From: an uncultured Actinomycetota bacterium
GTDB lineage: Bacteria > Actinomycetota > Actinomycetes > Mycobacteriales > Mycobacteriaceae
Length of the DNA: 64,000 nt
Assembly: GCA_963786995.1 (NCBI GenBank)
Contig: CAWBBH010000001.1
Span: 110,550-174,549 of the forward strand
Direction of reading: 5' to 3'
The position numbers and the translations under genes were made by a program. The number at the start of each line of letters is the position of its first letter. Within the stretch, counting starts at the first letter, position 1. The notes under the pieces are model-generated. The model was not told where the DNA came from. It saw nothing but the letters and a program-made list of their open reading frames with translations, and searched no databases. This document shows, one piece after another, positions 1 through 64,000 of the stretch.

Positions 1-425
1 AGTCCGATATCGAGCTGCTGATCGGAGCAGAGCGACCGCGGACGCTGGAACTCAGCGGCGAAATCGGCTCGGGCACAGTGATCACCGGCGGCACCTCGCC
101 CGCCGGTCTTCGCGAGGCACTGCAACACGTCGACGCCGGCCGCGCCAAAAGCCAAGAGGATAAGCGGCATTCGACCGTTGTGTATCTGATCTGCGCAACG
201 GGGCCCGACGCCGAACAGCAGGCGCGTGACGAGGTGGCGTTCTGGGAACTGGATGCCGACGAGGATCGCGCTGTCTACGGATCGGCGGCAGAGATCGCTG
301 CGGGCGCGCAACGGTGGATCGACGCGGGCGCCGACACAATCGTGTTTCAACCGCGGCCCGACGCCGACCTCGAGGAGTTCGTCGACGTCGTCGGCCGACA
401 GGTCCGGCCGCTGATCACACGGTGA
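1..425 (+). CDS. LLM-class (luciferase-like) F420/flavin-dependent oxidoreductase, C-terminal fragment; 5' end lies outside the window
   Basis: The frame is open from position 3 to the TGA at 423-425. The tail ...GADTIVFQPRPDADLEEFVDVVGRQVRPL resembles C-termini of actinobacterial LLM oxidoreductases. Confidence 0.55.
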   Translation, partial: SDIELLIGAERPRTLELSGEIGSGTVITGGTSPAGLREALQHVDAGRAKSQEDKRHSTVVYLICATGPDAEQQARDEVAFWELDADEDRAVYGSAAEIAAGAQRWIDAGADTIVFQPRPDADLEEFVDVVGRQVRPLITR

Positions 426-1548
426 GCATGCCACGCAGCCAGTCGTGGAACGCGCCGATGTGGTGCTCGCTCGGCACGAGCACACCGCCGTTGCGGTAGA
501 CGCGCGAATTCATTGCGGGCTGGCATCGTTCGGCAGCCTCGAAGTCCTGGGTGTTCACCCGGTGGAACAGCTCGACCGACCGGCTCACATCGCGTCCGGA
601 CTCGACGACCTCCGGCAGGTACAGCCAATCGCACTCGACGATCGTGTGGTCGGCGGCCATCGGGAACATCCGGTGAACGATGACGTGGTCGGGCACCAGG
701 TTGACGAACACCTGCGGCCGGACCGTGATCGCGAAGTAGCGGCGGTCCTGGTCGGAGGTGACACCGGGGATGTGGTCGAGCCCCTCGGATCCGTCGACGG
801 TGAAGCCCTTGACGTCCTCGCCGAATTCGGCGCCGTGGCCGACATAGAACTGAGCGGCATAGCCATCGGCGAACTCGGGTAGCACCTCGGTCAATTCAGG
901 GTGGATCGTGGCGCAGTGGTAGCACTCCATGAAGTTCTCGATGATGAGCTTCCAGTTGGCCTTCACGTCATAGACGATGCGACGTCCAACGCTCAGATCG
1001 CCGATCGCGTAGCGATCGATGAACTCGAGGTCACCGAGCCGCTCGACGATCTCCTGCATCACAGTGGCTTCGAACGACGGCGGCTCGTCAGCCAGGCACA
1101 CCCACACGTACCCGAGCCATTCCTTCACCGCGATCTTGCGCAGCCCGTACTCGACGCGATCGATGTCGGGCATCTTGGTGAGGTTCGGGGCGGCGACGAG
1201 CTTGCCGTCGAGATCGTAAGTCCATGCGTGGTAAGGACACTGAAATGCGCGCCGGACCTCGCCGCTCTCTTCGGTGCACAGCTGCGCACCCCGATGGCGG
1301 CACACGTTGTAGAAGGCGTTGACGTCGCCCTTGCGCGACCGGGTCACCAGCACGCTCTCCCGGCCGACCTGCACAGTTTTGAAGGCGCCCGCCTTGTCCA
1401 GGTCCGAGGACCGCACGGCGCAGAACCACATCGTCTCGAAGATCTTCTCCTGCTCGAGCGAGAAGACCTCGGGATGGGTGTAGTAGTGGCCCGCAAGGGT
1501 GGAGATCAGGCTCTCGGGAAGGCTGGGGGCCGCTTCGAACGTGGTCAT
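415..1548 (-). CDS. Rieske [2Fe-2S] non-heme-iron oxygenase subunit, glycine betaine monooxygenase-like (GbcA/BmoA-like)
   Basis: ATG at 1546-1548 is preceded by AGGAG. It has the Rieske motif CRHRG...CPYHAW and the mononuclear iron region NFMECYHCATIHPE. The longer track ORF (to 1929) has an Arg/Pro-rich N-terminal extension that looks non-coding. The gene sits in a betaine/sarcosine cluster. Confidence 0.85.
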   Translation of the reverse strand: MTTFEAAPSLPESLISTLAGHYYTHPEVFSLEQEKIFETMWFCAVRSSDLDKAGAFKTVQVGRESVLVTRSRKGDVNAFYNVCRHRGAQLCTEESGEVRRAFQCPYHAWTYDLDGKLVAAPNLTKMPDIDRVEYGLRKIAVKEWLGYVWVCLADEPPSFEATVMQEIVERLGDLEFIDRYAIGDLSVGRRIVYDVKANWKLIIENFMECYHCATIHPELTEVLPEFADGYAAQFYVGHGAEFGEDVKGFTVDGSEGLDHIPGVTSDQDRRYFAITVRPQVFVNLVPDHVIVHRMFPMAADHTIVECDWLYLPEVVESGRDVSRSVELFHRVNTQDFEAAERCQPAMNSRVYRNGGVLVPSEHHIGAFHDWLRGMLTV

Positions 1549-1583
1549 CGCTCTCCTGGTCGAGTTGGGTCGAGGGCTGAAAG

Positions 1584-2780
1584 TCAAACGGCGGCAGGCG
1601 CGGTGGCGAGCTGACGCCGCCAGCGGGTGAACAGGCGCGGCTGGTCGACACCGAGCACAGCGACAAGCCGGCCGTCGCGCCGGTACGTCGCAAGGAAGCA
1701 GCGGTCTTCGCAACTGCCTTCTTCGATGGTGATCTCGTCGTCGGGTTGTGCGATGCCGGCGAACTGGATACGTGAGCCGTATTGATCGGACCAGAAGTAC
1801 GGCGCCTTGACGGTGGCGCCCTGGTCGATGCCCCCCGCGAGCAGTGTGGCGACGGCGATCGCGGGTCGTTCCAGCGCACCGGTCCAGTGCTCTACACGGT
1901 GGACGGCTCCGGTCGACGCGTCGTGCCACGCGGCGCAGTCACCGACCGCGACGACATTCGGAATGTTCGTCTGGCCGGCTGCTCCGCAGACCACCCCGTT
2001 GCCGAGATCGAGGCCGCTGCCCTGCAGCCACTCGATGTTCGGCACACCCCCGATCCCGACGACGACGACGTCGGCGGACAGATGGCGGCCGTCGGCGAGG
2101 TCGACTCCGGTGACCCGATCGGCGCAGTCGGAACTACGCAGTGCACGGTTCTCACCAGTCAGGCCTGCCACGCCGACACCGCAGATGAGCGTCGTCCCAT
2201 TCGACGCGTGCGCCTCGGCGACAACCGCACCCAGCCGCGAACCGAGCTGGATCTGCAACGGTGTCGGGGCCGCCTCGACGACGGTGACGTCCATGCCGAG
2301 CTTGCGCGCGGTCGACGCAACCTCGGCGCCGATGAAGCCCGCGCCGATGACGACCAGTTGGGCGCCGGGCCGCAGGTCAGCCCGCAGCGCAATCGCATCG
2401 TCGATGGTGCGGATGACGTGCACGCCCGCCATCGTTTCGCAACCGGGCCAGCGGCGCGCGCGCGATCCGGTGGCAATCACGAAGCCGTCGGCGTGCACCT
2501 CGGTTCCATCGGCGAGTTCGACTGCGCGAGCAGTGGTGTCGAGTTTGGCGGCGGCCGACCCGAGCAGCCAGTCGGCCTGTAGATCGTCGTCGTCCTCGAG
2601 CGCCAGATCCGACTCGGTCATGTCGCCTGCGAGGAATTCCTTGGACAGCGGCGGGCGGTCGTAGGGGCGCCGAGTCTCATCGCCGATGACGGTCATGCGG
2701 CCGTCGAAGCCCTGCGACCGCAGCGCCCGCGCGGCGGAGAGACCAGCGAGCGACGCCCCGATGATGGCGACGTGCTTCAC
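1584..2780 (-). CDS. FAD-dependent NAD(P)H:ferredoxin reductase (pyridine nucleotide-disulfide oxidoreductase family)
   Basis: It has the N-terminal Rossmann motif VAIIGASLAGLSAA and a second dinucleotide fold VVIGAGFIGAEVA. Its length (398 aa) and C-terminal domain are typical of ferredoxin reductases of Rieske/P450 systems. Confidence 0.85.
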   Translation of the reverse strand: MKHVAIIGASLAGLSAARALRSQGFDGRMTVIGDETRRPYDRPPLSKEFLAGDMTESDLALEDDDDLQADWLLGSAAAKLDTTARAVELADGTEVHADGFVIATGSRARRWPGCETMAGVHVIRTIDDAIALRADLRPGAQLVVIGAGFIGAEVASTARKLGMDVTVVEAAPTPLQIQLGSRLGAVVAEAHASNGTTLICGVGVAGLTGENRALRSSDCADRVTGVDLADGRHLSADVVVVGIGGVPNIEWLQGSGLDLGNGVVCGAAGQTNIPNVVAVGDCAAWHDASTGAVHRVEHWTGALERPAIAVATLLAGGIDQGATVKAPYFWSDQYGSRIQFAGIAQPDDEITIEEGSCEDRCFLATYRRDGRLVAVLGVDQPRLFTRWRRQLATAPAAV

Positions 2781-3136
2781 GGCTTTCCCTGCGCGAGGCG
2801 CGCGCGGATATCCGGCGGAAGGTTGGGCTTCTCGTCACTCAGCGCGACACGAATCATGCCGTCATCGATGACGACCGCGTGGGTGCGGACGGGCCGCTTG
2901 GCAGGAGGAGCGTCGACGGCGCCGGTGCGGAGATTGAAGCGCGAGGCGTGCAGCGGGCACTCCACTTCACAACCCTCGAGCCAGCCGTCGGCCAGTGACG
3001 CGTCCTGGTGAGAGCAGGTGTCGTCGATGGCGAACACCTCCCCCTCCTCGGTATGGAACACGGCGATGGGCGGCTCGGCGTCCACGCGCACCGCCTCACC
3101 CCGCGGCAACTCGGAGAGCGGACACACTTCGAGCAA
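2777..3136 (-). CDS. Rieske-type [2Fe-2S] ferredoxin (electron carrier of the oxygenase system)
   Basis: 119 aa with CSH...CPLH Rieske ligands (DDTCSHQD...VECPLHASRF). There is a 4-nt overlap with the downstream reductase gene. Confidence 0.85.
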   Translation of the reverse strand: MLEVCPLSELPRGEAVRVDAEPPIAVFHTEEGEVFAIDDTCSHQDASLADGWLEGCEVECPLHASRFNLRTGAVDAPPAKRPVRTHAVVIDDGMIRVALSDEKPNLPPDIRARLAQGKP

Positions 3137-3288
3137 TTGTTGCCTCCTCGTTTCGCAGAGATGACGCGTATAGAGAAACTCAATTCGTAATACGCAACAG
3201 TGTGTGGGGTATCACAAACCTTGTCAAGCGGAATCGCAGCACCGTTTCCTGTGAGTTTGCGCGCTGGGAAAGGACGGCGGAAAGCACT

Positions 3289-3319
3289 GGTCGCCGCGCC
3301 TTTTCAGGCTGCGGCGACC
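3289..3319 (-). terminator. GC-rich hairpin immediately downstream of the BCCT transporter gene (candidate intrinsic terminator)
   Basis: Perfect 9-bp inverted repeat GGTCGCCGC (3289-3297) / GCGGCGACC (3311-3319), extendable by GCC/GGC inside the loop. It lies 15 nt past the BCCT stop codon on the minus strand. Confidence 0.45.
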
Positions 3320-3333
3320 AGTGGTTGGAACAC

Positions 3334-5010
3334 CTAGTTCTGCGGTGTGGGCTCCTTGACCGTCGACTCCTGCACGACGGCCGTTTTCCGGAGGTCAGCG
3401 ATCATCGGATCGCGGGTGACATCCAGAAAGAGCGAGACGCACATCCCGATCATCACGATCACGAACGGCGCGGCCACGATGATGGTCATCGTCTGCAGGC
3501 CGTTGAGCGCGTCGTTCCCGCCTGCCCACAGCATCAGCACCGCCACCGCACCGGTGCTCAGGCCCCAGAACGCGACCGCCCACCGCGACGGATAGACAGA
3601 GCCGCTCTGCGACAGCGTTCCCATCACCATGGACGCGGCATCGGCACCCGAGACGAAGAAGATCGCGACGAGGGCCATCACCAACAACGACGACAAACCT
3701 GCCAGCGGCATGTTGCCGAGCATTCCGAACAGTGTCGATTCGGGTTCGCCGCTACCGAAGATGTCGATGCCGTCGCGCTGCTGGCCGATGCCCGCTCCGC
3801 CGAAGACGACGAACCAGAGCAGGCTCACGGTCGTCGGAATGAGGATCACTCCGATCACGAACTGCCGGATGCTGCGGCCCCGGCTGATGCGGGCGAGGAA
3901 CATGCCGACGAAGGGGGTCCACGAGATCCACCACGCCCAGTAGAAGATCGTCCACGACGACAGCCACTTCTCGGTTTCCCCGCCCGCCTCAGCCGACCGC
4001 GCCGACATCGAAGCGAGGTTGGCGGCGTAATCGCCGAGCGCCGTTGGCAGCAGGTTGAGGATCAGCACCGTCGGCCCGACCACGAACACGAAGATGGCCA
4101 GCCCGAGCGCAAGCACCATGTTGATGTTGGACAGCCACTGGATGCCGCGCGATACGCCCGACACCGCCGAGGCTACGAAGGCCAGCGTCAGCAGCGCCAC
4201 GATGGTCACGAGCAGCAAGGTGCCCGCCTTGCCGACCCAGCCGAGAACCTCGAAGCCCGAGCCGATCTGCAGCGCGCCGAGCCCCAACGAGGCTGCGGTG
4301 CCGAACATCGTCGCGAAGATCGCCAGGATGTCGATCATCTTGCCGATCGGGCCGTCGATGCGCCTCTGGCCCAGCAGCGGGATGAACGACGCACTGATCA
4401 GTTGCCGCCTGCCCATCCGGTAGCTGCCGTAGGCGATCGACAGGCCGACCACTGCATACATCGACCACGGGTGAAAGCCCCAGTGGAAGAGGGCGGTCGC
4501 AAGCGCTGTGCCCGCCTTGGAGTCGGCGAGTCCCGGCGGTGGATTGACGAAATGGGTCAGCGGTTCGGTGACACCCCAGAAGATGAGACCGATGCCCATG
4601 CCTGCGCTGAACATCATCGCGACCCAGCTGACGGTGTTGAATTCGGGTTTCTCACCGTCGCGGCCCAGTGGAATCTTCCCGTAGCGACTCAACGCCAGCC
4701 ACGCCGCGAACAACACGAAGCAGGTGGCCGAGACGATGAACAGCCAACCCATGTTGCTCACCACCCAGTTCAGGATCGACGACATCGTCGAACCGAACGG
4801 GGTGGGCCAGATCAGGCCCCAACAGAGAATGGCGGTGACGATCACCGCAGTGATACCGAAGACCACCTTGTCGGTGATCGGGGGTCGCTGGCACAGCGGT
4901 ACCTCGGGGTCGTGACCGGGCGGAACCGGCGCGCCAGGACCCGGAAAAGTGTGGTGAAGCTTGGCTTTCAACTCATCGACATCGAGCGGGTGGTCTTGTT
5001 GTGCGGTCAC
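3334..5010 (-). CDS. BCCT family (betaine/carnitine/choline) transporter
   Basis: It carries the BCCT signature stretch WTIFYWAWWISWTPFVGMFLARISRGRSIRQF and about 12 hydrophobic segments. I prefer the GTG at 5008-5010, which lies 7 nt after AGGAG. The track ORF start at 5055 is an alternative. Confidence 0.85.
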   Translation of the reverse strand: MTAQQDHPLDVDELKAKLHHTFPGPGAPVPPGHDPEVPLCQRPPITDKVVFGITAVIVTAILCWGLIWPTPFGSTMSSILNWVVSNMGWLFIVSATCFVLFAAWLALSRYGKIPLGRDGEKPEFNTVSWVAMMFSAGMGIGLIFWGVTEPLTHFVNPPPGLADSKAGTALATALFHWGFHPWSMYAVVGLSIAYGSYRMGRRQLISASFIPLLGQRRIDGPIGKMIDILAIFATMFGTAASLGLGALQIGSGFEVLGWVGKAGTLLLVTIVALLTLAFVASAVSGVSRGIQWLSNINMVLALGLAIFVFVVGPTVLILNLLPTALGDYAANLASMSARSAEAGGETEKWLSSWTIFYWAWWISWTPFVGMFLARISRGRSIRQFVIGVILIPTTVSLLWFVVFGGAGIGQQRDGIDIFGSGEPESTLFGMLGNMPLAGLSSLLVMALVAIFFVSGADAASMVMGTLSQSGSVYPSRWAVAFWGLSTGAVAVLMLWAGGNDALNGLQTMTIIVAAPFVIVMIGMCVSLFLDVTRDPMIADLRKTAVVQESTVKEPTPQN

Positions 5011-5062
5011 ATTCAAACTCCTGAGGCTGATGCAGGCGGGTGTGACGGCGGCCACACCAATC

Positions 5063-5074
5063 CTGATATATTAG
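5063..5074. promoter_or_regulatory. Palindromic box CTGATATATTAG upstream of the BCCT gene (candidate GntR/FCD operator)
   Basis: One of six related TGATATATCA-type boxes in promoter regions of the betaine island. It lies about 55 nt upstream of the proposed BCCT start. Confidence 0.4.
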
Positions 5075-5152
5075 AGTGCGGCGAAGTGATACACCAGCGT
5101 TCGACAGAAGTTTTTCGACCGTAATGACGTGATACGAGGTCGAGCCGAGCGT

Positions 5153-6028
5153 TCAGCCCTGGTAGCCCATGCGTTCCGAAACGGACGCAGCGGCCGCGAC
5201 AACAGCGGGGGCGATCCCGCGGGCTCGGTCTTCGGTCAGCCGGTAGACCGGGCCCGAGACGCTGAGCGCCGCGATGACGGTGCCGGTGTGATCGCGAATG
5301 GGCGCAGCCACCGCGGTCAGCCCATGCTCCAGCTCTTCGATCGACACGACATAGCCTTCGCGTGCGATTGATTCGAGTTGATGATCCAGGTCGTCGAAGG
5401 AGGTGATGGTGTGTTCGGTGTAGCGAGTCAAACCTGCCTCTTTGAGCAGGTCACGCCGCGCTTCCATCGACATGGACGCCAGCAGGATCTTGCCGCTCGA
5501 CGTCGCGTGCAGCGGCGTCAGCTCACCGACCCAGTTGTGGCTGCCCACCGAGGTCGGGCCGCGGGCCTGGTCGACGTTGACCACGTAATGCGATCGCAGC
5601 ACCGCGATGTTGACCGTTTCCCCCATCTCGACGGCCAGCCGTTCGCAGATCTCGCGGCCCTGCCGGGTGATGTCGAGTTGCCCGGAAACCGCATTTGCCA
5701 GCCGCAAAATCCCGAACCCGAGCCGATACTTGCCGCGTTCATGCGCCTGCTCCACGAGTTCGTGCTCCTCGAGTGCGGTGAGCAACCGCGACACCGTCGA
5801 TTTGTGGACCCCGATTTCGCTGGCGAGTTCGGTCACCCCCGCTTCACCGAGGCGGGCGAGGATCTCGAGCACGCAAACTGCACGGTCAACCGACTGCACA
5901 CCCCCGCCGCCCGCTTCGGAGCTCCCGTTGCTCACAGCGGCGACACTACCGAGACAACCCGGCTTGTCAGTGACCCACCCTTCGCGGGCGCGTTGCTCAG
6001 CGAGGAACCCGTTGCGCAATGCGCTCAC
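5153..6028 (-). CDS. IclR family transcriptional regulator
   Basis: It has the HTH region SVDRAVCVLEILARLGEAGVTELASEIGVHKSTVSRLL and a C-terminal IclR effector domain (GELTPLHATSSGKILLA...SVSGP). Confidence 0.85.
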   Translation of the reverse strand: MSALRNGFLAEQRAREGWVTDKPGCLGSVAAVSNGSSEAGGGGVQSVDRAVCVLEILARLGEAGVTELASEIGVHKSTVSRLLTALEEHELVEQAHERGKYRLGFGILRLANAVSGQLDITRQGREICERLAVEMGETVNIAVLRSHYVVNVDQARGPTSVGSHNWVGELTPLHATSSGKILLASMSMEARRDLLKEAGLTRYTEHTITSFDDLDHQLESIAREGYVVSIEELEHGLTAVAAPIRDHTGTVIAALSVSGPVYRLTEDRARGIAPAVVAAAASVSERMGYQG

Positions 6029-6059
6029 AAGGCTTGACCGGCCAGCACGTGAATCCTAG

Positions 6060-8573
<2,514 letters not shown>

Positions 8574-8640
8574 CACAGATCACCAGGCCTACGCCCGGGG
8601 TGTCTACGTCGTGGGCGCAATTTCAGCTGACTCGGTCGGG

Positions 8641-9327
8641 TCAGACGATCGCGCGCACGGCTTTCTCGAATCCGGTGACGTGGGCGAGGGCGATCTCGGC
8701 GGCGGCATCACCGTTGCCGTCGGCGATGGCGCGCAGCAACTCTGTGTGCTCGCCGACATGCTGCGCGACCGTGGGAAGCCGGTCGAGGAAAAGGCAGAAG
8801 ATGCGCGTCGCGAGGTTGTCGTACCGGATCAGCACATCCTCCAGATGCGGATTGCCGGTCGCACGGTAGATGGCGCGATGCACCCGCAGATCCCACCGCA
8901 TCAACTCATGACGATCGATGGTTCCGATCTCCAGTGCGTCGGTCCGGTCGGCCAGTTCGAGCAGATGCGCACGCACATCCGCAGACGCGTTCTCGGCAGC
9001 GGCCCGCGCAGCCACGGGTTCGAGATTCACCCGGATCTGCGAGATATGCCGCAGATCGGCGACGTCGACGCCGGTGGCAAAGGTGCCGCGACGCGGAAAC
9101 GACACCACCAGACGATCGGCTTCCAGCCGCTTCAGCGCCTCCCGCACCGGTGTTCGGCCGAGCTTGAGCCCTGCGGCCAGTTCGCTTTCCACGATCGCCT
9201 CGTTCGGCCGGATGTCCAGCATGATGAGCTTGTCTTGGATCACGAGGTACGCCTGATCGGCGAACGACATCGCGCCGAGGTCGACTTCGCCGAGCGATTC
9301 AACACCGACAACCGTCACTGCGTGCAC
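8641..9327 (-). CDS. GntR family transcriptional regulator, FadR/FCD subfamily (paralog 1)
   Basis: It has the wHTH ESELAAGLKLGRTPVREALKRLEADRLV and an FCD-type helical C-terminal domain. The start is GTG at 9327, or alternatively ATG at 9270. Confidence 0.8.
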   Translation of the reverse strand: MHAVTVVGVESLGEVDLGAMSFADQAYLVIQDKLIMLDIRPNEAIVESELAAGLKLGRTPVREALKRLEADRLVVSFPRRGTFATGVDVADLRHISQIRVNLEPVAARAAAENASADVRAHLLELADRTDALEIGTIDRHELMRWDLRVHRAIYRATGNPHLEDVLIRYDNLATRIFCLFLDRLPTVAQHVGEHTELLRAIADGNGDAAAEIALAHVTGFEKAVRAIV

Positions 9328-9346
9328 CCTTCCCTCTGGTGCGACG

Positions 9347-9360
9347 ATGATATATCAGTT
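9347..9360. promoter_or_regulatory. Box ATGATATATCAGTT immediately upstream of GntR paralog 1
   Basis: Same motif family. Its position suggests autoregulation. Confidence 0.4.
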
Positions 9361-9374
9361 CGCTCGGGGTGGGT

Positions 9375-10046
9375 CTACAGCAACGCCCGGATCGCCTGCT
9401 CGAATCGGTTGACGTGGGACAGTGTCAGCTCGGCGGCGGTCTCCTCGTCGCCGCCGACGATCGCATCCAGTAATTCGATGTGCTCGCGGACGTGGCCGGC
9501 GACGTCAGGAAGCCGGTCGAGGAACAGACACCAGATCCGCGTCGCGTGCGCGTCAAGGCCTACGAGGATCGCTTCCAGGTGGGGATTGCCCGAGGCCCGA
9601 TAGATCTCGCGGTGGACGTGGACATCGTGCCGCAAGACTTCGCGGGGTTCGTCGGTGTCGTCGATGCCGGCGATCCCGTCCGCCAGCGTGGACAGTCGGG
9701 CCCTGGCTTCTGCGGTCGCCGTGCGCGCCGCGCGGGCCGCCGCGACCGGTTCCAGCTGCTTGCGGATCTCGGAGATGTCGGCGAGGTCGGTCATGTCCAC
9801 CGCGGTGGCGAAGGTGCCGCGACGGGGATAGGCGATCACCAACCGATCGCGCTCGAGGCGCTTGAGCGCCTCGCGGACGGGCGTCCGACCCAGCCCCAGT
9901 TCGGCGGCAAGGCTGTCGTCGTTGATCGGCTCGCCGGGGCGGATGTCGAGCATGACCAGCCGCTCACGCACGGTTTCATAGGCGCGATCCGCATGGGTTC
10001 CTGCGCCCGCATCGGCGTCGAAGAACGACAACTCCGACAGCGTCAT
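9375..10046 (-). CDS. GntR family transcriptional regulator, FadR/FCD subfamily (paralog 2)
   Basis: It has the wHTH DDSLAAELGLGRTPVREALKRLERDRLV. The C-terminal domain is collinear with paralog 1 (RIWCLFLDRLPDVAGHVREHIELLDAIV). Confidence 0.8.
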   Translation of the reverse strand: MTLSELSFFDADAGAGTHADRAYETVRERLVMLDIRPGEPINDDSLAAELGLGRTPVREALKRLERDRLVIAYPRRGTFATAVDMTDLADISEIRKQLEPVAAARAARTATAEARARLSTLADGIAGIDDTDEPREVLRHDVHVHREIYRASGNPHLEAILVGLDAHATRIWCLFLDRLPDVAGHVREHIELLDAIVGGDEETAAELTLSHVNRFEQAIRALL

Positions 10047-10114
10047 CGCCGCACCTTTCTGATCCTGACCCCGGCCTATTGACGTGGTCGCGATCTGATC
10101 TTAGTCTATCCCAC

Positions 10115-10130
10115 AGTTGATATATTAGTC
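10115..10130. promoter_or_regulatory. Box AGTTGATATATTAGTC in the divergent GntR paralog 2 / glyA promoter region
   Basis: Same motif family. It is flanked by degenerate copies CTGATCTTAG (10095-10104) and CGTATCAACTGG (10132-10143). Confidence 0.45.
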
Positions 10131-10161
10131 ACGTATCAACTGGAAACCCAGGAAGGCGACC

Positions 10162-11490
10162 ATGAGTCTCGACACCGCAGGACTGATCACGGCGGAGGCC
10201 GCCAATCCGATCTTGGGCGAGAACCTCGCCACGCTCGACCCCGACGTCTACCACGCCATCGCCGCCGAGCTGAGCCGTCAGCAGCGCACCCTCGAGATGA
10301 TCGCGAGCGAGAACTTCGCGCCGCTGGCGGTGATGCAGGCGCAGGGGTCGGTGCTGACGAACAAGTACGCCGAGGGGTACCCCGGTCGACGTTATTACGG
10401 CGGCTGCGAACACGTCGACGTGACCGAACAGCTCGCCATCGACCGACTCAAGAGTCTGTTCAGCGCCGAGTTCGCCAATGTGCAGCCACATTCGGGCGCG
10501 CAGGCCAACTCCGCGGTGATGGCCGCTCTGCTCACACCGGGCGACACCATCCTCGGCCTCGCCCTTCCGCACGGCGGCCACCTCACCCACGGGATGAAGC
10601 TGAACTTCTCCGGCAAGCTCTACGACGTCGCTGCCTATCATGTGTCCGAGGGCGACCACCGGGTCGACATGGCCGAGGTCGAGCGGCTGGCCCACGAACG
10701 CAAGCCCAAGCTGATCCTGGCCGGCTGGTCGGCCTATCCGCGCCAACTCGACTTCGCCGAATTCCGGCGTATCGCAGACGAAGTCGGTGCCTACCTGATG
10801 GTCGACATGGCGCACTTCGCAGGCCTGGTGGCCGCCGGCCTGCACCCGTCACCGGTCCCCCATGCCCACGTCGTCACCTCCACCACGCACAAGACGCTCG
10901 GCGGCCCGCGCGGCGGGATCATTCTGACCAACGACGAGGCGCTGGCCAAGAAGATCAACTCGTCGGTCTTCCCCGGTCAGCAGGGCGGTCCGCTCGAACA
11001 CGTCATCGCCGCCAAGGCGGTCTCATTCAAGCTCGCCGCCGAGCCGGAATTCCGCGAGCGCCAGCAGCGCACCCTCGACGGCTCGAAGATCCTCGCCGAG
11101 CGCCTCCTGCAAGAGGACTCGCGCAATGCGGGGATCAACGTGGTGTCGGGAGGCACCGACGTGCACCTCGTGCTGGTCGACCTCCGCGAGTCCGCGCTGG
11201 ATGGCAAGCAGGCCGAAGACCGCCTGGACCGGGTCGGAATCACCGTCAACCGCAACGCGGTTCCGTTCGACCCGCGGCCGCCCATGATCAGCTCGGGTGT
11301 GCGCATCGGCACCGCGGCGCTCGCGACCCGAGGCTTCGATCTCGACGGCTTCCGTGAGGTCGCCGACATCATCAGCCTCGCGCTGCGGCCCGACGCCGAC
11401 GACGGCGACCTCGACGCCCTTCGCGCCAGGGTCGACGTCCTGTCGCAGCGTTTCCCGCTGTACCCGAACCTCATGGAGACCTCGCTGTGA
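10162..11490 (+). CDS. glyA: Serine hydroxymethyltransferase
   Basis: It has canonical SHMT motifs ([36 protein letters not shown]). The 442-aa frame is intact. Confidence 0.95.
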
Positions 11491-12723
11491 CAGCGTCGGC
11501 GCCTCCTGGCGCGCATCTGCCGGACCATCCCGAGTTTCTCTGGCGCACACCGCAACCGAAGAAGTCCTACGACGTCGTCATCGTCGGCGGCGGCGGACAC
11601 GGCCTCGCGACCGCGCACTACCTCGCCAAGAACCACGGCATCACCAACGTCGCGGTGCTCGAACGGGGCTGGCTGGCCGGCGGCAACATGGCGCGCAACA
11701 CCACGCTGATCCGATCGAACTACCTCTGGGACGAGAGCGCACGCATCTACGAGCACGCGCTCAAGCTCTGGGAAGGACTCGAGGAGGACCTCGGCTATCC
11801 GATCCTCTTCAGTCAGCGCGGCGTCCTCAACCTCGCGCACAGCCTGCAGGACGTCCGCGACAGCGTGCGCCGGGTCGAGGCGAACAAGCTCAACGGCATC
11901 GACGCCCAGTGGGTCGACCCCGACGAGGTCAAGAAGCTGTGCCCGATCATCAATATCTCCAACGACATTCGCTATCCGGTGCTCGGCGCCACCTACCAGC
12001 CGCGCGCGGGCATCGCCAAGCACGACTACGTCGCATGGGGATTCGCCCGCCGGGCCGATCGAGGCGGGCATCGACATCATCCAGAACTGCGAGGTCATCG
12101 GGTTCGACACCGACGGGGACACGGTGACCGCGGTGCGCACGACACAGGGCACCATCGGCGCAGGCCGGGTCGCGCTGTGCGCGGCCGGGCACACGTCGAC
12201 GCTGACCGACATGCTGGGAATCCGTACGCCGTTGCAGAGCCATCCGCTTCAGGCGCTGGTGTCCGAACTGCTCGAGCCGGTCCACCCGACGGTCGTGATG
12301 TCGAACGCCGTGCACGTGTACGTATCTCAGGCGCACAAGGGTGAACTGGTGATGGGCGCGGGGATCGACTCCTACAACGGCTACGGCCAGCGCGGCGCAT
12401 TCCACATCATCGAGCGCCAAATGGCCGCGGCCGTCGAGTTGTTCCCGATCTTCGCCCGCGCCCACCTGCTGCGCACCTGGGCCGGCATCGTCGACGTCTG
12501 CCCCGACGCCTCCCCCATCGTCGGCCGCACCCCGTACGAGAACCTGTACCTCAACGCGGGTTGGGGCACAGGCGGTTTCAAGGCCACGCCCGGCATCGGA
12601 TGGTGTCTTGCCGACACGATCGCCAACGACGAGCCACACCCCTACGTCGCTCCGTTCGGCCTCGACCGGTTCGTGTCCGGCGCGCTGGTCGACGAACACG
12701 GCGCCGCGGGCGTCGCGCACTAA
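11487..12723 (+). pseudogene. soxB: Sarcosine oxidase beta subunit, interrupted by one apparent +1 frameshift near 12055-12065
   Basis: The GTG overlaps the glyA stop (GTGA). It has the FAD fold [19 protein letters not shown]. The frame switches between ...AWGFARRA and [28 protein letters not shown]. Gene length is 3n+1. Confidence 0.85.
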
Positions 12724-12752
12724 CAGCCCCATCCACATACAGGAGCGACACG

Positions 12753-13029
12753 ATGCAGCTCATCGAATGCCCGTGGTGCGGGCCACGTGAAGAGACAGAG
12801 TTCCACTACGGCGGCGAGGCGCACGTGGCGTATCCCGGAAGATCCCCAAGCGCTGACCGACGAGCAGTGGGCGCACTACGTGTTCTTCCGCAGCAATCCC
12901 AAGGGGCTGTTCGCCGAGCGGTGGACCCACAGCCACGGTTGCCGCCGCTGGTTCAATGCCATCCGCGACACAGCGACCTACCGATTCCAGCGGGTCTACC
13001 GCCCGGACGAGCAGAGGCCCACGATCTGA
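12753..13029 (+). pseudogene. soxD: Sarcosine oxidase delta subunit, one apparent 1-nt insertion near 12836
   Basis: MQLIECPWCGPREETEFHYGGEAHVAYP in one frame continues as EDPQALTDEQWAHYVFFRSNPKGLFAERWTHSHGCRRWFNAIRDT in the +1 frame. Length is 3n+1. Confidence 0.85.
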
Positions 13030-15900
13030 TGGCTGCACATTTCCGTACCAGCACGGGTGGACGCATCGCCAGGGACACGACGCTGAGCTTCACGTTCAAC
13101 GACCGCGAGCTGACGGGCCACGCCGGCGACACGCTCGCCTCGGCGCTACTCGCCAACGGCGTGCATCAGGTGACCACCAGCATCAAGCTTGGCCGCCCGC
13201 GCGGCTTCACCGCGGCATGGGCCGAGGACACCGGTGGCCTCGTCCAGATCGAGCACCCGTTCCCCGAGCCGATGCTGCTGGCGACAACGGTCGAACTGTT
13301 CGACGGCCTTGTCGCGCGCGGCATCCCGGGTCAGGGCCGGCTCGCGGAGATCCCCGACACCGCAAGGTACGACAGCACCCACGTGCATGCCGACGTGCTC
13401 GTCGCCGGTGCGGGGCCGGCCGGTTTGGCGGCCGCGTTGACCGCGGCGCGGGCCGGGGCGCGGGTCGTGCTGATCGATGAACAATGCGAAGCGGGCGGCG
13501 CGCTGCTCGGCTCCACCGACCTGGTCGACGGCAGGCCCGCTCTGCGCTGGGTGGCCGACGCCGTCGCCGAACTGGCGACCTACCCGGATGTGCTGCATCT
13601 GCAGCGCACCACCGCCTTCGGCCACTACGACGACGGGTTCGTCCTTGCGCTGCAACGGCGTACCGATCACCTCGGCGCCGACGCGCCCGCCACTGTCAGC
13701 AGGCAGCGCGTGTGGCGGATCCGGGCGCGGCACATCGTCGTCGCAGCGGGCGCCCACGAGCGACCCGTGGTATTCGCCGACAACGACCGGCCCGGCATCA
13801 TGCTCGCCAACGGGGCGCGAACGTTCCTGCACCGGTACGGCGTGAAGGTCGGCAAGCACGGAGTCGTGTTCACCACCAACGACAGCGCCTACCTGGCGGC
13901 GTTCGACCTGCACGACGCGGGCGTCGCGATCAACGCGGTCGTCGATGCCCGCCCCGGTGTCAGGCAGGAACTACGCGACGAATGCACTGCACGCGGCATC
14001 GCGATCCACCCTGGGTCGGTGGTCACCGGCACACGCGGCGACGCACGCGTCACCCACGCGATCGTGGACCGACCCGGCGAGGACGCCGCCCCCGCCGTCA
14101 TCGCGTGCGACGTTCTGCTGGTCAGCGGTGGCTGGAATCCGGCGGTCCACCTTTTCAGTCAGGCCCGCGGCAAGCTGCGCTACGACGACACGCCTCGGCG
14201 CCTTCGTTCCTGGTGAGTCGCTCGAGGCGATCAGCGTCGTCGGATCGGCCGACGGCGTCTTCGACCTACCGGGATGCCTGCGCAGCGGCCGCGAGGCGGC
14301 AGCATCCGCCGTCGAGGCACTCGGCTTCTCCGCTGCAGCGGAACCCATTGCGGGCGAGGCTGATCCGGTTTCGCCAGACTCCCCCGGCACGGTCGTGTGG
14401 TATGTGCCCGACGCGAAGGCCGCGGCCCGTCAGTTCGTCGACGTCCAGCGCGACGCGACGGTCGCCGACCTGGTCCGTGCGGTCGGAGCAGGCATGCGCT
14501 CGATGGAACACATCAAGCGCTACACGACGATCGGCACCGCACACGACCAAGGCAAGACGTCCGGTGTGGTCGCCTCAGGCATCACGTCCGATCTGCTCGG
14601 CGTACCGATGGAGGACCTCGGCGTCACCACGTTCCGTCCGCCGTACACGCCGGTGGCGTTCGCCGCGCTGGCCGGTCGCGCCCGTGGCCACATGTTCGAT
14701 CCCGAGCGCGTGACAGCGGTGCACGACTGGCACGTCGAGCGCGGCGCCGTTTTCGAGGACGTCGGCATGTGGAAGCGTCCCCGCTACTACCCGCAGGGCG
14801 GCGGGGCCGCCATGGAAAGTATGGAGAGCGCCGTTCTCCGCGAATGTGCCGCTGTGCGAAGCGGAGTCGGCATCCTCGATGGATCCACGCTGGGCAAGAT
14901 CGACGTGCAGGGGCCGGATGCGGGCCAGTTCCTCGACATGCTCTACACGAACATGATGAGCACGCTGAAGGTCGGGATGGTCCGCTACGGCGTGATGTGC
15001 GGCGTCGACGGCATGGTCATCGACGACGGCACCGTCATGCGGTTGGCCGACGACCGCTACATGGCGTTCACCACCACCGGCGGCGCGGCGCGCATCCTCG
15101 ACTGGATGGAGGAGTGGCTGCAGACCGAGTGGCCGCACCTGCGGGTACGGCTGACATCGGTCACCGAGCAGTGGCACACCTTCCCTGTCGTCGGCCCGAA
15201 GTCGCGCGACGTCGTCGGCGCACTGTTCGGTGATGTCGACGTCAGCAACGAGGCGTTCCCGTTCATGGCGTGGCGGGACACCACGCTCGACGGCGTGCAT
15301 GTCCGCATCGCCCGCGTCAGCTTCTCCGGTGAGCTGGCCTACGAGGTCAACGTCATGGGTTGGTACGCAACAGCGCTGTGGGAGCGCCTCATTGCCGCGG
15401 GTGAGCGGCACGGGATCACGCCATACGGCACGGAGACGATGCACGTCCTGCGTGCCGAGAAGGGGTACCCGATCATCGGGCAGGACACCGACGGCACGAT
15501 CACCCCGCAGGACCTCGGCATGAGCTGGGCAGTGTCGAAGAAGAAGCCCGACTTCATCGGCAAGCGCTCGTTCACCCGCAGCGAGAACCTGAACCCGTTG
15601 CGCAAGCAGTTCGTCGGGCTGCTTCCCACCGATGCCGACACGGTGTTGCCCGAGGGCGCGCAGATCATCGACTACATCGACGGCGGCGAGCTGCCACCGC
15701 CGCCGGTGCCGATGCTCGGGCACGTCACCTCCAGCTACCGCAGCGCCGAGCTGGGCCGGCCCTTCGCGCTCGCGCTCGTCAAGGGTGGCCACGCCCGCAT
15801 CGGAGAAACCCTGCACGTCCCGGTGGACGGCACCCTGGTGCCCGTCGAGGTCACCGGCTCGGTCCTCGTCGACCCGGAAGGAGCCCGCCGCGATGGCTGA
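13029..15900 (+). pseudogene. soxA: Sarcosine oxidase alpha subunit, one apparent 1-nt insertion near 14188
   Basis: The ATG overlaps the soxD stop (ATGA-type overlap at 13027-13031). It has the FAD/NAD folds VLVAGAGPAGLAAAL and a C-terminal GcvT-like domain. The junction reads ...GKLRYDDT / LGAFVPGESLE. Length is 3n+1. Confidence 0.85.
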
Positions 15901-16486
15901 CACCCTCACCCGCCGTAGTCCCTTGGGCAGCTACCAATCTCGCTTCGCCGCGCTGCCTGCGTCCGCCACCGTCACCGATGAGCCGTTCGTCGCGATGGTC
16001 GACCTCTGGGTTGATCCGTCGGGACCTGGCGGCGAAGCGGTCGCCAAGGTCCTCGCCGTCGACGCGCTGCCCACGACGCCGTCCACCATCGTGTCCGGCG
16101 ACGAGTCCGCGGTGATCTGGCTCGGCCCACAGGAATGGCTGGTCACCTGGGAGCGCCGTGACGGTGAAGAAATCGAGGCGGCGTTGCGGGAGGCGATGTC
16201 CGCGCACGGTGGTGCGGCGGTCGACGTCTCCGCCCAACGCACCACGCTTCGGCTACGGGGCGAACATGCGCGCGACGTGATCGCCAAGGGGTGCTCGCTG
16301 GACCTGCATCCGGCAGTGTTCGGACCGGGCGCCGCGGCGCAGACGGTGCTCGGCCAGGCCGGTGTCGTGCTGATCCCGTTGAGCGACAACGGAAGCGACT
16401 ACCGCATCATCGTGCGGTCCTCGTTCGCCCGCTATCTCGCCGACTGGCTGATCGACGCCGCCGAGGAGTACGGGGTCGACTGGTAG
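15893..16486 (+). CDS. soxG: Sarcosine oxidase gamma subunit
   Basis: The ATG at 15893 overlaps the soxA end. About 197 aa, in the position and size typical of SoxG in soxBDAG operons. Confidence 0.75.
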   Translation: MADTLTRRSPLGSYQSRFAALPASATVTDEPFVAMVDLWVDPSGPGGEAVAKVLAVDALPTTPSTIVSGDESAVIWLGPQEWLVTWERRDGEEIEAALREAMSAHGGAAVDVSAQRTTLRLRGEHARDVIAKGCSLDLHPAVFGPGAAAQTVLGQAGVVLIPLSDNGSDYRIIVRSSFARYLADWLIDAAEEYGVDW

Positions 16487-16522
16487 CCCGCAGCAGGCGC
16501 AGACTGATGTAGCGTCATCACC

Positions 16523-16536
16523 AACTGATATCTCAG
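16523..16536. promoter_or_regulatory. Box AACTGATATCTCAG upstream of GntR paralog 3
   Basis: Same motif family. It is preceded by a TGATG-N6-CATCA inverted repeat at 16505-16520. Confidence 0.4.
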
Positions 16537-16568
16537 ATGCCGCACGTCGTGTTTCAAGGAGGGTCCAC

Positions 16569-17195
16569 ATGCCAGGCCCGCTGCTGTCCGATCAGGCGTA
16601 CGAGGCGATTCGCGACAAGATCGTCTCACTCGAGATCGCCCCAGGCGCTCCCATCGAGGAGGAGCAGCTGGCGGCCGAACTCGGCGTGGGCCGTACCCCG
16701 GTGCGGGAGGCGATCAAGCGGCTCGCGTTTCGCAAACTGGTCGTCGTCTACCCCCGCAGCGGCAGCTACGCCGCCGACCTCGATCTCGCTGACCTCGAAT
16801 CGATCTGCGACATGCGGGAACGTCTCGAAGGGCTCGCGGCCGAGCGCGCTGCCACCGAAGCGCGATACGAGGAACGCCAGGAGCTGCAGGCGCTCCTCGA
16901 CGACATCAATGCCTGCAGAGACGCCACGAAGCTTCTCGACCTCGACGTGCTGGTGCACCGTTCGATCCACCGGATGGCGCACAATCCCTACCTGCTCGAT
17001 ACGCTGACCCAGAGCCTCGACCTGTCGCTGCGGATGTGGAACCTGGCCCGTGAGCGCCTTCCCGATCTCGACCACCACGTGCACGGGCAGACCGAAGTGC
17101 TGCAGGCGATCCTCGACCGCAACGGGGTCCGCGCGCGCAAGCTGGCCGAGGCGCACGTGCGCGAATTCGAGGACGACATCCGCAAGATGTTCTAG
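16569..17195 (+). CDS. GntR family transcriptional regulator, FadR/FCD subfamily (paralog 3)
   Basis: It has the wHTH EEQLAAELGVGRTPVREAIKRLAFRKLV and an FCD-like C-terminal domain. Confidence 0.8.
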   Translation: MPGPLLSDQAYEAIRDKIVSLEIAPGAPIEEEQLAAELGVGRTPVREAIKRLAFRKLVVVYPRSGSYAADLDLADLESICDMRERLEGLAAERAATEARYEERQELQALLDDINACRDATKLLDLDVLVHRSIHRMAHNPYLLDTLTQSLDLSLRMWNLARERLPDLDHHVHGQTEVLQAILDRNGVRARKLAEAHVREFEDDIRKMF

Positions 17196-17291
17196 GGCTC
17201 ATCACAGCGTTGAGAATGCAGCCATGGCGGGAATATTCGAGTAAACCCCGCCGTCAGTGCAGTCTCGACGTGTCGATGCGAAGGCCGCCGC

Positions 17292-18377
17292 TCACAGCAC
17301 GACCACCGACCGCAGCACCTCGCCCTTGTGCATGGTGTGGAAGGCGTCTTCGACCTCGTCGAGCTTGATCCGCTCGGAGACGAACCGATCCAGTGGGAGC
17401 CGGCCCTGCTGATACAGGTCGACCAGGGTTGGGAAGTCACGCTCGGGTAGGCAGTCGCCGTACCACGACGACTTCAGCGATCCGCCGCGGGAGAAGAAGT
17501 CGACGAGCGGCATCTCGAGTGTCATGTCGGGTGTCGGCACACCCACCAGCACAACCGTTCCCGCGAGGTCGCGGGCATAGAACGCCTGGCGCCATGTCTC
17601 GGGTCGGCCGACGGCGTCGATGACGACGTCCGCGCCGAATCCTGCCGTGAGTTCCCGGACGGCCTCGACGGTGTCGACCTCGGTGGCATTGACGGTGTGG
17701 GTGGCGCCGAGTTCGCGTGCCCATTCCAGCTTGCGCGGGTCGCGGTCGACGGCGATGATCGTGCCCGCACCCGCAAGCCTGGCGCCCATGATCGCGGCGT
17801 CGCCGACACCGCCGCAGCCGATGACCGCGACCGAGTCGCCGCGCGAGACGTTGCCGGTGTTCACCGCGGCACCGAGGCCCGCCATCACGCCGCATCCGAG
17901 CAGTCCGACGACGGCGGGGTCCGCGTCGGCGTCGACCTTGGTGCACTGTCCGGCATGAACGAGCGTCTTCTCGGCGAACGCCCCGATTCCGAGGGCAGGT
18001 GTGAGCTCGGTGCCGTCCTCCAAAGTCATCTTCTGATCGGCGTTGAAAGTGTCGAAGCAGTACTGCGGGCGGCCACGCTTGCAGGCGCGGCACTGTCCGC
18101 AGACCGCCCGCCAGTTCAGGATCACGAAGTCGCCGACGGCGACCGAATCCACGCCATCGCCGACCTCTTCCACGACGCCCGCTGCTTCATGTCCGAGCAG
18201 GAACGGGAACTCGTCGTTGATGCCGCCGTCGCGGTACGTCAGGTCGGTGTGGCAGACGCCGCAGGCCCGGACAGCCACGACCACCTCGCCCGGCCCCGGG
18301 TCGGGGATCGTGATCGTCGTGACCTCGACCGGCGCACCCTTGGCCCTGGCGATCACACCTCGAACGTGCTGTGGCAT
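17292..18377 (-). CDS. S-(hydroxymethyl)mycothiol dehydrogenase / class III zinc alcohol dehydrogenase (formaldehyde detoxification)
   Basis: It has the Zn-ADH motifs ACGVCHTDL and [12 protein letters not shown] plus the Rossmann motif [12 protein letters not shown]. The N-terminus [14 protein letters not shown] is typical of actinobacterial mycothiol-dependent formaldehyde dehydrogenases. Confidence 0.8.
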
Positions 18378-18410
18378 AGAAAGACTCCTCGTTGTGGGGT
18401 TGAACGTGGG

Positions 18411-20455
18411 TTACAGGACGATGCAGAGCCGGAAGGCGTCATAGATCGCGGCGTGGATGTTGCGGCTGGCGACCGCGTCGCCGATCCGGAACAGCTGGTA
18501 GCCGCCGTCGGTATTGCGGCGGACCTCCTGCGGGCGCAGATCGAGCAGCGCCTGCTGGTCGACTTCGCCGAGGTTCGACGAACCGGGAACCAGGTCGAAG
18601 TACAGCTCATCCTGCGGCAGTGTGCCGTGTTCGACGATGACCTGGTCCACCAGACGCTGCCTGGTGGCGTGGGCGTATTCGTTGTACAGGTCCACTTCGA
18701 GGCGACCGTCTTTGCGGCGCACGCCGGTCAGCCGCTCGTTGAGGGTCACCCGGACGTCGCACTCGGCAAAAGCCTTGAAGTAGCCGGGGTAGTTCACACC
18801 GCCGACGTCGGGCGCCAAAGTGCGCTCGGGCGTGACGAACTCGACCTCGACACCGCTTCGCGCCACCACTTCGGCGGCATCCATCCCGGGGTGGCCGCCG
18901 TTGTCGTCATAGAACAGCACCTTTCCGCGGGGACGGACGGCGCCGCACAGCACATCCCACGCATCGGTCACCAACTGCGAACCCTCGGTGAGGAATTCGG
19001 TGTTCGGCAGTCCCCCGGTGGCCACCACGACGATGTCGGGGTTCTCGGCGAGCACCTCGTCGGCCTCGGCGTAGGCGTTGGTCCGGATGTCGACGTCGAG
19101 CAGCTTGCACTCGGCCAACCGCCAGTCGACGATGCTGATCAGGTCCCGACGTCGTGGTGCCGACGAGGCCAGGCGAATCTGGCCGCCCGGTGCGTCAGCC
19201 GCCTCGAACACGACAACCTTGTGGCCGCGCTCGCCGAGCACCCGTGCCGCCTCGAGGCCCGCAGGACCGCCGCCGATGACGACCGCTTTGCGCGCAGGTC
19301 CGGCCGCGGCGAGGCACGTGGTGCGGCATGCGGTCCTCGCGTCCGGTTGACGCGTTGTGTACGCACTTGGCGTCGCGGGCCTGGTAGATCTCGTCGAGGC
19401 AGTAGCTCGCGCCGACGCACGGCCGGATCCGGTCTTCCTCGCCCGCTTGGATTTTCGCGACGATGTGCGGGTCGGCGATGTGCGCGCGGGTCATACCGAC
19501 CAGATCGATCAACCCGTCGCGGATCGCGTGCCGCGCGGTCGCCACGTCGTTGATGCGCGCGGCGTGCATGACCGGAATTCGGCAGCGCCTCCTTGACTTG
19601 GCCCGCGAACTCGAGGTGCGGCGCGACCGGTGTGCCCATCGGCGGGATCACCCGCGACAACGCCTCGTCGCTGGCCATATAGCCCTTGATGACGGAGATG
19701 AAGTCGATGCCCTCGGCCACCACACGCTTGGCGATCTCGAGGCCGTCGTCGTATTTCAGACCACCTTCGATGTCCTCGTCGAGCGACATGCGGATACCGA
19801 CAGCGAAGTCCGGTCCCGCGGCTTCACGCACGGCGCGAATGACCCGCAGCGGGAACCGAAGTCGATCCTCGAGGCTGCCCATCCCGTATTCGTCGTCGCG
19901 ATGGTTGGTCAGCGGGGACCAGAAGGAGTCGAGCAGATGCGTGTAGGCCTCGAGCTCGATACCGTCCAGGCCGGCCTCGCGACACCGCGCCGTGGCATCG
20001 GCGTAGGCCTTCACGATGCGGTCCATGTCCCATTCCTCGGCGACCTTGGGGAAGGCGCGGTGTGCGGGCTCGCGGATCGCCGACGGTGCGATGACAGGAA
20101 GCCAGTCGCCGTCGTAGTTGCTCGTGCGCCTGCCGAGGTGGGTGATCTGGCACATCACCGCGGCACCGTTCTCATGCACGCCGTAGGCCAACTCGCGAAG
20201 CCACGGCACGATCTCGTCCTTGTAGACATGCAGGTTGCCGAAGGCGGCTGGGCTGTCGGGAGCGACCACGGCGGACCCGCCCATCATCGTCAGACCGATT
20301 CCGCCCTTTGCCTTCTCCTCGTGATAGAGGCGGTAACGCCGCTTGGGCATGCCGTCCTCGGTGTACGACGGCTCGTGGGAGGTGCTGACGACCCTGTTGC
20401 GCAGGGTCACGTTCTTCAGCTGGAACTGCTGCAGAAGTGGATCAATGAGCTGCAT
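18411..20455 (-). pseudogene. FMN/FAD NADH:flavin oxidoreductase of the N-methylproline/dimethylglycine demethylase type (StcD/DgcA-like), two apparent frameshifts (about 19575 and 19320)
   Basis: It has an OYE-like TIM-barrel N-terminal half (QLKNVTLRNRVVSTSHEP...GGIGLTMMGG...CQITHLGRR) and a middle segment (AARINDVATARHAIRDGLIDLVGMTRAHIADPHIV...CVGASYC). The C-terminal FAD/NAD domain has the fold KAVVIGGGPAGLEAARVLGERGHKVVVFE. The three segments lie in three frames. Length is 3n+2. I propose the start ATG at 20455 (AGGTG upstream). Confidence 0.75.
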
Positions 20456-20615
20456 GAACGCACCTAACGAGGCATCTAACATTTCAGTAGGAGAAACTAA
20501 CACGTCAAGACTGGTAGTAATGTATGTCACTTGTCGCAGTAGGTCAAGGGTGATCGGCCGTCCAGATCGCGCTCTTGACCCGATGACCAGGCTGACCTAC
20601 GGTTAACGCTAATAC

Positions 20616-20629
20616 TCATATATCAGATG
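20616..20629. promoter_or_regulatory. Box CTCATATATCAGAT in the divergent demethylase / sdaA promoter region
   Basis: Same motif family as the other five boxes. Confidence 0.4.
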
Positions 20630-20677
20630 ACGATCACCGTCGGCCACAGGCGATGTTCGGAAGGAAGGAGGGCTCGG

Positions 20678-22068
20678 ATGACCATCAGCGTGTTCGATCT
20701 CTTCTCCGTCGGGATCGGCCCCTCGAGTTCGCACACCGTGGGCCCGATGCGGGCCGCGGCGCGCTTCGTCGACGACCTCCACGCGATGGGTGCCTTCGAC
20801 CACGTCCACGACGTCCGCGTCGATCTCTACGGCTCCCTTGCGGCAACCGGAGCCGGGCACGGCACGTTCACGGCAATCCTGCTCGGCCTCGAAGGCCACC
20901 GACCCGACGAGATCCAGACCGACGAGATGGAGCGAAGCGTCGACGCGATGCGAGCCACCGGCACCATCGCGTTCGGCGGGTCACGTCACATCGCGCTCAC
21001 CGAGCAGGACCTGGTGCTTCGGCCGCTGACCATCCTGCCGTTTCATCCCAACGGCATGACGATCACCGCACTCGATGCCGACGGTCATCGAACTCCACCG
21101 CGAGACGTACTTCTCGATCGGAGGCGGCTTCGTCGTCACCGACGCCGAAAGCCGGGAGTCCTCGCCGCGTCGCACCAACTCCCGATCGCTGGCATTCGGT
21201 TCTGCCAAAGAGATGCTGGACCTCTGCAACCAGCACGGCTGCAGCGTCAGCGACCTGATGTTGTCGGTCGAACGTGAGACGCGTCCGACCGGCGAGATCC
21301 GCTCGCGGCTGCTGCACATCCGCGACGTCATGATCGAATGCGAGAAGCGCGGCATCAGCCGCGAGGGGGTTCTTCCCGGTTCACTTCGAGTTCGGCGAAG
21401 GGCCAAGGATTGGTTCGACCGCCTCAACGAGGAGGACCCGGACCGCCGCCCGGAGTTCGCAGAGGACTGGGTGAACCTCGTCGCACTGGCCGTCAACGAG
21501 GAGAACGCGTCCGGCGGGCGCATCGTCACGGCACCCACCAACGGCGCCGCGGGAATCGTGCCCGCCGTGCTCCACTACGCCACGCACTACACGACGGCTG
21601 GAAAGCGGGATCCGGATGACACCGCGATCCGGTTCCTGCTCACCGCCGGAGCCATCGGTTCGCTCTACAAGGAGCGCGCCTCCATCTCCGGCGCGGAAGT
21701 GGGCTGCCAGGGCGAGGTCGGCTCGGCCGCATCGATGGCGGCGGGCGGGCTCGCCGAGATCCTCGGCGGCACACCGGAACAGGTGGAGAATGCCGCCGAG
21801 ATCGCGATGGAGCACAGCCTCGGGCTCGACATGCGATCCGATCGGGGGGCTGGTGCAGATTCCCTGCATCGAGCGCAACGCGATCTCCGCGGGCAAGGCC
21901 ATCAACGCGGCCAGGATGGCGCTGCGCGGTGACGGCGCGCACCACGTGACCCTCGACCAGGTGATCGAGACGATGCGCACGACCGGCGCCGACATGAGTT
22001 CCAAATACAAGGAAACATCGACCGGAGGGCTCGCCGTGAACGTCCCCGTGAACTACGTCGAGTGCTGA
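20678..22068 (+). pseudogene. sdaA: L-serine ammonia-lyase (L-serine dehydratase, iron-sulfur type), two apparent +1 frameshifts (about 21080 and 21828)
   Basis: The ATG at 20678 follows GGAAGGAGG. The N-terminus is MTISVFDLFSVGIGPSSSHTVGPM. The middle is ...[17 protein letters not shown]...[19 protein letters not shown]. The junction reads EHSLGL(T)[18 protein letters not shown]. Length is 3n+2. Confidence 0.85.
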
Positions 22069-22364
22069 CCGCCATGTCTGCGCTGGCGACCTCCCACGGA
22101 CACGAGTGGGAAACGATGATGCACCTGGACTGCTATGACCGCAGGATTCTCGCGTTCGTCGTGGAGCGGGGCCTCGACGACCAGCTGCCGGAGCGGGAGT
22201 GCCGGAGCTGGTTCGGCATCAGCCCCCGCGCGGTGATGCGGCGTTTCAACGCCGTGGTCGATGTGTATGTGTCGCACCATGTCCCGTTGGACGAGTCGGA
22301 TCGAGAACTGCTCAGCCGGGCTGAACGCTACAGATCCTCGTCGATTTCTACACCAGGGTCGTGA
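22062..22364 (+). CDS. Hypothetical small protein (possibly DUF3263-like helix-turn-helix protein)
   Basis: 100-aa ORF with protein-like composition ([42 protein letters not shown]). The start is uncertain (internal ATGs at 22074 and about 22116). The family call is weak. Confidence 0.35.
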
Positions 22365-22462
22365 TTTCGCGCGGCGCACGCGACCCTGATGCAGATTTCG
22401 ACGGCAGATACCGGAACGCCAGGCGCCGGTACACCGCCTGCCTCCAACACTTGCCTTCGTCC

Positions 22463-23635
22463 TCAGAGGTAATTCGGACTACCTTCTCCCGATAGGTGGT
22501 CGGTCGCTATCAATTCGCCGAGACGCACCAGCAGGGGCGTAGGTTCGGCGATGCACCGCTCTACGTCGGGCTCGATGTCGGTCAGGGCATACGCCGCGGC
22601 GATGCCGGCTTCATGAAGCGCGTCGGCGGTGAGCTGATTGCGGCCGCACACCGCGACGACCGGGACGCCTGCCGCCTTGGCCGCGGCCGCGACGCCCGCG
22701 GGCGCCTTACCGTGCAGGGTCTGCTCGTCGAGGGCGCCTTCGCCCGTCACCACCAGATCCGCCTGGGACAGGCGCTCGTCGAAGCCGACCAGCTCGAGCA
22801 CCAGCTCGACGCCGGGCCGGAATTCGGCGCCGAGCAGCGCCAGTGCCGCGAAGCCGGTTCCGCCCGCAGCGCCTGCGCCCGGCTGGTCGCGGAAGTCGGC
22901 GCCGGTCTGCGCGGCGACCACGTCGGCGAAATGTGTCAGTGCATCGTCGAGTTGGCGAACCTGCTCCGGGCCTGCGCCCTTCTGCGGACCGTAGACCGCA
23001 GCCGCGCCGTCGCGCCCGGTCAGGGGGTTGTCCACGTCGCTGGCGAGCACCACGTGAACGCCGTCCATCAGCTGTCGCAGCGGGGCAAGGTCGACCGTCG
23101 CGATCGACGTGAGTGCGGCGCCGCCGTCGGCCACCGGCGTCCCGTCGACGTCGAGCAGTCGTGCGCCCAGCCCCGCAAGCAGACCGGCACCACCGTCGGT
23201 ACTTGCCGAGCCGCCGATGCCGAGCACGATGGTGCGGCAACCCGCCGCGACGGCCGCGGCGACGACCTCGCCGAGTCCCCGGCTCGACGCGGTGAGCGGT
23301 GCCGGCTCGCCGCCGGGCAGCCTCACCAGACCGGCCGCATCAGCCATCTCCACCACCGCGAGGTCCGCGCGACGCGCAAAGCCGGTGTGCACCGGCTCGC
23401 CCGTCGGACCCGACGCCACCACCGGCACATGCTCGAAGCCAGCGGCAAGGGCGGCCGCCACCGTGCCATCTCCCCCGTCGGCGACGGGCACCGATTCGAT
23501 GCGCGCATCGGGCCGCGCCCGCCGCACACCTTCGCCGACGGCGTCGGCCACCTCTGCGGCGGTCAGCGATCCCTTGAACTTGTCGGCGGCGATCAGGACA
23601 GTCGGCGCTGCGTCGACCGCGCGTGTCCTCGTCAT
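22463..23635 (-). CDS. Glycerate kinase
   Basis: It has the N-terminal motif VLIAADKFKGSLTAAEVADAV...VPVADGGDGT and the C-terminal motif DLVVTGEGALDEQTLHGKAP, diagnostic of the GlxK/GarK family. The 390-aa frame is intact. Confidence 0.85.
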   Translation of the reverse strand: MTRTRAVDAAPTVLIAADKFKGSLTAAEVADAVGEGVRRARPDARIESVPVADGGDGTVAAALAAGFEHVPVVASGPTGEPVHTGFARRADLAVVEMADAAGLVRLPGGEPAPLTASSRGLGEVVAAAVAAGCRTIVLGIGGSASTDGGAGLLAGLGARLLDVDGTPVADGGAALTSIATVDLAPLRQLMDGVHVVLASDVDNPLTGRDGAAAVYGPQKGAGPEQVRQLDDALTHFADVVAAQTGADFRDQPGAGAAGGTGFAALALLGAEFRPGVELVLELVGFDERLSQADLVVTGEGALDEQTLHGKAPAGVAAAAKAAGVPVVAVCGRNQLTADALHEAGIAAAYALTDIEPDVERCIAEPTPLLVRLGELIATDHLSGEGSPNYL

Positions 23636-23848
23636 GCTTGCGTCCTTCCACTCAGTCGCTCGACGCCGCGCAGCAGCCCCGAGTGGTTTCGTATCGTGGA
23701 CACACTATCTGCCCAACAGGATTCAGAACCCTGCAGAGGACGACGTCATGGCCCACTCCGCCGATTTGAGTTGAACCGCAACGTATACAGCAGAGCCCCC
23801 GGATCTCCGAGGGGCTCTGCCTGGTTGGTGTTCGGTGCAACGCTCGGC

Positions 23849-24449
23849 TCAGAAGTAGGTCGTCGCCGTCGTGCTGGTTCCGTTGTCGCAGGTGATCGTG
23901 ACGGTCGGCTTGAAGACGCGAATAGCGTAGGTGGAGTCCGCCGAACGCGAAACCGCGGTTGTAGTCGTCCGTCGCATAGTGCACTGCGACGACACCGCTG
24001 CGTCGATGGACCAGCCTCGCCGGTGCGGCGGCTCGTTGGGCGGAGGCGGCGGGGAAAATGCTTCCGTTAGCGGACACGATGACCTTCGCGCCTGTTGCGC
24101 CGAGGGCGGCGTCCTGCGCCGCGTGGCGGCAGAAGCGCCTTCGCGTTCGCCGTAGTTGTTCGACGCCGCCGCAGCGCACTGGTTGGTGGCGATGGCGACG
24201 ACCACGCAGTGACCTGCGCCGTTGGACGCACAGTTCGTCAGCGCGTTCTGGGCGGCCTGCTCCTGGTGCCGCTGATCGCCGAACCACCGGCCATGGTGAC
24301 GGGCGGGTTCTCGTTGACGTATCCGAGCGCCACTGCGTAGTACTGGTCGGCGGCCTGCGCCGGTGCCGCGACGGCGACATGCCGACGGCGGAGGCGGCCG
24401 ACGCCAGCAGGACGCCGACGGTGGCCCGGCTCTTCGTGGTGATTGTCAT
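23849..24449 (-). pseudogene. Secreted protein, DUF4189-like, with several apparent frameshifts
   Basis: The signal peptide MTITTKSRATVGVLLASAASAVG...APAQA continues in other frames as ADQYYAVALGYVNENPPVTMAGGSAISG, QEQAAQNALTNCASNGAGHCVVVAIATNQCAAAAS and ...STYAIRVFKPTVTITCDNGTSTTATTYF. At least 3 frame changes. The exact path is uncertain. Confidence 0.45.
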
Positions 24450-24688
24450 GTTCTCTCCTGTGGGTTGTCGCGGCCCGGTGGGACGCGGGTTGGTCGTGAT
24501 GGCCCTGCGGTGCGGGTCTGGTGGGTGTGTCTGCCGTCTGGTGGCCTGACGTTGGCTTGTTCCCGCTGAGCAATAGTCGTGCGCAGCGAACCTCCATGTA
24601 ATCGCCGCGGAGCCAGAATCTGCGGCCGCAGGGAGAGGGTTTCCTGTCTGTCAGGTAAGGCGAGGAACCGGTTTGTAGGCTTGCGGCC

Positions 24689-26482
24689 ATGCCGTTGAAC
24701 AGCGGTGAGGTTTTCGCCGGTTACGTGATCGAGCGGTTGCTCGGCACCGGCGGAATGGGCGAGGTCTACCTCGCCCAGCATCCACGGCTGCCTCGTCACG
24801 ACGCCCTGAAGATCCTGACCAGGACCTCCACAGCCGACGGCGAGTTCCAGGCGAGATTCATCCGCGAGGCCGAACTGGCCGCCACGCTGCGGCACCCGAA
24901 CATCGTCGGTGTCCTCGATCGCGGGGAGTTCGACGGCAAGCTCTGGATCTCGATGGACTACGTGGACGGCACAGACGCGGGCCGACTGATTCGAGAGCGC
25001 TACCGCGACGGCATGCCGGAGCACGACGTCACCGACATCGTGACGGCGGTGGCCGACGCGCTCGACTTCGGCCACGAGCGCCGACTGCTCCATCGTGACG
25101 TCAAACCCGAGAACATCCTCGTGACCGCGTCCGACGGTCGCCGGCGCAGGGTGCTGTTGACCGACTTCGGCATCGCTCGCAGCATCGATGACGTCAGCAA
25201 CCTCACCGACGACAACGTTGCGGTGGGAACCGTCAACTACATGGCCCCCGAGCAGCTGCTGAGCAGGCCGCTCGACGGCCGGGCCGATCAATATGCGTTG
25301 GCTGCCACGACCTTTCACCTGCTGACCGGCGCGCCGCCGTTTCACGACTCGAACCGCGCCGTCGTCATCAGCCACCATCTGGGTGCGTCGCCGCCGCGGA
25401 TCTCGGACCGTCGACCCGATCTCGCGCACCTCGACGCCGTGCTTGCGCGGGCGCTCGCCAAGGACGCCGACGAGCGATACCCGACATGCCTGGACTTCGC
25501 CCAGCCCTCACGCAGCAGGGCACGCGCGGCGAGGCCGATCGCCATGCCGCAACCCAATTCGCCGTCGTCGGGTTCTCGCCGGACCGCCCCGCCACCCAGC
25601 GCCTCGAACGTCTCGAGATCCACGGAACGGCACACGGCGTGGGCGAAGCGCACGTCGATGCGCGAAGGCCGACACGGGAACGTTGTCGTTTCACCTGGCG
25701 CCATACGACCCGATCGACGGCCTGCCTGCCCGGCTGCCGGTCGAAATCCAGACTCAGCTCACCGCAATCAGACTCACCGACGGCGACGAGGTCGAGGTCA
25801 GCGGGGTCTGGGACGGCGACACACTCGACGCGGACACGATCGCCACCTTCTCGGCCAGAGCCCCCCGCGAAACGACGTTCGCCCCGGCAACCGTCGACAC
25901 GCCGAAGGGCACGACCACGAAGCGCAGAACAGGCCGGATGGTGGCGCTCGCTGCGCTCGTCGGTGTGGTCGTGCTGGTGGCGGCTGCGGCCGTTCTGGTT
26001 CACCGGCGGCTTCGGCGCCTCGGGTGGCCCCGGGCCGATCGTCAAGCCGGTGAGCGCGACCGTCTTCTCCCCCGGCGGCTCGCCGGACAACCCGCAGAAA
26101 GCCGACACTGGCGATCGACGGTGACCCCGACACCTCGTGGCCGACAGTCACTTACTCCGATCCCGTCCCGTTCCCGAACTTCATCGAGGGAGAGGGTCTG
26201 CTGCTGCATCTGTCCGAGCCGACCGCGCTGAGCGCGGTCACCATCGACGTGTCCAGCACGGGAACCGAGGTGCAGATCCGCTCGTCGCCCACCGAGAACC
26301 CGGCCACGTTGGCCGAAACCACCGAGTTGGTCGGCACCACGCCACTTCAGCCGGGCCACAACCGCATAGAGGTTCACGACGGGACCAAGACGTCGAATGT
26401 GCTGGTGTGGATCAACACGTTGGGCACCACCGACGGCCAGAGCCGCACGGAGATCTCAGAGATCACGCTGCAGGCGGCATGA
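24689..26482 (+). pseudogene. Transmembrane Ser/Thr protein kinase with C-terminal extracytoplasmic discoidin/F5-8-type-C-like domain; kinase domain intact, C-terminal half broken by about 4-5 apparent frameshifts
   Basis: It has the Hanks kinase motifs [27 protein letters not shown] and GTVNYMAPE. The TM helix is [21 protein letters not shown]. The tail is ...DNPQKA / LAIDGDPDTSWPTVTYSDPVPFPNF...IRSSPTENPATL...TEISEITLQAA. The segments lie in different frames. Confidence 0.75.
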
Positions 26483-26949
26483 GCCGGCTCGAACTCAACC
26501 AGGAGATCATCGACGAGTTTCAGTTGCGAAGACTCGTCCACGCCTACTGCCGAGCTGTCGACCGAGGTGACATCGAGAGCCTCAAGAACCTCTATCACCA
26601 TGACGCGGTCGACGCCCACGGCGAATTCTCGGCGGGCACTGTCGACCAGTTCCTCCACGAGCTAGCCGCCGCACGACCGTTCATCCGGGCGATGCAGCAC
26701 AACATCACCACGGTGAACTTCGTGATCGCGGGCGAGGAGGCCGAAGGCGAGATCTACACGATCGCGGTTCATACGCTCGCCGGTCGCGACCACGACGTCG
26801 ACCTGGTCATCGGCGGACGCTATCTCGACAAGTATGAGAAGCGTGACGGCACCTGGAAGATCAGGACGCGAACGATCGTCACCGACTGGGCGCAGAGGCG
26901 CGACCCCTCCGGGATGGATCTGGTCACCCGATCACCAAAGGCACTCTGA
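26479..26949 (+). CDS. Nuclear transport factor 2 family protein (SnoaL-like)
   Basis: The ATG at 26479 overlaps the kinase stop (ATGA). The 156-aa protein has EFQLRRLVHAYCRAVDRGDIESLKNLYHHDAVD... and ...YLDKYEKRDGTWKIRTR, typical of SnoaL_4/NTF2-like proteins. Confidence 0.7.
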   Translation: MSRLELNQEIIDEFQLRRLVHAYCRAVDRGDIESLKNLYHHDAVDAHGEFSAGTVDQFLHELAAARPFIRAMQHNITTVNFVIAGEEAEGEIYTIAVHTLAGRDHDVDLVIGGRYLDKYEKRDGTWKIRTRTIVTDWAQRRDPSGMDLVTRSPKAL

Positions 26950-26980
26950 CAGGAGCAGTGGACGCGACCGATCCGTCGTA

Positions 26981-27337
26981 TCAGTTTTTTTCGCTGTTCG
27001 ACGGCGACGATGTGAAGACTCTCCAGCGCCGTTGGCAGTGTGGCGCAAATGGTCAACACATCTGTCAGCCCGAGGATTTCCATCGGACGGCTGGTCGCCG
27101 GTCCGTCGGCCACGACCACCATGGGCGTGGTGCTTGAAGCCGCTCATTGGCTCTCATGAGAATCGCCATTCCGAACGAGGCCAAGAAGTCGACATCGGTC
27201 AGGTCGACGATGATCGCAGAGGGCTGTTTGTCCAGCGCGACCTCGATACAGCGTTCGAGCTCCGGTCCTGTCAGTAGATCGATAGCGCCGCGCGCGTGGA
27301 TCACCTCGACTGTGCCGTGCACCGTCTCGGTATCCAC
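26981..27337 (-). pseudogene. STAS-domain anti-sigma-factor antagonist, apparent frameshift(s); 3' end uncertain
   Basis: VEVIHARGAIDLLTGPELERCIEVALDKQPSAIIVDLTDVDFLASFGMAILMRANERL continues in another frame as VVVADGPATSRPMEILGLTDVLTICATLPTALES. The listed frame runs on to 26820 through an A7 run. Removing one A would give a stop at 26981-26983. Confidence 0.55.
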
Positions 27338-27506
27338 AGAAACAAGGACGGATAGTGCTGAGGGGTCGGAAAAGGCGGCATCGAAACCTCACTTCACTGC
27401 ATGGGTTTGGGAGGCGCTACGTCTCGCGGCTGTTCCTGAACCAGACAAGCAGAGGCGTAAGACCTTCGATCGTAGTACACGGGGCGGCGCGGATCATCAC
27501 AACGGT

Positions 27507-27660
27507 TCAGTACCAGTGGCGACGCCCGCCGACGGCCCGTCCGGTAGAACCGACAATCGCCAGGATGACGCCGACCACCACCAGGATGATGCCGATGGTC
27601 CACAGGATCGAATCCTGAGCAGAAATCCCGCCATCAGCAGGATGATGCCGAGATGATCAT
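27507..27660 (-). pseudogene. Small hydrophobic membrane protein with C-terminal GRAVGGRRHWY tail (about 50 aa), two apparent frameshifts
   Basis: Reading the minus strand by eye gives MII / LGIILLMAGFLLRI / SILWTIGIILVVVGVILAIVGSTGRAVGGRRHWY*. The span is 154 nt (not 3n). It resembles a small actinobacterial membrane-protein family. Confidence 0.4.
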
Positions 27661-27779
27661 GGGAGATCCTTTTTGCGAGTGGTGGGCGTCCGGCCGGTCG
27701 GCCGAACGCTGCGACACGTCATCATTCGACCACCCGAAAGGGGGTGGCAATACACCCCTAGGTAGGTAATGTTCCTGCT

Positions 27780-28447
27780 ATGCCCGACGCCTCGCCTGCA
27801 CCCATCACCGTGGCGCTCGTCGATGACTACGACGTCGTCGTCAAGGGCGTGGCCAACATGCTCGACCCTTATCGCGACCGGATCATCGTCGCCGAGCTCG
27901 ACTCCACGATGCCGGTCAGCGACCGCGTCGACATCGTCCTGTATGACTCCTTCGCCCAGCCGGAATCCGATCACGAAGAGATCGGGCACCTGGTCGCCAA
28001 CCCGCGTGCAGGCCGAGTTGTGGTGTACACGTGGAACTTTCACCCCGATCTCATCGCAAGCGCGCAATCGCACGGCGCCCACGGATATCTGTCCAAGACC
28101 CTTCCGGCCCGCGACCTGGTGGCCGCGCTGGAGGCCGTGCACGCCGGCGAGACGGTGATCAGCCCCGCCGCGCTGCGGGCACGCAGCGCGCCGGGACTGG
28201 ACTGGCCCGGCCGCGGCGAAGGTCTCAGCGACCGCGAAGCCGAGATCCTGGCACTCATCACCCAGGGCAAGAGCAATGCCGACGTCGCCGGCTCACCTAC
28301 CTCAGCCCGAACACGGTGAAGTCCTACATCCGTACGATCTACCGCAAACTCGGCGTCAGCAGCAGAACCCAGGCGGTGCTCTGGGGTGTCAAGCACGGCT
28401 TCACGCCGGACCACAACCGCATCGAGCACTGGAAGGGCGGTCCCTAG
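27780..28447 (+). pseudogene. LuxR/NarL-family response regulator (REC + HTH), one apparent frameshift near 28280
   Basis: The receiver-like N-terminus is ITVALVDDYDVVVKGV. The LuxR HTH is split across frames: LSDREAEILALITQGKSNADVA / RRLTYLSPNTVKSYIRTIYRKLGVSSRTQAV. Confidence 0.7.
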
Positions 28448-28448
28448 G

Positions 28449-29050
28449 TTGGCCGACAACCGCTTCGACGTCCCGGTAACCCGCTGGACCGACATCCCCG
28501 GCTGGTTCCAGTGGCGCGACGGGCAGGAGGAAGCAGTCGCCGCACTGCAGGGCGGCATCTTCGTCGAAGTCGGGTGCTACCTCGGACGGAGTCTGTGCTC
28601 GCTGGCCGAACTCACGTCCCACGCGGACAGCAACGCCACCATCGTCGGCGTCGACACCTGTCGCGGCAGCGGTCCCGAAGGCCAACGCGACACCGATGCG
28701 CACGGCGCCGCAGTGGCCCACGGCGGCGGAACCATGGCGGGCCTTCTGCATCGCAACGTGATCGCGTGCGGTTTCGCGGAGCGAGTGCAGCTTCTGATCA
28801 GCTCCTCGGTTGCCGCCTCGGCACTGTTCGCAAACGCGTCGGTGACATGGGTTCACCTCGACGCACGCCACGACTATGCGAGCGTCTCGGCCGACATCGC
28901 GGCGTGGATGCCGAAAGTGCCCCTGGCGGCTGGCTGTCCGGCGATGACTACGACCCGTACTGGTGGCCGGGCGTGGTGAACGCGGTCGCAGACGCCGTTC
29001 CCGATGCCGAACGCTGGTGCACGAATCAATGGCGCTGGATCAAGCCGTAG
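28449..29050 (+). pseudogene. Class I SAM-dependent methyltransferase-like protein, one apparent frameshift near 28920
   Basis: IPGWFQWRDGQEE...GGIFVEVGCYLGRSLCSLAE...IVGVDTCRG...VHLDARHDYASVSADIAAWMPKV continues in another frame as GGWLSGDDYDPYWWPGVVNAVADAV. The TTG start at 28449 is tentative. Confidence 0.5.
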
Positions 29051-29107
29051 TCCGACCGCCCGAGCTTTTGTGCGATTCGCCTCCGGCATGCTGAGCGACC
29101 GCTTAGC

Positions 29108-31328
29108 ATGCCGAAGATGGCGCAATCTGATAACTCATCCTGCGATCTGCCGGATCTGTTCGGCGCACTGCGGCGTGCTCGCCACCGTCACCGACGGAAG
29201 CCTCACCAAGGTCACCGGCGACCCGGACAACCCGATGTTCAAGGGCTACACCTGCGCCAAGGGCCGCGCGCTGCCCGAGATCCACAACAATCCGGGCCGC
29301 CTGCTGCACCAGCCAGAAACGTCAACCCGACGGCACACTTCGCACCCATCGACACTGATCAGGCCATGGACGAGATCGCCGCGAAACTGCCCTCGGGTTG
29401 ATCGACAACCACGGCCCTCGTTCAGTGGCCCTTTACCTTGGCACGAACGGTCTGCCCTATCCGGCTAGTCCGCTGATGGCCAATGCCTTCATACGCGCCA
29501 TCGACTCGCCGATGTTCTTCACCGCCAACACCATCGACCAGCCCGGCAAGCAGATCGCGCTGGCGGCGCACGGACACTGGCTCGGCGGCGACATCAACTT
29601 CGACGAGGCCGACAGCTTGGCTGCTGGTCGGAACCAACCCGATGGTGTCCAAGGCGATCGGCATCCCGGGTCAGAACCCCGCTCAGCGCCTGAAAGCGGC
29701 CGTCGGGCGTGGCATGAAACTGATCGTCATCGATCCGCGTCGGTCCCAGACCGCGGCGCGCGCCGCGATCCACATTCAGCCCCGGCCCTGGTGAGGATGT
29801 CCCCATCCTGGCGGCCATGATCAACCTGATCATCCGCGAAAATTTGTGCGACACCGATTTCCTGGCCGAGAACGTCGACGGTTTCGATGAGCTGGCCGCG
29901 GCGGTCTCCGGCTTCACTCCCGAGTACGCCGCAGAGCGCGCCGATGTTCCGGTGCAGCAGATCATCGATGCCGCAAGGCTTTTCGCGACGCACGGCACCC
30001 GCGGCGGCATGGTGAATGCGGGCACAGGTGCCAACATGGGGCGTGCACGGCAGCCTGCTCGAATACCTGTGCCTCTGCCTGACCACGGTGTGCGGACGCT
30101 GGGAAGCGCGCGGCTGACAAGGTCACTCCGACCCAACACCCTGCTGCCGGCCTACACCGCCAAGGCCCAACCGCATGCACCCTACGAGGGCTGGGGCTAC
30201 GGCGAGAACTTCGGGTGCGCGGTCTCACTGATACCGTCGCCGGAATGCCCACGGCGGCACTGGCCGAGGAGATCCTGCTCGAGGGTGAGGGCCAGGTGCA
30301 AGCCATTGATCTGCGTCGGCGGCAACCCGATGGCGGCGTGGCCGGACCAACGCAAGACGGAGCAGGCGTTGGAGAACCTCGAACTGCTGGTCACGCTGGA
30401 CACCGAGATGTCAGGCACCTCGCGGATGGCCGACTACGTGATCGCCCCGCTGATGCAGATGGAGACGCCGGCGATGACAGCCGGCAGCGAGCTGATCAAA
30501 TACTTCACCAGCGGAACAGGGATCCCAGCACCATATGCGCAGTACGCACCGCGCCTGATCGACCCACCGCCGGGTTCGGACCTCACCGAGGAATGGCAGT
30601 TCTTCCTCGGCTTGGCCAAGCGGATGAATCTAGAGCTCTGGTTCGTCAACTTCTTCGGGAGCGGCGGCGGCCGATTCATGGAATCGGCCACCGATCGTCG
30701 TCGCACTCAACGGCGACTCCGAACTCACCACCGAGGAACTGTTCGAGCAGATGTGCTCGACGTCGCGCATTCCGCTCGACGAGGTGCGCCGCCACCCGCA
30801 CGGCAACATCTTCGATGTCGACACCGTGGTCGAGGAACGTGACGCCGACTGCACGGCCGCCTGGACGTCGGGAACCAGATCTTGTTGTCCGGGTTGGCGG
30901 AGATCCTGGCCGAGGACTTCCGGGCCACACAGGAGGACCCCGAATTCCCGCTGCGGCTGATCCCCCGCCGGCATCCCGATTTCATGAACTCCTCGGGCAT
31001 CACGCTGTCCGCTCTCAATCGCGGAAAGCCCTACAACCCCGCCTATGTGCATCCCGACACGCTGGCATCGTTGGGCCTGCAGTCGGGAACTGAGGCGATC
31101 GTGGCGTCGCGCCATGATCGCATCCCCTGCGTGGTCGAGGCCGACGAGAGCATGCGGCGTGACGTCGTCTCCATGCACCACGCCTTCGGCGGGTTCCCCA
31201 CCGGCGACCGCGACTATCGCGACCACGGCAGCAATGTCGGCAGACTCGTCCCCACCGACATCGAATACGACCCGATCACCGGCATGCCCCGGCAGGCCAA
31301 CATCCCGGTCCGGATTGTCGTGGGCTGA
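29108..31328 (+). pseudogene. Molybdopterin (bis-MGD) oxidoreductase family protein, at least 8 apparent frameshifts
   Basis: It has the N-terminal 4Fe-4S-type motif ICRICSAHCGVLATV...GDPDNPMFKGYTCAKG. The middle blocks are SVALYLGTNG, LLVGTNPMVSKA, KLIVIDPRRSQTA and ICVGGNPMAAWPD. The C-terminal molydop-binding beta-barrel is FPLRLIPRRHPDFMNSS...AYVHPDTLASLGLQSGTEAIVASRHDRIPCVVEADESMRRDVVSMHHAFG. The blocks are spread over all three frames. Confidence 0.75.
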
Positions 31329-31484
31329 ATAGGAAACAATCGAGCAATCTGGGTCCACCGAACGAAGAAAATCCCTCTATCACTGGACCGGCATCGAGGA
31401 TGGACGCAGCCTTGTTGCGTGTAACAACGCCGCCTGCGACGCCTACTACCCCTCGACCAGGCAGCACACCTGACGTTACGATGC

Positions 31485-31520
31485 CGGCCCCGGTCACCGC
31501 TTTCCAGGTGACCGGGGCCG
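31485..31520 (+). other. Perfect 14-bp GC-rich stem-loop (CGGCCCCGGTCACC-N8-GGTGACCGGGGCCG)
   Basis: Inverted repeat seen directly at 31485-31498 / 31507-31520. It lies 157 nt downstream of the molybdoenzyme gene and 56 nt upstream of the PAS-ANTAR ORF. There is no U-tract. Confidence 0.5.
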
Positions 31521-31575
31521 CCCTGTTGACAGATCGTCCACAGATCGAATCGGCACATGTGGTAAATAATAAATT

Positions 31576-32406
31576 GTGCTGCCAAAAGAGGAATATGTGC
31601 CGGAGAATGAGACCGGCACCGACGGGGTCGCGCCAAACGATTTGGACAAGGCCCTCCTGGGGGGCGAGCCCGCGCGTGTCGGCAGATTCGCCTACAACTA
31701 CAACACCGAATCGTGGACCTGGTCGAGCACCGTCGCACGTATCCACGGTTACCAGCCCGGCGAGGTAAGGCCGACAACCGAGTTGATCCTCAGCCACAAG
31801 CACCCCGACGATATCGCCCAGGTCAAGGCCCTGCTGAAGCGGTCATCCGCGCCGTTCAGCAGCAGGCACCGCATCCGGACCAAGACCGGCGAGGAGCGCA
31901 ACGTCGTCGTCGTCGGAGAGATCGTCAACGATGAGAACGGCGAGGTCGCAGCGACCCGCGGGTTCTACATCGACGTGACCAAGTCCGTCGAAGGAGCCGT
32001 ACAACAGGGCATCACCGAAGAGCTGGAAGAAATCGTCGCCCATCGCGCGGTCATCGAACAGGCCAAAGGCATGTTGATGGCGGTTTATGACGTACATGCC
32101 GATTCCGCGTTCGATGTGCTGCGGTGGCGTTCACAAGAGCTCAACACCAAACTTCACACCGTCGCCGAGGAAATCGCGACCCAGCTGCCCGGCCTACTCA
32201 ATGTCCAGAGCAGCACGCGCGGGGCCGTCGACCACCTCCTGATGACGCTGTCCACGCCCGAGGAGGACGGCGACGAAGGCCTCGCCGATCCAAGCCACCG
32301 GCTGACCTCATCGAGCCCTGGCGGCTCTCTTCGAACGGCGATCGGTCTCTTCTGCACACCGTGCCTGCGGGCGGAAGTACGCCGGAGAACAGGTATTCGC
32401 GTTTGA
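31576..32406 (+). CDS. PAS and ANTAR domain-containing RNA-binding regulator
   Basis: It has the PAS-like region GRFAYNYNTESWTWSSTVARIHGYQPGEVRPTTELILSHKHPDD...SRHRIRTKTGEERNV and the ANTAR region AHRAVIEQAKGMLMAVYDVHADSAFDVLRWRSQELNTKLHTVAEEI. The GTG start is tentative. The 3' end overlaps the convergent hydrolase ORF and may be artificially extended. Confidence 0.75.
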   Translation: MLPKEEYVPENETGTDGVAPNDLDKALLGGEPARVGRFAYNYNTESWTWSSTVARIHGYQPGEVRPTTELILSHKHPDDIAQVKALLKRSSAPFSSRHRIRTKTGEERNVVVVGEIVNDENGEVAATRGFYIDVTKSVEGAVQQGITEELEEIVAHRAVIEQAKGMLMAVYDVHADSAFDVLRWRSQELNTKLHTVAEEIATQLPGLLNVQSSTRGAVDHLLMTLSTPEEDGDEGLADPSHRLTSSSPGGSLRTAIGLFCTPCLRAEVRRRTGIRV

Positions 32407-33901
32407 CGCGCTCTGTGCAGGTGCTCGCGACATACATGCTCGTGTGCCCGGCACCTTCGGTCACCACCACTCGGGCGTCGTATAACTCGGCTGCCCCTTC
32501 GTACGCGCCTGAGAGCGGAGTGGCGGGGTCATTTCGGGTGTTGAGGACCAAAAGTGGTGCGGCGGTGCGCCGGTTCCACACGCCGGTATAACGATCCGCG
32601 TCACGGCCCTGCCAGAAAGCGCAGGGAAGGGCGTCGAAGACTGAGATACGGCCGAAGTCCGGTGACCTCCACTGTGCCGACACCGCTGCTCTGCTGTAGG
32701 AGTCGAGGTCGGTCGGCACGACGCTGTCAGCGCACTGGATCGCGTTGTAGGCCTCTTCGCGATTTCCCAGGTACGCCGGGTCGCCAATGGCTGGCGGCGG
32801 ATCACTGCCCGTGACGTCGTCGATCAGTTCTGGCGCTGCGGTGCCTGTGGCGAAGAGCTGTTGCAACAGATCCGCCAACTGAGGGTAGGTGGTCGGCTTC
32901 GCCAGTGTCGCCACGACGATCTCCTGCACGGTCCACCCGTGCCCGTAGACATCAATGGGCGTGGTGCGCGAACGGTCAACCAAGGTGGCCGATTTGACCG
33001 GCAAGTCCCCCTCGGAGAAGGCGCAGCGCCGCCCGGCCGCCGCACAGTCGCGCAAGAACTGCTCGAAGGCCGCGGCGGTTCCGGTCGCGACGTCTTGGCG
33101 GTCGTTGAGCGGAACAGTGGCTCCTTCGTTCCCGTGACCGTCGACGTTGCCTTGAAAATCCATCGATCCGTCCAACACCATCGCACGTACGCGTCCCGGG
33201 AAGAGGTTGGCGTAGATAGCGCCGAGCTGCGAGCCGTACGAAAGGCCGTGGTAACTCAATGCCGTATCGCCAACCGCCCGGCGCAACAACTCCAAGTCGC
33301 GTGCCGAGTTGGCCGACGACGAATGGTCGACGATGGGACCGGCGTGCTGCCGGCAGCGGTCGGCGAAATCCTTGGCCCAGGCAAAAAGTGGGAGCTCCTG
33401 GGCAGCAGTCATCGGCAGTTGCGGGTAAGGAACCAGGAACTGCCACTGCTCGACATCGTCAGGAAAACAGCGAACCGCAGCACTGCGCGCCACCCCTCGT
33501 TGATCCCAGGAAATCAGGTCGAATCGCGCTCGCAACTCCTCGGAGAACAGCCACGGCCATCTGGCCCGGTCTCGCAGCCGGCCCACGCCGGACTGACCGG
33601 GACCACCGAAATTTATGAACAGCGTGCCGATTCGGGCCGAAGGGTCCGATGCGGGCAGCTTGAGTACTGACAGCCCGATCTGGTCATCGTGCGGCCGGTT
33701 GTAATCCAACGGTACTTGCGCTGTTGCACAGCGGAATCCGCCTCCACACTCGGCCCAAACCAATCCGGGGGTGTCGGCCGCTTCGGCAAGTTGATCAAGA
33801 TAGCCGTCAGCCGCATCGGCGTCAGCGAGGGATCGTGAAGACGCGCCCCATGAACCAAGACCGACCACGATTGCCAGTGCAACAGCATGAGACGACGCCA
33901 A
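32198..33901 (-). CDS. Secreted alpha/beta hydrolase (tripeptidyl aminopeptidase / TAP-like C-terminal domain family)
   Basis: It has a signal-like N-terminus ASSHAVALAIVVGLGSWGASS, the nucleophile elbow [15 protein letters not shown], and the C-terminus VVTEGAGHTS...C. No ATG is in frame near the signal peptide. The TTG at 33899-33901 is a guess. The track ORF extends to 34162. Confidence 0.7.
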   Translation of the reverse strand: MASSHAVALAIVVGLGSWGASSRSLADADAADGYLDQLAEAADTPGLVWAECGGGFRCATAQVPLDYNRPHDDQIGLSVLKLPASDPSARIGTLFINFGGPGQSGVGRLRDRARWPWLFSEELRARFDLISWDQRGVARSAAVRCFPDDVEQWQFLVPYPQLPMTAAQELPLFAWAKDFADRCRQHAGPIVDHSSSANSARDLELLRRAVGDTALSYHGLSYGSQLGAIYANLFPGRVRAMVLDGSMDFQGNVDGHGNEGATVPLNDRQDVATGTAAAFEQFLRDCAAAGRRCAFSEGDLPVKSATLVDRSRTTPIDVYGHGWTVQEIVVATLAKPTTYPQLADLLQQLFATGTAAPELIDDVTGSDPPPAIGDPAYLGNREEAYNAIQCADSVVPTDLDSYSRAAVSAQWRSPDFGRISVFDALPCAFWQGRDADRYTGVWNRRTAAPLLVLNTRNDPATPLSGAYEGAAELYDARVVVTEGAGHTSMYVASTCTERVKREYLFSGVLPPAGTVCRRDRSPFEESRQGSMRSAGGLDRRGLRRRPPRAWTASSGGGRRPRACCSGH

Positions 33902-34121
33902 AACGTGAATTCGCGCGTTCGTCTCGAGGCCGCCATGTACGTGAAATGTACCTGGAATTCCGCGTGAACAGCGGACAATGGCGAACCCTGGCCGCTGATG
34001 CGAGTAAATTGCGTCATCTCCGCATACCCATTTGCTGCACGACAAGACATGCCCCGATGTATATTCGCCGAACCGGGAACCCGTGGACCGTGGGAATAGC
34101 GCCGGCAAGTCGGAGAAGCGG

Positions 34122-34882
34122 ATGAAAGACATTCTGATCGGGCTTGCTGTCTTCGCCATCATATTCGGCGGGGCGGTGCTTGGGATGGTCCTCGGGAAAG
34201 TACTTCCCGATCAGCACTTGAGCACCGATTCTCGCGACTCAATCAGAATTGTGATGGGCATGCTGGCAACGCTGTCGGCAGTAGTGCTCGGTCTTCTCAC
34301 CGGCTCCTCCATGACCTCCCTCGGTGAAAAGGAGAATGAATTGCGCGCTGCCGGCGTGCAATTCATCCTGCTGGATCGAACGTTGGCCGAGTACGGACCG
34401 GAGACCGCCCAGATTCGCGTTATGCTCAAGGATTGCTTGCCCAGCGAATAGGCCAGATCTGGCCGGAGGAAGACAGCCCCGTGTCGCTCACGGCGCTCGG
34501 CAGCGGGGCCGGCATCAACCTCGTACAGCGCGATCTGTTCGCCCTGTCGCCACAGACGGAACAACAGCGGTGGCTGCGGTCACACGCGTTGGAGATCACC
34601 AACAAGATCGCCGAGTCACGATGGACGACGGTCGAGCAGATCGGCAGCCGGTTCCCATGGGGATTTTTCATGGTCGTCGTTGGGTGGCTTGCGGTCATCT
34701 TCGCCAGCTTCGGGCTCTTCGCGCCCCGCAACTTCAGCATGGCCGCGGCATTGTTGATCGCCGCGGTAGCACTCGCCGTACCGATCTTCATGATGCTCGA
34801 GATGGATCAGCCCTATGGCGGGATCGTCAAGATACCCAGTACTTCGCTGCGCGTAGCCCTGGAACAACTCGGTAAGACCTGA
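34122..34882 (+). pseudogene. DUF4239-like membrane protein, one apparent frameshift near 34440
   Basis: MKDILIGLAVFAIIFGGAVLGMVLGKVLP...MLATLSAVVLGLLTGS...LDRTLAEYGPETAQIRVMLKD continues in the +1 frame as AQRIGQIWPE...FPWGFFMVVVGWLAVIFASFGLFAP...AALLIAAVALAVPIFMMLEMDQPYGGIVKI. Confidence 0.55.
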
Positions 34883-34948
34883 CGACGAGGACAGTTGCGT
34901 CTCCATCCGATTCAGGCGGCTTCGGCGGTGGTAACCCTACAAGAGGTC

Positions 34949-35429
34949 ATGCCGGAAATCATGGATGGGACGCAACCGATGGGCGTTTGGGAGGACGCGC
35001 TGCGGGAGGCTGCGGCGCAACGCTTCAAGAAGTGCAATCCTTCAACGGCAGCGGGCCCAAGCAGCCGAGCAGGGGCGTGCTCTCGCCGACTTCATCGACC
35101 CCATGCATCGATTGCAGGTCCCACCGCAGCGCAGGCCGTTTCTCGTCATGAAAGGAGTTCCGACCGCAGACCGCTACCGTGCATCGCGCCGGCACAAGGT
35201 CGTCGGCTGGGACATCGGGGCAGGCGCGGTCGTCACCCCCGATGGGGCGGTCTTCGACATGAAGGACCAGGACAGGGAGCCGTGCGACCTGAGACGACCT
35301 CTGGCGTTTCCACGGACAAGCGACCGCCCGCAGGCCTTGACTGAATTGCTTCGAGCAGGCGCGGGGACGCGTCGAGCAGGGTCAGTAGCGGACAATGTCC
35401 GCGAGGGCGGTCCCGCCCGACCGGACTGA
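34949..35429 (+). pseudogene. Hypothetical protein, probable frameshift near 35030
   Basis: MPEIMDGTQPMGVWEDALREAAAQRFKK (ATG at 34949 after AAGAGG) seems to continue in another frame as ...QAAEQGRALADFIDPMHRLQVPPQRRPFLVMKG...VVGWDIGAGAVVTPDGAVFDMKD. I recognise no family. Confidence 0.25.
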
Positions 35430-35442
35430 GCAGAGGACTGTT

Positions 35443-37241
35443 ATGAAGTCGATGTTGCTGTCGCGCCGCGACCTGGATTTTCTGCTGTTCGAGTGGTTGC
35501 AGGTCGACGAGCTGACCAAGCGGGAACGCTTCGCCGAGCACTCGCGCGAGACGTTCGACGCGGTACTCGATCTGTGTGAACAACTCGCCGCGCGGTATTT
35601 CGCGCCGCACAACAAGACAAGCGACGCCAACGAGCCGACCTTCGACGGCGAGAAGGTCACGATCATTCCCGAGGTGAAAGAGGCCTGGGACGCGTTCGCG
35701 GAGGCAGATCTCATCCCGATGTCGATGGACCGACGACTCGGCGGTGCGCAGTTGCCCGTCACCGTCGCCCAGGCCGGCTTCGCATGGTTCTCGGCGGCCA
35801 ACGTCGGCACGACCGGCTATCTGATGCTGACCATGGCCAACGCCAACCTGCTGGCCAGGTTCGGCTCGGACGAACTGGTCGAGGCGTATCTACAGCCGAT
35901 GCTGACCGGCCGGTTCTCCGGCACGATGGCGCTGTCCGAGACGCAGGCGGGCTCCTCGCTGGCCGACATCCTCACCCGTGCAGAACCCCAGGACGACGGC
36001 ACCTACCGGCTGTTCGGCTCGAAGATGTGGATTTCCGGCGCCGAACACGAGCTGACCGACAACATCGTCAACCTCGTACTGGCGAAGATCCCCGGCGGTC
36101 CTCCCGGCACCAAAGGGATCTCGCTGTTCGTTGTGCCCAAGTACCTCGTCGACACCGACGGCACGATCGGCGAGCGCAACGACGTTGCGCTGGCAGGCCT
36201 CAACCACAAGATGGGTCAGCGCGGTATCACCAACACGGTGCTCAGCCTCGGCGACGGCACCTTCAGTCCCGGCGGGCAACCCGGTGCCGTCGGCTATCTG
36301 GTCGGCGAAGAGCACCGCGGGATCGCCTACATGTTCACGATGATGAACGAGGCGCGGCTGGGTGTCGGGATGGGTGCGGTGGCACTGGGTTACACGGGCT
36401 ACCTGAAGTCGGTTCAGTACGCCAGGGAACGCCCGCAGGGCCGCCCGGTGACGGCCAAGGATCCGACGGCCCCGCAGGTGCCGATCATCAACCATGCCGA
36501 TGTGAAACGAATGTTGTTGGCGCAGAAGGCGTATGTCGAGGGCGGGATGGCGCTGCTGCTGTACTGCGCGCAGCTCGTCGACGTGCAGCACAGCGCGGAA
36601 ACAGACGACGAACGCGACCATGCCGCGCTGCTGTTGGACATGCTCACGCCGGTGGGCAAGAGCTGGCCGTCGCAGTGGTGCCTGGAGGCCAACAACCTCG
36701 CGATACAGGTGCACGGCGGCTACGGCTACACCCGCGAGTACGACGTCGAACAGCACTATCGCGACAACCGGCTGAACCCCATCCACGAGGGCACGCACGG
36801 CATCCAGAGCCTGGATCTGCTGGGCCGCAAGGTGACCATGCGCGGCGGCGCGGGGCTCGCGGCGCTGGGCGAAAAGATCGGCAGGACGGTGGCGGAGGCC
36901 GGGGCGCTGGGGGGCGATTCCGCCGAACAGTCAGCTGCGCTCGACGCCGCGTGGCAGCGCCTACCGGGGTGACCGCCATGATGTTCGAGTCAGGTGACAT
37001 CGAGGCGGCACTGGCCAACAGCGTGGCGTATCTCGAGGCGTTCGGGCACATCGTCGTCGCGTGGATGTGGCTTCAGCAGGTGGTTGCCGCGCACGGACGC
37101 GAGGGTGATTTCTACGACGGCAAACGACAAGCCGCGCGGTACTTCTTCCGTTACGAACTGCCGAAAACCGGGCCGCAGCTCGACCTTTTGCAGTCACTTG
37201 ACCGCACAACTCTGGAGATGCAGAACGCCTGGTTCGGCTGA
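35443..37241 (+). pseudogene. Acyl-CoA dehydrogenase (long form with extra C-terminal domain), one apparent frameshift near 36960
   Basis: The ATG at 35443 follows GAGGA. It has the ACAD blocks FSGTMALSETQAGSSLADI, RLFGSKMWISGAEH and QVHGGYGYTREYDVEQHYRDNRLNPIHEGTHGIQ. The C-terminal piece AMMFESGDIEAALANSVAYLEAFGHIVVAWMWL is in another frame. Confidence 0.8.
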
Positions 37242-37403
37242 GCGGGATGAGCCAGGCCGTAGCCAGAGGCCTTCAGTAGGCCCATCAAGAGTGCGAGCAC
37301 ACCGTGGCCGGTGTTCTTTGCTCGGTAAAACCATTCGTCGACGCTGGCGAAAACTCGGCGTGGTGTGGGCATGTGGACCCGAATTCACCATTAGTCTGGG
37401 GGA

Positions 37404-39881
37404 ATGCCGGAGCTCCAACCGGTCCTGGGGGTCGTTCGGAAGTTGGCGGGGTGCTGTCTCTTAGCCGGCGTACTGGTGGCCGCGCTGATGTTCCCGTTCG
37501 TCGGCGGCATCGGGCTGTTGTCCAACCGCGCGTCCGACGTCGTTGCCGATGGCTCCGCGCAACTCCTCCAGGGTGAGGTGCCGCAGGTTTCGACGATGGT
37601 CGACGCCGCGGGGAACCCGATCGCGTGGTTGTACTCTCAGCGGCGCTTCGAGGTGCCTTCCGATCAGATAGCCAACACCATGAAGCTTGCGATCGTCTCG
37701 ATCGAGGACAAGCGGTTCACAGAACACAATGGCGTGGACTGGCAAGGCACGTTGACCGGCCTGTCCGGCTACCTCGTCGGGCAACATGAACACCCGAGGC
37801 GGATCGACCATCGAGCAGCAGTACGTCAAGAACTATCCAGTTGCTGGTGACGGCGCAGACCGACGCCGAGAGGCGGGCTGCTGTCGATTGACGCCGGCGC
37901 GCAAGCTTCGCGAGATGCGGATGGCGCTCGACCATCGACAAGACGCTGTCCAAGCCGGAGATCTTGACCCGTTACCTCAACTTGGTGTATTTCGGCAACG
38001 GCGCGTTCGGTGTTCAGGACGCCGCGCAGACGTACTTCGGCATCGATGCGTCGCAGCTCGAACTGGCAGCAGGCTGCGCTGCTGGCCGGGATGGTGCAGT
38101 CGACGAGTTCGCTCGACCCGTACACCAATCCCCAGGCTGCGCTGCAGCGGCGAAATCGTCGTGTTGGACACGATGATCGAGAATCTGCCTGCCGCAAGCC
38201 GACGAGTTCCGTGCCGCCAAAGCCGCAGCCGTTGGGGGTGCTTCCCCAGCCGAAGCAGCTCGCCGGGCGGGTGCATCGCCGCCCGCGAGACACGGATTCT
38301 TCTGTGACTATGTGCTGGAGTACCTCGCGCAGAGCAGGTATCAGTAAGGAGCAGGTCGCACGCGGCGGTTACCTGATCCGCACCACGCTGGACCCCAAGG
38401 TGCAGGCTTCGGTCAAATCAGCGATCGACGGGATAGCCAGTCCGACGCTCGACGGCGTCGCGAGCGTGATGAACGTGATCAAGCCCGGCAAAGACGCCCA
38501 TCGCGTCATGGCGATGGCCAGCAACCGGACGTACGGGCTCAACGGGGAAGCCAACGAGACGGTGCAACAGCAGCCGTTCTCGCTCGTGGGCGACGGGGCC
38601 GGTTCGATCTTCAAGATCTTCACCACAGCCGCGGCACTCGACATGGGCATGGGTATCAATGCCCAATTGCAGGTGCCTGGATTCTTTCAGGCCAAGGGCC
38701 TGGGCAGCAGCGATACTCCGGGCTGTCCGAAGAGAAACCTGGTGTGTGAAGAATGCCGGGAACTACCGCGGGTCGATGAATGTCACCGACGCGCTGGCAA
38801 CCTCACCGAACACCGCTTTCGCCAAGTTGATCCAACAGGTCGGCGTTCCGCGCGCGGTCGACATGGCGGTGCGTCTGGGTCTTCGGTCCTACGCGCTTCC
38901 CGGGACGGCGCGTGCCTACGACCCGACGAGTAACGAGAGTCTGGCCGACTACATCAAGAGACAGAACACCGGGTCGTTCACTTTGGGTCCTTACCAGCTC
39001 AACGCCCTCGAACTGGCGAACGTGGCAGCAACCCTGGCCTCCGGCGGGGTGTGGTGCCCGCCCACGCCGATCGACACGATTTTCGACCGCCATGGCAATG
39101 AGGTGTCATTCGACAGTCAGCCGTGTGACCAGGCAGTCCCCGAGGGGCTTGCCAACACGTTCGCGAACGCGCTGGGCAAAGACGATGTCAGCCCAGGGCA
39201 CGGCGGCGGGTGCGGCCAGTTCGGCAGGTTGGGACCCTGCCGATGTCGGGAAAGACCGGGACCACCGAATCGCATCGATCGTCTGGTTTCGTCGGCTTCA
39301 CCAATCAGTACGCAGCGGCGAACTACATCTTCGCCGACTCCAGCAGTCCGTCCGGCATCTGTTCATTCCCGTTGCGCGAGTGCGGCAGCGGCGACCTGTA
39401 CGGCGGCAATGAGCCCGCCCGTACATGGTTCGAGGCGATGAAGCCGATAGCGACCGATTTCGGCGAAGTGCACCTTCCGCCGACCGATCCGCTCTATGTC
39501 GACGGCGCACCGGGCGGCGAGGTCCCCAATGTGTCACGGCCTCAAGGTGGATGAGGCGCGTCAGCGACTTGCGGATGCGGGCTTCCAGGTCGCCGAGCAG
39601 CCGACATCGGTGAACAGCTCCGCGTCCTACGGAACGGTGGTCGGGACCACGCCGAACGGTCAAACCTTTCCCGGGTCGGTCATCACCATCAACATCAGCA
39701 ACGGGGTAGCGCCCGCGCCTCCGCCGCGTCCCGTGGAGGTGCCACCACCCAACGCCCGGATGGAGGTCCTCCTCCGGAGGTCGGTACGACCGTCGTGGAG
39801 ATACCGGGCTTACCTCCGATCACCGTGCCGCTGCTGGGCCCCCCGCCACCGCCGCCGCCGGGTGAGCCGCCACCGCCCTGA
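37404..39881 (+). pseudogene. Class A penicillin-binding protein (transglycosylase + transpeptidase + C-terminal PASTA domain and Pro-rich tail), at least 10 apparent frameshifts
   Basis: The TM anchor is LAGCCLLAGVLVAALMFPF. The GT51 motifs are IVSIEDKRFTEHNGVD, GGSTIEQQYVKNY, RKLREMRMAL and ILTRYLNLVYFGNGAFGVQDAAQTYFG. The TPase motifs are GSIFKIF, SPNTAF and GKTGTT. The PASTA-like block is GLKVDEARQRLADAGFQVAEQPTSVNSSASYGTVVGTTPNGQ. The segments alternate between frames. Confidence 0.8.
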
Positions 39882-40008
39882 CGCCCGCGGCCGAAAAATG
39901 TGTCCGCCTGGTCGCTAAGGAGCGGATATTTCACCCTTATACGATCGATCAGGTTGCCTTTCAAAGGGATTGGCGGGATCGCAGTGTGCGTGGCGGATGC
40001 GTCCGGCA

Positions 40009-40070
40009 GTGAGCACAATGCGCAAAACCGCGATATCGCTGATTGCGCGGCTTGTGCGCACAAGCGAGCC
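40009..40070 (+). promoter_or_regulatory. Bipartite conserved motif, copy 1 (GTGAGCACAATGCGCAAAACC-N21-CTTGTGCGCACAAGCGAGCC) 31 nt upstream of the MFS gene
   Basis: It is nearly identical to copy 2 at 42848-42910. The second box contains the perfect 14-bp palindrome CTTGTGCGCACAAG. Confidence 0.5.
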
Positions 40071-40100
40071 ACGCCACTCCCTGCCACATAACTTGGCGGC

Positions 40101-41322
40101 ATGGAAACCACCTCCCTCAGCCGCAGGCCCGCATGGGCCGGCTACGCCGAGGATCCTCTGCGTACCGCCGTCTGCTGGCAGCGTTGTTCTGCGCGGGCAT
40201 CGCCACCTTCGCTCAGCTCTACTCACCGCAGGGGGTACTGCCCGAGATTCGGCCAACCTGGGTGTCGGCGCGGCCAGTGCGGCGCTGATGGTGTCGGCGT
40301 GCACGATCGGGCTGGCCGTCGGTGTCGTCCCCTGGTCGGTGATCGCCGACCGGATCGGACGGGTGAAGGCGATGACCATCTCGGTCATCGCGTCAAGCGT
40401 CCTTGGGTCTGCTCACGCCGTTGGCGCCGAGCTTTCATCTGTTGCTCGCCGGACGGCTGTTGGAGGGACTCCTGCTCGGTGGGGTGCCCGCCATCGCGAT
40501 CGCATACCTCACCGAGGAGATCGCTTCTGAGCACGCCGCCGGCGCGGCGGGCACGTTCGTCTCGGGGACGAGTATCGGCGGACTGCTCGGCCGGGTGGTC
40601 GCCGGTCCGATCACCGACGTCGCAACGTGGCGTGTCGGCATGCTCACCGTCGCGGTACTGTGCGCCGCCGCGGCAGCGGCCTTCGTCAAACTCGCTCCTC
40701 AGTCACGCGGTTTCACCCGTCGACCGGGCGGAGCGTCAATCCGGAGGGCACTCTGAGCCACCGCCTCCTCGCCAATCTGCGGTCACCTCGCCAGCTCATA
40801 CTTTTCGCTCAGGGCTTTCTGCTCATGGGTGGGTTTGTGGCCATCTACAACTACCTGGCATTCCGACTGACCGCCGCGCCCTATCACCTGCCGGTGACGG
40901 TGGTCAGCCTGATCTTCTGCGCATACCTGGCGGGCACCTGTGCGTCGACGCTCGCAGGGGCCATGGCCACCCGGTTCGGCCGCAAGGCCGTTCTGCTGAC
41001 ATCGATCGCAATCATGATCACCGGTGTACTGATCACCCTGTGCGGCAATCTTTTTCTGATACTGATCGGACTGGTGGTGGGCACCGTCGGGTTCTTCGGC
41101 GCCCACGCGATCGCCACCGGCTGGGCCGGCCGCGCAGCCACCGTCGGCAAGGCACAGGCCTCATCGCTGTACAACCTGTTCTACTACGCCGGATCCAGCA
41201 TCATCGGCTGGTTCGGTGGTATCGCGTTGGTCCACGCGGGTTGGACCGGCGTCGCATTGACAGTCCTCGTGCTCGCCGGTGTTGCAGCGGCCGCCGCAGC
41301 ATTTGTCCTGCCCCGCAACTGA
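40101..41322 (+). pseudogene. MFS transporter, about 4 apparent frameshifts
   Basis: The hydrophobic blocks are AYRRLLAALFCAGIATFAQLYSPQGVLPEI, GAASAALMVSACTIGLAVGVVPWSVIADRIGR, LLAGRLLEGLLLGGVPAIAIAYLTEEI and the C-terminal half ...GFLLMGGFVAIYNYLAF...GVLITLCGNLFLILIGLVVGTVGFFGAHAIATGW. The blocks lie in different frames. Confidence 0.7.
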
Positions 41323-41364
41323 TTCGCTATATAGTCCGATCCGAGCCACGAGGGAGCCACCACG

Positions 41365-42760
41365 ATGAGCGTTACGTCGAAGCCCGCCGACGGGTTCAGC
41401 CGCGAGGTGATGGCCGCCTACGAGAACTGGAGTTTCTCTAGCCTCCCCGCGTCGGTGGTGGAGCGAATCAAGCTCTTCGTGCTGGACACCCTTGGCGTGA
41501 TCGCCGCCGCCGCTGACGCCCCGGCATTCCGGAGGTCAATCGCCTCCTTCTCGGCTGGGAGGGCGGTGGCCCGTCGACGATGCTCATCGGCAAGGGACGC
41601 GTCGCGCCGCCGACAGCCGCGCTCGCCAACGGCGCAGCCGCGCACGCGCTGGACTTCGACGACAATCACGATCCCGGCCGTGTGCACGCCTACGCCACGA
41701 TCCTGCCCGCGGCCTTGGCGGCGGCGGAGGCGCGGGGCGGCGTGAGCGGGCGCGACTTCATCGCGGCGCTCGCCACCGGCGTCGAGCTGCAGGCGCGCCT
41801 CGGGCTGTCCGCACCCAACAGCATGGCCAAGGGCTGGCACCCGACGACTGTCATGGGCGCGCTCGGTGCGGCGGCCGCGGCCGCGCGGGTGCTCGATCTG
41901 CGCGCTGGGCAGTTCTCCGACGCGGTCGCGCTCGCCTATCACCAGGCGTTGGGCACGCGTCAAGCATTGAACGACGGCGTGCTGGCGAAGCGCCTCGGAG
42001 CGGGGTTCGCTTCGCGCAACGGCACGGCCGCGGCCTTCCTCGCCGAGGCGGGGCTCACGGGGCCGACGCGCTTCCTCGAGGGAGAAGCCGGGCTGTTCCA
42101 ACTCTATGAGCGCGGCGAGGTCCTGCCCGACGCCCTCCTGCAGGATCTGGGCCAGACGTGGGAGATCATGACGCACAGCATGAAGCCGTATCCGTGTTGC
42201 CGATGCACTCATAACGCGATCGCCATCGGTCGAGAGCTGCACCGAGAAGGCTTGAATCCAGCGAACATTCAGAGCGTCGTCATCGGCATGAGTGAAGTGA
42301 ACAACAAGATCGTCGGCGAGCCCTACGACATTGCCAGGGACTCGACGATCCACGCCCAGTTCAACGCCGGCTACTGCTTCGCGGCGGCTCTCATCCACGG
42401 CAAGGTCGATGTGGCGACCTTCCAGCGGCCCCAGATCTCCGATCCCAATTTCAGTGCCTCGCCGCGCGTACGAGCGTCGTGGTCGACGATGCGATCGACG
42501 CGGGCGCCATGGCCCCGACCCGGGTGACCATCCTCTGCAAGGACGGTCGGCGCATCGAACGCTTCCTCGAGTTCATGGAGGGCAGCCCGGAGCAGCCCAT
42601 GACCGACGACGAGGCGATTACCAAGTTCACGAGCTGCCTCGAGATGGGGCTCGGCGCCGCTCCTGCGGTGATCAACTCCCTCGCGGACAAGGTCCTTGAT
42701 CTGGACAACTGCGCGGACATTGCAGATATCGTCGCGCACTTCCCTGCCCTGAACAGCTGA
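41365..42760 (+). pseudogene. MmgE/PrpD family protein (2-methylcitrate dehydratase-like fold), about 2-3 apparent frameshifts
   Basis: The blocks are VVERIKLFVLDTLGVIAAAADAP, ANGAAAHALDFDD, GWHPTTVMGALGAAAAAARVL and MKPYPCCRCTHNAIAIG. The C-terminal piece VVVDDAIDAGAMAPTRVTILCKDGRRIE is in another frame. Confidence 0.75.
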
Positions 42761-42847
42761 CCGCGACGCGTTCAATAGCGCTCAACAGCAAGTCAATTCG
42801 ATATTGACGACGCTGGATCGCGGATACCGACGCGCCATTGGCAGCCG

Positions 42848-42910
42848 GTGAGCACAATGCGCAAAACCTGAGAATCGCGTCATTTCAAAGCTTGTGAGCA
42901 CAAGCGAGCC
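42848..42910 (+). promoter_or_regulatory. Bipartite conserved motif, copy 2 (GTGAGCACAATGCGCAAAACC-N22-CTTGTGAGCACAAGCGAGCC) 80 nt upstream of the ATP-grasp gene
   Basis: Box 1 matches copy 1 at 21/21 nt and box 2 at 19/20 nt. The spacers are unrelated. Confidence 0.5.
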
Positions 42911-42990
42911 TTCTGGACCAGAGATCCGTAATTTCGGATGTGCAAGCAAGACCGAGAACACCAAACACTTACTCACACAGGAGAACTCAA

Positions 42991-44211
42991 ATGACCACCA
43001 CAATCGATCAGATCAAGACCGAAGTCCAGAATGCGCCATCGCTGTACGGCAGGCCGATCGCTGTTCTGCACCAGGCGGTGACACCCCCGTCCTTGAATGG
43101 AGCGGTCAAGCCCTCGAACCCTTTCGGGTACCGGGATTCATCCGCCGACATCGCGAACGCACTGGCGCAGGCAGGCTGTGACGTGCTGACCCCCGCGAGT
43201 GATCCGCGTGCCGATGTCGACGCGGATTGGACCTACCCGGACACGCTCGAGGGAATCGCCCAGGCTGTGGCCGACGGAGCCGAAATTCTGTGGGCCAACA
43301 CCAGCTTGTTCGACGAGCATCCGATGGCCAACTTCGGTTCCAACGACGGGCTCTATGTCGTCGGCCAACCGCTAGACGTCGTCGAGAAGTTCGAAGACAA
43401 GGACGTGTGCCAGGCGGCCATCAGCGCGATCGGCGTCCCGGTGCCCGTGCAAGCCCTCGTCAACGTGGAGAACGGACCGGCGAAAGGTCAAATCGAGAAG
43501 GCAGTTTCGCAGAACGGGCTGACATTCCCGGTCATCGTGAAGCCCGTTCGCGGCCGCGGCAGCGCCGGTGTGAAGGTCGTCGGCTCCGTTGCGGAAGCGG
43601 CAGAGCACATCGAGTCCCATGTCGGACCGAAGTTCGGCAACAAGTTCCTCATCGAGGAGTACCTGGCCGGCAGAGAACTCGCTGTGACAGTGATGCCGCC
43701 GGGAACCTATGAGACGGCTGACGGCATTCACAACGAACCCACCCACTGGACGCTTCCGGCGATCGAGCGGACAGGCCATCACGGCGGCGTGATGCCGTTC
43801 AGCGGAGTGGTGCCGATCCAGTCCAACAGCAAGCCGGCGGGCGACGATGATCAGCTCCGCGAATTCGGCCGGCATGCTGTTCGAGTCGCGCAGTTGCTGA
43901 AGGCCACTGCACCGATCCGCATCGATTGCCGGGCAGACGCCAACGGTGTCATCAAGGCCATCGACATCAACATGAAGCCCAGCATGACGGGCCCGGGCCG
44001 GCCGGGCCGGGAGCAGATGATCAACCTGTCAGCCATGTCGGGCGGCGAGATCGGCTGGAACTACACCGAAATGCTGGCGGCGATCGCGGCCAACGCGGCT
44101 CCGATCCAGCGGATCACGCAGCCGACGTCGCGTGGGCGCTCTATCTCCGCAGGGCACGCTCTCTCCAAGGCATGCGCCGCCAAGCCGTGCATGGCTCTCC
44201 ATGCCGCGTAG
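42991..44211 (+). CDS. ATP-grasp domain protein (carboxylate-amine ligase-like; substrate unknown)
   Basis: The ATG at 42991 follows CAGGAGAAC. It has the ATP-grasp core LTFPVIVKPVRGRGSAGVKVV...KFLIEEYLAGRELAVTVMP...IRIDCRADANGVIKAIDINMKPS. The 406-aa frame is intact. Confidence 0.65.
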   Translation: MTTTIDQIKTEVQNAPSLYGRPIAVLHQAVTPPSLNGAVKPSNPFGYRDSSADIANALAQAGCDVLTPASDPRADVDADWTYPDTLEGIAQAVADGAEILWANTSLFDEHPMANFGSNDGLYVVGQPLDVVEKFEDKDVCQAAISAIGVPVPVQALVNVENGPAKGQIEKAVSQNGLTFPVIVKPVRGRGSAGVKVVGSVAEAAEHIESHVGPKFGNKFLIEEYLAGRELAVTVMPPGTYETADGIHNEPTHWTLPAIERTGHHGGVMPFSGVVPIQSNSKPAGDDDQLREFGRHAVRVAQLLKATAPIRIDCRADANGVIKAIDINMKPSMTGPGRPGREQMINLSAMSGGEIGWNYTEMLAAIAANAAPIQRITQPTSRGRSISAGHALSKACAAKPCMALHAA

Positions 44212-44247
44212 TTGCGACGAGCTGGCAATGACAGCCAACCCGAGACA

Positions 44248-44289
44248 CGAGGGTCCGTATGTGGGTCACAGCCCATATGCGGACCCTCG
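44248..44289. terminator. 18-bp stem-loop between convergent ATP-grasp and VIT1 genes (candidate bidirectional terminator)
   Basis: CGAGGGTCCGTATGTGGG (44248-44265), loop TCACAG, CCCATATGCGGACCCTCG (44272-44289). There are 16 Watson-Crick pairs plus 2 G-U pairs. Confidence 0.5.
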
Positions 44290-44366
44290 TCGTTGTGCGC
44301 ACAAAGCGTCAGAGCGCAACACGGAACGATCAGGACGGTCAATGACCGTGCTCGACCCGGTTGGCG

Positions 44367-45098
44367 TCAGCCGATCGTTACGCCGACGAGATGGCCGATC
44401 GCGAAGGTGATCGCCATGGCCAAAGCGCCGCCCACGGTCACGCGCAGGATTGGGCGTAAAGGGTTTGCGCCACCGAGGCGGGCGGCCGCCCAGCCGGTCA
44501 TCGCCAGCGCGAGAAGCACCACGGCAACGGTGACCCCGATGCGCGTAGACGCGGGCGGGAGAAGAATAGCGATGAGCGGCAGTAGCGCGCCGACGGTGAA
44601 CGACACCGCGGACGACATCGCCGCAAGCCACGGATTGGTCAGCTCTTTCGGATCAATACGCAGCTCGATCTCCGCGTGGGCGGCGAGCGGATCATGAGCA
44701 GTCAGCTCCACGGCGGCCTGCCGCGCGGTCTGCGCGGAGAGCCCTCTTGCCTCGTACAGCGCGGTCAACTCGTCCAGCTCGTCAGCCGGCTGTGACGCCA
44801 GCTCTCGGCCTTCGGTGTCGAGAAGTGCCCGTTCGGTGTCGCGCTGAGTGCTGACAGACACATATTCGCCGACCGCCATCGACAGCGCTCCGGCTGCCAG
44901 TCCCGCGATGCCGGCGGTGAGCACCGGCCCTCGCTCGGCGGTAGCGGCGGCGACGCCGATGACAATGCCGGCCGTCGAGACGATCCCGTCGTTGGCGCCC
45001 AAGACGGCGGCGCGAAGCCAATTGAGTTTGTTGGCGACTGACCCGTGGTGTGGTCGCGTCTTCCCAGGCGCCTCCCCGGGCACCGGCTTCGATGTCAT
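44367..45098 (-). CDS. VIT1/CCC1 family iron/manganese transporter
   Basis: LRAAVLGANDGIVSTAGIVIGVAAA...GALSMAVGEYVSVSTQRD plus C-terminal TM helices are diagnostic of the VIT family. The 243-aa frame is intact. Confidence 0.85.
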   Translation of the reverse strand: MTSKPVPGEAPGKTRPHHGSVANKLNWLRAAVLGANDGIVSTAGIVIGVAAATAERGPVLTAGIAGLAAGALSMAVGEYVSVSTQRDTERALLDTEGRELASQPADELDELTALYEARGLSAQTARQAAVELTAHDPLAAHAEIELRIDPKELTNPWLAAMSSAVSFTVGALLPLIAILLPPASTRIGVTVAVVLLALAMTGWAAARLGGANPLRPILRVTVGGALAMAITFAIGHLVGVTIG

Positions 45099-45205
45099 GT
45101 ATGGAGGCTAGACCGGCCGCTGACGCTTCCGATGATTTACGGCAAAGCGACTTGATCACTCGACAAGGAGGTTTAACCTCCGAGCTAACCCTCCAAGAGA
45201 GTGAT

Positions 45206-48200
45206 ATGTCGCGAATTTTCCTGAGCCATTCGAGTCTCGACTCACGCGAGGCATTGGCCCTCAAACGGTGGTTGGTAGAGCAGGAGCCGCCCCTGGCGAC
45301 TGACATCTTCCTCGACATCGATCCTGAGGTGGGGCTCCGTCCGGGCGAGCGATGGAAGGACAGACTGCAGCAGGCCAGTGCCAGATGTGAAGCCGTGGTC
45401 TGCCTCCTCTCGAGCAACTGGGAGGCGTCCCACGAGTGCAGGACCGAATACCGCGTCGCGGAGAATCTGAACAAGCAGATCTTGTGTGCCCGCCTCGAGC
45501 CCTCGGCCGGTGATGACTTGACCTCGGAGTGGCAGCGGTGCGACCTGTTCGGCGAGAGTGACTTGACCTCGGTCGACCTGGACGACGGCCCTCCGGTCAT
45601 GTTCGCCACCAAAGGGTTGTACCGGTTGCGAGACGCCATCCGCGGCACCGGCATCAGCGCGCACTCGTTCGTATGGCCGCCCCCCGACGACGTGGACCGG
45701 GCTCCATATCGCGGGTGGGAGCCATTCGAACAGGTCGATGCCGCCGTGTTCTTCGGCCGGGACGCGGCCATCGTGCACGGACTGGACGAACTCCGCGGCA
45801 TGAGAGTGGCTGAGACGAAGTCGCTGTTCGTCGTGTTGGGTCCGTCTGGCACAGGTAAGTCGTCGTTCCTACGCGCGGGCCTGATGCCGCGTCTGGCCCG
45901 CGAGGATCGTCGTTTCACGCTGTTGGGCGTCGTGCGGCCCGGTCGCAACGCGCTCACGGGTGATGCCGGTCTGGCAGCGGCGATTTGGCACGCTCGAGAC
46001 AGGCTGGGCCTGTCAGCACCAAGCCTGGGCGAAATCAAGACCGCGTGCCACGGCGACGTCGAGCGAGTCCGCGAGTTGCTGATCGAGGTCCAGCAGACGG
46101 CGACGGATCGGTTACCGGATCCGGTGAGCGGCGATGACAAGCCGGCCCCTCCGACGTTGATACTCCCCCTGGACCAGGCCGAGGAATTGTTTTCCGCCGA
46201 CGCCGGAGCCCAGGGAGCGGAACTGATGTCGTTGATTCGACGGCTGACGGTACGAACGGAACTGCAACCGCTGAGCCTCATCGTCGTCGCCACCATCAGG
46301 ACCGACCGGTTTGAGGTGATGCAAACGCACCCCGAACTGGCTGGTGTGGAATCAAGGGTCTTCGATGACCTCAAGCCAATGCCGCCGACCCAGTTCAAGG
46401 AGGTGATCACCGGCCCGGCGGCTCGTGCCAGCGAGGGTGGCCGCCGCCTGACTGTTTCACCTGACCTGGTGGAGCGGCTTCTCGTCGACGCCGCCGAGGG
46501 TGCCGACACACTGCCGATGTTGTCGTTGACGCTGGCGCGCCTATATGCCGACTACGGGTCGACGGGTGAGTTGAGAGTCGAGCAATACGAGGCGATGGGC
46601 GGGATGCGCCGTGTCGTCGAGACAGAGATCAACGAGATTCTCGCCGCCGATCCGGACCGACGGCGCCACCAACTCGACTGTCTGCGAGCCGCTTTCATTC
46701 CGTGGCTCGCCACCGTGAACCCGGAGAATGACCATCCGTTGCGTCGGATGGCCCGCTATGACGACTTACCCGAGGAAAGCAGACCGCTGATCGACGCACT
46801 GGTCGCCAAGCGGCTGCTGGTCAAGGACCAGCTCGACGGCCAAGTCGTGGTCGAGGTCGCCCTGGAAAGCCTACTGCGCCAATGGGATGAATTGTCAGAA
46901 TGGCTTCGCGAGCAACGCCATGAACTCCAGGTTGCCGACGACGTCGAGCGTGCCGATACGGCGTGGAAAAGCAACAGCAGGGATGCGGCCTGGCTTCTCG
47001 CCGGTTCTCGTCTCGCCGACGCCGAGAGAGTCGTGAGCTCTCCGACTTTCGCCCAGCGCATGAATCCCGTTCGCGAATACATCGACGCTTCTCGACAAAG
47101 CGAGAACGATCGGTTAGCGGCGGAGGAAGAGCGCCGGCACGCCGAGTTACACAATGCGCGAGAACGGCAAGCAGTTGCCGAAGCGCACGCGAGGGACTTG
47201 CGCAAGCGATCGCGGATCCTGCGTGCCGTTGTTGCAATCACCGCGGCGGTCGCCGTCGTTGCCGTCGTCGGCCTCGTCTATGCCGTAAGCGCCCGCGGTC
47301 AGGCGCAAGACCGGTTCCGCCAGGCCACAAGCGTGCGGTTGGCCTCCGATTCCGACAACATGTTGAACGGCAGCAGGCCTGGCAGTGATGAGAGGGCCCT
47401 GCTCGAGCTACTTGCCGCAAATGCGCTCTCTCCGAATACATTCGACCAGAACATGTACTCCGTCGGTGTCAAGACATTCAACACCCTCAAGCTGATCGAC
47501 CCCTCAATGGGGGTCTTCGGTGCCATCTTCAGCCCCGACGGCCGCCGCTTCGTCGCAGGAGGCGATAACGGAACGCTGCGCTTGTACGACGCTCAGACCG
47601 GCCTTCAGCTGGGTTCGGACCTGGTCGGACACACCAAGTGGATTGACGGTGCCACCTTCAGTCCCGACGGTCACAAGATCGCTTCCGTAAGTGACGATCT
47701 CACCGTGCGACTGTGGAACGCCGACACCGGTCGACCCATCGGCCAGCCGATGTTGGGCCATCAAGACCAGGTGTGGGCGGTATCGTTCAGCCCGGACGGG
47801 CACATGCTCGCGTCCGGCAGCGTGGACCGCACCATGCGGCTGTGGAACGCCGACACCGGCCGACCCATCGGCCAACCGCTGAGACATCCAGACAGGGTCA
47901 TCAGCGTGGAATTCAGCCCCGACGGCCGGCACATCGCCAGCGGGGACGCCGACGGAATATTGCGGTTGTGGGACGTCACGACCGGGCAGCAGTCCGGGCC
48001 AGCGTTGAAGGGTCACACCGGAGAAGTGATCGATGTGGCGTTCAGTCCAGACGGCCGCCGAATCGCGTCGGCGAGCGGCGACGGGGACGTGCGGTTGTGG
48101 GACGCCCAGACCGGCTTGCCGATCGGCGAACCCCTGGCCGCTCAGGGGAGCCGGGTGCTCAGCGTGGCGTTCAGCCCCGACGGTCACAGGATTGCCTCCG

Positions 48201-49428
48201 GCAGTGGTGACGGCGCGGTAAGGCTGTGGGACAGCCGACACTCGCCAGTTGCTTGGTGCGCCCATGCTGGGCCAGAAGGGTGGAGTGTGGACTCTATCGT
48301 TCAGCCCCGACGGAACCCGCCTGCTCTCGGGATCGCAGGACGGGACGATCCGATTGTGGGATGTCGGCATACGTCGGCCGCTCATCGGCCACATCGGGGG
48401 CGTGGCCAGTGTGGCGGTGAGCCCGAACGGACATCGCATCGCGTCGGCTGGTGACGACGGCACGGTGCGCTTGTGGGACGCCGACAACGGCCGCCCGATC
48501 GGCAAGCCGCTTGTCGACAGCGACAAGCCGTTGTCCAGCGTCGCGTTCAGCCCGGATGGACAGCGTCTCGCGGTCGCCGGCGCCGACGGCACGGTCTCGG
48601 ATGTGGAACGCGGACACGGGCACGCTTATCGGTGACCCGATCAATCCCGGGCAGGGACCACTGACGAGCGTGGCGTTCAGTCCCGATGGACGCCGTTTGG
48701 CCATCGGCGGTGGCGACACGTCGGTTGGCGTATCGAGCGACCACGATGGCACCGTCCAGTTGTGGGATGTCAAAACGTTCCGTCCCGTCGGTGGGCCGCG
48801 GAAACACGGCGAACGGGTGAACAGTGTTGCGTTCAGTCCTGACGGGAACCGCATCGTCTCCGGCGGCAACGAGGGTGACAACACCGGCTCGGTGAGGTTG
48901 TGGGACGCCAACACAGGTCAAATGATTGCGGCAACCACGATCGGCGAGGCGCAGCGGATTGTATGGGCCGTGACCTTCAGCCCCGACGGGCGCCGTGTCG
49001 CGGCCGCCGGTGTCGACGGTTTCATTCAAGTTTTGGATGCCGGCGGGCTCGACACAATCGGTGAGCCGATGAAAGGCCATGAGGACAGGGTCGTTTCTTT
49101 GGCGTACAGCCCGGACGGCCGCACAATCGCTTCCGCCAGTCGCGACGAAACCATCCGGTTGTGGAACGTGGAGTCCGGCCAGCAGGTAGGTGATGCGTTG
49201 ACCGCGCACACCGACAACGTGAACAGCGTGGTGTTCAGCCCTGACGGCCAGCGCATCGTTTCGGGCAGCACCGACGGTACTGTCCGAGTCTGGCCAGCCG
49301 CTGCAGGTTCAAAAGAACTGTGCGAGAAGTTGACCCAAAACATGAGCCACAAGCAGTGGAACGAGTGGGTGTCGACCGACATCGACTACATCAAGGTCTG
49401 CCCCGATCTGCGGATCCCGCCGGACTAG
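45206..49428 (+). pseudogene. TIR domain / nSTAND-like P-loop NTPase / hydrophobic helix / 14x WD40-repeat protein, paralog 1 (about 1407 codons; two apparent +1 frameshifts near 48235 and 48597)
   Basis: The TIR is MSRIFLSHSSLDSREALALKRWL...VVCLLSSNWEASHECRTEYRVAE. The NTPase lead-in is PYRGWEPFEQVDAAVFFGRD. Walker A is VVLGPSGTGKSS (45838-45864) and Walker B is LILPLDQAEELF (about 46157-46192). A coiled-coil is followed by the helix ILRAVVAITAAVAVVAVVGLVYAV (47216-47287). There are 14 repeats of the (F/Y)SPDG...RLW(D/N) type. The tail is NMSHKQWNEWVSTDIDYIKVCPDLRIPPD. Length is 3n+2. Confidence 0.8.
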
Positions 49429-49430
49429 AC

Positions 49431-52400
49431 ATGTCGCGAATTTTCCTCAGCCATTCCAGTCGTGATGCGCGTGAGGCGCTGGCCTTGAAGCGCTGGTTGG
49501 TGGGCCAGGAGCCGCCGCTGGCGACCGACATTTTCCTCGACATCGATCCGGAAGTGGGCCTACGGCCGGGAGAGCGATGGAAGGACAGGTTGCAGCAGGC
49601 CAGTGCCAAATGTGAAGCAGTGGTGTGCCTGCTGTCGAAGAACTGGGAAGCGTCGCATGAGTGCAAGACCGAGTATCGCGTCGCGGAGAATCTGAACAAG
49701 CAGATTTTGTGTGCCCGCCTCGAGCCGTCGGCCGGTGACGACTTGACGTCGGAGTGGCAGCGCTGCGACCTGTTCGGCGAGAGTGACTTGACCTCGATCG
49801 ACGTGGGCGGTGGACCGCCGGTGATGCTCGCCACCGGTGGCTTGTACCGGTTACGAGACGCCATCCGCGGCACCGGCATCAGCGCACATTCGTTCGTATG
49901 GCCGCCGCCAGACGACGTCGATCGGGCTCCGTATCGCGGGTTGGGAACCATTCGAACAGGTCGATGCCGCCGTGTTCTTCGGCCGGGACGCGCCAATTGT
50001 GCATGGGCTCGATGAGCTGCGCGGCATGAGACTGGCCGAGACGAAGTCGCTGTTCGTCGTGTTGGGCCCGTCTGGCACAGGTAAGTCGTCGTTCCTCCGC
50101 GCGGGTTTACTGCCACGGCTGGCCCGCGAAGACCGTCGGTTCACGCTGTTGGGCGTCGTGCGGCCGGGTCGCAACGCGCTCACCGGGGATTCCGGCCTGG
50201 CAGCGGCCATTTGGCATGCTCGAGACAAGCTGGGCTTATCGACACCCAGCCTCGGCGGGATCAAATCGGCATGCACCGAGGACATGAGGCGACTTCGCGA
50301 GCTGCTGCTCGAAGTACAGCAAGCAGCCGCGGATCGGTTACCGGATCCGATTCGCGGCGATGAGAAACCGACTCCCCCGACGCTGATTCTGCCGTTGGAC
50401 CAAGCCGAGGAATTGTTCTCCGCTGACGCCGGAGACCAAGGGGCGGAGCTGATGTCGCTGATTCGGCGGCTGACGGTGCGAACGGATCTGCAACCGCTGG
50501 GCCTGATAGTGGTCGCCACCATTCGGACCGACCGATATGAGGTCATGCAGACCCATCCCGAACTGGTCGGCGTCGAGTCACGGGTTTTCGACGACCTCAA
50601 GCCAATGCCGCCGACCCAGTTCAAGGAGGTGATCACCGGCCCGGCGGCTCGTGCAAGCGAAGGGGGCCGGCGCCTCGCAATTTCACCGGACTTGGTGGAG
50701 CGGCTTCTCGTCGACGCCGCCGAGGGCGCCGACACACTGCCGATGTTGTCGTTGACGCTGGCGCGACTATATGCCGACTACGGCTCGACGGGTGAGTTGA
50801 CAGTCGAGCAGTACCAGGCGATGGGCGGGATGCGCCGTGTCGTCGAGACAGAGATCAATGAGGTGCTCGCCACCGATCCCGACCAACGAAGCCGCCAACT
50901 CGATTGTCTGCGCGCGGCTTTCATTCCATGGCTCGCCACGGTCAACCCACATAACGACCAGCCGATGCGTCGGGTGGCCCGCTATGACGACCTGCCCGAG
51001 GAAAGCAGACCACTGATCGACGCACTGGTCGCCAAGCGGCTGTTACTCAAGGACCAGCGCGACGGCCAAGTGGTGGTCGAGGTCGCCCTGGAAAGCCTGC
51101 TGCGCCAGTGGGATGAGTTGGCAGACTGGCTTCGCGAGCAACGCCAGGAACTTCAGGTCGCCGATGACGTCGAGCGAGCCGATACCGCATGGCGAAGCAA
51201 CGGCAAAGATCCGGCATGGCTTCTCGCGGGTTCCCGTCTTGCTGACGCCGAAAAAGTTGTCGGCTCAGCCACCTTCACACAACGGATGAATCCTGTTCGC
51301 GAATACCTCGACGCTTCTCGACAAAGCGAGAACGAGCGGGTCGCCGCGGAGGAAGAACGTCGGCACTCCGAATTACGCAATGCGCAAGAACGGCAAGCAC
51401 AGGCCGAAGCCCACGCGACCGCCTTGCGCAAGCACGCGACCGCCTTGCGCAAGCGGTCGCGGATCTTGCGTGCCGTTGTGGCAATCACCGCGGCAGTCGC
51501 CGTGGTTGCCGTCGTTGGACTGGTCTATGCCATCAGCGCCCGCCATCAGGCGCAAGACCGATTCCGCCAGGCGACCGGCGTGCGTCTGGTCGCCGAGTCG
51601 GACGGCATCTTGGACGACAACAGGCCGGGCAGTGATGAAAGGGCCATGCATGAGCTACTTGCCGCGAATGCGATCTCTCCGAACACATTTGACCAACAGT
51701 TGTACTCAGCGGCGGTCAAGACCTTCGACACCCTCAAGCTCATCGACACCTCGACGGGAACCTTCGGTGGCGCCCTCAGCCCCGGTGCCGCCTTCAGCCC
51801 TCGCGGTGACCGCTTCGTCACTGCAGGCGACCACGGAACATTGCGCATGTGGGACACTCAGACACGGCCAACAGGTGGGCAAAGACTTTACCGGACACAC
51901 TGAATGGGTTAACGACGCTGTGTTCAGTCCCGACGGTGACCGGCTCGCGACCACAAGTGACGATCGCACCGTCCGGCTGTGGAACGCGGACACTGGGGAA
52001 CCGATCGGCCGGCCAATGACAGGCCATGAAGACGAGGTGTGGGGCGTGGCGTTCAGCCCCGACGGGCTCATGATCGCCACGGGCAGCGTGGACACCGACT
52101 TGCGGCTGTGGAACGCGAAAACCGGCCAGCCCATCGGCCAACCAATTGACCATCCCGCCGAGATTGTCTGCGTGGAATTCAGCCCCGACGGACGGCGCGT
52201 CGTCACTGGCGGTTACGACGGGGCTGTACGGATTTGGGACGTCGGCACCGGGCAGCAGATCGGTCCTCCACACAGAGTCCACGAGGACGACACGACGGAA
52301 ATCATCATGGACGTGGCGTTCAGCCCCGACGGCCGCAGACTCGCTTCCGCGAGTGCCGACGGGGATGTGCAGATATGGGACGGGCGAAACCGGCCTTCCG

Positions 52401-53673
52401 ATCGGCGCTCCCCTGACCGGTCACGGGACCCAGGTGATGAGCGTGGCGTTCAGCCCCGACGGCCACCGGCTTGCTGACGGAGGTAATGACGGTGCGGTGC
52501 GGCTGTGGGACGTCGACACCAGGCAATTGCTCGGTGCCCCCATGATGGGCCACAAGAGCGCGGTGTTTACTTTGTCGTTCAATCCGGACGGAACCCACCT
52601 GCTGTCGGGAGCGCAGGACGGGACGATCCGATTGTGGGATGTCGGCATACGTCGGCCGCTCGTCGGCCACATCGGAGGAGTGTCGAGTGTGGCGGTGAGC
52701 CCTGACGGAGATCGCATCGCTTCGGCTGGTGACGACGGCACGGTGCGGTTGTGGAACGCCGACAACGGCCGTCTGATCGGCAAGCCGCTCATGGCCAGCG
52801 GGCAGCCGCTGACCAGCGTCGCTTTCAGCCCGGATGGACGGCGTCTCGCCACCGCCGGCGCCGACGGCACCGTCCGGATGTGGGATGTCGGACGCAGGCC
52901 GGCCGTTGGTGCGCCGATCAATCCCGGGCAGGGACCACTGACCAGCGTGGCGTTCAGTCCCGAAGGACGCCGCGTGGTTATCGGCGGTGGAAACAGCGTC
53001 CGGTTGTGGGATGTCCAAACGGGCAGTCCCATCGGTGAGCCGCGGATACACGGCGAACTGGTACACAGCGTCGCGTTCAGTCCCGACGGCAACCACATCG
53101 CCTCTGGCGGCATGGAGACCGGCTACAACGGCACAGTGGGGTTGTGGGACGCCAACACAGGTCAATTGATACGGGCAGTCCCAATCGGCGGCGCGGATGT
53201 AGTTGTGTTCGCAGTGTCCTTCCGCCCCGACGGGCGCCGCATCGCGGCTGCGGGTGGCGACGGCGTCATTCAGCGGTTGGATGCGGGCAGTCTCGACAAA
53301 GTCGGCGAGCCAATGCAAGCCCATGAGGACACGGTCGTTGCGTTGGCGTACAGCCCGGACGGCCGCTCGCTCGCGTCCGCGAGTCTCGACGAAACCATCC
53401 GGGTGTGGGACACCGAGTCGGGCAAGCAGGCAGCTGATGCGTTGATCGGCCATACCGACAACGTGAACAGTGTTGCGTACAGTCCCGATGGCCAGCGCAT
53501 CGTTTCGGGCAGCACGGACGGTACTGTCCGGGTCTGGCCTGCCATTGCAGGTCCACAAGACCTGTGCGACAAGCTCAGCTGAGAACATGAGTCATAAGCA
53601 GTGGAACGAGTGGGTGTCGCCGGACATCGACTACATCAAGGTCTGCCCCGATCTGCCGATCCCGCCGGATTAG
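49431..53673 (+). pseudogene. TIR domain / nSTAND-like P-loop NTPase / hydrophobic helix / WD40-repeat protein, paralog 2 (about 1414 codons; four apparent frameshifts near 49945, 51865, 52385, 53578)
   Basis: The architecture matches paralog 1: MSRIFLSHSSRDAREALALKRWL...WEASHECKTEYRVAE; VVLGPSGTGKSS; LILPLDQAEELF; helix ILRAVVAITAAVAVVAVVGLVYAI (51463-51534); WD40 repeats; tail NMSHKQWNEWVSPDIDYIKVCPDLPIPPD. Length is 3n+1. Confidence 0.8.
51412..51453 (+). repeat. Perfect 21-bp tandem duplication (CACGCGACCGCCTTGCGCAAG x2) inside paralog 2, encoding HATALRK-HATALRK
   Basis: Two identical in-frame units at 51412-51432 and 51433-51453. Paralog 1 has a single related unit (HARDLRK). Confidence 0.9.
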
Positions 53674-53701
53674 CGAGGTGAGCGGAACCCGGTGCCCGTT
53701 C

Positions 53702-55474
53702 CTACCGGTCATCGCCGATGCGCGTCAGCTGCCCGGCATGGCCTGGGCTGGTGGCGGATCGGACGGCTCTGAGATCGACCAGGGCGAGCGCTTCAGGGAT
53801 CTGACGTACCGCGTCGCGATCGAGATCGGCGATGTCGTCCGGCAACTCGTCGAACGGAACCAGGTAGGGCGTGACCTTTCGCTCAGCGTCTTTGGGTCCC
53901 GACCGCCAGCCGGACTCCAGTCGTTCGGCGACCCAACGTTTGTGCTCGGCGATCGCCAGCATCTCGAATTCCTCGTCGGTGAATTCGAACGCGGGTGCCC
54001 CTATGTCGTGCAGCGGCACGATGGTGCATCCGATGCTGCGCAGCTTTACCGGCATGTCGCGGGCTTGAGCTCGGTTGGACTCCTTGCGCGACTCGTCCAG
54101 TTCGGACCATGACGGCGCCTCCTTGCCGTTGGCGAGTTGACCTGCGCGCCAACGGCGGTGGATGGCAACCGCGATCTTCTCGAATGACCCCCCCGCGACA
54201 AGCTCGGCGGTGCACGTGCGCTCCAGCGCCGGGAACACCTCGACGTTCGTCAGCTCGCCACTGGCAGTCGCGTCGGTGATGAGCCGGGCCACTCCATCCG
54301 TGCGTGACAACGCGACGACCATCGGGACGGCGGGATCAAGGTAGTGGCGCAATGTGAGTGTGGCCTCGATCGCGTCTTCGTCGAGGTAAGCGTTCACATA
54401 GGCGCACGTTATCGGGGGCGCTCCCGCGTCGGCATGCACGGCGTCGAGTCGGTGAAGATCACGGACGGACGTCGACGATTCGACGAACCGGCACACCGAC
54501 TCCAGGGCCGGGTACTGGTCGAGAAGCGCGCGAACGCGTTCCTCGGCGCGGTCGTCGACAACCGTGACCCACAGGGGGGTGTCGTCGGGTCGGTCGGTAA
54601 ACCAGCCCCATGCCGAGTGTTTCACCAACCACGTTCCCAGCGAATCAAGGCGACTGACGAGGACGTGCGGGCTGCCGTTATCGGCCTCGACGGGGAACTC
54701 GTCGAGGCACAGCTGCGCACCGACCTCGTCGATGTTGAAGAAGTCCAGTGACGATGGCGCACCACCCGACGAGTTGGCTTCCTGCACGCGCAACAGCCGG
54801 CACAGCTGCGGGTTGCCGATTCGAGCCAGACATCGCAGTTTGTTGCTTCGGCGCTCTGTCGAAAGTCGCCGCGCGACGGCGACGATCTCGGTGTTCACCG
54901 CATCATTAGGGCACACCGCAAGAAGCTGAGACGCGCGCTGAACTCCGGCTCCCCGCAGCGTGTCTTCCAAGCGTGCATCGCCCACGACGACCGGGCTGCG
55001 CCAACTTCGACACACTTCCAAGAGCGGATTCGCGGGTTCTATTTCAACGACGACTACCCGGTGGCCGGCCTTTCGAAGGCGGTCCCCGAACAAGCTGCCG
55101 ACATAGCCCAGCCCGCAGATGACGATGTGACCGCGCATCAGCGGGATGCGGAGCTGTTGAAACCGATCGTGAAACAACAGGGCCAGCCCGCTCAGCGCGG
55201 CCCAGCCAGACACGAGCGGCGCAAGGATCCGAGCGATCTCGATCTTGACCGGTAGCCCCGTCGTGGCAGGCGACCCCATCAAAAACAGCTTGAAGGTGTT
55301 GTAGGCGATGTCGGTCGCCCTAGGGGGATGCTTAGTTGCCCCCTCGACGTACAACTCGTTCAGGTATTCGGTATATCCCAGCCAGCCAAGCGTGAACGCG
55401 ATCGCGGCGGCGAAACCGAGCAAAGCCCAACGGAAGTCAGCGATGAAGCGCCGAATCGACCGGAGGACGCTCAT
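53702..55474 (-). CDS. Membrane protein with 2 N-terminal TM helices (channel-like, no GYG filter), RCK/TrkA-N NAD-binding Rossmann domain and two C-terminal RyR (ryanodine-receptor repeat) domains
   Basis: The TM helices are WALLGFAAAIAFTLGWLGY and IARILAPLVSGWAALSGLALLF. TrkA-N is GHIVICGLGYVGSLFGDRLRKAGHRVVVVE...VVVGDARLEDTLRGAGV. The RyR-like repeats are EKIAVAIHRRWRAGQ...SWSELDESRKESNRAQAR and EMLAIAEHKRWVAERLESGWRSGPKDAERKVTPYLVPFDELPDDIADLDRDAV. The 590-aa frame is intact. Confidence 0.7.
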   Translation of the reverse strand: MSVLRSIRRFIADFRWALLGFAAAIAFTLGWLGYTEYLNELYVEGATKHPPRATDIAYNTFKLFLMGSPATTGLPVKIEIARILAPLVSGWAALSGLALLFHDRFQQLRIPLMRGHIVICGLGYVGSLFGDRLRKAGHRVVVVEIEPANPLLEVCRSWRSPVVVGDARLEDTLRGAGVQRASQLLAVCPNDAVNTEIVAVARRLSTERRSNKLRCLARIGNPQLCRLLRVQEANSSGGAPSSLDFFNIDEVGAQLCLDEFPVEADNGSPHVLVSRLDSLGTWLVKHSAWGWFTDRPDDTPLWVTVVDDRAEERVRALLDQYPALESVCRFVESSTSVRDLHRLDAVHADAGAPPITCAYVNAYLDEDAIEATLTLRHYLDPAVPMVVALSRTDGVARLITDATASGELTNVEVFPALERTCTAELVAGGSFEKIAVAIHRRWRAGQLANGKEAPSWSELDESRKESNRAQARDMPVKLRSIGCTIVPLHDIGAPAFEFTDEEFEMLAIAEHKRWVAERLESGWRSGPKDAERKVTPYLVPFDELPDDIADLDRDAVRQIPEALALVDLRAVRSATSPGHAGQLTRIGDDR

Positions 55475-55813
55475 CGGGACCCATGCACATCAGTGATACG
55501 GCGGCGCCTGCGCGGGCCACTTCGGATCGACCGCATCGAGCGAGCGTAACCGAAAAGATGTTAAGGCAAACAGAAATGCGACATGGTGACTCGGATCGAG
55601 ACCCTGGCTGGGCCAGTCGGGACGGCTCCCGCAGGTCGGCGCAACAGACTGAAAATATCCTGACCGGCCTGTGCCGTCTTCGCGATAATTCTACCGGCGG
55701 CAGGCTTTCAAGGTCAGAATTCGGTTTACTGAATAGGCCGATATCGCGGCGAAATAGAGGCAATACTCCGTACAACGGCTGAACGGCTACGTTCGGGCCA
55801 TTGAGGGGGAAAC

Positions 55814-56305
55814 ATGAATATCGCCGGTGTGTTTGGCGCGGCGGCCGTCTTCGCTGCAGTCGCTATCGGGTTTCCGAGCCCCGCTTGGGCTGGCGGTCCG
55901 ACTACCCCTACTTCACCCAGTGTTCCTGCCCCGGCCGCCTCCGTTGGGGAGTTGAGCGGCACCTATACCTTCACTGTGGACTCCGGAAACACAACTACGT
56001 GGACGATCACACCGTGTGGGCCCGGGTGCGCCAATGTCGCAGCGACAAATTCGTCGGCGGGTAACGCGCCCTATAGCGGGCAAGCGCAGTTGGCGGGCGA
56101 TCGCTGGAACATGACGGCTGCGCGGTCCGATGCCCTCACGTGCGACGACAACACCCGAGCCCCGGGAACGACCATATACTCATGGGGCGCAACAACACTC
56201 GCCGGCACAGCGTTCAGCCAAGCGGGCGCCGGCATGTGTGGCAGCACTGACCCGAACGGTTTCCGTGGTCCTACTTCCGAGTTCACCTTGACGAAAGTCG
56301 CCTAA
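55814..56305 (+). CDS. Secreted hypothetical protein (signal peptide, Cys-containing beta-rich domain)
   Basis: It starts with the signal peptide MNIAGVFGAAAVFAAVAIGFPSPAWA, then a Pro/Thr linker and a 130-aa domain with 4 Cys. I recognise no family. Confidence 0.55.
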   Translation: MNIAGVFGAAAVFAAVAIGFPSPAWAGGPTTPTSPSVPAPAASVGELSGTYTFTVDSGNTTTWTITPCGPGCANVAATNSSAGNAPYSGQAQLAGDRWNMTAARSDALTCDDNTRAPGTTIYSWGATTLAGTAFSQAGAGMCGSTDPNGFRGPTSEFTLTKVA

Positions 56306-56603
56306 GCGAATAGTCGGCAGACGTCCCGGCGCCTCGGGAGCCGGTGACGACTCGACGGTGAGTGAGGGATAGCAGCACTTCCCATGCGCGCATTGGCGAT
56401 GAACTCTGCGCTAATCCGATTGGCACTCAGACAAGTTCACGATGTTTTCGTCGCCCCGGCTGGCTTAGCAGGGTGGCCACACCGCCGTGTGGCCCTAAAA
56501 GGAACAGCTACGACATTCCTGATGGGATGGAAATTTGCGTTGCAACTTGCGGTATGCGCGTGGTCCGTATCGTTCAGGTCTCACGATCAGTGCGGAAGGA
56601 GTC

Positions 56604-58258
56604 ATGATGCGCTTCGCGCGTATCGTTTCGAGCCGCATCGGGCGCCCGCTGCTGGCCGTTCTCCTGGCGACTGCGGCCGTTCTCTCCACCAGCCCCATGG
56701 CTGAGGCAGTGCCCGGCACGCTCGCGCTGGGTGAGCTGTCCCTAGACGCAATCACGATCCCGGAGCTGCAAGACCGCATGCAGTCCGGCGCGCTGACCGC
56801 CGTCGATCTGACGCAGGCCTACCTAGACCGCATTGCCGAGGTAAACGATGAGATCCGAGCGGTGTTGACCGTCAACGCGCACGCGCTCGACGAGGCCGCG
56901 CACAGCGACGGCATCCGCGCGCAGCAGGGCCGGCGGAGTGAGATGGAGGGCATCCCGGTCCTGCTGAAGGACAATGTGGATGCCGAAGGGATGCCGACGA
57001 CGGCCGGTTCCCGCGCGCTTCTGCACAGCGAGCCGGACGACGCCACGATCACCCGCAAACTGCGCGACGCCGGCGCAATCGTGATCGGCAAGGCCAACCT
57101 CTCCGAGTGGGCCAACTTCCGCGCGAAGAACTCGACCAGCGGCTGGAGCGGGGCCGGCGGGCAGACGGCCAACCCCTACGTCCTCGACCGCAGCGCGTGC
57201 TCCTCCTCCAGCGGATCTGCGGCGGGTGTGGCGGCGTCGCTGGCCCAGGTAGCGATCGGCACGGAGACGAGCGGCTCGATCGTTTGCCCGTCGGGCACCA
57301 CCGGCGTCGTCGGGCTGAAGCCGACCCTCGGCACGGTCAGCCGTGAGGGGATCGTGCCGATCTCCGCCGAGCAGGACACGGCAGGCCCGATCGCCCGCCA
57401 CGCCGTTGACGCCGCGATTCTGTTGTCGGCCATCGCCGGTCGGGACCCGGCCGACGCCGCCACCGCGGAGAGCCCGGCCGACTTTGACCTAGAACTTCGC
57501 GGCGCTCGATCCAGACAAGCTCAAGGGCGCCCGGATCGGTGTGTTGACACTGAGCCCCGACGAGTCGCAGGCCGTTGACGACGGGACCGAGGCGGTCTTC
57601 GCCATGGCGGTTGAGGAGCTGGTGGCCGCCGGCGCCAAGACGGTACCGGTGCAATTGGCCCACCAGCAGGAGATCCGCGCCGGTGAGACCCCGGCCCTGC
57701 TGGCGGAATTCCACCGCGACATCGAAGCCTATCTAGCCGCCACCCCCGGCAACCACCCCGCAGACCTCGCAGGGCTCATCGCGTTCGACCGCCAGGACCC
57801 GGAGGAGCTGGCCTACTTCGGCCAGGAGCTGTTCGAACAGGCCGAGGTGTCCCCGGTGCCGGCCGACAACCCGGCGGTCCGCGAGCAGCGGAACACGATC
57901 CGCAGTCTGGCCCGCGCCTCCATCGACGACGCGCTAGCCCAAGGGCCAGTACCCCAGAACCGTCTAGACGCCATCGTGGCGCTCACCAACACACCCGGGC
58001 TGGGTGACCAAGTACTTCAACCGCGACGGTGTCGCTGACGAATTCCTCTACGGCAGTGCGGGACCGGCAGCGGTGGCCGGGTACCCGAACGTCACCGTGC
58101 CCGCCGGGTTCGCCGGACCCCAGGGGGCGCTCCCCATCGGCATCAGCTTCATCGGCGCCCGGTGGCACGACGCCGACGTGCTCGACCTCGCCTACGCCTT
58201 CGAGACCGCGACGAAGGCCCGCCGTGCGCCGGGATACCTGCCGACCGTGGGGGGCTGA
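56604..58258 (+). pseudogene. Secreted amidase (amidase signature family), two apparent frameshifts near 57490 and 58000
   Basis: The ATG at 56604 follows GGAAGGAG. It has a signal peptide. The AS motifs are GIPVLLKDN, GGSSSGSAAGVAASLAQVAIGTETSGSI and PAGFAG...LPIGISFIGARWHDADVL. The three segments lie in three frames. Confidence 0.8.
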
Positions 58259-58370
58259 CAGCTCAGCGAGGCCGCCGAAGTAGCGTCCCTGCCCCGGCAG
58301 GCCACCGCGGAGGATCCACGGTGTGCCGACCCGTTGCGCTGCACCCCCGCTACGCGGTAAGTGTGGCCAT

Positions 58371-58847
58371 GTGTCCCAGCCTCGCCCGCTCTCTGTCGAC
58401 AACTTCTCTCACGTGTGCATCGGAGTATCCGATATGGATGCTTCGGTGTCCTTCTACACCGATGTACTCGGCATGGACGTTGTGTTCGACGTCGACCTCG
58501 ACGGCGCCGGTCTGGACACCGTCACGGGCGGCGCCGCACAGAGCGGCCGGATGGTCGGGGGGCTCGTCGGTGAGGCCATGATTGAGTTGCTCAGCCTCGG
58601 TGCTGTGGCACCCAACGTCGATGGACCTCATCTGGGCTACACGAATATCTCGTTTCGCGTCGCGGACTTGGACGACACGCATGACGCGCTGACACAACAC
58701 CATTCCGACGTGCGCTTCACGCCACCGGTTGACATCGCCGGCGTACGGATGCTGTTCATCTACGACCCCGACGGCACGCCTATCGAGCTGATCGAACTGC
58801 CCGGAGGGGCAAAATCTACGGTGCAGCTGTGGCGGCCGATGCCTTAG
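58371..58847 (+). CDS. VOC (glyoxalase/bleomycin resistance/dioxygenase) family protein
   Basis: FSHVCIGVSDMDASVSFYTDVLGMDVVFD...GYTNISFRVADLDDTHDAL...MLFIYDPDGTPIELIE. The GTG start at 58371 is tentative (the track ORF begins at 58323). Confidence 0.7.
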   Translation: MSQPRPLSVDNFSHVCIGVSDMDASVSFYTDVLGMDVVFDVDLDGAGLDTVTGGAAQSGRMVGGLVGEAMIELLSLGAVAPNVDGPHLGYTNISFRVADLDDTHDALTQHHSDVRFTPPVDIAGVRMLFIYDPDGTPIELIELPGGAKSTVQLWRPMP

Positions 58848-58859
58848 CCGGGAGGTGGG

Positions 58860-59549
58860 TCACGAATTGGCTGCGACCACCGTCGGATTTCCGACGCCGA
58901 TGGTCATTCGTGGGGACGCCGAAGGGTCGAGCCAATTCAGCACCGAACGCATCTCGTCGCGGCCGATGGCCACACATCCCCAGGTGGGAGTGCCATCGGT
59001 CACGTGAAGGAAGATTCCCGACACCCGTCCCGGGATGCGTTGCGGGTTCACCGCGATGTTCACGGCGTAGTCGTAGACGGGACCGGAGTCATAGAGATTT
59101 TCCGCGATCGATGAGGGTCTGCCGGTCCTGCGCACGTGAGTGTTGTACGTAGGTGAGCCGGCGTCCTCGTCCCACCAATCTTGGTCAGTGGCTTGAAAAT
59201 AGGGCATTTTGGTGCCCGGATTGGGCTGGCGCCCGAAGGCTTGGTCGAATGTGAACGTTCCGACGGGAGTCCGGTGGACGCCGTCAGCGGGTGCGCCGAC
59301 GCCGAGCTCGCCTACCTTGGCGGCCGTGGGGCCCAGCACCACTTTCCACTGCTGACCGACGCGCTGAAAGGCAGTGAGGGTTCCTGTTGTCGCGTTTGCG
59401 GCGGGCACGCCCACCACGATCCACTGAGCGGGCTGCGCCGCCCCGGACGGTACCGGGTCCGCCGCAGCGGGGACAGCGACTAACAGGCTTATGAGCGCCC
59501 ACCCGAGTTGTCCCGCTACCAGCGTCGCCAGTTTGGACGCACGGGCCAT
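58860..59549 (-). CDS. L,D-transpeptidase-fold (YkuD-like) family protein, secreted
   Basis: It has a signal/TM stretch LATLVAGQLGWALISLLVAVPAAA and a catalytic-like motif GIFLHVTDGTPTWGCVAI (His...Gly-Cys). The ATG at 59549 lies 2 nt after the upstream ANTAR gene stop. The alternative start is 59594. Confidence 0.5.
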   Translation of the reverse strand: MARASKLATLVAGQLGWALISLLVAVPAAADPVPSGAAQPAQWIVVGVPAANATTGTLTAFQRVGQQWKVVLGPTAAKVGELGVGAPADGVHRTPVGTFTFDQAFGRQPNPGTKMPYFQATDQDWWDEDAGSPTYNTHVRRTGRPSSIAENLYDSGPVYDYAVNIAVNPQRIPGRVSGIFLHVTDGTPTWGCVAIGRDEMRSVLNWLDPSASPRMTIGVGNPTVVAANS

Positions 59550-59551
59550 CC

Positions 59552-59845
59552 TCAACAGGGCAACACCACGGGCTCGGCGAGCAACCGGCCCCACTCATGA
59601 CGCGCGGCAGACTCCTCGGCGTTCAGAGTCTCCTGTGATCTGTCGCCACCGCAGGTCAGATGAACGAGCCCCCACGCCATGGCACTCACCGGCACCCGAT
59701 GGCGTTGGGCGGCGAAGAGCAGTTCCTGGAACGCTGCTTCCGAACGACACCGCCGAAGCCCGATCAAAATTCCGAGCGCCGTGTCGAGCATGCGGCCGCC
59801 CTGCGGATCAGGAGAAATTGTGGACGGAATCCACCCTGTCGTCAT
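59552..59845 (-). CDS. Small ANTAR domain-containing protein
   Basis: LDTALGILIGLRRCRSEAAFQELLFAAQRHRVPVSAMAWGLV resembles the ANTAR helical core. 97 aa. Confidence 0.55.
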   Translation of the reverse strand: MTTGWIPSTISPDPQGGRMLDTALGILIGLRRCRSEAAFQELLFAAQRHRVPVSAMAWGLVHLTCGGDRSQETLNAEESAARHEWGRLLAEPVVLPC

Positions 59846-60063
59846 CTGTTTCGATTCCTATGCTCTGGCGGCCACACCGACGCTTGGATTCGACTGCTTG
59901 ACTACCGTCACGCGCTGCCGGTGTAGAGCACGGCCGCGCCGGCGCGTGCTCAGCTCATTGTGTGCCAGCCAACCGCTGAGACCAGGATTTACAACGCATC
60001 GGTATGCAGGCGTGATCGCCTCGCAACAGCACCGTGGCCATGACGACGTCGACGCATATGCGC

Positions 60064-61743
60064 TCAGATGATCGGAGAATCCCCTGGCCGCAGCAGTCGC
60101 AGCCATCGGTAACCGAACGGTTCCACGTCGAGTTCGACACCGCCGTGCGCGTCGAGTTCATGCTCGGCGAGACCGTCGAGCAGATCGACCAGCGTGCACC
60201 CGGGCGGTGCGTCTTCGAGACGGATCGGCACCACGCGACGATCCGCACCGAAGTTGTGTATCGCCACCATCGCCCAACCTGACTTCTCGCGACAGACGTG
60301 TGCGAGTACGGACGTGTGCGGTTGTTTGAGGACCTCGGGCGTCGACCAGCCGATCTCCGGCTGCTGACGGTAGGTGTAAATGAGGTTGCGCATGAACCAC
60401 CAGAACGAGCGATGGTCGTGACGCTGGTCGGCTACGTTGACGCGGTCCGGACCATACAGTCCGTCCGGAAGCGGTCGTGGCAGACGGCGCTTCGCCGCAG
60501 TGGAGAAGCCCCCGTTGACTTCGTTGGTCCATTGCATCGGTGTGCGCACCGCGAGTCGGCCTTCCACATCGAGGTTTTCGGCCATACCGATCTCCTCGCC
60601 ATAGAAGAGCACCGGCGTGCCCGGCAGCGAGAACGCCAGCGAGTACGCCATTCGCATCCGCCGCTCGTCCCCGCCGAGCATCGCAGGCAGCCGTCGTCGC
60701 AGACCGCGCCCGTACAGCTGCATGTCCGGGTCGGGACCGAACGCGTCGAAGACTTCCTGCCGCTCACTGTCACTGAGCTTGTCCAGGGTGAGTTCGTCGT
60801 GGTTGCGCACGAAGTTGGCCCACTGGCTCGTCGTATCGAGCGCCGGACGCTGCCGCAACGCCTTGGCGATCGGTCGGGCATCGCCGCGGGCGAGCGACAG
60901 GTACATGTTCTGCATTCCGATGAAGTCGAACTGCATGTTGAGCCCGTCGCCATCCGGACCGCCGAAGAACGACTTCTGCTCCTTGTAGGGGACGTTCACT
61001 TCGCCGAGTAGGACGGCATCTCCGACGCGTCGCGTGACGAAGTTACGGACATCGCCGAGATATTCGTTCGGGTCGAACACGCCGGGATCGCCTGGCGCGC
61101 CGTCCCTGGCGAAGAGGAACGGAACGGCGTCGACGCGGAAACCAGAGACCCCGAGCTCCAGCCAGAAGCCGAGCGTGCGCGCAATCTCCTCCTGCACAAT
61201 GGGATTCGCGATGTTGAGATCGGGTTGATGCTTGTAGAAGTGATGCAGATACCACTCGTTGGTCTTCGGGTCGCGCTCCCACAGGCTGTCCTCCTGATCG
61301 GGGAACACGACGTCCTTCGCGCTCGACGTGGGCTTGGTCGCACTCCAGACGTAGTAGTCGCGATACGGGTCGTCCTTGCTGCGGCGCGCGGACCTGAACC
61401 AGGGGTGGGCATCCGATGTGTGGTTCATGACGAAGTCGACGATCACCCGGATACCGTTCGATCGGGCCGTGCGCACGAGTTCCACGAAGTCCCCGAGATT
61501 CCCGAGACGAGAATCGACCCCGAAGAAGTCGGTGATGTCGTAACCGTCGTCCTTGCGCGCGGTCGGATAGAACGGCATCAACCACAGGCAGGTCACCCCG
61601 AGGTCGTAGAGGTATTGGATTCGCTCGGTCATGCCGCGGATATCGCCGCAGCCATCACCGTCCCAGTCGAAGAACGTTTCGATGTCGGCGCAGTAGAAGA
61701 CGGCGTTCTTCCACCAGAGATCGCCCGTTTCGATCTTCCTCAT
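60064..61743 (-). CDS. GH13 alpha-amylase family protein, trehalose synthase (TreS)-like
   Basis: The start MRKIETGDLWWKNAVFY sits in an ATGA overlap with the upstream gene. The GH13 regions are GVTCLWLMPFY, IRVIVDFVMNHTS, GFRVDAVPFL, LGEVN and FVRNHDELTL. The track ORF (to 62031) reads through from the upstream LLM gene. Confidence 0.8.
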   Translation of the reverse strand: MRKIETGDLWWKNAVFYCADIETFFDWDGDGCGDIRGMTERIQYLYDLGVTCLWLMPFYPTARKDDGYDITDFFGVDSRLGNLGDFVELVRTARSNGIRVIVDFVMNHTSDAHPWFRSARRSKDDPYRDYYVWSATKPTSSAKDVVFPDQEDSLWERDPKTNEWYLHHFYKHQPDLNIANPIVQEEIARTLGFWLELGVSGFRVDAVPFLFARDGAPGDPGVFDPNEYLGDVRNFVTRRVGDAVLLGEVNVPYKEQKSFFGGPDGDGLNMQFDFIGMQNMYLSLARGDARPIAKALRQRPALDTTSQWANFVRNHDELTLDKLSDSERQEVFDAFGPDPDMQLYGRGLRRRLPAMLGGDERRMRMAYSLAFSLPGTPVLFYGEEIGMAENLDVEGRLAVRTPMQWTNEVNGGFSTAAKRRLPRPLPDGLYGPDRVNVADQRHDHRSFWWFMRNLIYTYRQQPEIGWSTPEVLKQPHTSVLAHVCREKSGWAMVAIHNFGADRRVVPIRLEDAPPGCTLVDLLDGLAEHELDAHGGVELDVEPFGYRWLRLLRPGDSPII

Positions 61744-62730
61744 GCGAGCGCCTGCCGCCGGCCGCGGAGCCGTCGGCGACAGTTGAGGCAGCACGCGCTC
61801 GCCGAAAGCGTCGATGAACTCGGCTTGCCGCTGGCCGACGAAGTGCAGGTACAACTCGTCCCAGCCCTGCTCGACGTACTCGTGAAGCCACTCGGCGTGC
61901 TGTCCGAGATCGCTGGAAACCAGCACGGACTGCTGCACCTTTTCGGGCTGACCGCCTCGCCGATGACGTCGAACGCCTCGACCGTCTCGATGTCCCAGGA
62001 GACCGGTGGAGAGAAGACGTTGTTGCGCCACTGGTCGTGGGCGATGGCCAGCGCCTCCTCATCGGTCGGCGCCCAGCTGAGATGAATCTGAAGGCGGGCA
62101 GGCCCTCGTCCGCCGGCTTCTCGATAGGCGCCCATCACTTTGTGCAAAGCGTCCTTCGGCTGATTGACGGTAATCAAACCGTCCGCCCACGCGGCGTGGC
62201 GCGCCGCGGTCTCGGGCGTCACCGCAGGCCCGACAAGGTCCGGCACGTCGTCTCGGGCAGCGTCCACAGACGCGCCCGATTCACATGGACGAGACCCTCA
62301 TGCGTGACCTCTTCGCCTTCAGCAGCCGTCGAATGACCTCCACGCATTCGAGGAGGCGCCGATCGCGCACGTCCTTTCGCGGCCACACTTCGCCGGTCAC
62401 CCGCTCATTGGACGCCTCGCCCGAGCCGAGGGCCGCCCAGAAGCGGCCGGGAAACATCTGCGCGAGCGTGGCGATCGCCTGGGCGATGATGGCGGGGTGA
62501 TAGCGCTGTCCTGGCGCGTTCACCACGCCGAACGGCAAGCCGGTCGTCGCCAGCGCGGCACCGAGGAAAGACCACGCGAAGCCCGACTCCGCCTGTCGTG
62601 CGCTCCACGGACTGAAGTGGTCGGACGACATGCCGGCGGTGAAGCCGGCTTGTTCAGCCTGCTGAACATCGCGCAGCAGCTGGGCTGGATCGATCTGCTC
62701 GTGCGAACAATGAAATCCGATGACAGTCAT
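61740..62730 (-). pseudogene. LLM-class oxidoreductase of the F420-dependent G6PDH-like family, about 3 apparent frameshifts
   Basis: The segments are MTVIGFHCSHEQIDPAQLLRDVQQAEQAGFTAGMSSDHFSPW...FWAALGSGEASNE; then PDLVGPAVTPETAARHAAWADGLITV...LQIHLSWAPTDEEALAIAHDQWR; then VLVSSDLGQHAEWLHEYVEQGWDELYLHFVG in other frames. The exact 3' end is uncertain. Confidence 0.65.
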
Positions 62731-62849
62731 GACGCCACGTAGTACCCGTTCTGTCACCCGCTTACGTCGACGTCAGTCCATTGGCCAGCCGATGAGTTCA
62801 CGCCGTCTGCTCAGTCTCCATAGGTAGGAACGTGAGAGGAGTCAGTTCG

Positions 62850-63383
62850 ATGGGCAGGCTGATCGTGTCAGCGCACATGACGACGGACATGGTGATCGAC
62901 CCCATGGAGGAGTGGTTTCGGCCAGACCTGGCTGCGGCCGATGGCCTCGCGCAACTGAGTGCGGCCGATGCCATCATCCTCGGTCGAGAAACCTACGAAA
63001 AGCTCGCCGAGTTCTGGCCGAAATCGGATGGCGAATGGGCGGAATTGATCAACCCGATGCCCAAACACGTCGCCTCGCGCACCCTGAAGGAGCCGCTGAC
63101 ATGGAACGCGCAATTGCTCGGCGCCGACCTCGCCGGCGACGTCGCGGCGCTGAAGGAGCGCTATTCCGGTGACCTGATCCTGTACGGCATCGGACAACTG
63201 GCCAACTACCTCGCGCATCAGAACCTCGTCGACGAGGTGAGGTTCTGGATACATCCCTACATCTTCGGCGACGGCGTGCGGCCGTTCCATGCCGGCGAAC
63301 TGCCGCTTCCACTGCGCCTGATCTCGGCGACGACATACACCTCCGGCATGGCGAGGCTGGCATACCAGCCGGCCGCCGTTTAG
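62850..63383 (+). CDS. Dihydrofolate reductase family protein (RibD C-terminal domain-like)
   Basis: The ATG at 62850 follows GAGAGGAG. MGRLIVSAHMTTD...AIILGRETYEKLAEFWP...NPMPKHVASRTL...DLILYGIGQLANYLAHQNLVDEVRFWIHPYIFGDG. Confidence 0.7.
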   Translation: MGRLIVSAHMTTDMVIDPMEEWFRPDLAAADGLAQLSAADAIILGRETYEKLAEFWPKSDGEWAELINPMPKHVASRTLKEPLTWNAQLLGADLAGDVAALKERYSGDLILYGIGQLANYLAHQNLVDEVRFWIHPYIFGDGVRPFHAGELPLPLRLISATTYTSGMARLAYQPAAV

Positions 63384-63479
63384 CAGCGGCCCACTTCATC
63401 TGCTGGCCGAAACGCTGGGCGGAATGGTGAAACGTGATGGCCACGTGACAACCTGCGATGAATGCGGGACGCTAACTCG

Positions 63480-64000
63480 ATGAGGACAGTCGGATCCGGA
63501 CTCTTCTTGCCTCCTTTCGAAGCGCTCGCCGATCCGCTGACGGTGGCGCGCTTGGCCGCCGAAGCCGAAGAAGCGGGTTGGACGGGTGTGTTCGTCTGGG
63601 ACCATCTGCGGTGGTGCGAACCGATTTCGGCGATAGCCGATCCGTGGATCACGTTGGCAGCCGTGGCAACTGCTACATCACGCATTCGGCTCGGCCCGAT
63701 GGTGACGCCACTTCCGCGTCGCCGCCCGGCCAAGGTCGCAAAGGAAACCGTGTCGCTGGACCGTCTCAGTGCGGGCCGCCTGACGTTCGGTGTGGGACTT
63801 GGCAGCGACGCATACGGCGACGAGTACACCAAGACCGGTGAAGAGGTCGACGACCGTAAGCGCGCGGCCATGCTCGACGAATCACTGGAGGTGATCACCC
63901 GCGCGTGGACGGGCGAAGAGGTCGTCCACCGAGGCGAGCACTACACCGTCGACGGTGTGCGCTTCCTACCCAGACCGGTCCAGCAACCGCGGATTCCGAT
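63480..64000 (+). CDS. LLM-class F420/flavin-dependent oxidoreductase, N-terminal part (3' end outside the window)
   Basis: This ORF is not in the supplied track because it has no stop codon in the window. Hand translation from the ATG at 63480 gives MRTVGSGLFLPPFEALADPLTVARLAAEAEEAGWTGVFVWDHL...IRLGPMVTPLPRRRPAKVAKETVSLDRLSAGRLTFGVGLGS. Confidence 0.65.
   Translation, partial: MRTVGSGLFLPPFEALADPLTVARLAAEAEEAGWTGVFVWDHLRWCEPISAIADPWITLAAVATATSRIRLGPMVTPLPRRRPAKVAKETVSLDRLSAGRLTFGVGLGSDAYGDEYTKTGEEVDDRKRAAMLDESLEVITRAWTGEEVVHRGEHYTVDGVRFLPRPVQQPRIP

What the first reader, a model, noticed from the sequence alone, without database searches (positions are those of the whole stretch)
45206..53673. 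Tandem pair of giant TIR / nSTAND-like NTPase / WD40 genes: candidate anti-phage or conflict locus
Two head-to-tail paralogs of about 1400 codons each combine three modules. The first is an N-terminal TIR domain (FLSHSS.D ... SHEC(R/K)TEY), whose C-x-x-E position could be the NADase catalytic glutamate. The second is a STAND-type P-loop NTPase with the nSTAND1-like lead-in PYRGWEPFEQVDAAVFFGRD, Walker A GPSGTGKSS and Walker B LILPLDQAEE. The third is a 14-blade WD40 sensor region, enough for two 7-bladed propellers. An effector-NTPase-repeat sensor layout is the logic of Avs/bNACHT/NLR-like immune proteins, and bacterial TIR domains are established NAD-consuming immune effectors. I do not know of any characterised system with this layout in mycobacteria, and the tandem pair with only a 2-nt spacer suggests co-expression or hetero-oligomer function. 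By eye, codon usage here is more AT-rich than in the flanking genes, which would fit horizontal acquisition.
Basis: partly seen in the sequence, partly recalled or inferred. Interest (0 to 1): 0.85.

Follow-up and report, generated by a model that had tools for sequence, protein, structure and literature searches.

The report
Membrane TIR–STAND–WD40 receptors with RyR partner
Two neighbouring giant genes encode membrane-spanning, immune-receptor-like proteins (a NAD-cleaving TIR domain and an ATPase switch inside the cell, a double propeller sensor apparently outside), and in relatives such genes nearly always sit beside a membrane protein carrying a ryanodine-receptor-type domain, recently shown in phages to bind TIR-made signals, which points to an undescribed signalling pathway.

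Summary
The core observation holds. Window 45206-49428 and 49431-53673 (+) encode two paralogs of 1406 and 1412 codons, 2 nt apart, each with TIR_2, nSTAND1 NTPase and 14 WD40 blades. The frames are broken by six single-base insertions. Flanking housekeeping genes carry indels at the same density, and dN/dS stays about 0.13 downstream of the breaks, so these are most likely assembly errors. The closest genome has both genes intact. The AT-rich or island claim fails: GC and GC3 equal the flanks, and the position is syntenic across species.

First, a conserved single transmembrane helix lies between the NTPase and the WD40 region, which predicts an extracytoplasmic sensor. Second, the convergent downstream gene (53702-55474, TM + TrkA_N + RyR domain) is a conserved partner. 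A RyR-domain gene lies within 5.3 kb or less in 21 of 26 homolog loci, in several different arrangements. Five of eight distinct loci holding homologs of the partner carry TIR genes with other ectodomains (WD40, PknH_C, CHASE2). Relatives add CapV-like patatin or SLOG-patatin genes. Two 2026 preprints show that phage RyR domains bind or cleave cADPR isomers.

Best reading: an outside-in, Thoeris-like TIR signalling module. It is a new variant of a known kind and has not been tested experimentally.

The parts
45206..49428 (+). Gene 1: TIR-nSTAND1-TM-WD40 receptor, 1406 codons once the two inserted bases at 48233 and 48597 are removed
   Evidence: ORFs. Indels against the intact ortholog in CP134400.1. 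Restored ORF. 97% identical to P0001, 1406 aa.
45206..45655 (+). Gene 1 TIR domain (res 1-150). The motif SHECRTEY at 45428-45451 holds the putative catalytic Glu81
   Evidence: Pfam TIR_2 1e-12. E81 is invariant in 47 homologs. It aligns with the plant TIR 'WCLDEL' Glu and the SpbK 'CLNEM' Glu. Foldseek match to the RPP1 TNL over 616 columns.
45704..46987 (+). Gene 1 nSTAND1 NTPase module (res 167-594). Walker A at 45839-45865, Walker B at 46157-46186, invariant sensor-like TIR(365)xD
   Evidence: Pfam PF20703, 229.5 bits, model positions 1-378 of 379. Invariant columns. AF2 pLDDT 81; Foldseek hits to Orc1/Cdc6, RPP1, Apaf-1 and Dark.
47051..47365 (+). Gene 1 long continuous helix (res 616-719). 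It contains the predicted transmembrane segment ILRAVVAITAAVAVVAVVGLVYAVSA (res 671-696, 47216-47293), preceded by RKRSR
   Evidence: AF2 helix 616-719. Mean Kyte-Doolittle hydropathy over 19 residues (KD19) is 2.2-3.3 and a single segment is present in 115 of 120 homologs. Net charge is +3.7 before and +1.6 after the segment. 70 of 78 full-length family representatives have it.
47528..49425 (+). Gene 1 predicted ectodomain: 14 WD40 blades (two propellers) plus a conserved C-terminal tail holding the only two Cys of this half (C1372, C1398)
   Evidence: Pfam WD40. AF2 pLDDT 91.7; Foldseek hits 2ymu and Apaf-1. Cys census: median 2 after the TM against 7 before it.
49429..49430 (+). 2-nt spacer (AC) between the stop of gene 1 and the ATG of gene 2
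   Evidence: Sequence read directly. The same spacing occurs in CP134400.1.
49431..53673 (+). Gene 2: paralogous TIR-nSTAND1-TM-WD40 receptor, 1412 codons once the inserted bases at 49941, 51865, 52382 and 53577 are removed. TIR 49431-49880, Walker A 50065-50091, Walker B 50383-50412, TM 51463-51540, tail 53535-53670
   Evidence: Between the paralogs, dN/dS is 0.08-0.12 in TIR and NTPase against 0.37-0.49 in WD40.
53702..55474 (-). Partner gene (590 aa, intact), convergent and 28 nt from gene 2. It has two N-terminal hydrophobic helices (55373-55435, 55172-55237), a TrkA_N/KTN Rossmann domain (54776-55126) and a RyR Repeat12-like domain made of two repeats (53975-54181, 53786-53968)
   Evidence: Pfam TrkA_N 2e-17, RyR 7e-11. 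The family profile hits RyR1-3 Repeat12 at 1e-26 to 1e-20 and TrkA/KefC/GsuK RCK domains at 1e-10 to 1e-7. EH511xxW514, GW522-523 and K533 are invariant. Conserved adjacency to TIR genes.

Best explanation
The locus encodes two paralogous single-pass membrane receptors. Each has a TIR domain and an nSTAND1 ATPase switch in the cytoplasm, a coiled-coil/transmembrane signalling helix, and a 14-blade WD40 double propeller facing the cell envelope.

Proposed mechanism:
1. Binding of an envelope-side cue to the propellers is relayed through the helix. The cue could be an invading phage structure, envelope damage or a foreign protein. (Inferred.)
2. The STAND module exchanges nucleotide and oligomerises. 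(Inferred from family knowledge.)
3. This brings the TIR domains together so that the conserved Glu81 site cleaves NAD+. (Inferred.)
4. The product, most likely a cyclic ADP-ribose isomer, is read by the RyR Repeat12-like domain of the adjacent membrane-anchored TrkA_N-RyR protein. That protein either executes a membrane or ion-flux response or hydrolyses the signal to set a threshold. (Inferred.)

In sister lineages a CapV-like patatin phospholipase or a SLOG-patatin gene sits in the same module as a likely executioner. The two paralogs share near-identical signalling halves and differ in the sensor, so they probably recognise different cues and feed one partner. The six frameshifts are most probably assembly errors, not gene death.

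Shown here: the domain identities, the conserved hydrophobic helix, the paralog divergence pattern and the conserved gene neighbourhood. Inferred: topology, NADase or signal chemistry, the role of the RyR partner, and an immune function.
For: Domains.

TM helix and topology:
- A single strongly hydrophobic segment is present in 115 of 120 homologs and 70 of 78 family representatives. Positive charge is higher on the N-terminal side.
- The half after the TM has a median of 2 Cys, the conserved tail pair, against 7 before it.
- The same WD40 region plus tail occurs directly after a TM in STAND-less TIR proteins. In partner loci it is interchangeable with PknH_C and CHASE2, both established extracytoplasmic sensor domains.

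Partner linkage:
- A RyR-domain ORF lies within 5.3 kb or less in 21 of 26 TIR-nSTAND1 loci. Arrangements include convergent, convergent with an inserted gene, divergent and co-directional abutting. The partners are only 25-30% identical between contexts.
- The RyR profile gives 0 hits in 824 kb of unrelated loci and 1 hit in the 64-kb window.
- In the reverse direction, TIR genes lie next to 5 of 8 distinct loci holding homologs of the partner.

Signal logic:
- Phage RyR R12-like domains bind or cleave 2'cADPR and 3'cADPR through H/W, K/H and K/D residues (PMC13232231; 10.64898/2026.06.04.730250). H-x-x-W and GW are invariant in the partner.
- A CapV-like patatin (PADLOC PDLC00758, 1e-40) lies between the TIR-STAND and RyR genes in 9 loci.
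- TPR-S and a weak SLOG-patatin follow the Rhodococcus plasmid homolog.
- An LSDAT/SLOG + patatin pair lies beside RyR paralogs in L084.

Frameshifts as errors. Both genes are intact in CP134400.1.
Against: - There is no experimental evidence for any step.
- PADLOC finds no known system. The ThsB hits are weak (1e-3 to 2e-4).
- The TIR and RyR genes here are convergent, not an operon.
- Within the window's own clade the adjacency could be plain synteny. The argument rests on the more distant loci.
- Two loci with adequate flanks lack a RyR gene (L016, L024). Three distinct partner-homolog loci lack an annotated TIR (L083, L084, L087). The plasmid homologs in Sinorhizobium and Rhodococcus have no RyR neighbour.
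- The immediate surroundings are housekeeping genes, not a defence island.
- The N-terminal helices of the partner do not match any channel pore.
- Topology rests on hydropathy and charge, with no dedicated predictor or experiment.
- The catalytic-Glu alignment comes from matches with E-values of 0.06-0.5.
Confidence: 0.5

Rival explanations
1. One reading: cytoplasmic Avs/bNACHT-like pattern-recognition receptors. The WD40 repeats bind a phage protein inside the cell, the STAND module oligomerises, and the TIR acts as a terminal NAD+-depleting abortive-infection effector with no partner protein.
For: The tripartite effector-STAND-repeat layout. Fold similarity to RPP1 and Apaf-1. Published STAND surveys treat WD40 sensors as intracellular (PMC13581612). 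TIR domains fused to STANDs are usually regarded as NADase effectors (10.64898/2025.12.03.692087).
Against: A conserved, strongly hydrophobic 19-26 residue segment flanked by basic residues separates the NTPase from the WD40 region in about 90% of relatives. The WD40 half is depleted of Cys apart from one conserved pair. Partner loci swap in PknH_C and CHASE2 ectodomains. RyR, patatin and SLOG neighbours are conserved. No PADLOC Avs, bNACHT or TIR-NLR model matches.
Confidence: 0.17
2. A housekeeping envelope-signalling or stress receptor of Mycobacteriales, not an immune system. The propellers monitor cell-wall state or cell-cell contact, and the TIR with the TrkA_N-RyR protein adjusts NAD metabolism or ion balance (growth arrest, dormancy).
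For: A fixed syntenic position between VIT1 and the RyR gene in at least 8 related genomes. Native composition. Purifying selection, with dN/dS 0.13-0.15 against the ortholog. Housekeeping neighbours and no mobile element in the window. The partner carries a KTN/RCK domain typical of ion-transport regulators.
Against: The sensor half evolves 3-5 times faster than the signalling half between paralogs. Copy number varies between close relatives. Homologs sit on plasmids beside restriction, IS and protease genes, or near TraG, PIN or integrase genes. CapV-like patatin genes are in the module. A mycobacteriophage carries a RyR-domain enzyme that destroys TIR signals, which implies such signals act against phages in this host group (PMC13232231).
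Confidence: 0.2
3. The frameshifts are real, and both genes in this organism are recently inactivated pseudogenes.
For: Six uncompensated single-base insertions break both frames. All six are insertions and not all lie in homopolymers.
Against: Removing the six bases leaves no stop codon or other lesion. dN/dS downstream of the breaks is 0.14-0.18, the same as upstream. Flanking genes show 8 uncompensated 1-nt indels in 8.3 kb against 6 in 8.5 kb here. A class-A PBP and an acyl-CoA dehydrogenase upstream are also split. Orthologs are intact in the 94%-identical genome and in many others.
Confidence: 0.1

Closest known systems
nSTAND1-clade STAND NTPases with N-terminal effector domains (Kaur, Iyer, Burroughs & Aravind 2021, eLife, PMC8195603; Pfam PF20703)
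   Same: The NTPase matches the whole Pfam model at 1e-67. An N-terminal TIR and C-terminal superstructure-forming repeats fit the predicted 'counter-invader' architecture. NCBI already names orthologs 'nSTAND1 domain-containing NTPase'.
   Different: The family is known only from computation. In the papers I could search I found no mention of the transmembrane helix between the NTPase and the repeats, nor of a RyR-domain partner.
Thoeris (ThsB TIR plus a signal-activated effector; types I-XI, 10.64898/2025.12.03.692087)
   Same: A TIR gene is genomically coupled to a second protein with a nucleotide-binding module. Relatives carry SLOG-patatin or patatin genes like predicted Thoeris effectors. 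The TIR keeps the catalytic Glu.
   Different: The TIR is fused to a STAND switch, a TM helix and a WD40 ectodomain. The partner's TrkA_N + RyR layout is not among the listed effectors (no 'RyR', 'TrkA' or 'PF02026' in the text or the held supplements). The genes are convergent. The survey explicitly excluded TIRs in Avs/STAND proteins. PADLOC ThsB matches are weak.
Avs/AVAST, bNACHT and TIR-NLR anti-phage STANDs; plant TNLs (RPP1, ROQ1); Apaf-1
   Same: Effector-STAND-repeat logic. The model's fold matches RPP1 (TIR + NB-ARC) and Apaf-1 (NBD and WD40 double propeller).
   Different: A different NTPase clade, with no NACHT, NB-ARC or PADLOC Avs hit. The receptor is predicted to span the membrane with the sensor outside. 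The known systems are soluble cytoplasmic sensors.
Phage RyR-domain anti-Thoeris proteins: RyDEP (mycobacteriophage DyoEdafos gp78; PMC13232231) and RyR Tad (10.64898/2026.06.04.730250); the animal ryanodine receptor Repeat12 domain
   Same: The partner's C-terminal domain is a RyR Repeat12-type module (profile E 1e-26 to RyR1-3). It has invariant H-x-x-W and GW motifs at the positions the preprints report as ligand-binding.
   Different: It is host-encoded, membrane-anchored and fused to a KTN/RCK domain, and it sits beside TIR genes rather than in a phage anti-defence locus. Sequence similarity to phage versions is low (best tblastn 55% over 38 aa). The His of the K/H pair is Thr in the window clade.
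Mycobacterial transmembrane receptors with extracytoplasmic sensor domains (PknH sensor domain PknH_C; PknD beta-propeller) - from general knowledge
   Same: A single-pass layout with a cytoplasmic enzymatic module and an extracytoplasmic sensor. A TIR-TM-PknH_C protein sits next to a homolog of the partner in M. paraffinicum.
   Different: The output domain is TIR (± STAND), not a Ser/Thr kinase.

Membership tests
nSTAND1 NTPase (Pfam PF20703) | Match to the family HMM above the gathering score, over the full model | tested here: met
   229.5 and 224.2 bits against a cut-off of 27.1. Model positions 1-378 and 4-378 of 379.
nSTAND1 NTPase (Pfam PF20703) | Intact P-loop NTPase motifs (Walker A Lys, Walker B acidic residue, sensor Arg) | tested here: met
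   GPSGxGKSS, D323-Q-x-E-E and T-I-R365 are invariant in 47 homologs. Both window paralogs have them.
TIR domain (Pfam TIR_2 PF13676), enzymatic subclass | HMM match above the gathering score | tested here: met
   49 bits against a cut-off of 28, E 1e-12, for both genes.
TIR domain (Pfam TIR_2 PF13676), enzymatic subclass | Catalytic glutamate at the position of plant 'WCxxEL', SARM1 E642 and ThsB | tested here: inconclusive
   E81 is invariant and aligns with the Glu of a plant TIR (7xoz) and of SpbK (9phb), but in matches with E-values of only 0.06-0.5. No structural superposition of the active site was possible.
TIR domain (Pfam TIR_2 PF13676), enzymatic subclass | NAD+ cleavage or cyclase activity | not testable with these tools
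   Needs biochemistry.
Thoeris | A TIR gene adjacent to a gene for a signal-binding effector, conserved across genomes | tested here: inconclusive
   Adjacency to a RyR-domain protein is conserved: 21 of 26 loci in the forward direction and 5 of 8 distinct loci in the reverse direction. The partner is not a described Thoeris effector, and its role as effector or regulator is unknown.
Thoeris | Match to ThsB models | tested here: not met
   Only PDLC00426 and PDLC00436 at E 1e-3 to 2e-4, 16-19 bits.
Thoeris | Phage-triggered production of a cADPR-type signal, and protection from phage | not testable with these tools
   Needs an experiment.
Avs/AVAST, bNACHT, Rst TIR-NLR | Match to the family NTPase or system HMMs (PADLOC), or to NACHT or NB-ARC Pfam models | tested here: not met
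   No such PADLOC hit. The only NTPase-region hits are mad3 and LmuB at E about 2e-3. Pfam gives nSTAND1 and a weak AAA_16 only.
RyR Repeat12 domain (PF02026), for the partner gene | HMM match above the gathering score, and profile similarity to solved RyR R12 domains | tested here: met
   42.7 bits against a cut-off of 27.4. The family profile hits RyR1-3 at 1e-26 to 1e-20 and the B. thetaiotaomicron RyR-like protein at 1e-12.
RyR Repeat12 domain (PF02026), for the partner gene | Ligand-contacting H-x-x-W, K/H and K/D residues reported for RyDEP and RyR Tad | tested here: inconclusive
   H511-x-x-W514 is invariant. R/D is present at the K/D position. The His of the K/H pair is Thr in the window clade and His in L018 and L021. 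I made no direct alignment to the phage proteins, whose sequences were not at hand.
K+ channel (2TM pore + RCK, MthK/GsuK type), for the partner gene | Pore helix and selectivity filter between two TM helices | tested here: not met
   The profile matches GsuK, TrkA and KefC only over the RCK domain (res 104-219). There is no Ion_trans_2 hit and no TVGYG-like filter.

The most novel reading that the evidence does not exclude
The locus belongs to a previously undescribed, Mycobacteriales-wide 'outside-in' TIR immune pathway. Extracytoplasmic sensors (WD40 double propeller, PknH_C or CHASE2) signal across the membrane, with or without a STAND switch, to a TIR domain. The cADPR-type product of that domain is received by a host RyR-domain/KTN membrane protein, with or without a CapV-like patatin. 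This would be a bacterial counterpart, and a possible evolutionary antecedent, of cADPR-to-ryanodine-receptor signalling. It would also be the natural target of the mycobacteriophage RyR-domain enzyme RyDEP.
Probability: 0.3. Interest if true: 0.9.

Novelty: new variant of a known kind. Interest (0 to 1): 0.7.

Why it matters
If the model is right, it would be, as far as I could find, the first case of a bacterial NLR-like/TIR receptor that senses from outside the cytoplasmic membrane. That would extend pattern recognition in bacteria from the cytosol to the envelope.

It would also assign a cellular role to bacterial RyR-domain proteins only months after phage RyR domains were shown to bind TIR-derived cADPR isomers. 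This gives a concrete host pathway for those phage counter-defences in mycobacteria, where Thoeris-type immunity has not been characterised. It bears on mycobacteriophage therapy, which depends on host range and defence repertoires, and on the evolutionary origin of cADPR/ryanodine-receptor signalling.

Even on the conservative reading, the analysis has practical value. It shows that the frameshifts are an assembly problem and not biology, and it identifies an intact, cloneable version (CP134400.1, 1582007-1606227).

Tried and rejected
- A single-sequence phmmer search of the TIR region against PDB found nothing. The profile search gave only weak hits, though all were TIR domains.
- PADLOC gave no system-level match for the receptors or the RyR partner.
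- TRF found no DNA-level tandem array in the WD40 region, so these are not 'high internal conservation' repeats. It found only a 21-bp duplication in gene 2.
- AT-rich or island hypothesis: rejected on GC and GC3, synteny and the absence of tRNA genes.
- VIT1 upstream as a functional partner: rejected. It is conserved only within the closest clade.
- The amine oxidase inserted between the receptor and the RyR gene in L001, L005 and L009: I treat it as unrelated.
- The partner's N-terminus as a K+ channel pore: not supported.
- Obligate hetero-oligomer of the tandem pair: not supported, because single copies predominate.
- Looking up the window's own contig through the 100%-identical RyR protein P0270 failed. 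There was no gene record and no accession in the cluster.
- A tblastn search of the host RyR domain against phage genomes gave only marginal hits to N4-like Erwinia and Pseudomonas phages, and none to mycobacteriophages in that collection.
- The supplements of the 2026 STAND survey were not available, so I could not check whether nSTAND1 clades are scored as defence-associated.

Full report
**1. What is in the sequence**

The region holds two co-directional paralogs on the + strand. Gene 1 starts at the ATG at 45206 and ends with TAG at 49426-49428. After a 2-nt spacer (AC), gene 2 starts at 49431 and ends with TAG at 53671-53673.

As it stands, neither gene is one open frame. Gene 1 is read in three frames and gene 2 in five. 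Pfam gives:
- TIR_2 (PF13676, E 1e-12, 49 bits against a cut-off of 28) at the N-terminus of both genes;
- nSTAND1 (PF20703, 1.3e-67 and 5.5e-66, full model coverage);
- numerous WD40 matches.

There are 14 blades per protein, counted by the [S/N]P[D/N/E/R]G motif. An AlphaFold2 model supports this count. It covers the C-terminal 747 residues of the 97%-identical ortholog P0001, with pLDDT 91.7 and pTM 0.83. Its best PDB matches are the Nostoc double propeller 2ymu (E 1.5e-57) and the Apaf-1 WD40 region.

A model of residues 1-720 of gene 1 has pLDDT 81 and pTM 0.74. It matches Orc1/Cdc6, the plant TIR-NLR RPP1 over 616 alignment columns, Apaf-1 and Dark.

**2. The frameshifts**

The closest genome found is Mycobacterium sp. 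ITM-2016-00318 (CP134400.1). It is 94.3% identical in DNA to window 39923-58321. It carries the same tandem pair intact, at 1406 and 1412 aa with the same 2-nt spacing and the same flanking genes.

Against it, the window has +1 insertions at 48233 and 48597 (gene 1) and at 49941, 51865, 52382 and 53577 (gene 2), plus two compensated indel pairs. Deleting those six bases restores two ORFs of 1406 and 1412 codons without any internal stop.

dN/dS against the orthologs is 0.146 and 0.127. It is just as low downstream of the breaks, at 0.14-0.18.

Flanking genes carry uncompensated 1-nt indels at the same density: 8 in 8.3 kb (an MFS transporter, PrpD and an amidase) against 6 in 8.5 kb here. Further upstream, an acyl-CoA dehydrogenase and a class-A penicillin-binding protein are each split over frames. 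The frameshifts are therefore a property of the assembly, or of the whole genome, and not of this locus. I put real pseudogenisation at about 10%.

**3. Island or native?**

GC is 0.643 and 0.640 and GC3 is 0.77 and 0.75. The neighbours have GC 0.63-0.68 and GC3 0.77-0.78.

In at least 8 related genomes or MAGs (79-91% protein identity), the gene sits between the same VIT1 gene and the same downstream gene. The window has no tRNA genes.

Copy number does vary. There is a tandem pair in the window, in ITM-2016-00318 and in L001, and independently in L015. The other close relatives have a single copy. More distant homologs lie in other contexts. Some are on megaplasmids (Rhodococcus 58% identity, Sinorhizobium and Rhizobium 39%). 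In the Sinorhizobium case the neighbours are a restriction endonuclease, IS66, a serine protease and another TIR gene.

The nSTAND1 family is very large, with 30,013 cluster representatives at E<=1e-3.

**4. Paralog divergence**

dS between the two paralogs is about 0.5 along the whole length, against about 0.14 between orthologs. The duplication is therefore older than the species split.

Identity between the paralogs is 92% in the TIR domain, 89% in the NTPase and 96% in the TM segment. It falls to 68-72% in the juxtamembrane and WD40 parts. dN/dS is 0.08-0.12 in the signalling half against 0.37-0.49 in the WD40 region.

This is the pattern expected for two receptors with a common output and different ligand specificity. 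It does not suggest an obligate hetero-oligomer, and most relatives manage with one copy.

**5.

Between the NTPase and the propellers lies ILRAVVAITAAVAVVAVVGLVYAVSA (gene 1 residues 671-696, window 47216-47293; gene 2 at 51463-51540). It is preceded by RKRSR.

- A single segment of this kind is present at the same place in 115 of 120 close homologs. Its mean Kyte-Doolittle hydropathy over 19 residues is 2.2-3.3, although its sequence varies. Net charge is +3.7 on the N-terminal side and +1.6 on the C-terminal side.
- It is also present in 70 of 78 full-length family representatives from the exhaustive search.
- AlphaFold places it inside one continuous helix, residues 616-719.

TIR and ATPase domains need cytosolic NAD+ and ATP, so the WD40 double propeller is predicted to face the envelope. 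Three further observations fit this:
- The roughly 720 residues after the helix contain a median of two cysteines, which form a conserved pair 35 and 9 residues from the C-terminus. The N-terminal half has seven.
- The same juxtamembrane motif, WD40 array and Cys-pair tail occur directly behind a TM helix in TIR proteins that lack the STAND module (L081, L082).
- In equivalent genomic positions the ectodomain is replaced by PknH_C or CHASE2. Both are established extracytoplasmic sensor domains (general knowledge).

Topology is still a prediction. I had no dedicated predictor and no experiment.

**6. A conserved partner: a RyR-domain membrane protein**

The gene convergent with gene 2 lies at 53702-55474 (-), 28 nt away. 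It is intact at 590 aa. It encodes two N-terminal hydrophobic helices, a TrkA_N/KTN Rossmann domain (2e-17) and a RyR domain (PF02026, 7e-11).

A profile of its family hits ryanodine receptor Repeat12 domains at 1e-26 to 1e-20. It hits TrkA, KefC and GsuK only over the RCK part, and the N-terminus matches no channel pore.

*Forward test.* I built an HMM from four RyR regions. With it, a RyR-domain ORF lies within 5.3 kb or less of the TIR-nSTAND1 gene in 21 of 26 homolog loci. Three of the five loci without one end at or inside the gene. The arrangements differ:
- immediately downstream and convergent (window, L078, L002-4, L006-7, L014);
- convergent with an inserted gene (L001, L005, L009-13, L017-19, L025);
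- upstream and divergent (L021);
- upstream, co-directional and abutting (L022);
- two RyR ORFs about 5 kb upstream (L015).

The partners are only 25-30% identical between contexts, yet they keep the TM + Rossmann + RyR layout. The same HMM gives 0 hits in 824 kb of unrelated loci and a single hit in the 64-kb window.

*Reverse test.* Homologs of the partner form a small family: 255 proteins at E<=1e-5, mostly Mycobacterium, with one Nocardia among those named. Their neighbours are:
- M. paraffinicum (L079): a convergent TIR-TM-PknH_C gene;
- Nocardia arizonensis (L081): a convergent 944-aa TIR-TM-WD40 gene plus a further TIR gene;
- Mycobacterium sp. OAE908 (L082): a co-directional TIR-TM-WD40 gene and a CHASE2-TIR gene, near TraG and PIN genes;
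- L085 and L086: TIR_2-WD40 genes;
- L083, L084 and L087: no annotated TIR. L084 instead has an LSDAT (SLOG) + patatin pair, and L087 has a patatin 6 kb away.

So 5 of 8 distinct loci have a TIR gene within 7-10 kb.

*Third components.* In nine loci (L010-13, L017-19, L018, L025) a 383-aa patatin sits co-directionally between the receptor and the RyR gene. L015 has a homolog of it. These patatins match the PADLOC CBASS phospholipase-effector model PDLC00758 at 1e-38 to 1e-40. On the Rhodococcus plasmid the receptor is followed by a TPR-S protein and a patatin with a weak N-terminal SLOG (YAcAr) match, and there is no RyR gene. The window itself has no patatin.

**7. Why the RyR domain matters**

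Two 2026 preprints report that phage RyR Repeat12-like proteins neutralise Thoeris. The mycobacteriophage DyoEdafos protein RyDEP hydrolyses 2'cADPR and 3'cADPR. Other homologs, including RyR Tad, bind cADPR isomers with nanomolar affinity. The contacts are an H-x-x-W pair, a K/H pair and a K/D pair (PMC13232231; 10.64898/2026.06.04.730250).

In the partner family, EH511-x-x-W514, GW522-523 and K533 are invariant. A first repeat carries a second H-x-x-W. The His of the K/H pair is Thr in the window clade.

The systematic Thoeris survey (types I-XI plus candidates) lists no RyR or TrkA effector in its text or in the supplements held here. It also removed TIRs in Avs-type proteins by design. Searches for papers linking host RyR-domain proteins with TIR genes found none. 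That is absence from the searchable library only.

**8. Best explanation and rivals**

I favour an outside-in, Thoeris-like module, at confidence 0.5. An envelope-side cue acts on the WD40 ectodomain. The signal passes through the transmembrane helix to STAND-driven oligomerisation. The TIR domains then turn over NAD+ at the Glu81 site. A nucleotide product is read, or degraded, by the RyR domain of the membrane partner. In sister lineages a CapV-like patatin acts as executioner.

The domains, the helix, the divergence pattern and the neighbourhood are shown. The topology, the chemistry, the partner's role and an immune function are inferred.

Rivals:
- a non-immune envelope or stress signalling role (0.2), favoured by the fixed native location and housekeeping neighbours, disfavoured by sensor diversification, copy-number change, plasmid and defence-like contexts elsewhere, and the patatin;
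- real pseudogenes (0.1).

**9. Comparison with known systems and novelty**

The receptor is a bona fide member of the nSTAND1 and TIR_2 families. It has the architecture that the Aravind group predicted to be a counter-invader system (PMC8195603), and NCBI already annotates orthologs accordingly. The protein family as such is not new.

It is not a member of Avs, bNACHT or Rst TIR-NLR by the PADLOC and Pfam models tested, and it does not match ThsB models convincingly.

Relative to what I could find, three things appear new:
- the membrane-spanning topology with an external WD40 sensor;
- the conserved pairing of membrane TIR sensor proteins with a host TrkA_N-RyR protein;
- the patatin and SLOG companions.

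I therefore rate it a new variant of a known kind, with interest 0.7.

Noticed in passing
window 35395-39441 and 40101-42527; 56300-58300: Housekeeping genes are split over reading frames by single-base indels. These are an acyl-CoA dehydrogenase (35395-36972 / 35784-37241), a class-A PBP with transglycosylase and transpeptidase domains (37786-38307 / 38010-38933 / 38659-39441), an MFS transporter, PrpD and an amidase. The whole window looks like an error-prone, possibly long-read MAG, assembly.
   Followed up: partly
window 39923 (left end of the alignment to CP134400.1): Synteny with Mycobacterium sp. ITM-2016-00318 stops here. In that genome the upstream neighbours are a 999-aa Pkinase/NB-ARC/HTH protein (another STAND) and an FHA-BTAD regulator. 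The window instead has PBP and acyl-CoA dehydrogenase genes.
   Followed up: no
window 51412-51454: A perfect 21-bp tandem duplication in gene 2 adds one heptad (HATALRK HATALRK) to the coiled coil just before the transmembrane segment. Gene 1 lacks it. The ortholog of gene 2 has the same length, so it is probably shared. One heptad would keep the helical register of a signalling helix.
   Followed up: partly
L084 7821-14749: Two tandem TrkA_N-RyR paralogs lie next to an LSDAT_prok (SLOG-type) gene and a patatin gene homologous to the one in the TIR-STAND/RyR loci (1e-62). No TIR gene is annotated within 8 kb. This may be a TIR-less or trans-acting version of the module.
   Followed up: partly
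L018 15307-17739, L021 7434-9848, L014 3997-6369, L022 3092-5650, L015 1408-4182, L087 8713-9099: The longer RyR partners (790-924 aa) end in a PGDYG domain (PF14083, function unknown). In L087 a PGDYG protein is a separate small gene just after the RyR gene.
   Followed up: no
L089 14474-17585 (Rhodococcus sp. JS3073 plasmid): The TIR-nSTAND1-WD40 homolog is followed co-directionally by a TPR-S (PF20308) protein and a patatin with a weak N-terminal SLOG (YAcAr) match. No RyR gene lies within 10 kb.
   Followed up: partly
gene 2 TIR region, window 49431-49880: dS against the ortholog is 0.37 here, compared with 0.10-0.20 in the rest of gene 2 and 0.14 in the TIR of gene 1. This could reflect gene conversion between the paralogs in one lineage.
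   Followed up: no
window 45167-45181: A small perfect inverted repeat, GGAGG-TTTAA-CCTCC, lies 25 nt upstream of the gene 1 start codon in the 107-bp divergent intergenic region shared with VIT1. It may well be a chance match.
   Followed up: no

Follow-up and report, generated by a model that had tools for sequence, protein, structure and literature searches.

A family of channel-like RCK-RyR membrane proteins encoded beside TIR genes, and its probable role as an effector of TIR signalling

The 590-aa mycobacterial protein encoded at positions 53702–55474 belongs to a large, uncharacterised family that serves as a dedicated genomic partner to NAD-cleaving enzymes with a TIR domain and, in certain lineages, to RelA/SpoT-SLOG-RyR proteins together with NUDIX hydrolases. 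Its members appear to follow the plan of a tetrameric cation channel with an RCK gate, in which two transmembrane helices enclose a re-entrant pore helix and a tandem-Rossmann gating module like that of GsuK comes next; to this plan a C-terminal domain of the ryanodine receptor (RyR) Repeat12 type has been added. Since relatives of the protein adjoin TIR enzymes across distant bacteria, it is probably a membrane effector for a TIR-made, NAD-derived signal. We favor the reading that this signal gates the protein and that its sensor is the RyR module, either alone or jointly with the RCK pocket.

The locus and the predicted architecture of its membrane protein

The features of the locus are given below, in coordinates of the window, i.e., the whole stretch of 64,000 nucleotides that was analysed.

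45167–49428, plus strand: TIR-nSTAND1-WD40 gene, copy A, in three reading-frame pieces (Pfam, tblastn, TIR HMM)
49194–53673, plus strand: TIR-nSTAND1-WD40 gene, copy B, in five reading-frame pieces (Pfam, tblastn)
53674–53701, no strand: 28-bp spacer between the convergent stop codons (copy B TAG at 53671–53673; target stop codon at 53702–53704)
53702–55474, minus strand: target gene, intact, ATG start, 590 aa (open reading frame list and translation)
53759–53989, minus strand: RyR repeat 2, canonical, residues 496–572, with H511-x-x-W514, K528, D552 and R553 (Pfam)
53990–54208, minus strand: RyR repeat 1, divergent, residues 423–495, with H439-x-x-W442, W456 and R468 (AlphaFold2, Foldseek)
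54230–54667, minus strand: second Rossmann-like (RCK2-like) domain, residues 270–415 (strand-helix alternation in the AlphaFold2 model, Foldseek)
54695–55126, minus strand: RCK1/TrkA_N Rossmann domain, residues 117–260 (Pfam TrkA_N at 117–233, E 2e-17)
55139–55249, minus strand: transmembrane (TM) helix 2, or inner helix, residues 76–112 (AlphaFold2)
55283–55318, minus strand: short pore-helix-like helix, residues 53–64, DIAYNTFKLF (AlphaFold2)
55346–55432, minus strand: TM helix 1, residues 15–43 (DSSP on the AlphaFold2 model)
55688–55717, minus strand: sigma-70-like promoter match, weak evidence (9 of 12 positions matched; start codon about 214 bp further downstream)

Two TIR_2-nSTAND1-WD40 genes, arranged in tandem on the plus strand and each with the domains in the right order (Pfam), adjoin the target. 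The initial annotation had described the target as the only intact large gene beside this pair and had given the distance between the convergent stop codons as 28 bp; both statements are correct. Mapping by tblastn with intact orthologues from two related loci (L001 and L007) placed two frameshifts in copy A, near 48233 and 48597, and four in copy B, near 49940, 51858, 52375 and 53580, with no obvious long homopolymers at these sites. The orthologues in related mycobacteria are single intact open reading frames of 1410–1430 aa. A dN/dS of 0.11 for each copy, obtained from the nSTAND piece in the case of copy B, argues that the frameshifts are recent events or assembly error; the copy of the system found here may be inactive, or the assembly may contain errors. 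The TIR domains themselves, at 45212–45544 in copy A and 49437–49769 in copy B, retain an intact catalytic-Glu column in the TIR alignment. No intrinsic-terminator-like hairpin was found in the 28-bp spacer or within 53400–56000, and two sigma-70-like sites were found against 0.4 expected in shuffled sequence. The surroundings in the window consist of housekeeping genes with no defence island, and none of the PADLOC families matched the target.

The target gene is under purifying selection (dN/dS 0.16–0.24 against four orthologues), and its product yielded an AlphaFold2 monomer model with a mean pLDDT of 85 and a pTM of 0.75. Taken together, Pfam, AlphaFold2 and Foldseek give a channel-like N-terminus with two TM helices, followed by two RCK/Rossmann domains in tandem and, at the C-terminus, by a Repeat12-like domain of two RyR repeats. 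Following a positively charged N-terminus, the topology runs TM1, pore helix, TM2 and then GxGxxG Rossmann domains, which is the arrangement of an RCK-gated 2TM protein; two TM helices flanking a pore-helix-like AYNTFKLFLMG segment, with no GYG, had been noticed before and were borne out by the reading frame and the model. W16, G30 and G33 of TM1 are kept in the family, and R82 and P86 of TM2 are invariant in the family column frequencies. The place of the selectivity filter, after the pore-helix-like helix, is taken by the loop LMGSPATTGLP. Over helix and loop the family consensus reads D..Y..LQLFxLESGxxxGPxPW, and the target has Gly at the family's Glu. A GYG or T-V-G-Y-G filter occurs in none of the 59 aligned family members. 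Because no recognisable filter is present and the loop sequence is only weakly kept within the Mycobacterium clade, ion conduction is putative.

The residue counts given here and below were taken from this 59-sequence family alignment, whose members share 30–53% identity. RCK1, which matched TM1088A and TrkA among PDB sequences, carries the dinucleotide motif G121-x-G123-x-x-G126 with E144 at the end of beta-2. These positions are conserved in 58 (G121), 55 (G123), 57 (G126) and 53 (E144) of the 59 sequences, with Asp replacing E144 in five others. An RCK/TrkA-N domain had been proposed at the outset; to this the AlphaFold2 model adds the second Rossmann-like domain at 270–415, which had gone unnoted. 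The glycine motif of this RCK2-like domain is a degenerate SRLDSLG in the target's clade and VVGLGxLG in the wider family, and the region gave no Pfam match when scanned by itself. Foldseek ranked GsuK first over the full length of the model (4gx2, E 9e-9; 4gx2/4gx5, E about 1e-8), then the TrkA ring, and then RyR3 Repeat12 and a Bt-hRyR chimera for the C-terminus; GsuK and TrkA, both with RCK domains in tandem, aligned over 400–580 columns. An identity as a TrkA, KtrA or Kef regulator was rejected because the target scored 33–36 bits against cut-offs of 290–700 for the NCBIfam K+ transport equivalogs (for example, 35.8 bits against 425), over the Rossmann segment only, and because it has a TM domain of its own.

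Residues 423–572 are predicted to form a helical domain resembling R12, in which two repeats pack pseudo-symmetrically, modeled at a pLDDT of about 85–95. Both of the RyR repeats proposed initially are present in the AlphaFold2/Foldseek fold and both carry an HxxW motif, but repeat 2 alone passes Pfam: RyR (PF02026) matched residues 503–563 at 42.7 bits, above its gathering score of 27.4 (E 7e-11), while repeat 1 by itself remained sub-threshold (E 0.029). Sequence matches of repeat 2 in the PDB were 6uhi, 3nrt, RyR1–3 and a Bacteroides 'putative ryanodine receptor', with the HxxW and GW motifs conserved. Foldseek matched the 423–572 domain to human RyR3 Repeat12 and a B. thetaiotaomicron/human RyR chimera over approximately 160–195 columns, 9l9b, 6uhe and 6uhi each having a probability of 1.00 and a TM-score of about 0.5–0.6 normalised to the target chain. 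The best viral structural matches of the model (BFVD) were RyR-domain proteins of phages, actinophages included.

TIR genes around family members

In an exhaustive search the family amounted to 1,493 or more clusters (50% identity, E <1e-30), some of which may share only part of the architecture, and it extends over Actinomycetota, including Mycobacterium and Nocardia, and Chloroflexota. Genomic context was evaluated in 99 related loci, which formed 65 clusters at 70% identity; the distant contexts came from contigs found to encode relatives and from one metagenome scan. TIR domains occurred at a density of 12.7 per 100 kb at 0–1 kb from family members, falling to 0 at 4–6 kb and 0.7 at 6–10 kb (roughly 0.5 over all distances above 4 kb), an enrichment of more than 25-fold over the far flanks. 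An enrichment of TrkA-N+RyR genes next to TIR genes had been suggested as a check on the initial annotation, and the outcome was positive: the number of TIR domains within 4 kb was 23, whereas the far-flank rate predicts 1.3 (Poisson p of about 5e-21; with the upper confidence limit of the background, 2e-6). Of the 18 clusters flanked by 12 kb or more of sequence, 12 had a TIR gene and 15 had either a TIR or a RelA/SpoT-SLOG-RyR gene, leaving three with neither type of partner; about one third of the well-flanked loci had no TIR gene in reach.

A convergent TIR-nSTAND1-WD40 gene is kept in at least seven orthologous loci at 77–86% identity, and the seven closest loci have flanking genes in common. 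The co-occurrence with TIR genes is strongly enriched, however, and far exceeds what the synteny of close relatives would yield: it extends down to about 31% identity (Chloroflexota), with all gene orientations, varied TIR architectures and unrelated flanks. Relatives at 53–58% identity lie in different genomic flanks. Within this group, the M. paraffinicum relative adjoins TIR_2-PknH_C and that of Nocardia arizonensis adjoins TIR-WD40 plus TIR_2, while others lie next to TIR_2-WD40 plus CHASE2-TIR_2, next to two TIR_2-WD40 genes, or next to SIR2/TIR_2 together with nSTAND1-WD40 and a standalone RyR protein. The initial annotation had regarded the convergence of the genes as weakening the link; this convergence is confined to the Mycobacterium clade, and in distant clades the two genes run in one direction, 100–250 bp apart. 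In Chloroflexota-type metagenome relatives (31–38% identity) the TIR_2 gene lies 100–300 bp away and is often co-directional. At one distant locus a two-gene cassette of TIR_2 and a family member sits between an ABC transporter and recA, and no further effector gene is consistently present in such cassettes.

All 11 of the neighbours checked with Pfam were TIR_2. In an alignment of 42 partner TIR domains, box 1 is conserved and the catalytic Glu column is retained in at least 80%, both copies of the window included. The partner TIR proteins carry WD40, TPR, PknH_C, CBM_11 or CHASE2 sensor domains, and many of them resemble single-pass receptors in which the TIR domain is followed by one TM helix and an extracytoplasmic domain. 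A neighbour class initially called 'unknown 800–980 aa' was dissolved, as Pfam identified its members as WD40 propellers. Iterated HMMs built for the SLOG/middle region and for these 'unknown' neighbours were discarded, having drifted onto the RyR repeat and WD40, respectively.

The modules are also found fused. At least three assemblies (P0125/P0274, L026) encode TIR_2-nSTAND1-TrkA_N-RyR proteins in which RCK-RyR takes the place of the WD40 or STAND sensor repeats, and the fusion in L026 adjoins a canonical 2TM family member. The RyR module recurs in further partner proteins, namely RelA_SpoT-SLOG-RyR, AAA-RyR and standalone RyR, and NUDIX hydrolase genes accompany the RelA_SpoT-RyR variants. 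We found no account of RCK-RyR-for-WD40 fusions or of a partnership between STAND and RyR membrane proteins in the literature searched.

Candidate ligand pockets and alternative explanations

Two recent preprints on Thoeris cADPR isomers reported that phage RyR domains bind these isomers with nM affinity (PMC13232231; 10.64898/2026.06.04.730250, both 2026). Mutation of H129, W132, K147 or D171 in the RyR Tad protein gp68 of Pectobacterium phage CB1 weakened 3'cADPR binding approximately 100-fold (10.64898/2026.06.04.730250), and RyDEP of mycobacteriophage DyoEdafos binds and cleaves 2'/3'cADPR via the equivalent His, Trp and Asp (PMC13232231). We mapped the pocket on CB1 gp68 only, the RyDEP numbering being taken from the latter source; a tblastn search of the phage collection with the RyR region of the target did not retrieve DyoEdafos RyDEP. 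H511, W514, K528 and D552 of repeat 2 align with gp68 H129, W132, K147 and D171, such that four of the six gp68 ligand residues (H129, W132, K147, H154, K170 and D171) are present. The two changed positions are T535 in place of H154 (Ser, Thr or His across the family) and L551 in place of K170, and the putative ligand of the target may therefore differ from 3'cADPR. Within the family, H511 is found in 59 of 59 sequences, H439, W456 and R553 in 58 each, W514 in 52 and D552 in 47, while K528 is Lys or Arg in 51.

That the protein receives an NAD-derived signal from the TIR genes, as was suggested initially, is in keeping with the conserved co-occurrence, but the pocket for that signal may need to be moved. 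The original proposal placed it in the RCK domain, whose GxGxxG/Glu site is indeed conserved; with the His/Trp/Lys/Asp pocket and the phage data taken into account, the RyR module is at least as likely a sensor, and since both sites are conserved, RyR and RCK1 may both act. Were the TIR proteins plain NADases, RCK1 might instead read a fall in NAD+ or a rise in ADPR, in the manner of the NAD(H)/ADP-binding GsuK and KTN domains, with the RyR module being structural or ATP-binding. The near-invariant GxGxxG and E144, the crystallisation of the top structural match, GsuK, with NAD and ADP (4gx2, 4gx1), and the presence of ATP, ADP or AMP-PCP in human RyR3 Repeat12 structures (6uhh, 9l9b, 9l90) are all consistent with such an NAD-level sensor. 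We nevertheless regard it as unlikely, because it leaves unexplained both the recurrence of the RyR module across partner proteins and a His/Trp/Lys/Asp pocket as well conserved as the Rossmann motif, and because the nM binding by phage RyR domains speaks against it. It is improbable, too, that the RyR module is a host off-switch or buffer that, like phage RyDEP and RyR Tad, hydrolyses or sequesters the TIR product and so guards against TIR activity that leaks, in which case the membrane and RCK regions would merely localise or regulate it. Equivalents of the RyDEP catalytic dyad (H511 and D552) are present, and the NUDIX hydrolases beside the RelA_SpoT-RyR variants show that signal turnover occurs in these loci. 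However, non-catalytic sponge homologues share the His and Asp of RyDEP, which are hence no predictor of catalysis (PMC13232231); a conserved 2TM pore-like domain with tandem RCK would be needless in a simple buffer, and the two-gene cassettes would then be left with no consistent effector gene.

Because RCK-RyR occupies the sensor-repeat position of STAND proteins in the fusions, an RCK-RyR ring might recruit TIR-STAND proteins or TIR receptors at the membrane, so that the membrane protein would act upstream of or alongside the TIR, for instance as a reporter of envelope or ionic stress, and not as its effector. RCK rings of MthK mix soluble and tethered RCK, and similarly mixed rings are possible where the L026 fusion adjoins a canonical 2TM member; many partner TIR proteins are, moreover, membrane-anchored themselves. 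Such a scaffold or co-sensor is likewise unlikely in our estimation, given that the partner TIR proteins bring their own varied sensors, a pattern typical of variable sensors combined with a constant effector. We consider it very improbable that the protein is just a common K+ channel or a transport regulator that lies near TIR genes through inherited synteny or chance. The database names ('potassium channel family protein', 'NAD-binding protein', 'Kch'), the housekeeping surroundings and the flanks shared by the seven closest loci would agree with it. Against it stand the TIR adjacency, which persists at 31–58% identity amid unrelated flanking genes, for every gene orientation and for a variety of TIR architectures, the enrichment over the far flanks, the absent K+ selectivity filter with NCBIfam K+ scores far under the cut-offs, and the existence of the fusion proteins.

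Relation to known systems and the proposed pathway

Among systems that signal through TIR domains, Thoeris now comprises types I–XI; closest to the target are type X, which combines ThsB with an 'ion channel', ThsK, and types II, V and VII, which also have membrane effectors (10.64898/2025.12.03.692087). As in these four types, a TIR gene with an intact catalytic Glu lies beside a gene whose product joins a putative nucleotide-binding module to a membrane-spanning part, and the logic proposed for the target, in which a TIR makes an NAD-derived signal and an effector disrupts the membrane, is that of Thoeris. The partner TIR proteins are, however, not short ThsB proteins; their TIR_2 domain is fused to STAND-WD40, WD40, TPR, or a TM helix with an extracytoplasmic domain. 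Type X itself was ruled out, as the ThsK candidate is unrelated: the ThsB neighbour in Vibrio sp. JCM 19052 has 208 aa and a filter-like TLTYGGF motif, lacks TrkA_N and RyR, and shows no similarity to the target (E 0.4). None of the known Thoeris effectors (ThsA, ThsC–ThsL) matched the target, and the Thoeris preprint and its supplements make no mention of RyR, TrkA or RCK (10.64898/2025.12.03.692087). The neighbours in the window are of the TIR-nSTAND1 NTPase type (PF20703) known from conflict systems of actinobacteria and cyanobacteria. Such systems were reportedly described by Aravind and co-workers. TIR-STAND proteins are usually seen as single-protein sensor-effectors, that is, as self-contained NADases that need no separate effector.

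In GsuK of Geobacter sulfurreducens and in MthK, a cytosolic ring of RCK domains gates a 2TM K+ channel; GsuK has two RCK domains per subunit and binds NAD+/ADP. The target resembles GsuK in its TM1, pore helix, TM2 and tandem Rossmann domains and in the GxGxxG motif with its acidic residue, though at an identity of just 13–17%; it differs in having no TVGYG, with the LMGSPATTGLP loop there and L-E-S-G in most of the family. To our knowledge GsuK has no RyR domain and no linkage to TIR genes has been reported for it. With phage RyDEP and gp68 the target shares the Pfam family PF02026 and the fold. Those phage proteins act by removing the signal and are small, soluble homodimers with a single repeat per chain, whereas the target has two fused repeats on a channel-like body and is encoded by the host beside a putative signal-making enzyme. 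The R12 domain of the animal ryanodine receptor has a fold like that of the two-repeat domain and is likewise part of a protein of the cation-channel type. The two channel bodies have no relationship to each other, being of the 2TM RCK type in the target and a six-TM giant in RyR. Binding of cADPR to the animal R12 domain is under debate (PMC13232231). No earlier account of a membrane effector of the host with a RyR domain came up in the literature searched (RyR/TrkA/SLOG/STAND combinations), in which subscription journals were thinly covered.

In the gating scheme that we favor, activation of a sensor-bearing TIR protein, here TIR-nSTAND1-WD40, would convert NAD+ into an ADP-ribose-derived messenger, and this TIR product would be the ligand of the RyR module, its receptor, possibly bound jointly with the RCK1 dinucleotide pocket. 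A conformational shift of the cytosolic ring would then open a non-K+-selective pore, and ions conducted through it would collapse or change the membrane potential, leading to growth arrest, abortive infection or a physiological response. Counting against this scheme are the divergence of repeat 1, the two changed pocket residues, the missing selectivity filter, the loci with no TIR gene in reach, the lack of a PADLOC match, the housekeeping surroundings, the frameshifts in both TIR genes of the window, and the usual view of TIR-STAND proteins as self-contained. The output is presumed to be defensive; since many partner TIR proteins are receptor-like, with extracytoplasmic domains, the pathway may reach beyond phage defence.

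A wider reading, which we put forward tentatively, is that of a widespread, undescribed second-messenger pathway of bacteria. In this pathway receptor-type TIR proteins would make, from NAD+, a nucleotide derived from ADPR, and this nucleotide would act on the RyR Repeat12 domain of a cation channel and so gate it directly. The receptors would be either cytosolic, with STAND, WD40 or TPR, or single-pass and 'Toll-like', with extracytoplasmic PknH_C, CBM or CHASE2. Besides phage defence, the pathway would have a part in sensing the envelope or the environment. The RyR 'sponges' of phages would be copies of the receptor domain captured from the host, and the pathway would be a prokaryotic counterpart of the animal link from cADPR to RyR, and possibly even its evolutionary origin.

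The family is absent from current defence-system catalogues and, if the effector role is true, it represents a new and abundant class of effectors for TIR signalling; the RyR-domain proteins of phages, actinophages included, would then be explained as possible mimics of the ligand-binding module of a host receptor. In bacteria, moreover, a channel-like protein with a RyR domain of the Repeat12 type would then lie beside an ADP-ribosyl cyclase-type enzyme, so that the debated direct action of cADPR-type nucleotides on RyR R12 becomes testable in a small, tractable protein. Lastly, the layout of TIR, one TM helix and extracellular domain in many partner TIR proteins, together with the pairing of some family members with RelA/SpoT-SLOG-RyR plus NUDIX genes instead, suggest a nucleotide-signalling network that is broader than phage defence.

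The 590-residue protein

The open reading frame at 53702-55474 (minus strand) was confirmed as a real gene with an ATG start and 590 encoded amino acids, and dN/dS values of 0.16-0.24 against four orthologues indicate purifying selection. Pfam searches identified a TrkA_N domain at residues 117-233 (E 2e-17) and a single RyR repeat at residues 503-563 (E 7e-11). The structure predicted from a 41-sequence alignment (mean pLDDT 85, pTM 0.75) displayed the following features, including a second Rossmann-like domain that had been overlooked in the initial annotation:

Predicted structural features of the protein
N-terminus: helix
residues 15-43: TM1
residues 53-64: short helix, DIAYNTFKLF
between the short helix and TM2: loop, LMGSPATTGLP
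residues 76-112: TM2
residues 117-260: Rossmann domain (RCK1)
residues 270-415: second Rossmann-like domain
residues 423-572: all-helical domain

A Foldseek search of the PDB with this model returned as its top whole-length match GsuK (4gx2/4gx5, E ~1e-8), a 2TM channel whose subunits each contain two RCK domains and which was crystallized with NAD and ADP. The TrkA ring ranked next, and the C-terminus matched the Repeat12 RyR repeat pair of human RyR3 and a Bacteroides/human RyR chimera. The best viral structural matches were phage RyR proteins, including those of Rhodococcus and Arthrobacter phages. We retain the designation "double RyR" because of the fold and the two HxxW pairs (H439/W442 and H511/W514), although repeat 1 alone scored below the Pfam threshold (E 0.029). 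GYG was looked for in the protein and is absent; as modeled, the body of the protein is an RCK-gated channel fold lacking a K+ filter.

Bacterial Na+ channels possess a glutamate-ring filter, TLESW. In an alignment of 59 family members, most carry L-Q-L-F-x-L-E-S-G-x-x-x-G-P past the pore helix (columns of residues 62-75 of the 590-aa protein), and the L-E-S-G portion resembles this filter. We place little weight on the likeness, since our protein reads LMGS at these columns, with Gly in the Glu position.

Association with TIR genes

Two tandem genes converge on the gene under study, and their extents were determined using intact orthologues of 1410-1502 aa from related loci as probes:

TIR genes of the window (Pfam)
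45167-49428, plus strand: TIR_2-nSTAND1-WD40 copy A, three reading frames, 2 frameshifts
49194-53673, plus strand: TIR_2-nSTAND1-WD40 copy B, five reading frames, 4 frameshifts

The 28-bp convergent spacer proved exact (copy B stop at 53671-53673, stop of the 590-aa protein at 53702-53704). No obvious homopolymers were seen at the frameshift sites of either copy, and the in-frame pieces gave a dN/dS of ~0.11 when compared with intact orthologues. An intact orthologous TIR-nSTAND1-WD40 gene is carried, for example, by Mycobacterium sp. B14F4 (L002). Farther along, the amidase ORF at 56535-57578 matches only the N-terminal half of its profiles (positions 1-225 of 445 in Pfam Amidase; NCBIfam scores under the cut-off) and is possibly a further gene that is frameshifted or truncated in the assembly. 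An orthologue of the 590-aa protein in the related MAG MFD09368.bin.1.59 (L007:10001-11779; L-numbers denote loci with family members or related genes) is broken by internal stops or frameshifts, which supports indel errors in such MAG assemblies. On the strength of the low dN/dS, the half-length amidase ORF and the broken orthologue, the breaks in copies A and B stem from very recent decay or from errors in the assembly. The other neighbors in the window are housekeeping genes (VIT1, an ATP-grasp protein, a YkuD transpeptidase, TreS and the amidase).

An exhaustive search recovered at least 1,493 representative clusters for the family (E below 1e-30), some of which may have part of the architecture only. 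Full-length members at 30-40% identity are numerous, and a metagenome scan contributed 80 further loci with identities down to ~30%. A TIR HMM was built iteratively on six-frame ORFs of all loci; Pfam confirmed TIR_2 for 11 of 11 matches checked. Most TIR domains, also in relatives at 31-38% identity, lie no more than 1 kb from the family gene. After clustering of loci at 70% identity, TIR density per 100 kb was 12.7 (0-1 kb), 4.1 (1-2 kb), 6.6 (2-4 kb), 0 (4-6 kb) and 0.7 (6-10 kb). The enrichment check proposed in the initial annotation thus revealed a strong excess: 23 TIR domains were observed within 4 kb, where the far-flank rate predicts 1.3 (Poisson p ~5e-21; p 2e-6 if the background is set to its upper confidence limit). 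Of the 18 clusters flanked by at least 12 kb, 12 had a TIR gene no more than 8 kb away. In distant clades most pairs are co-directional and separated by 100-250 bp; members of the Mycobacterium clade typically form convergent pairs spaced 6-56 bp apart. Divergent pairs were found too. An ordinary K+ channel lying beside TIR genes by chance is effectively excluded.

Individual loci were selected for long contigs, independently of TIR content. The convergent arrangement is kept in seven orthologous loci (77-86% identity), which we count as a single observation because their flanking genes are also shared. Within the tier at 53-58% identity, where the flanks are unrelated, the M. paraffinicum relative has a convergent TIR_2-PknH_C gene at 16 bp; that of Nocardia arizonensis converges with the gene of a WD40 protein that matches our custom TIR model at its N-terminus, and is accompanied by a further, separate TIR_2 gene; that of Mycobacterium sp. 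OAE908 has a co-directional TIR_2-WD40 gene and, after it, CHASE2-TIR_2; and one metagenomic relative has TIR_2-WD40 genes on both flanks (n=2). The contig of protein P0107 (JGI 3300047160), from the same tier, encodes SIR2/TIR_2, an 1866-aa nSTAND1-WD40 protein and a standalone 160-aa RyR protein, while a search of L013 found no TIR gene. On the P0107 contig the 160-aa RyR protein lies directly upstream of the family gene, and Patatin and LSDAT_prok (SLOG) genes are also present. In a Chloroflexota-type genome, TIR_2 followed by the family gene forms a clean cassette with an ABC transporter on one side and recA/recX on the other. The simple TIR gene of the two-gene cassette in L095 is at 6811-7905.

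The partner TIRs retain box 1 and the column of the catalytic Glu. Those without STAND or WD40 domains begin with a TIR, continue with a single, strongly hydrophobic helix and end in a PknH_C, CBM_11, 3-keto-disaccharide-hydrolase-like (3keto-disac_hyd), Septum_form or TPR domain. Judged by sequence, this layout is a putative single-pass receptor topology in the style of Toll-like receptors, in bacteria. The CHASE2-type partner has the reversed domain order.

Proteins with a TIR, a helix and an extracytoplasmic-type domain (minus strand where marked)
L009:11717-13222(-)
L019:2593-4227
L027:8258-9730(-)
L061:2900-4552
L091:11767-12993(-)
L047:5698-6837
L012:14943-16583(-)

Candidate RyR pocket and RyR-bearing partners

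Two phage proteins of the PF02026 family, both Repeat12-like and both acting on Thoeris signals, have been described in 2026 preprints (PMC13232231; 10.64898/2026.06.04.730250). The mycobacteriophage protein RyDEP is a glycosidase on 2'cADPR and 3'cADPR via H75, W78, H100 and D117; most homologues tested bind 2'/3'cADPR, and two were shown to be sponges of nM affinity (PMC13232231). For 3'cADPR, RyR Tad gp68 has a Kd of 43 nM, with binding via H129/W132, K147/H154 and K170/D171 (10.64898/2026.06.04.730250). In our alignment, H129/W132 correspond to H511/W514 and likewise to H439/W442 of repeat 1, K147 to K528 and D171 to D552, whereas two pocket residues are not kept (H154 is T535 and K170 is L551). 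Across the 59 family members (30-53% identity), H511 is conserved in 59, H439 in 58, W514 in 52, Lys or Arg at position 528 in 51 and D552 in 47. The RCK1 residues G121, G123, G126 and E144 are as conserved as those of the RyR pocket.

Fusions of TIR_2-nSTAND1-TrkA_N-RyR, which lack the TM region and have RCK-RyR in place of WD40, are present in at least three assemblies; the L026 fusion is the divergent direct neighbor of a canonical 2TM family member. TIR-less loci recurrently encode RelA_SpoT-(TPR)-SLOG(LSDAT_prok)-RyR proteins of 830-1080 aa, usually with a small NUDIX gene, as well as AAA/MoxR-RyR and nSTAND1-TPR/WD40 proteins. The RelA_SpoT proteins accompany mostly TIR-less family members (L099 has a TIR gene too) and, with NUDIX, look like a second undescribed RyR-using nucleotide-signaling module. 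One Anaerolineae contig carries the family gene, WD40, NUDIX, RelA_SpoT-TPR-SLOG-RyR and a large TIR protein in a single co-directional array. A TIR or RelA_SpoT-SLOG-RyR-type partner was found in 15 of the 18 well-flanked clusters. AAA/bpMoxR-RyR proteins are present in L034 and L063, and ClpB-like double-AAA+ proteins recur beside family members without a detected TIR gene.

Fusions and recurrent partners
L026:1882-5268, minus strand: soluble TIR_2-nSTAND1-TrkA_N-RyR fusion, ~1130 aa (also proteins P0125/P0274)
RelA_SpoT-(TPR)-SLOG(LSDAT_prok)-RyR:
L029:1199-3910
L041:5101-7668
L043:1013-3598
L082:4544-7135
L063:4655-7882
L097:12541-15144
L099:13304-15793
ClpB-like double-AAA+ (AAA_2, with or without HEAT repeats):
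L034:4708-6885
L074:7711-9846
L089:4082-6298

A proposed receiver for TIR-made signals

A systematic TIR survey defined Thoeris types V-XI and 29 putative types, with an "ion channel" as type X effector (10.64898/2025.12.03.692087); RyR, TrkA and RCK are not mentioned in its text or supplements. We rejected identity with the type X effector, as the candidate beside ThsB of Vibrio sp. JCM 19052 has no similarity to our protein:

L101:3369-3995: probable Thoeris type X effector, 208 aa, flanked by two ThsB_TIR genes

This candidate has a K+-filter-like motif (TLTYGGF) and no Pfam domain. No PADLOC model matches the 590-aa protein, and the literature searched, itself of incomplete coverage, yielded no earlier description of the family.

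The best-supported reading is that the family is a constant membrane-embedded receiver of a TIR-made, NAD-derived messenger: the variable TIR partners would do the sensing and the constant family protein would receive the messenger. The initial annotation had proposed an effector opened by a TIR signal through its RCK pocket; the functional link is strongly supported by TIR adjacency, but the sensor is now placed in the RyR module, most likely so by analogy, given the phage RyR precedent. A second or alternative input would come through the dinucleotide pocket in RCK1, which is conserved. That the protein instead senses NAD depletion is unlikely. We consider a role as scaffold or co-sensor somewhat less probable again, and that of a host signal buffer, for which phage RyDEP and RyR Tad offer a parallel, the least probable of these. 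For the preferred receiver, ligand identity, conduction and biological role are points that we infer.

In kind, the system would be a variant of TIR/Thoeris-like signaling in which the effector family is undescribed and the TIR partners are of an unusual receptor type, and the 590-aa protein bears on the cADPR-RyR question in testable form.
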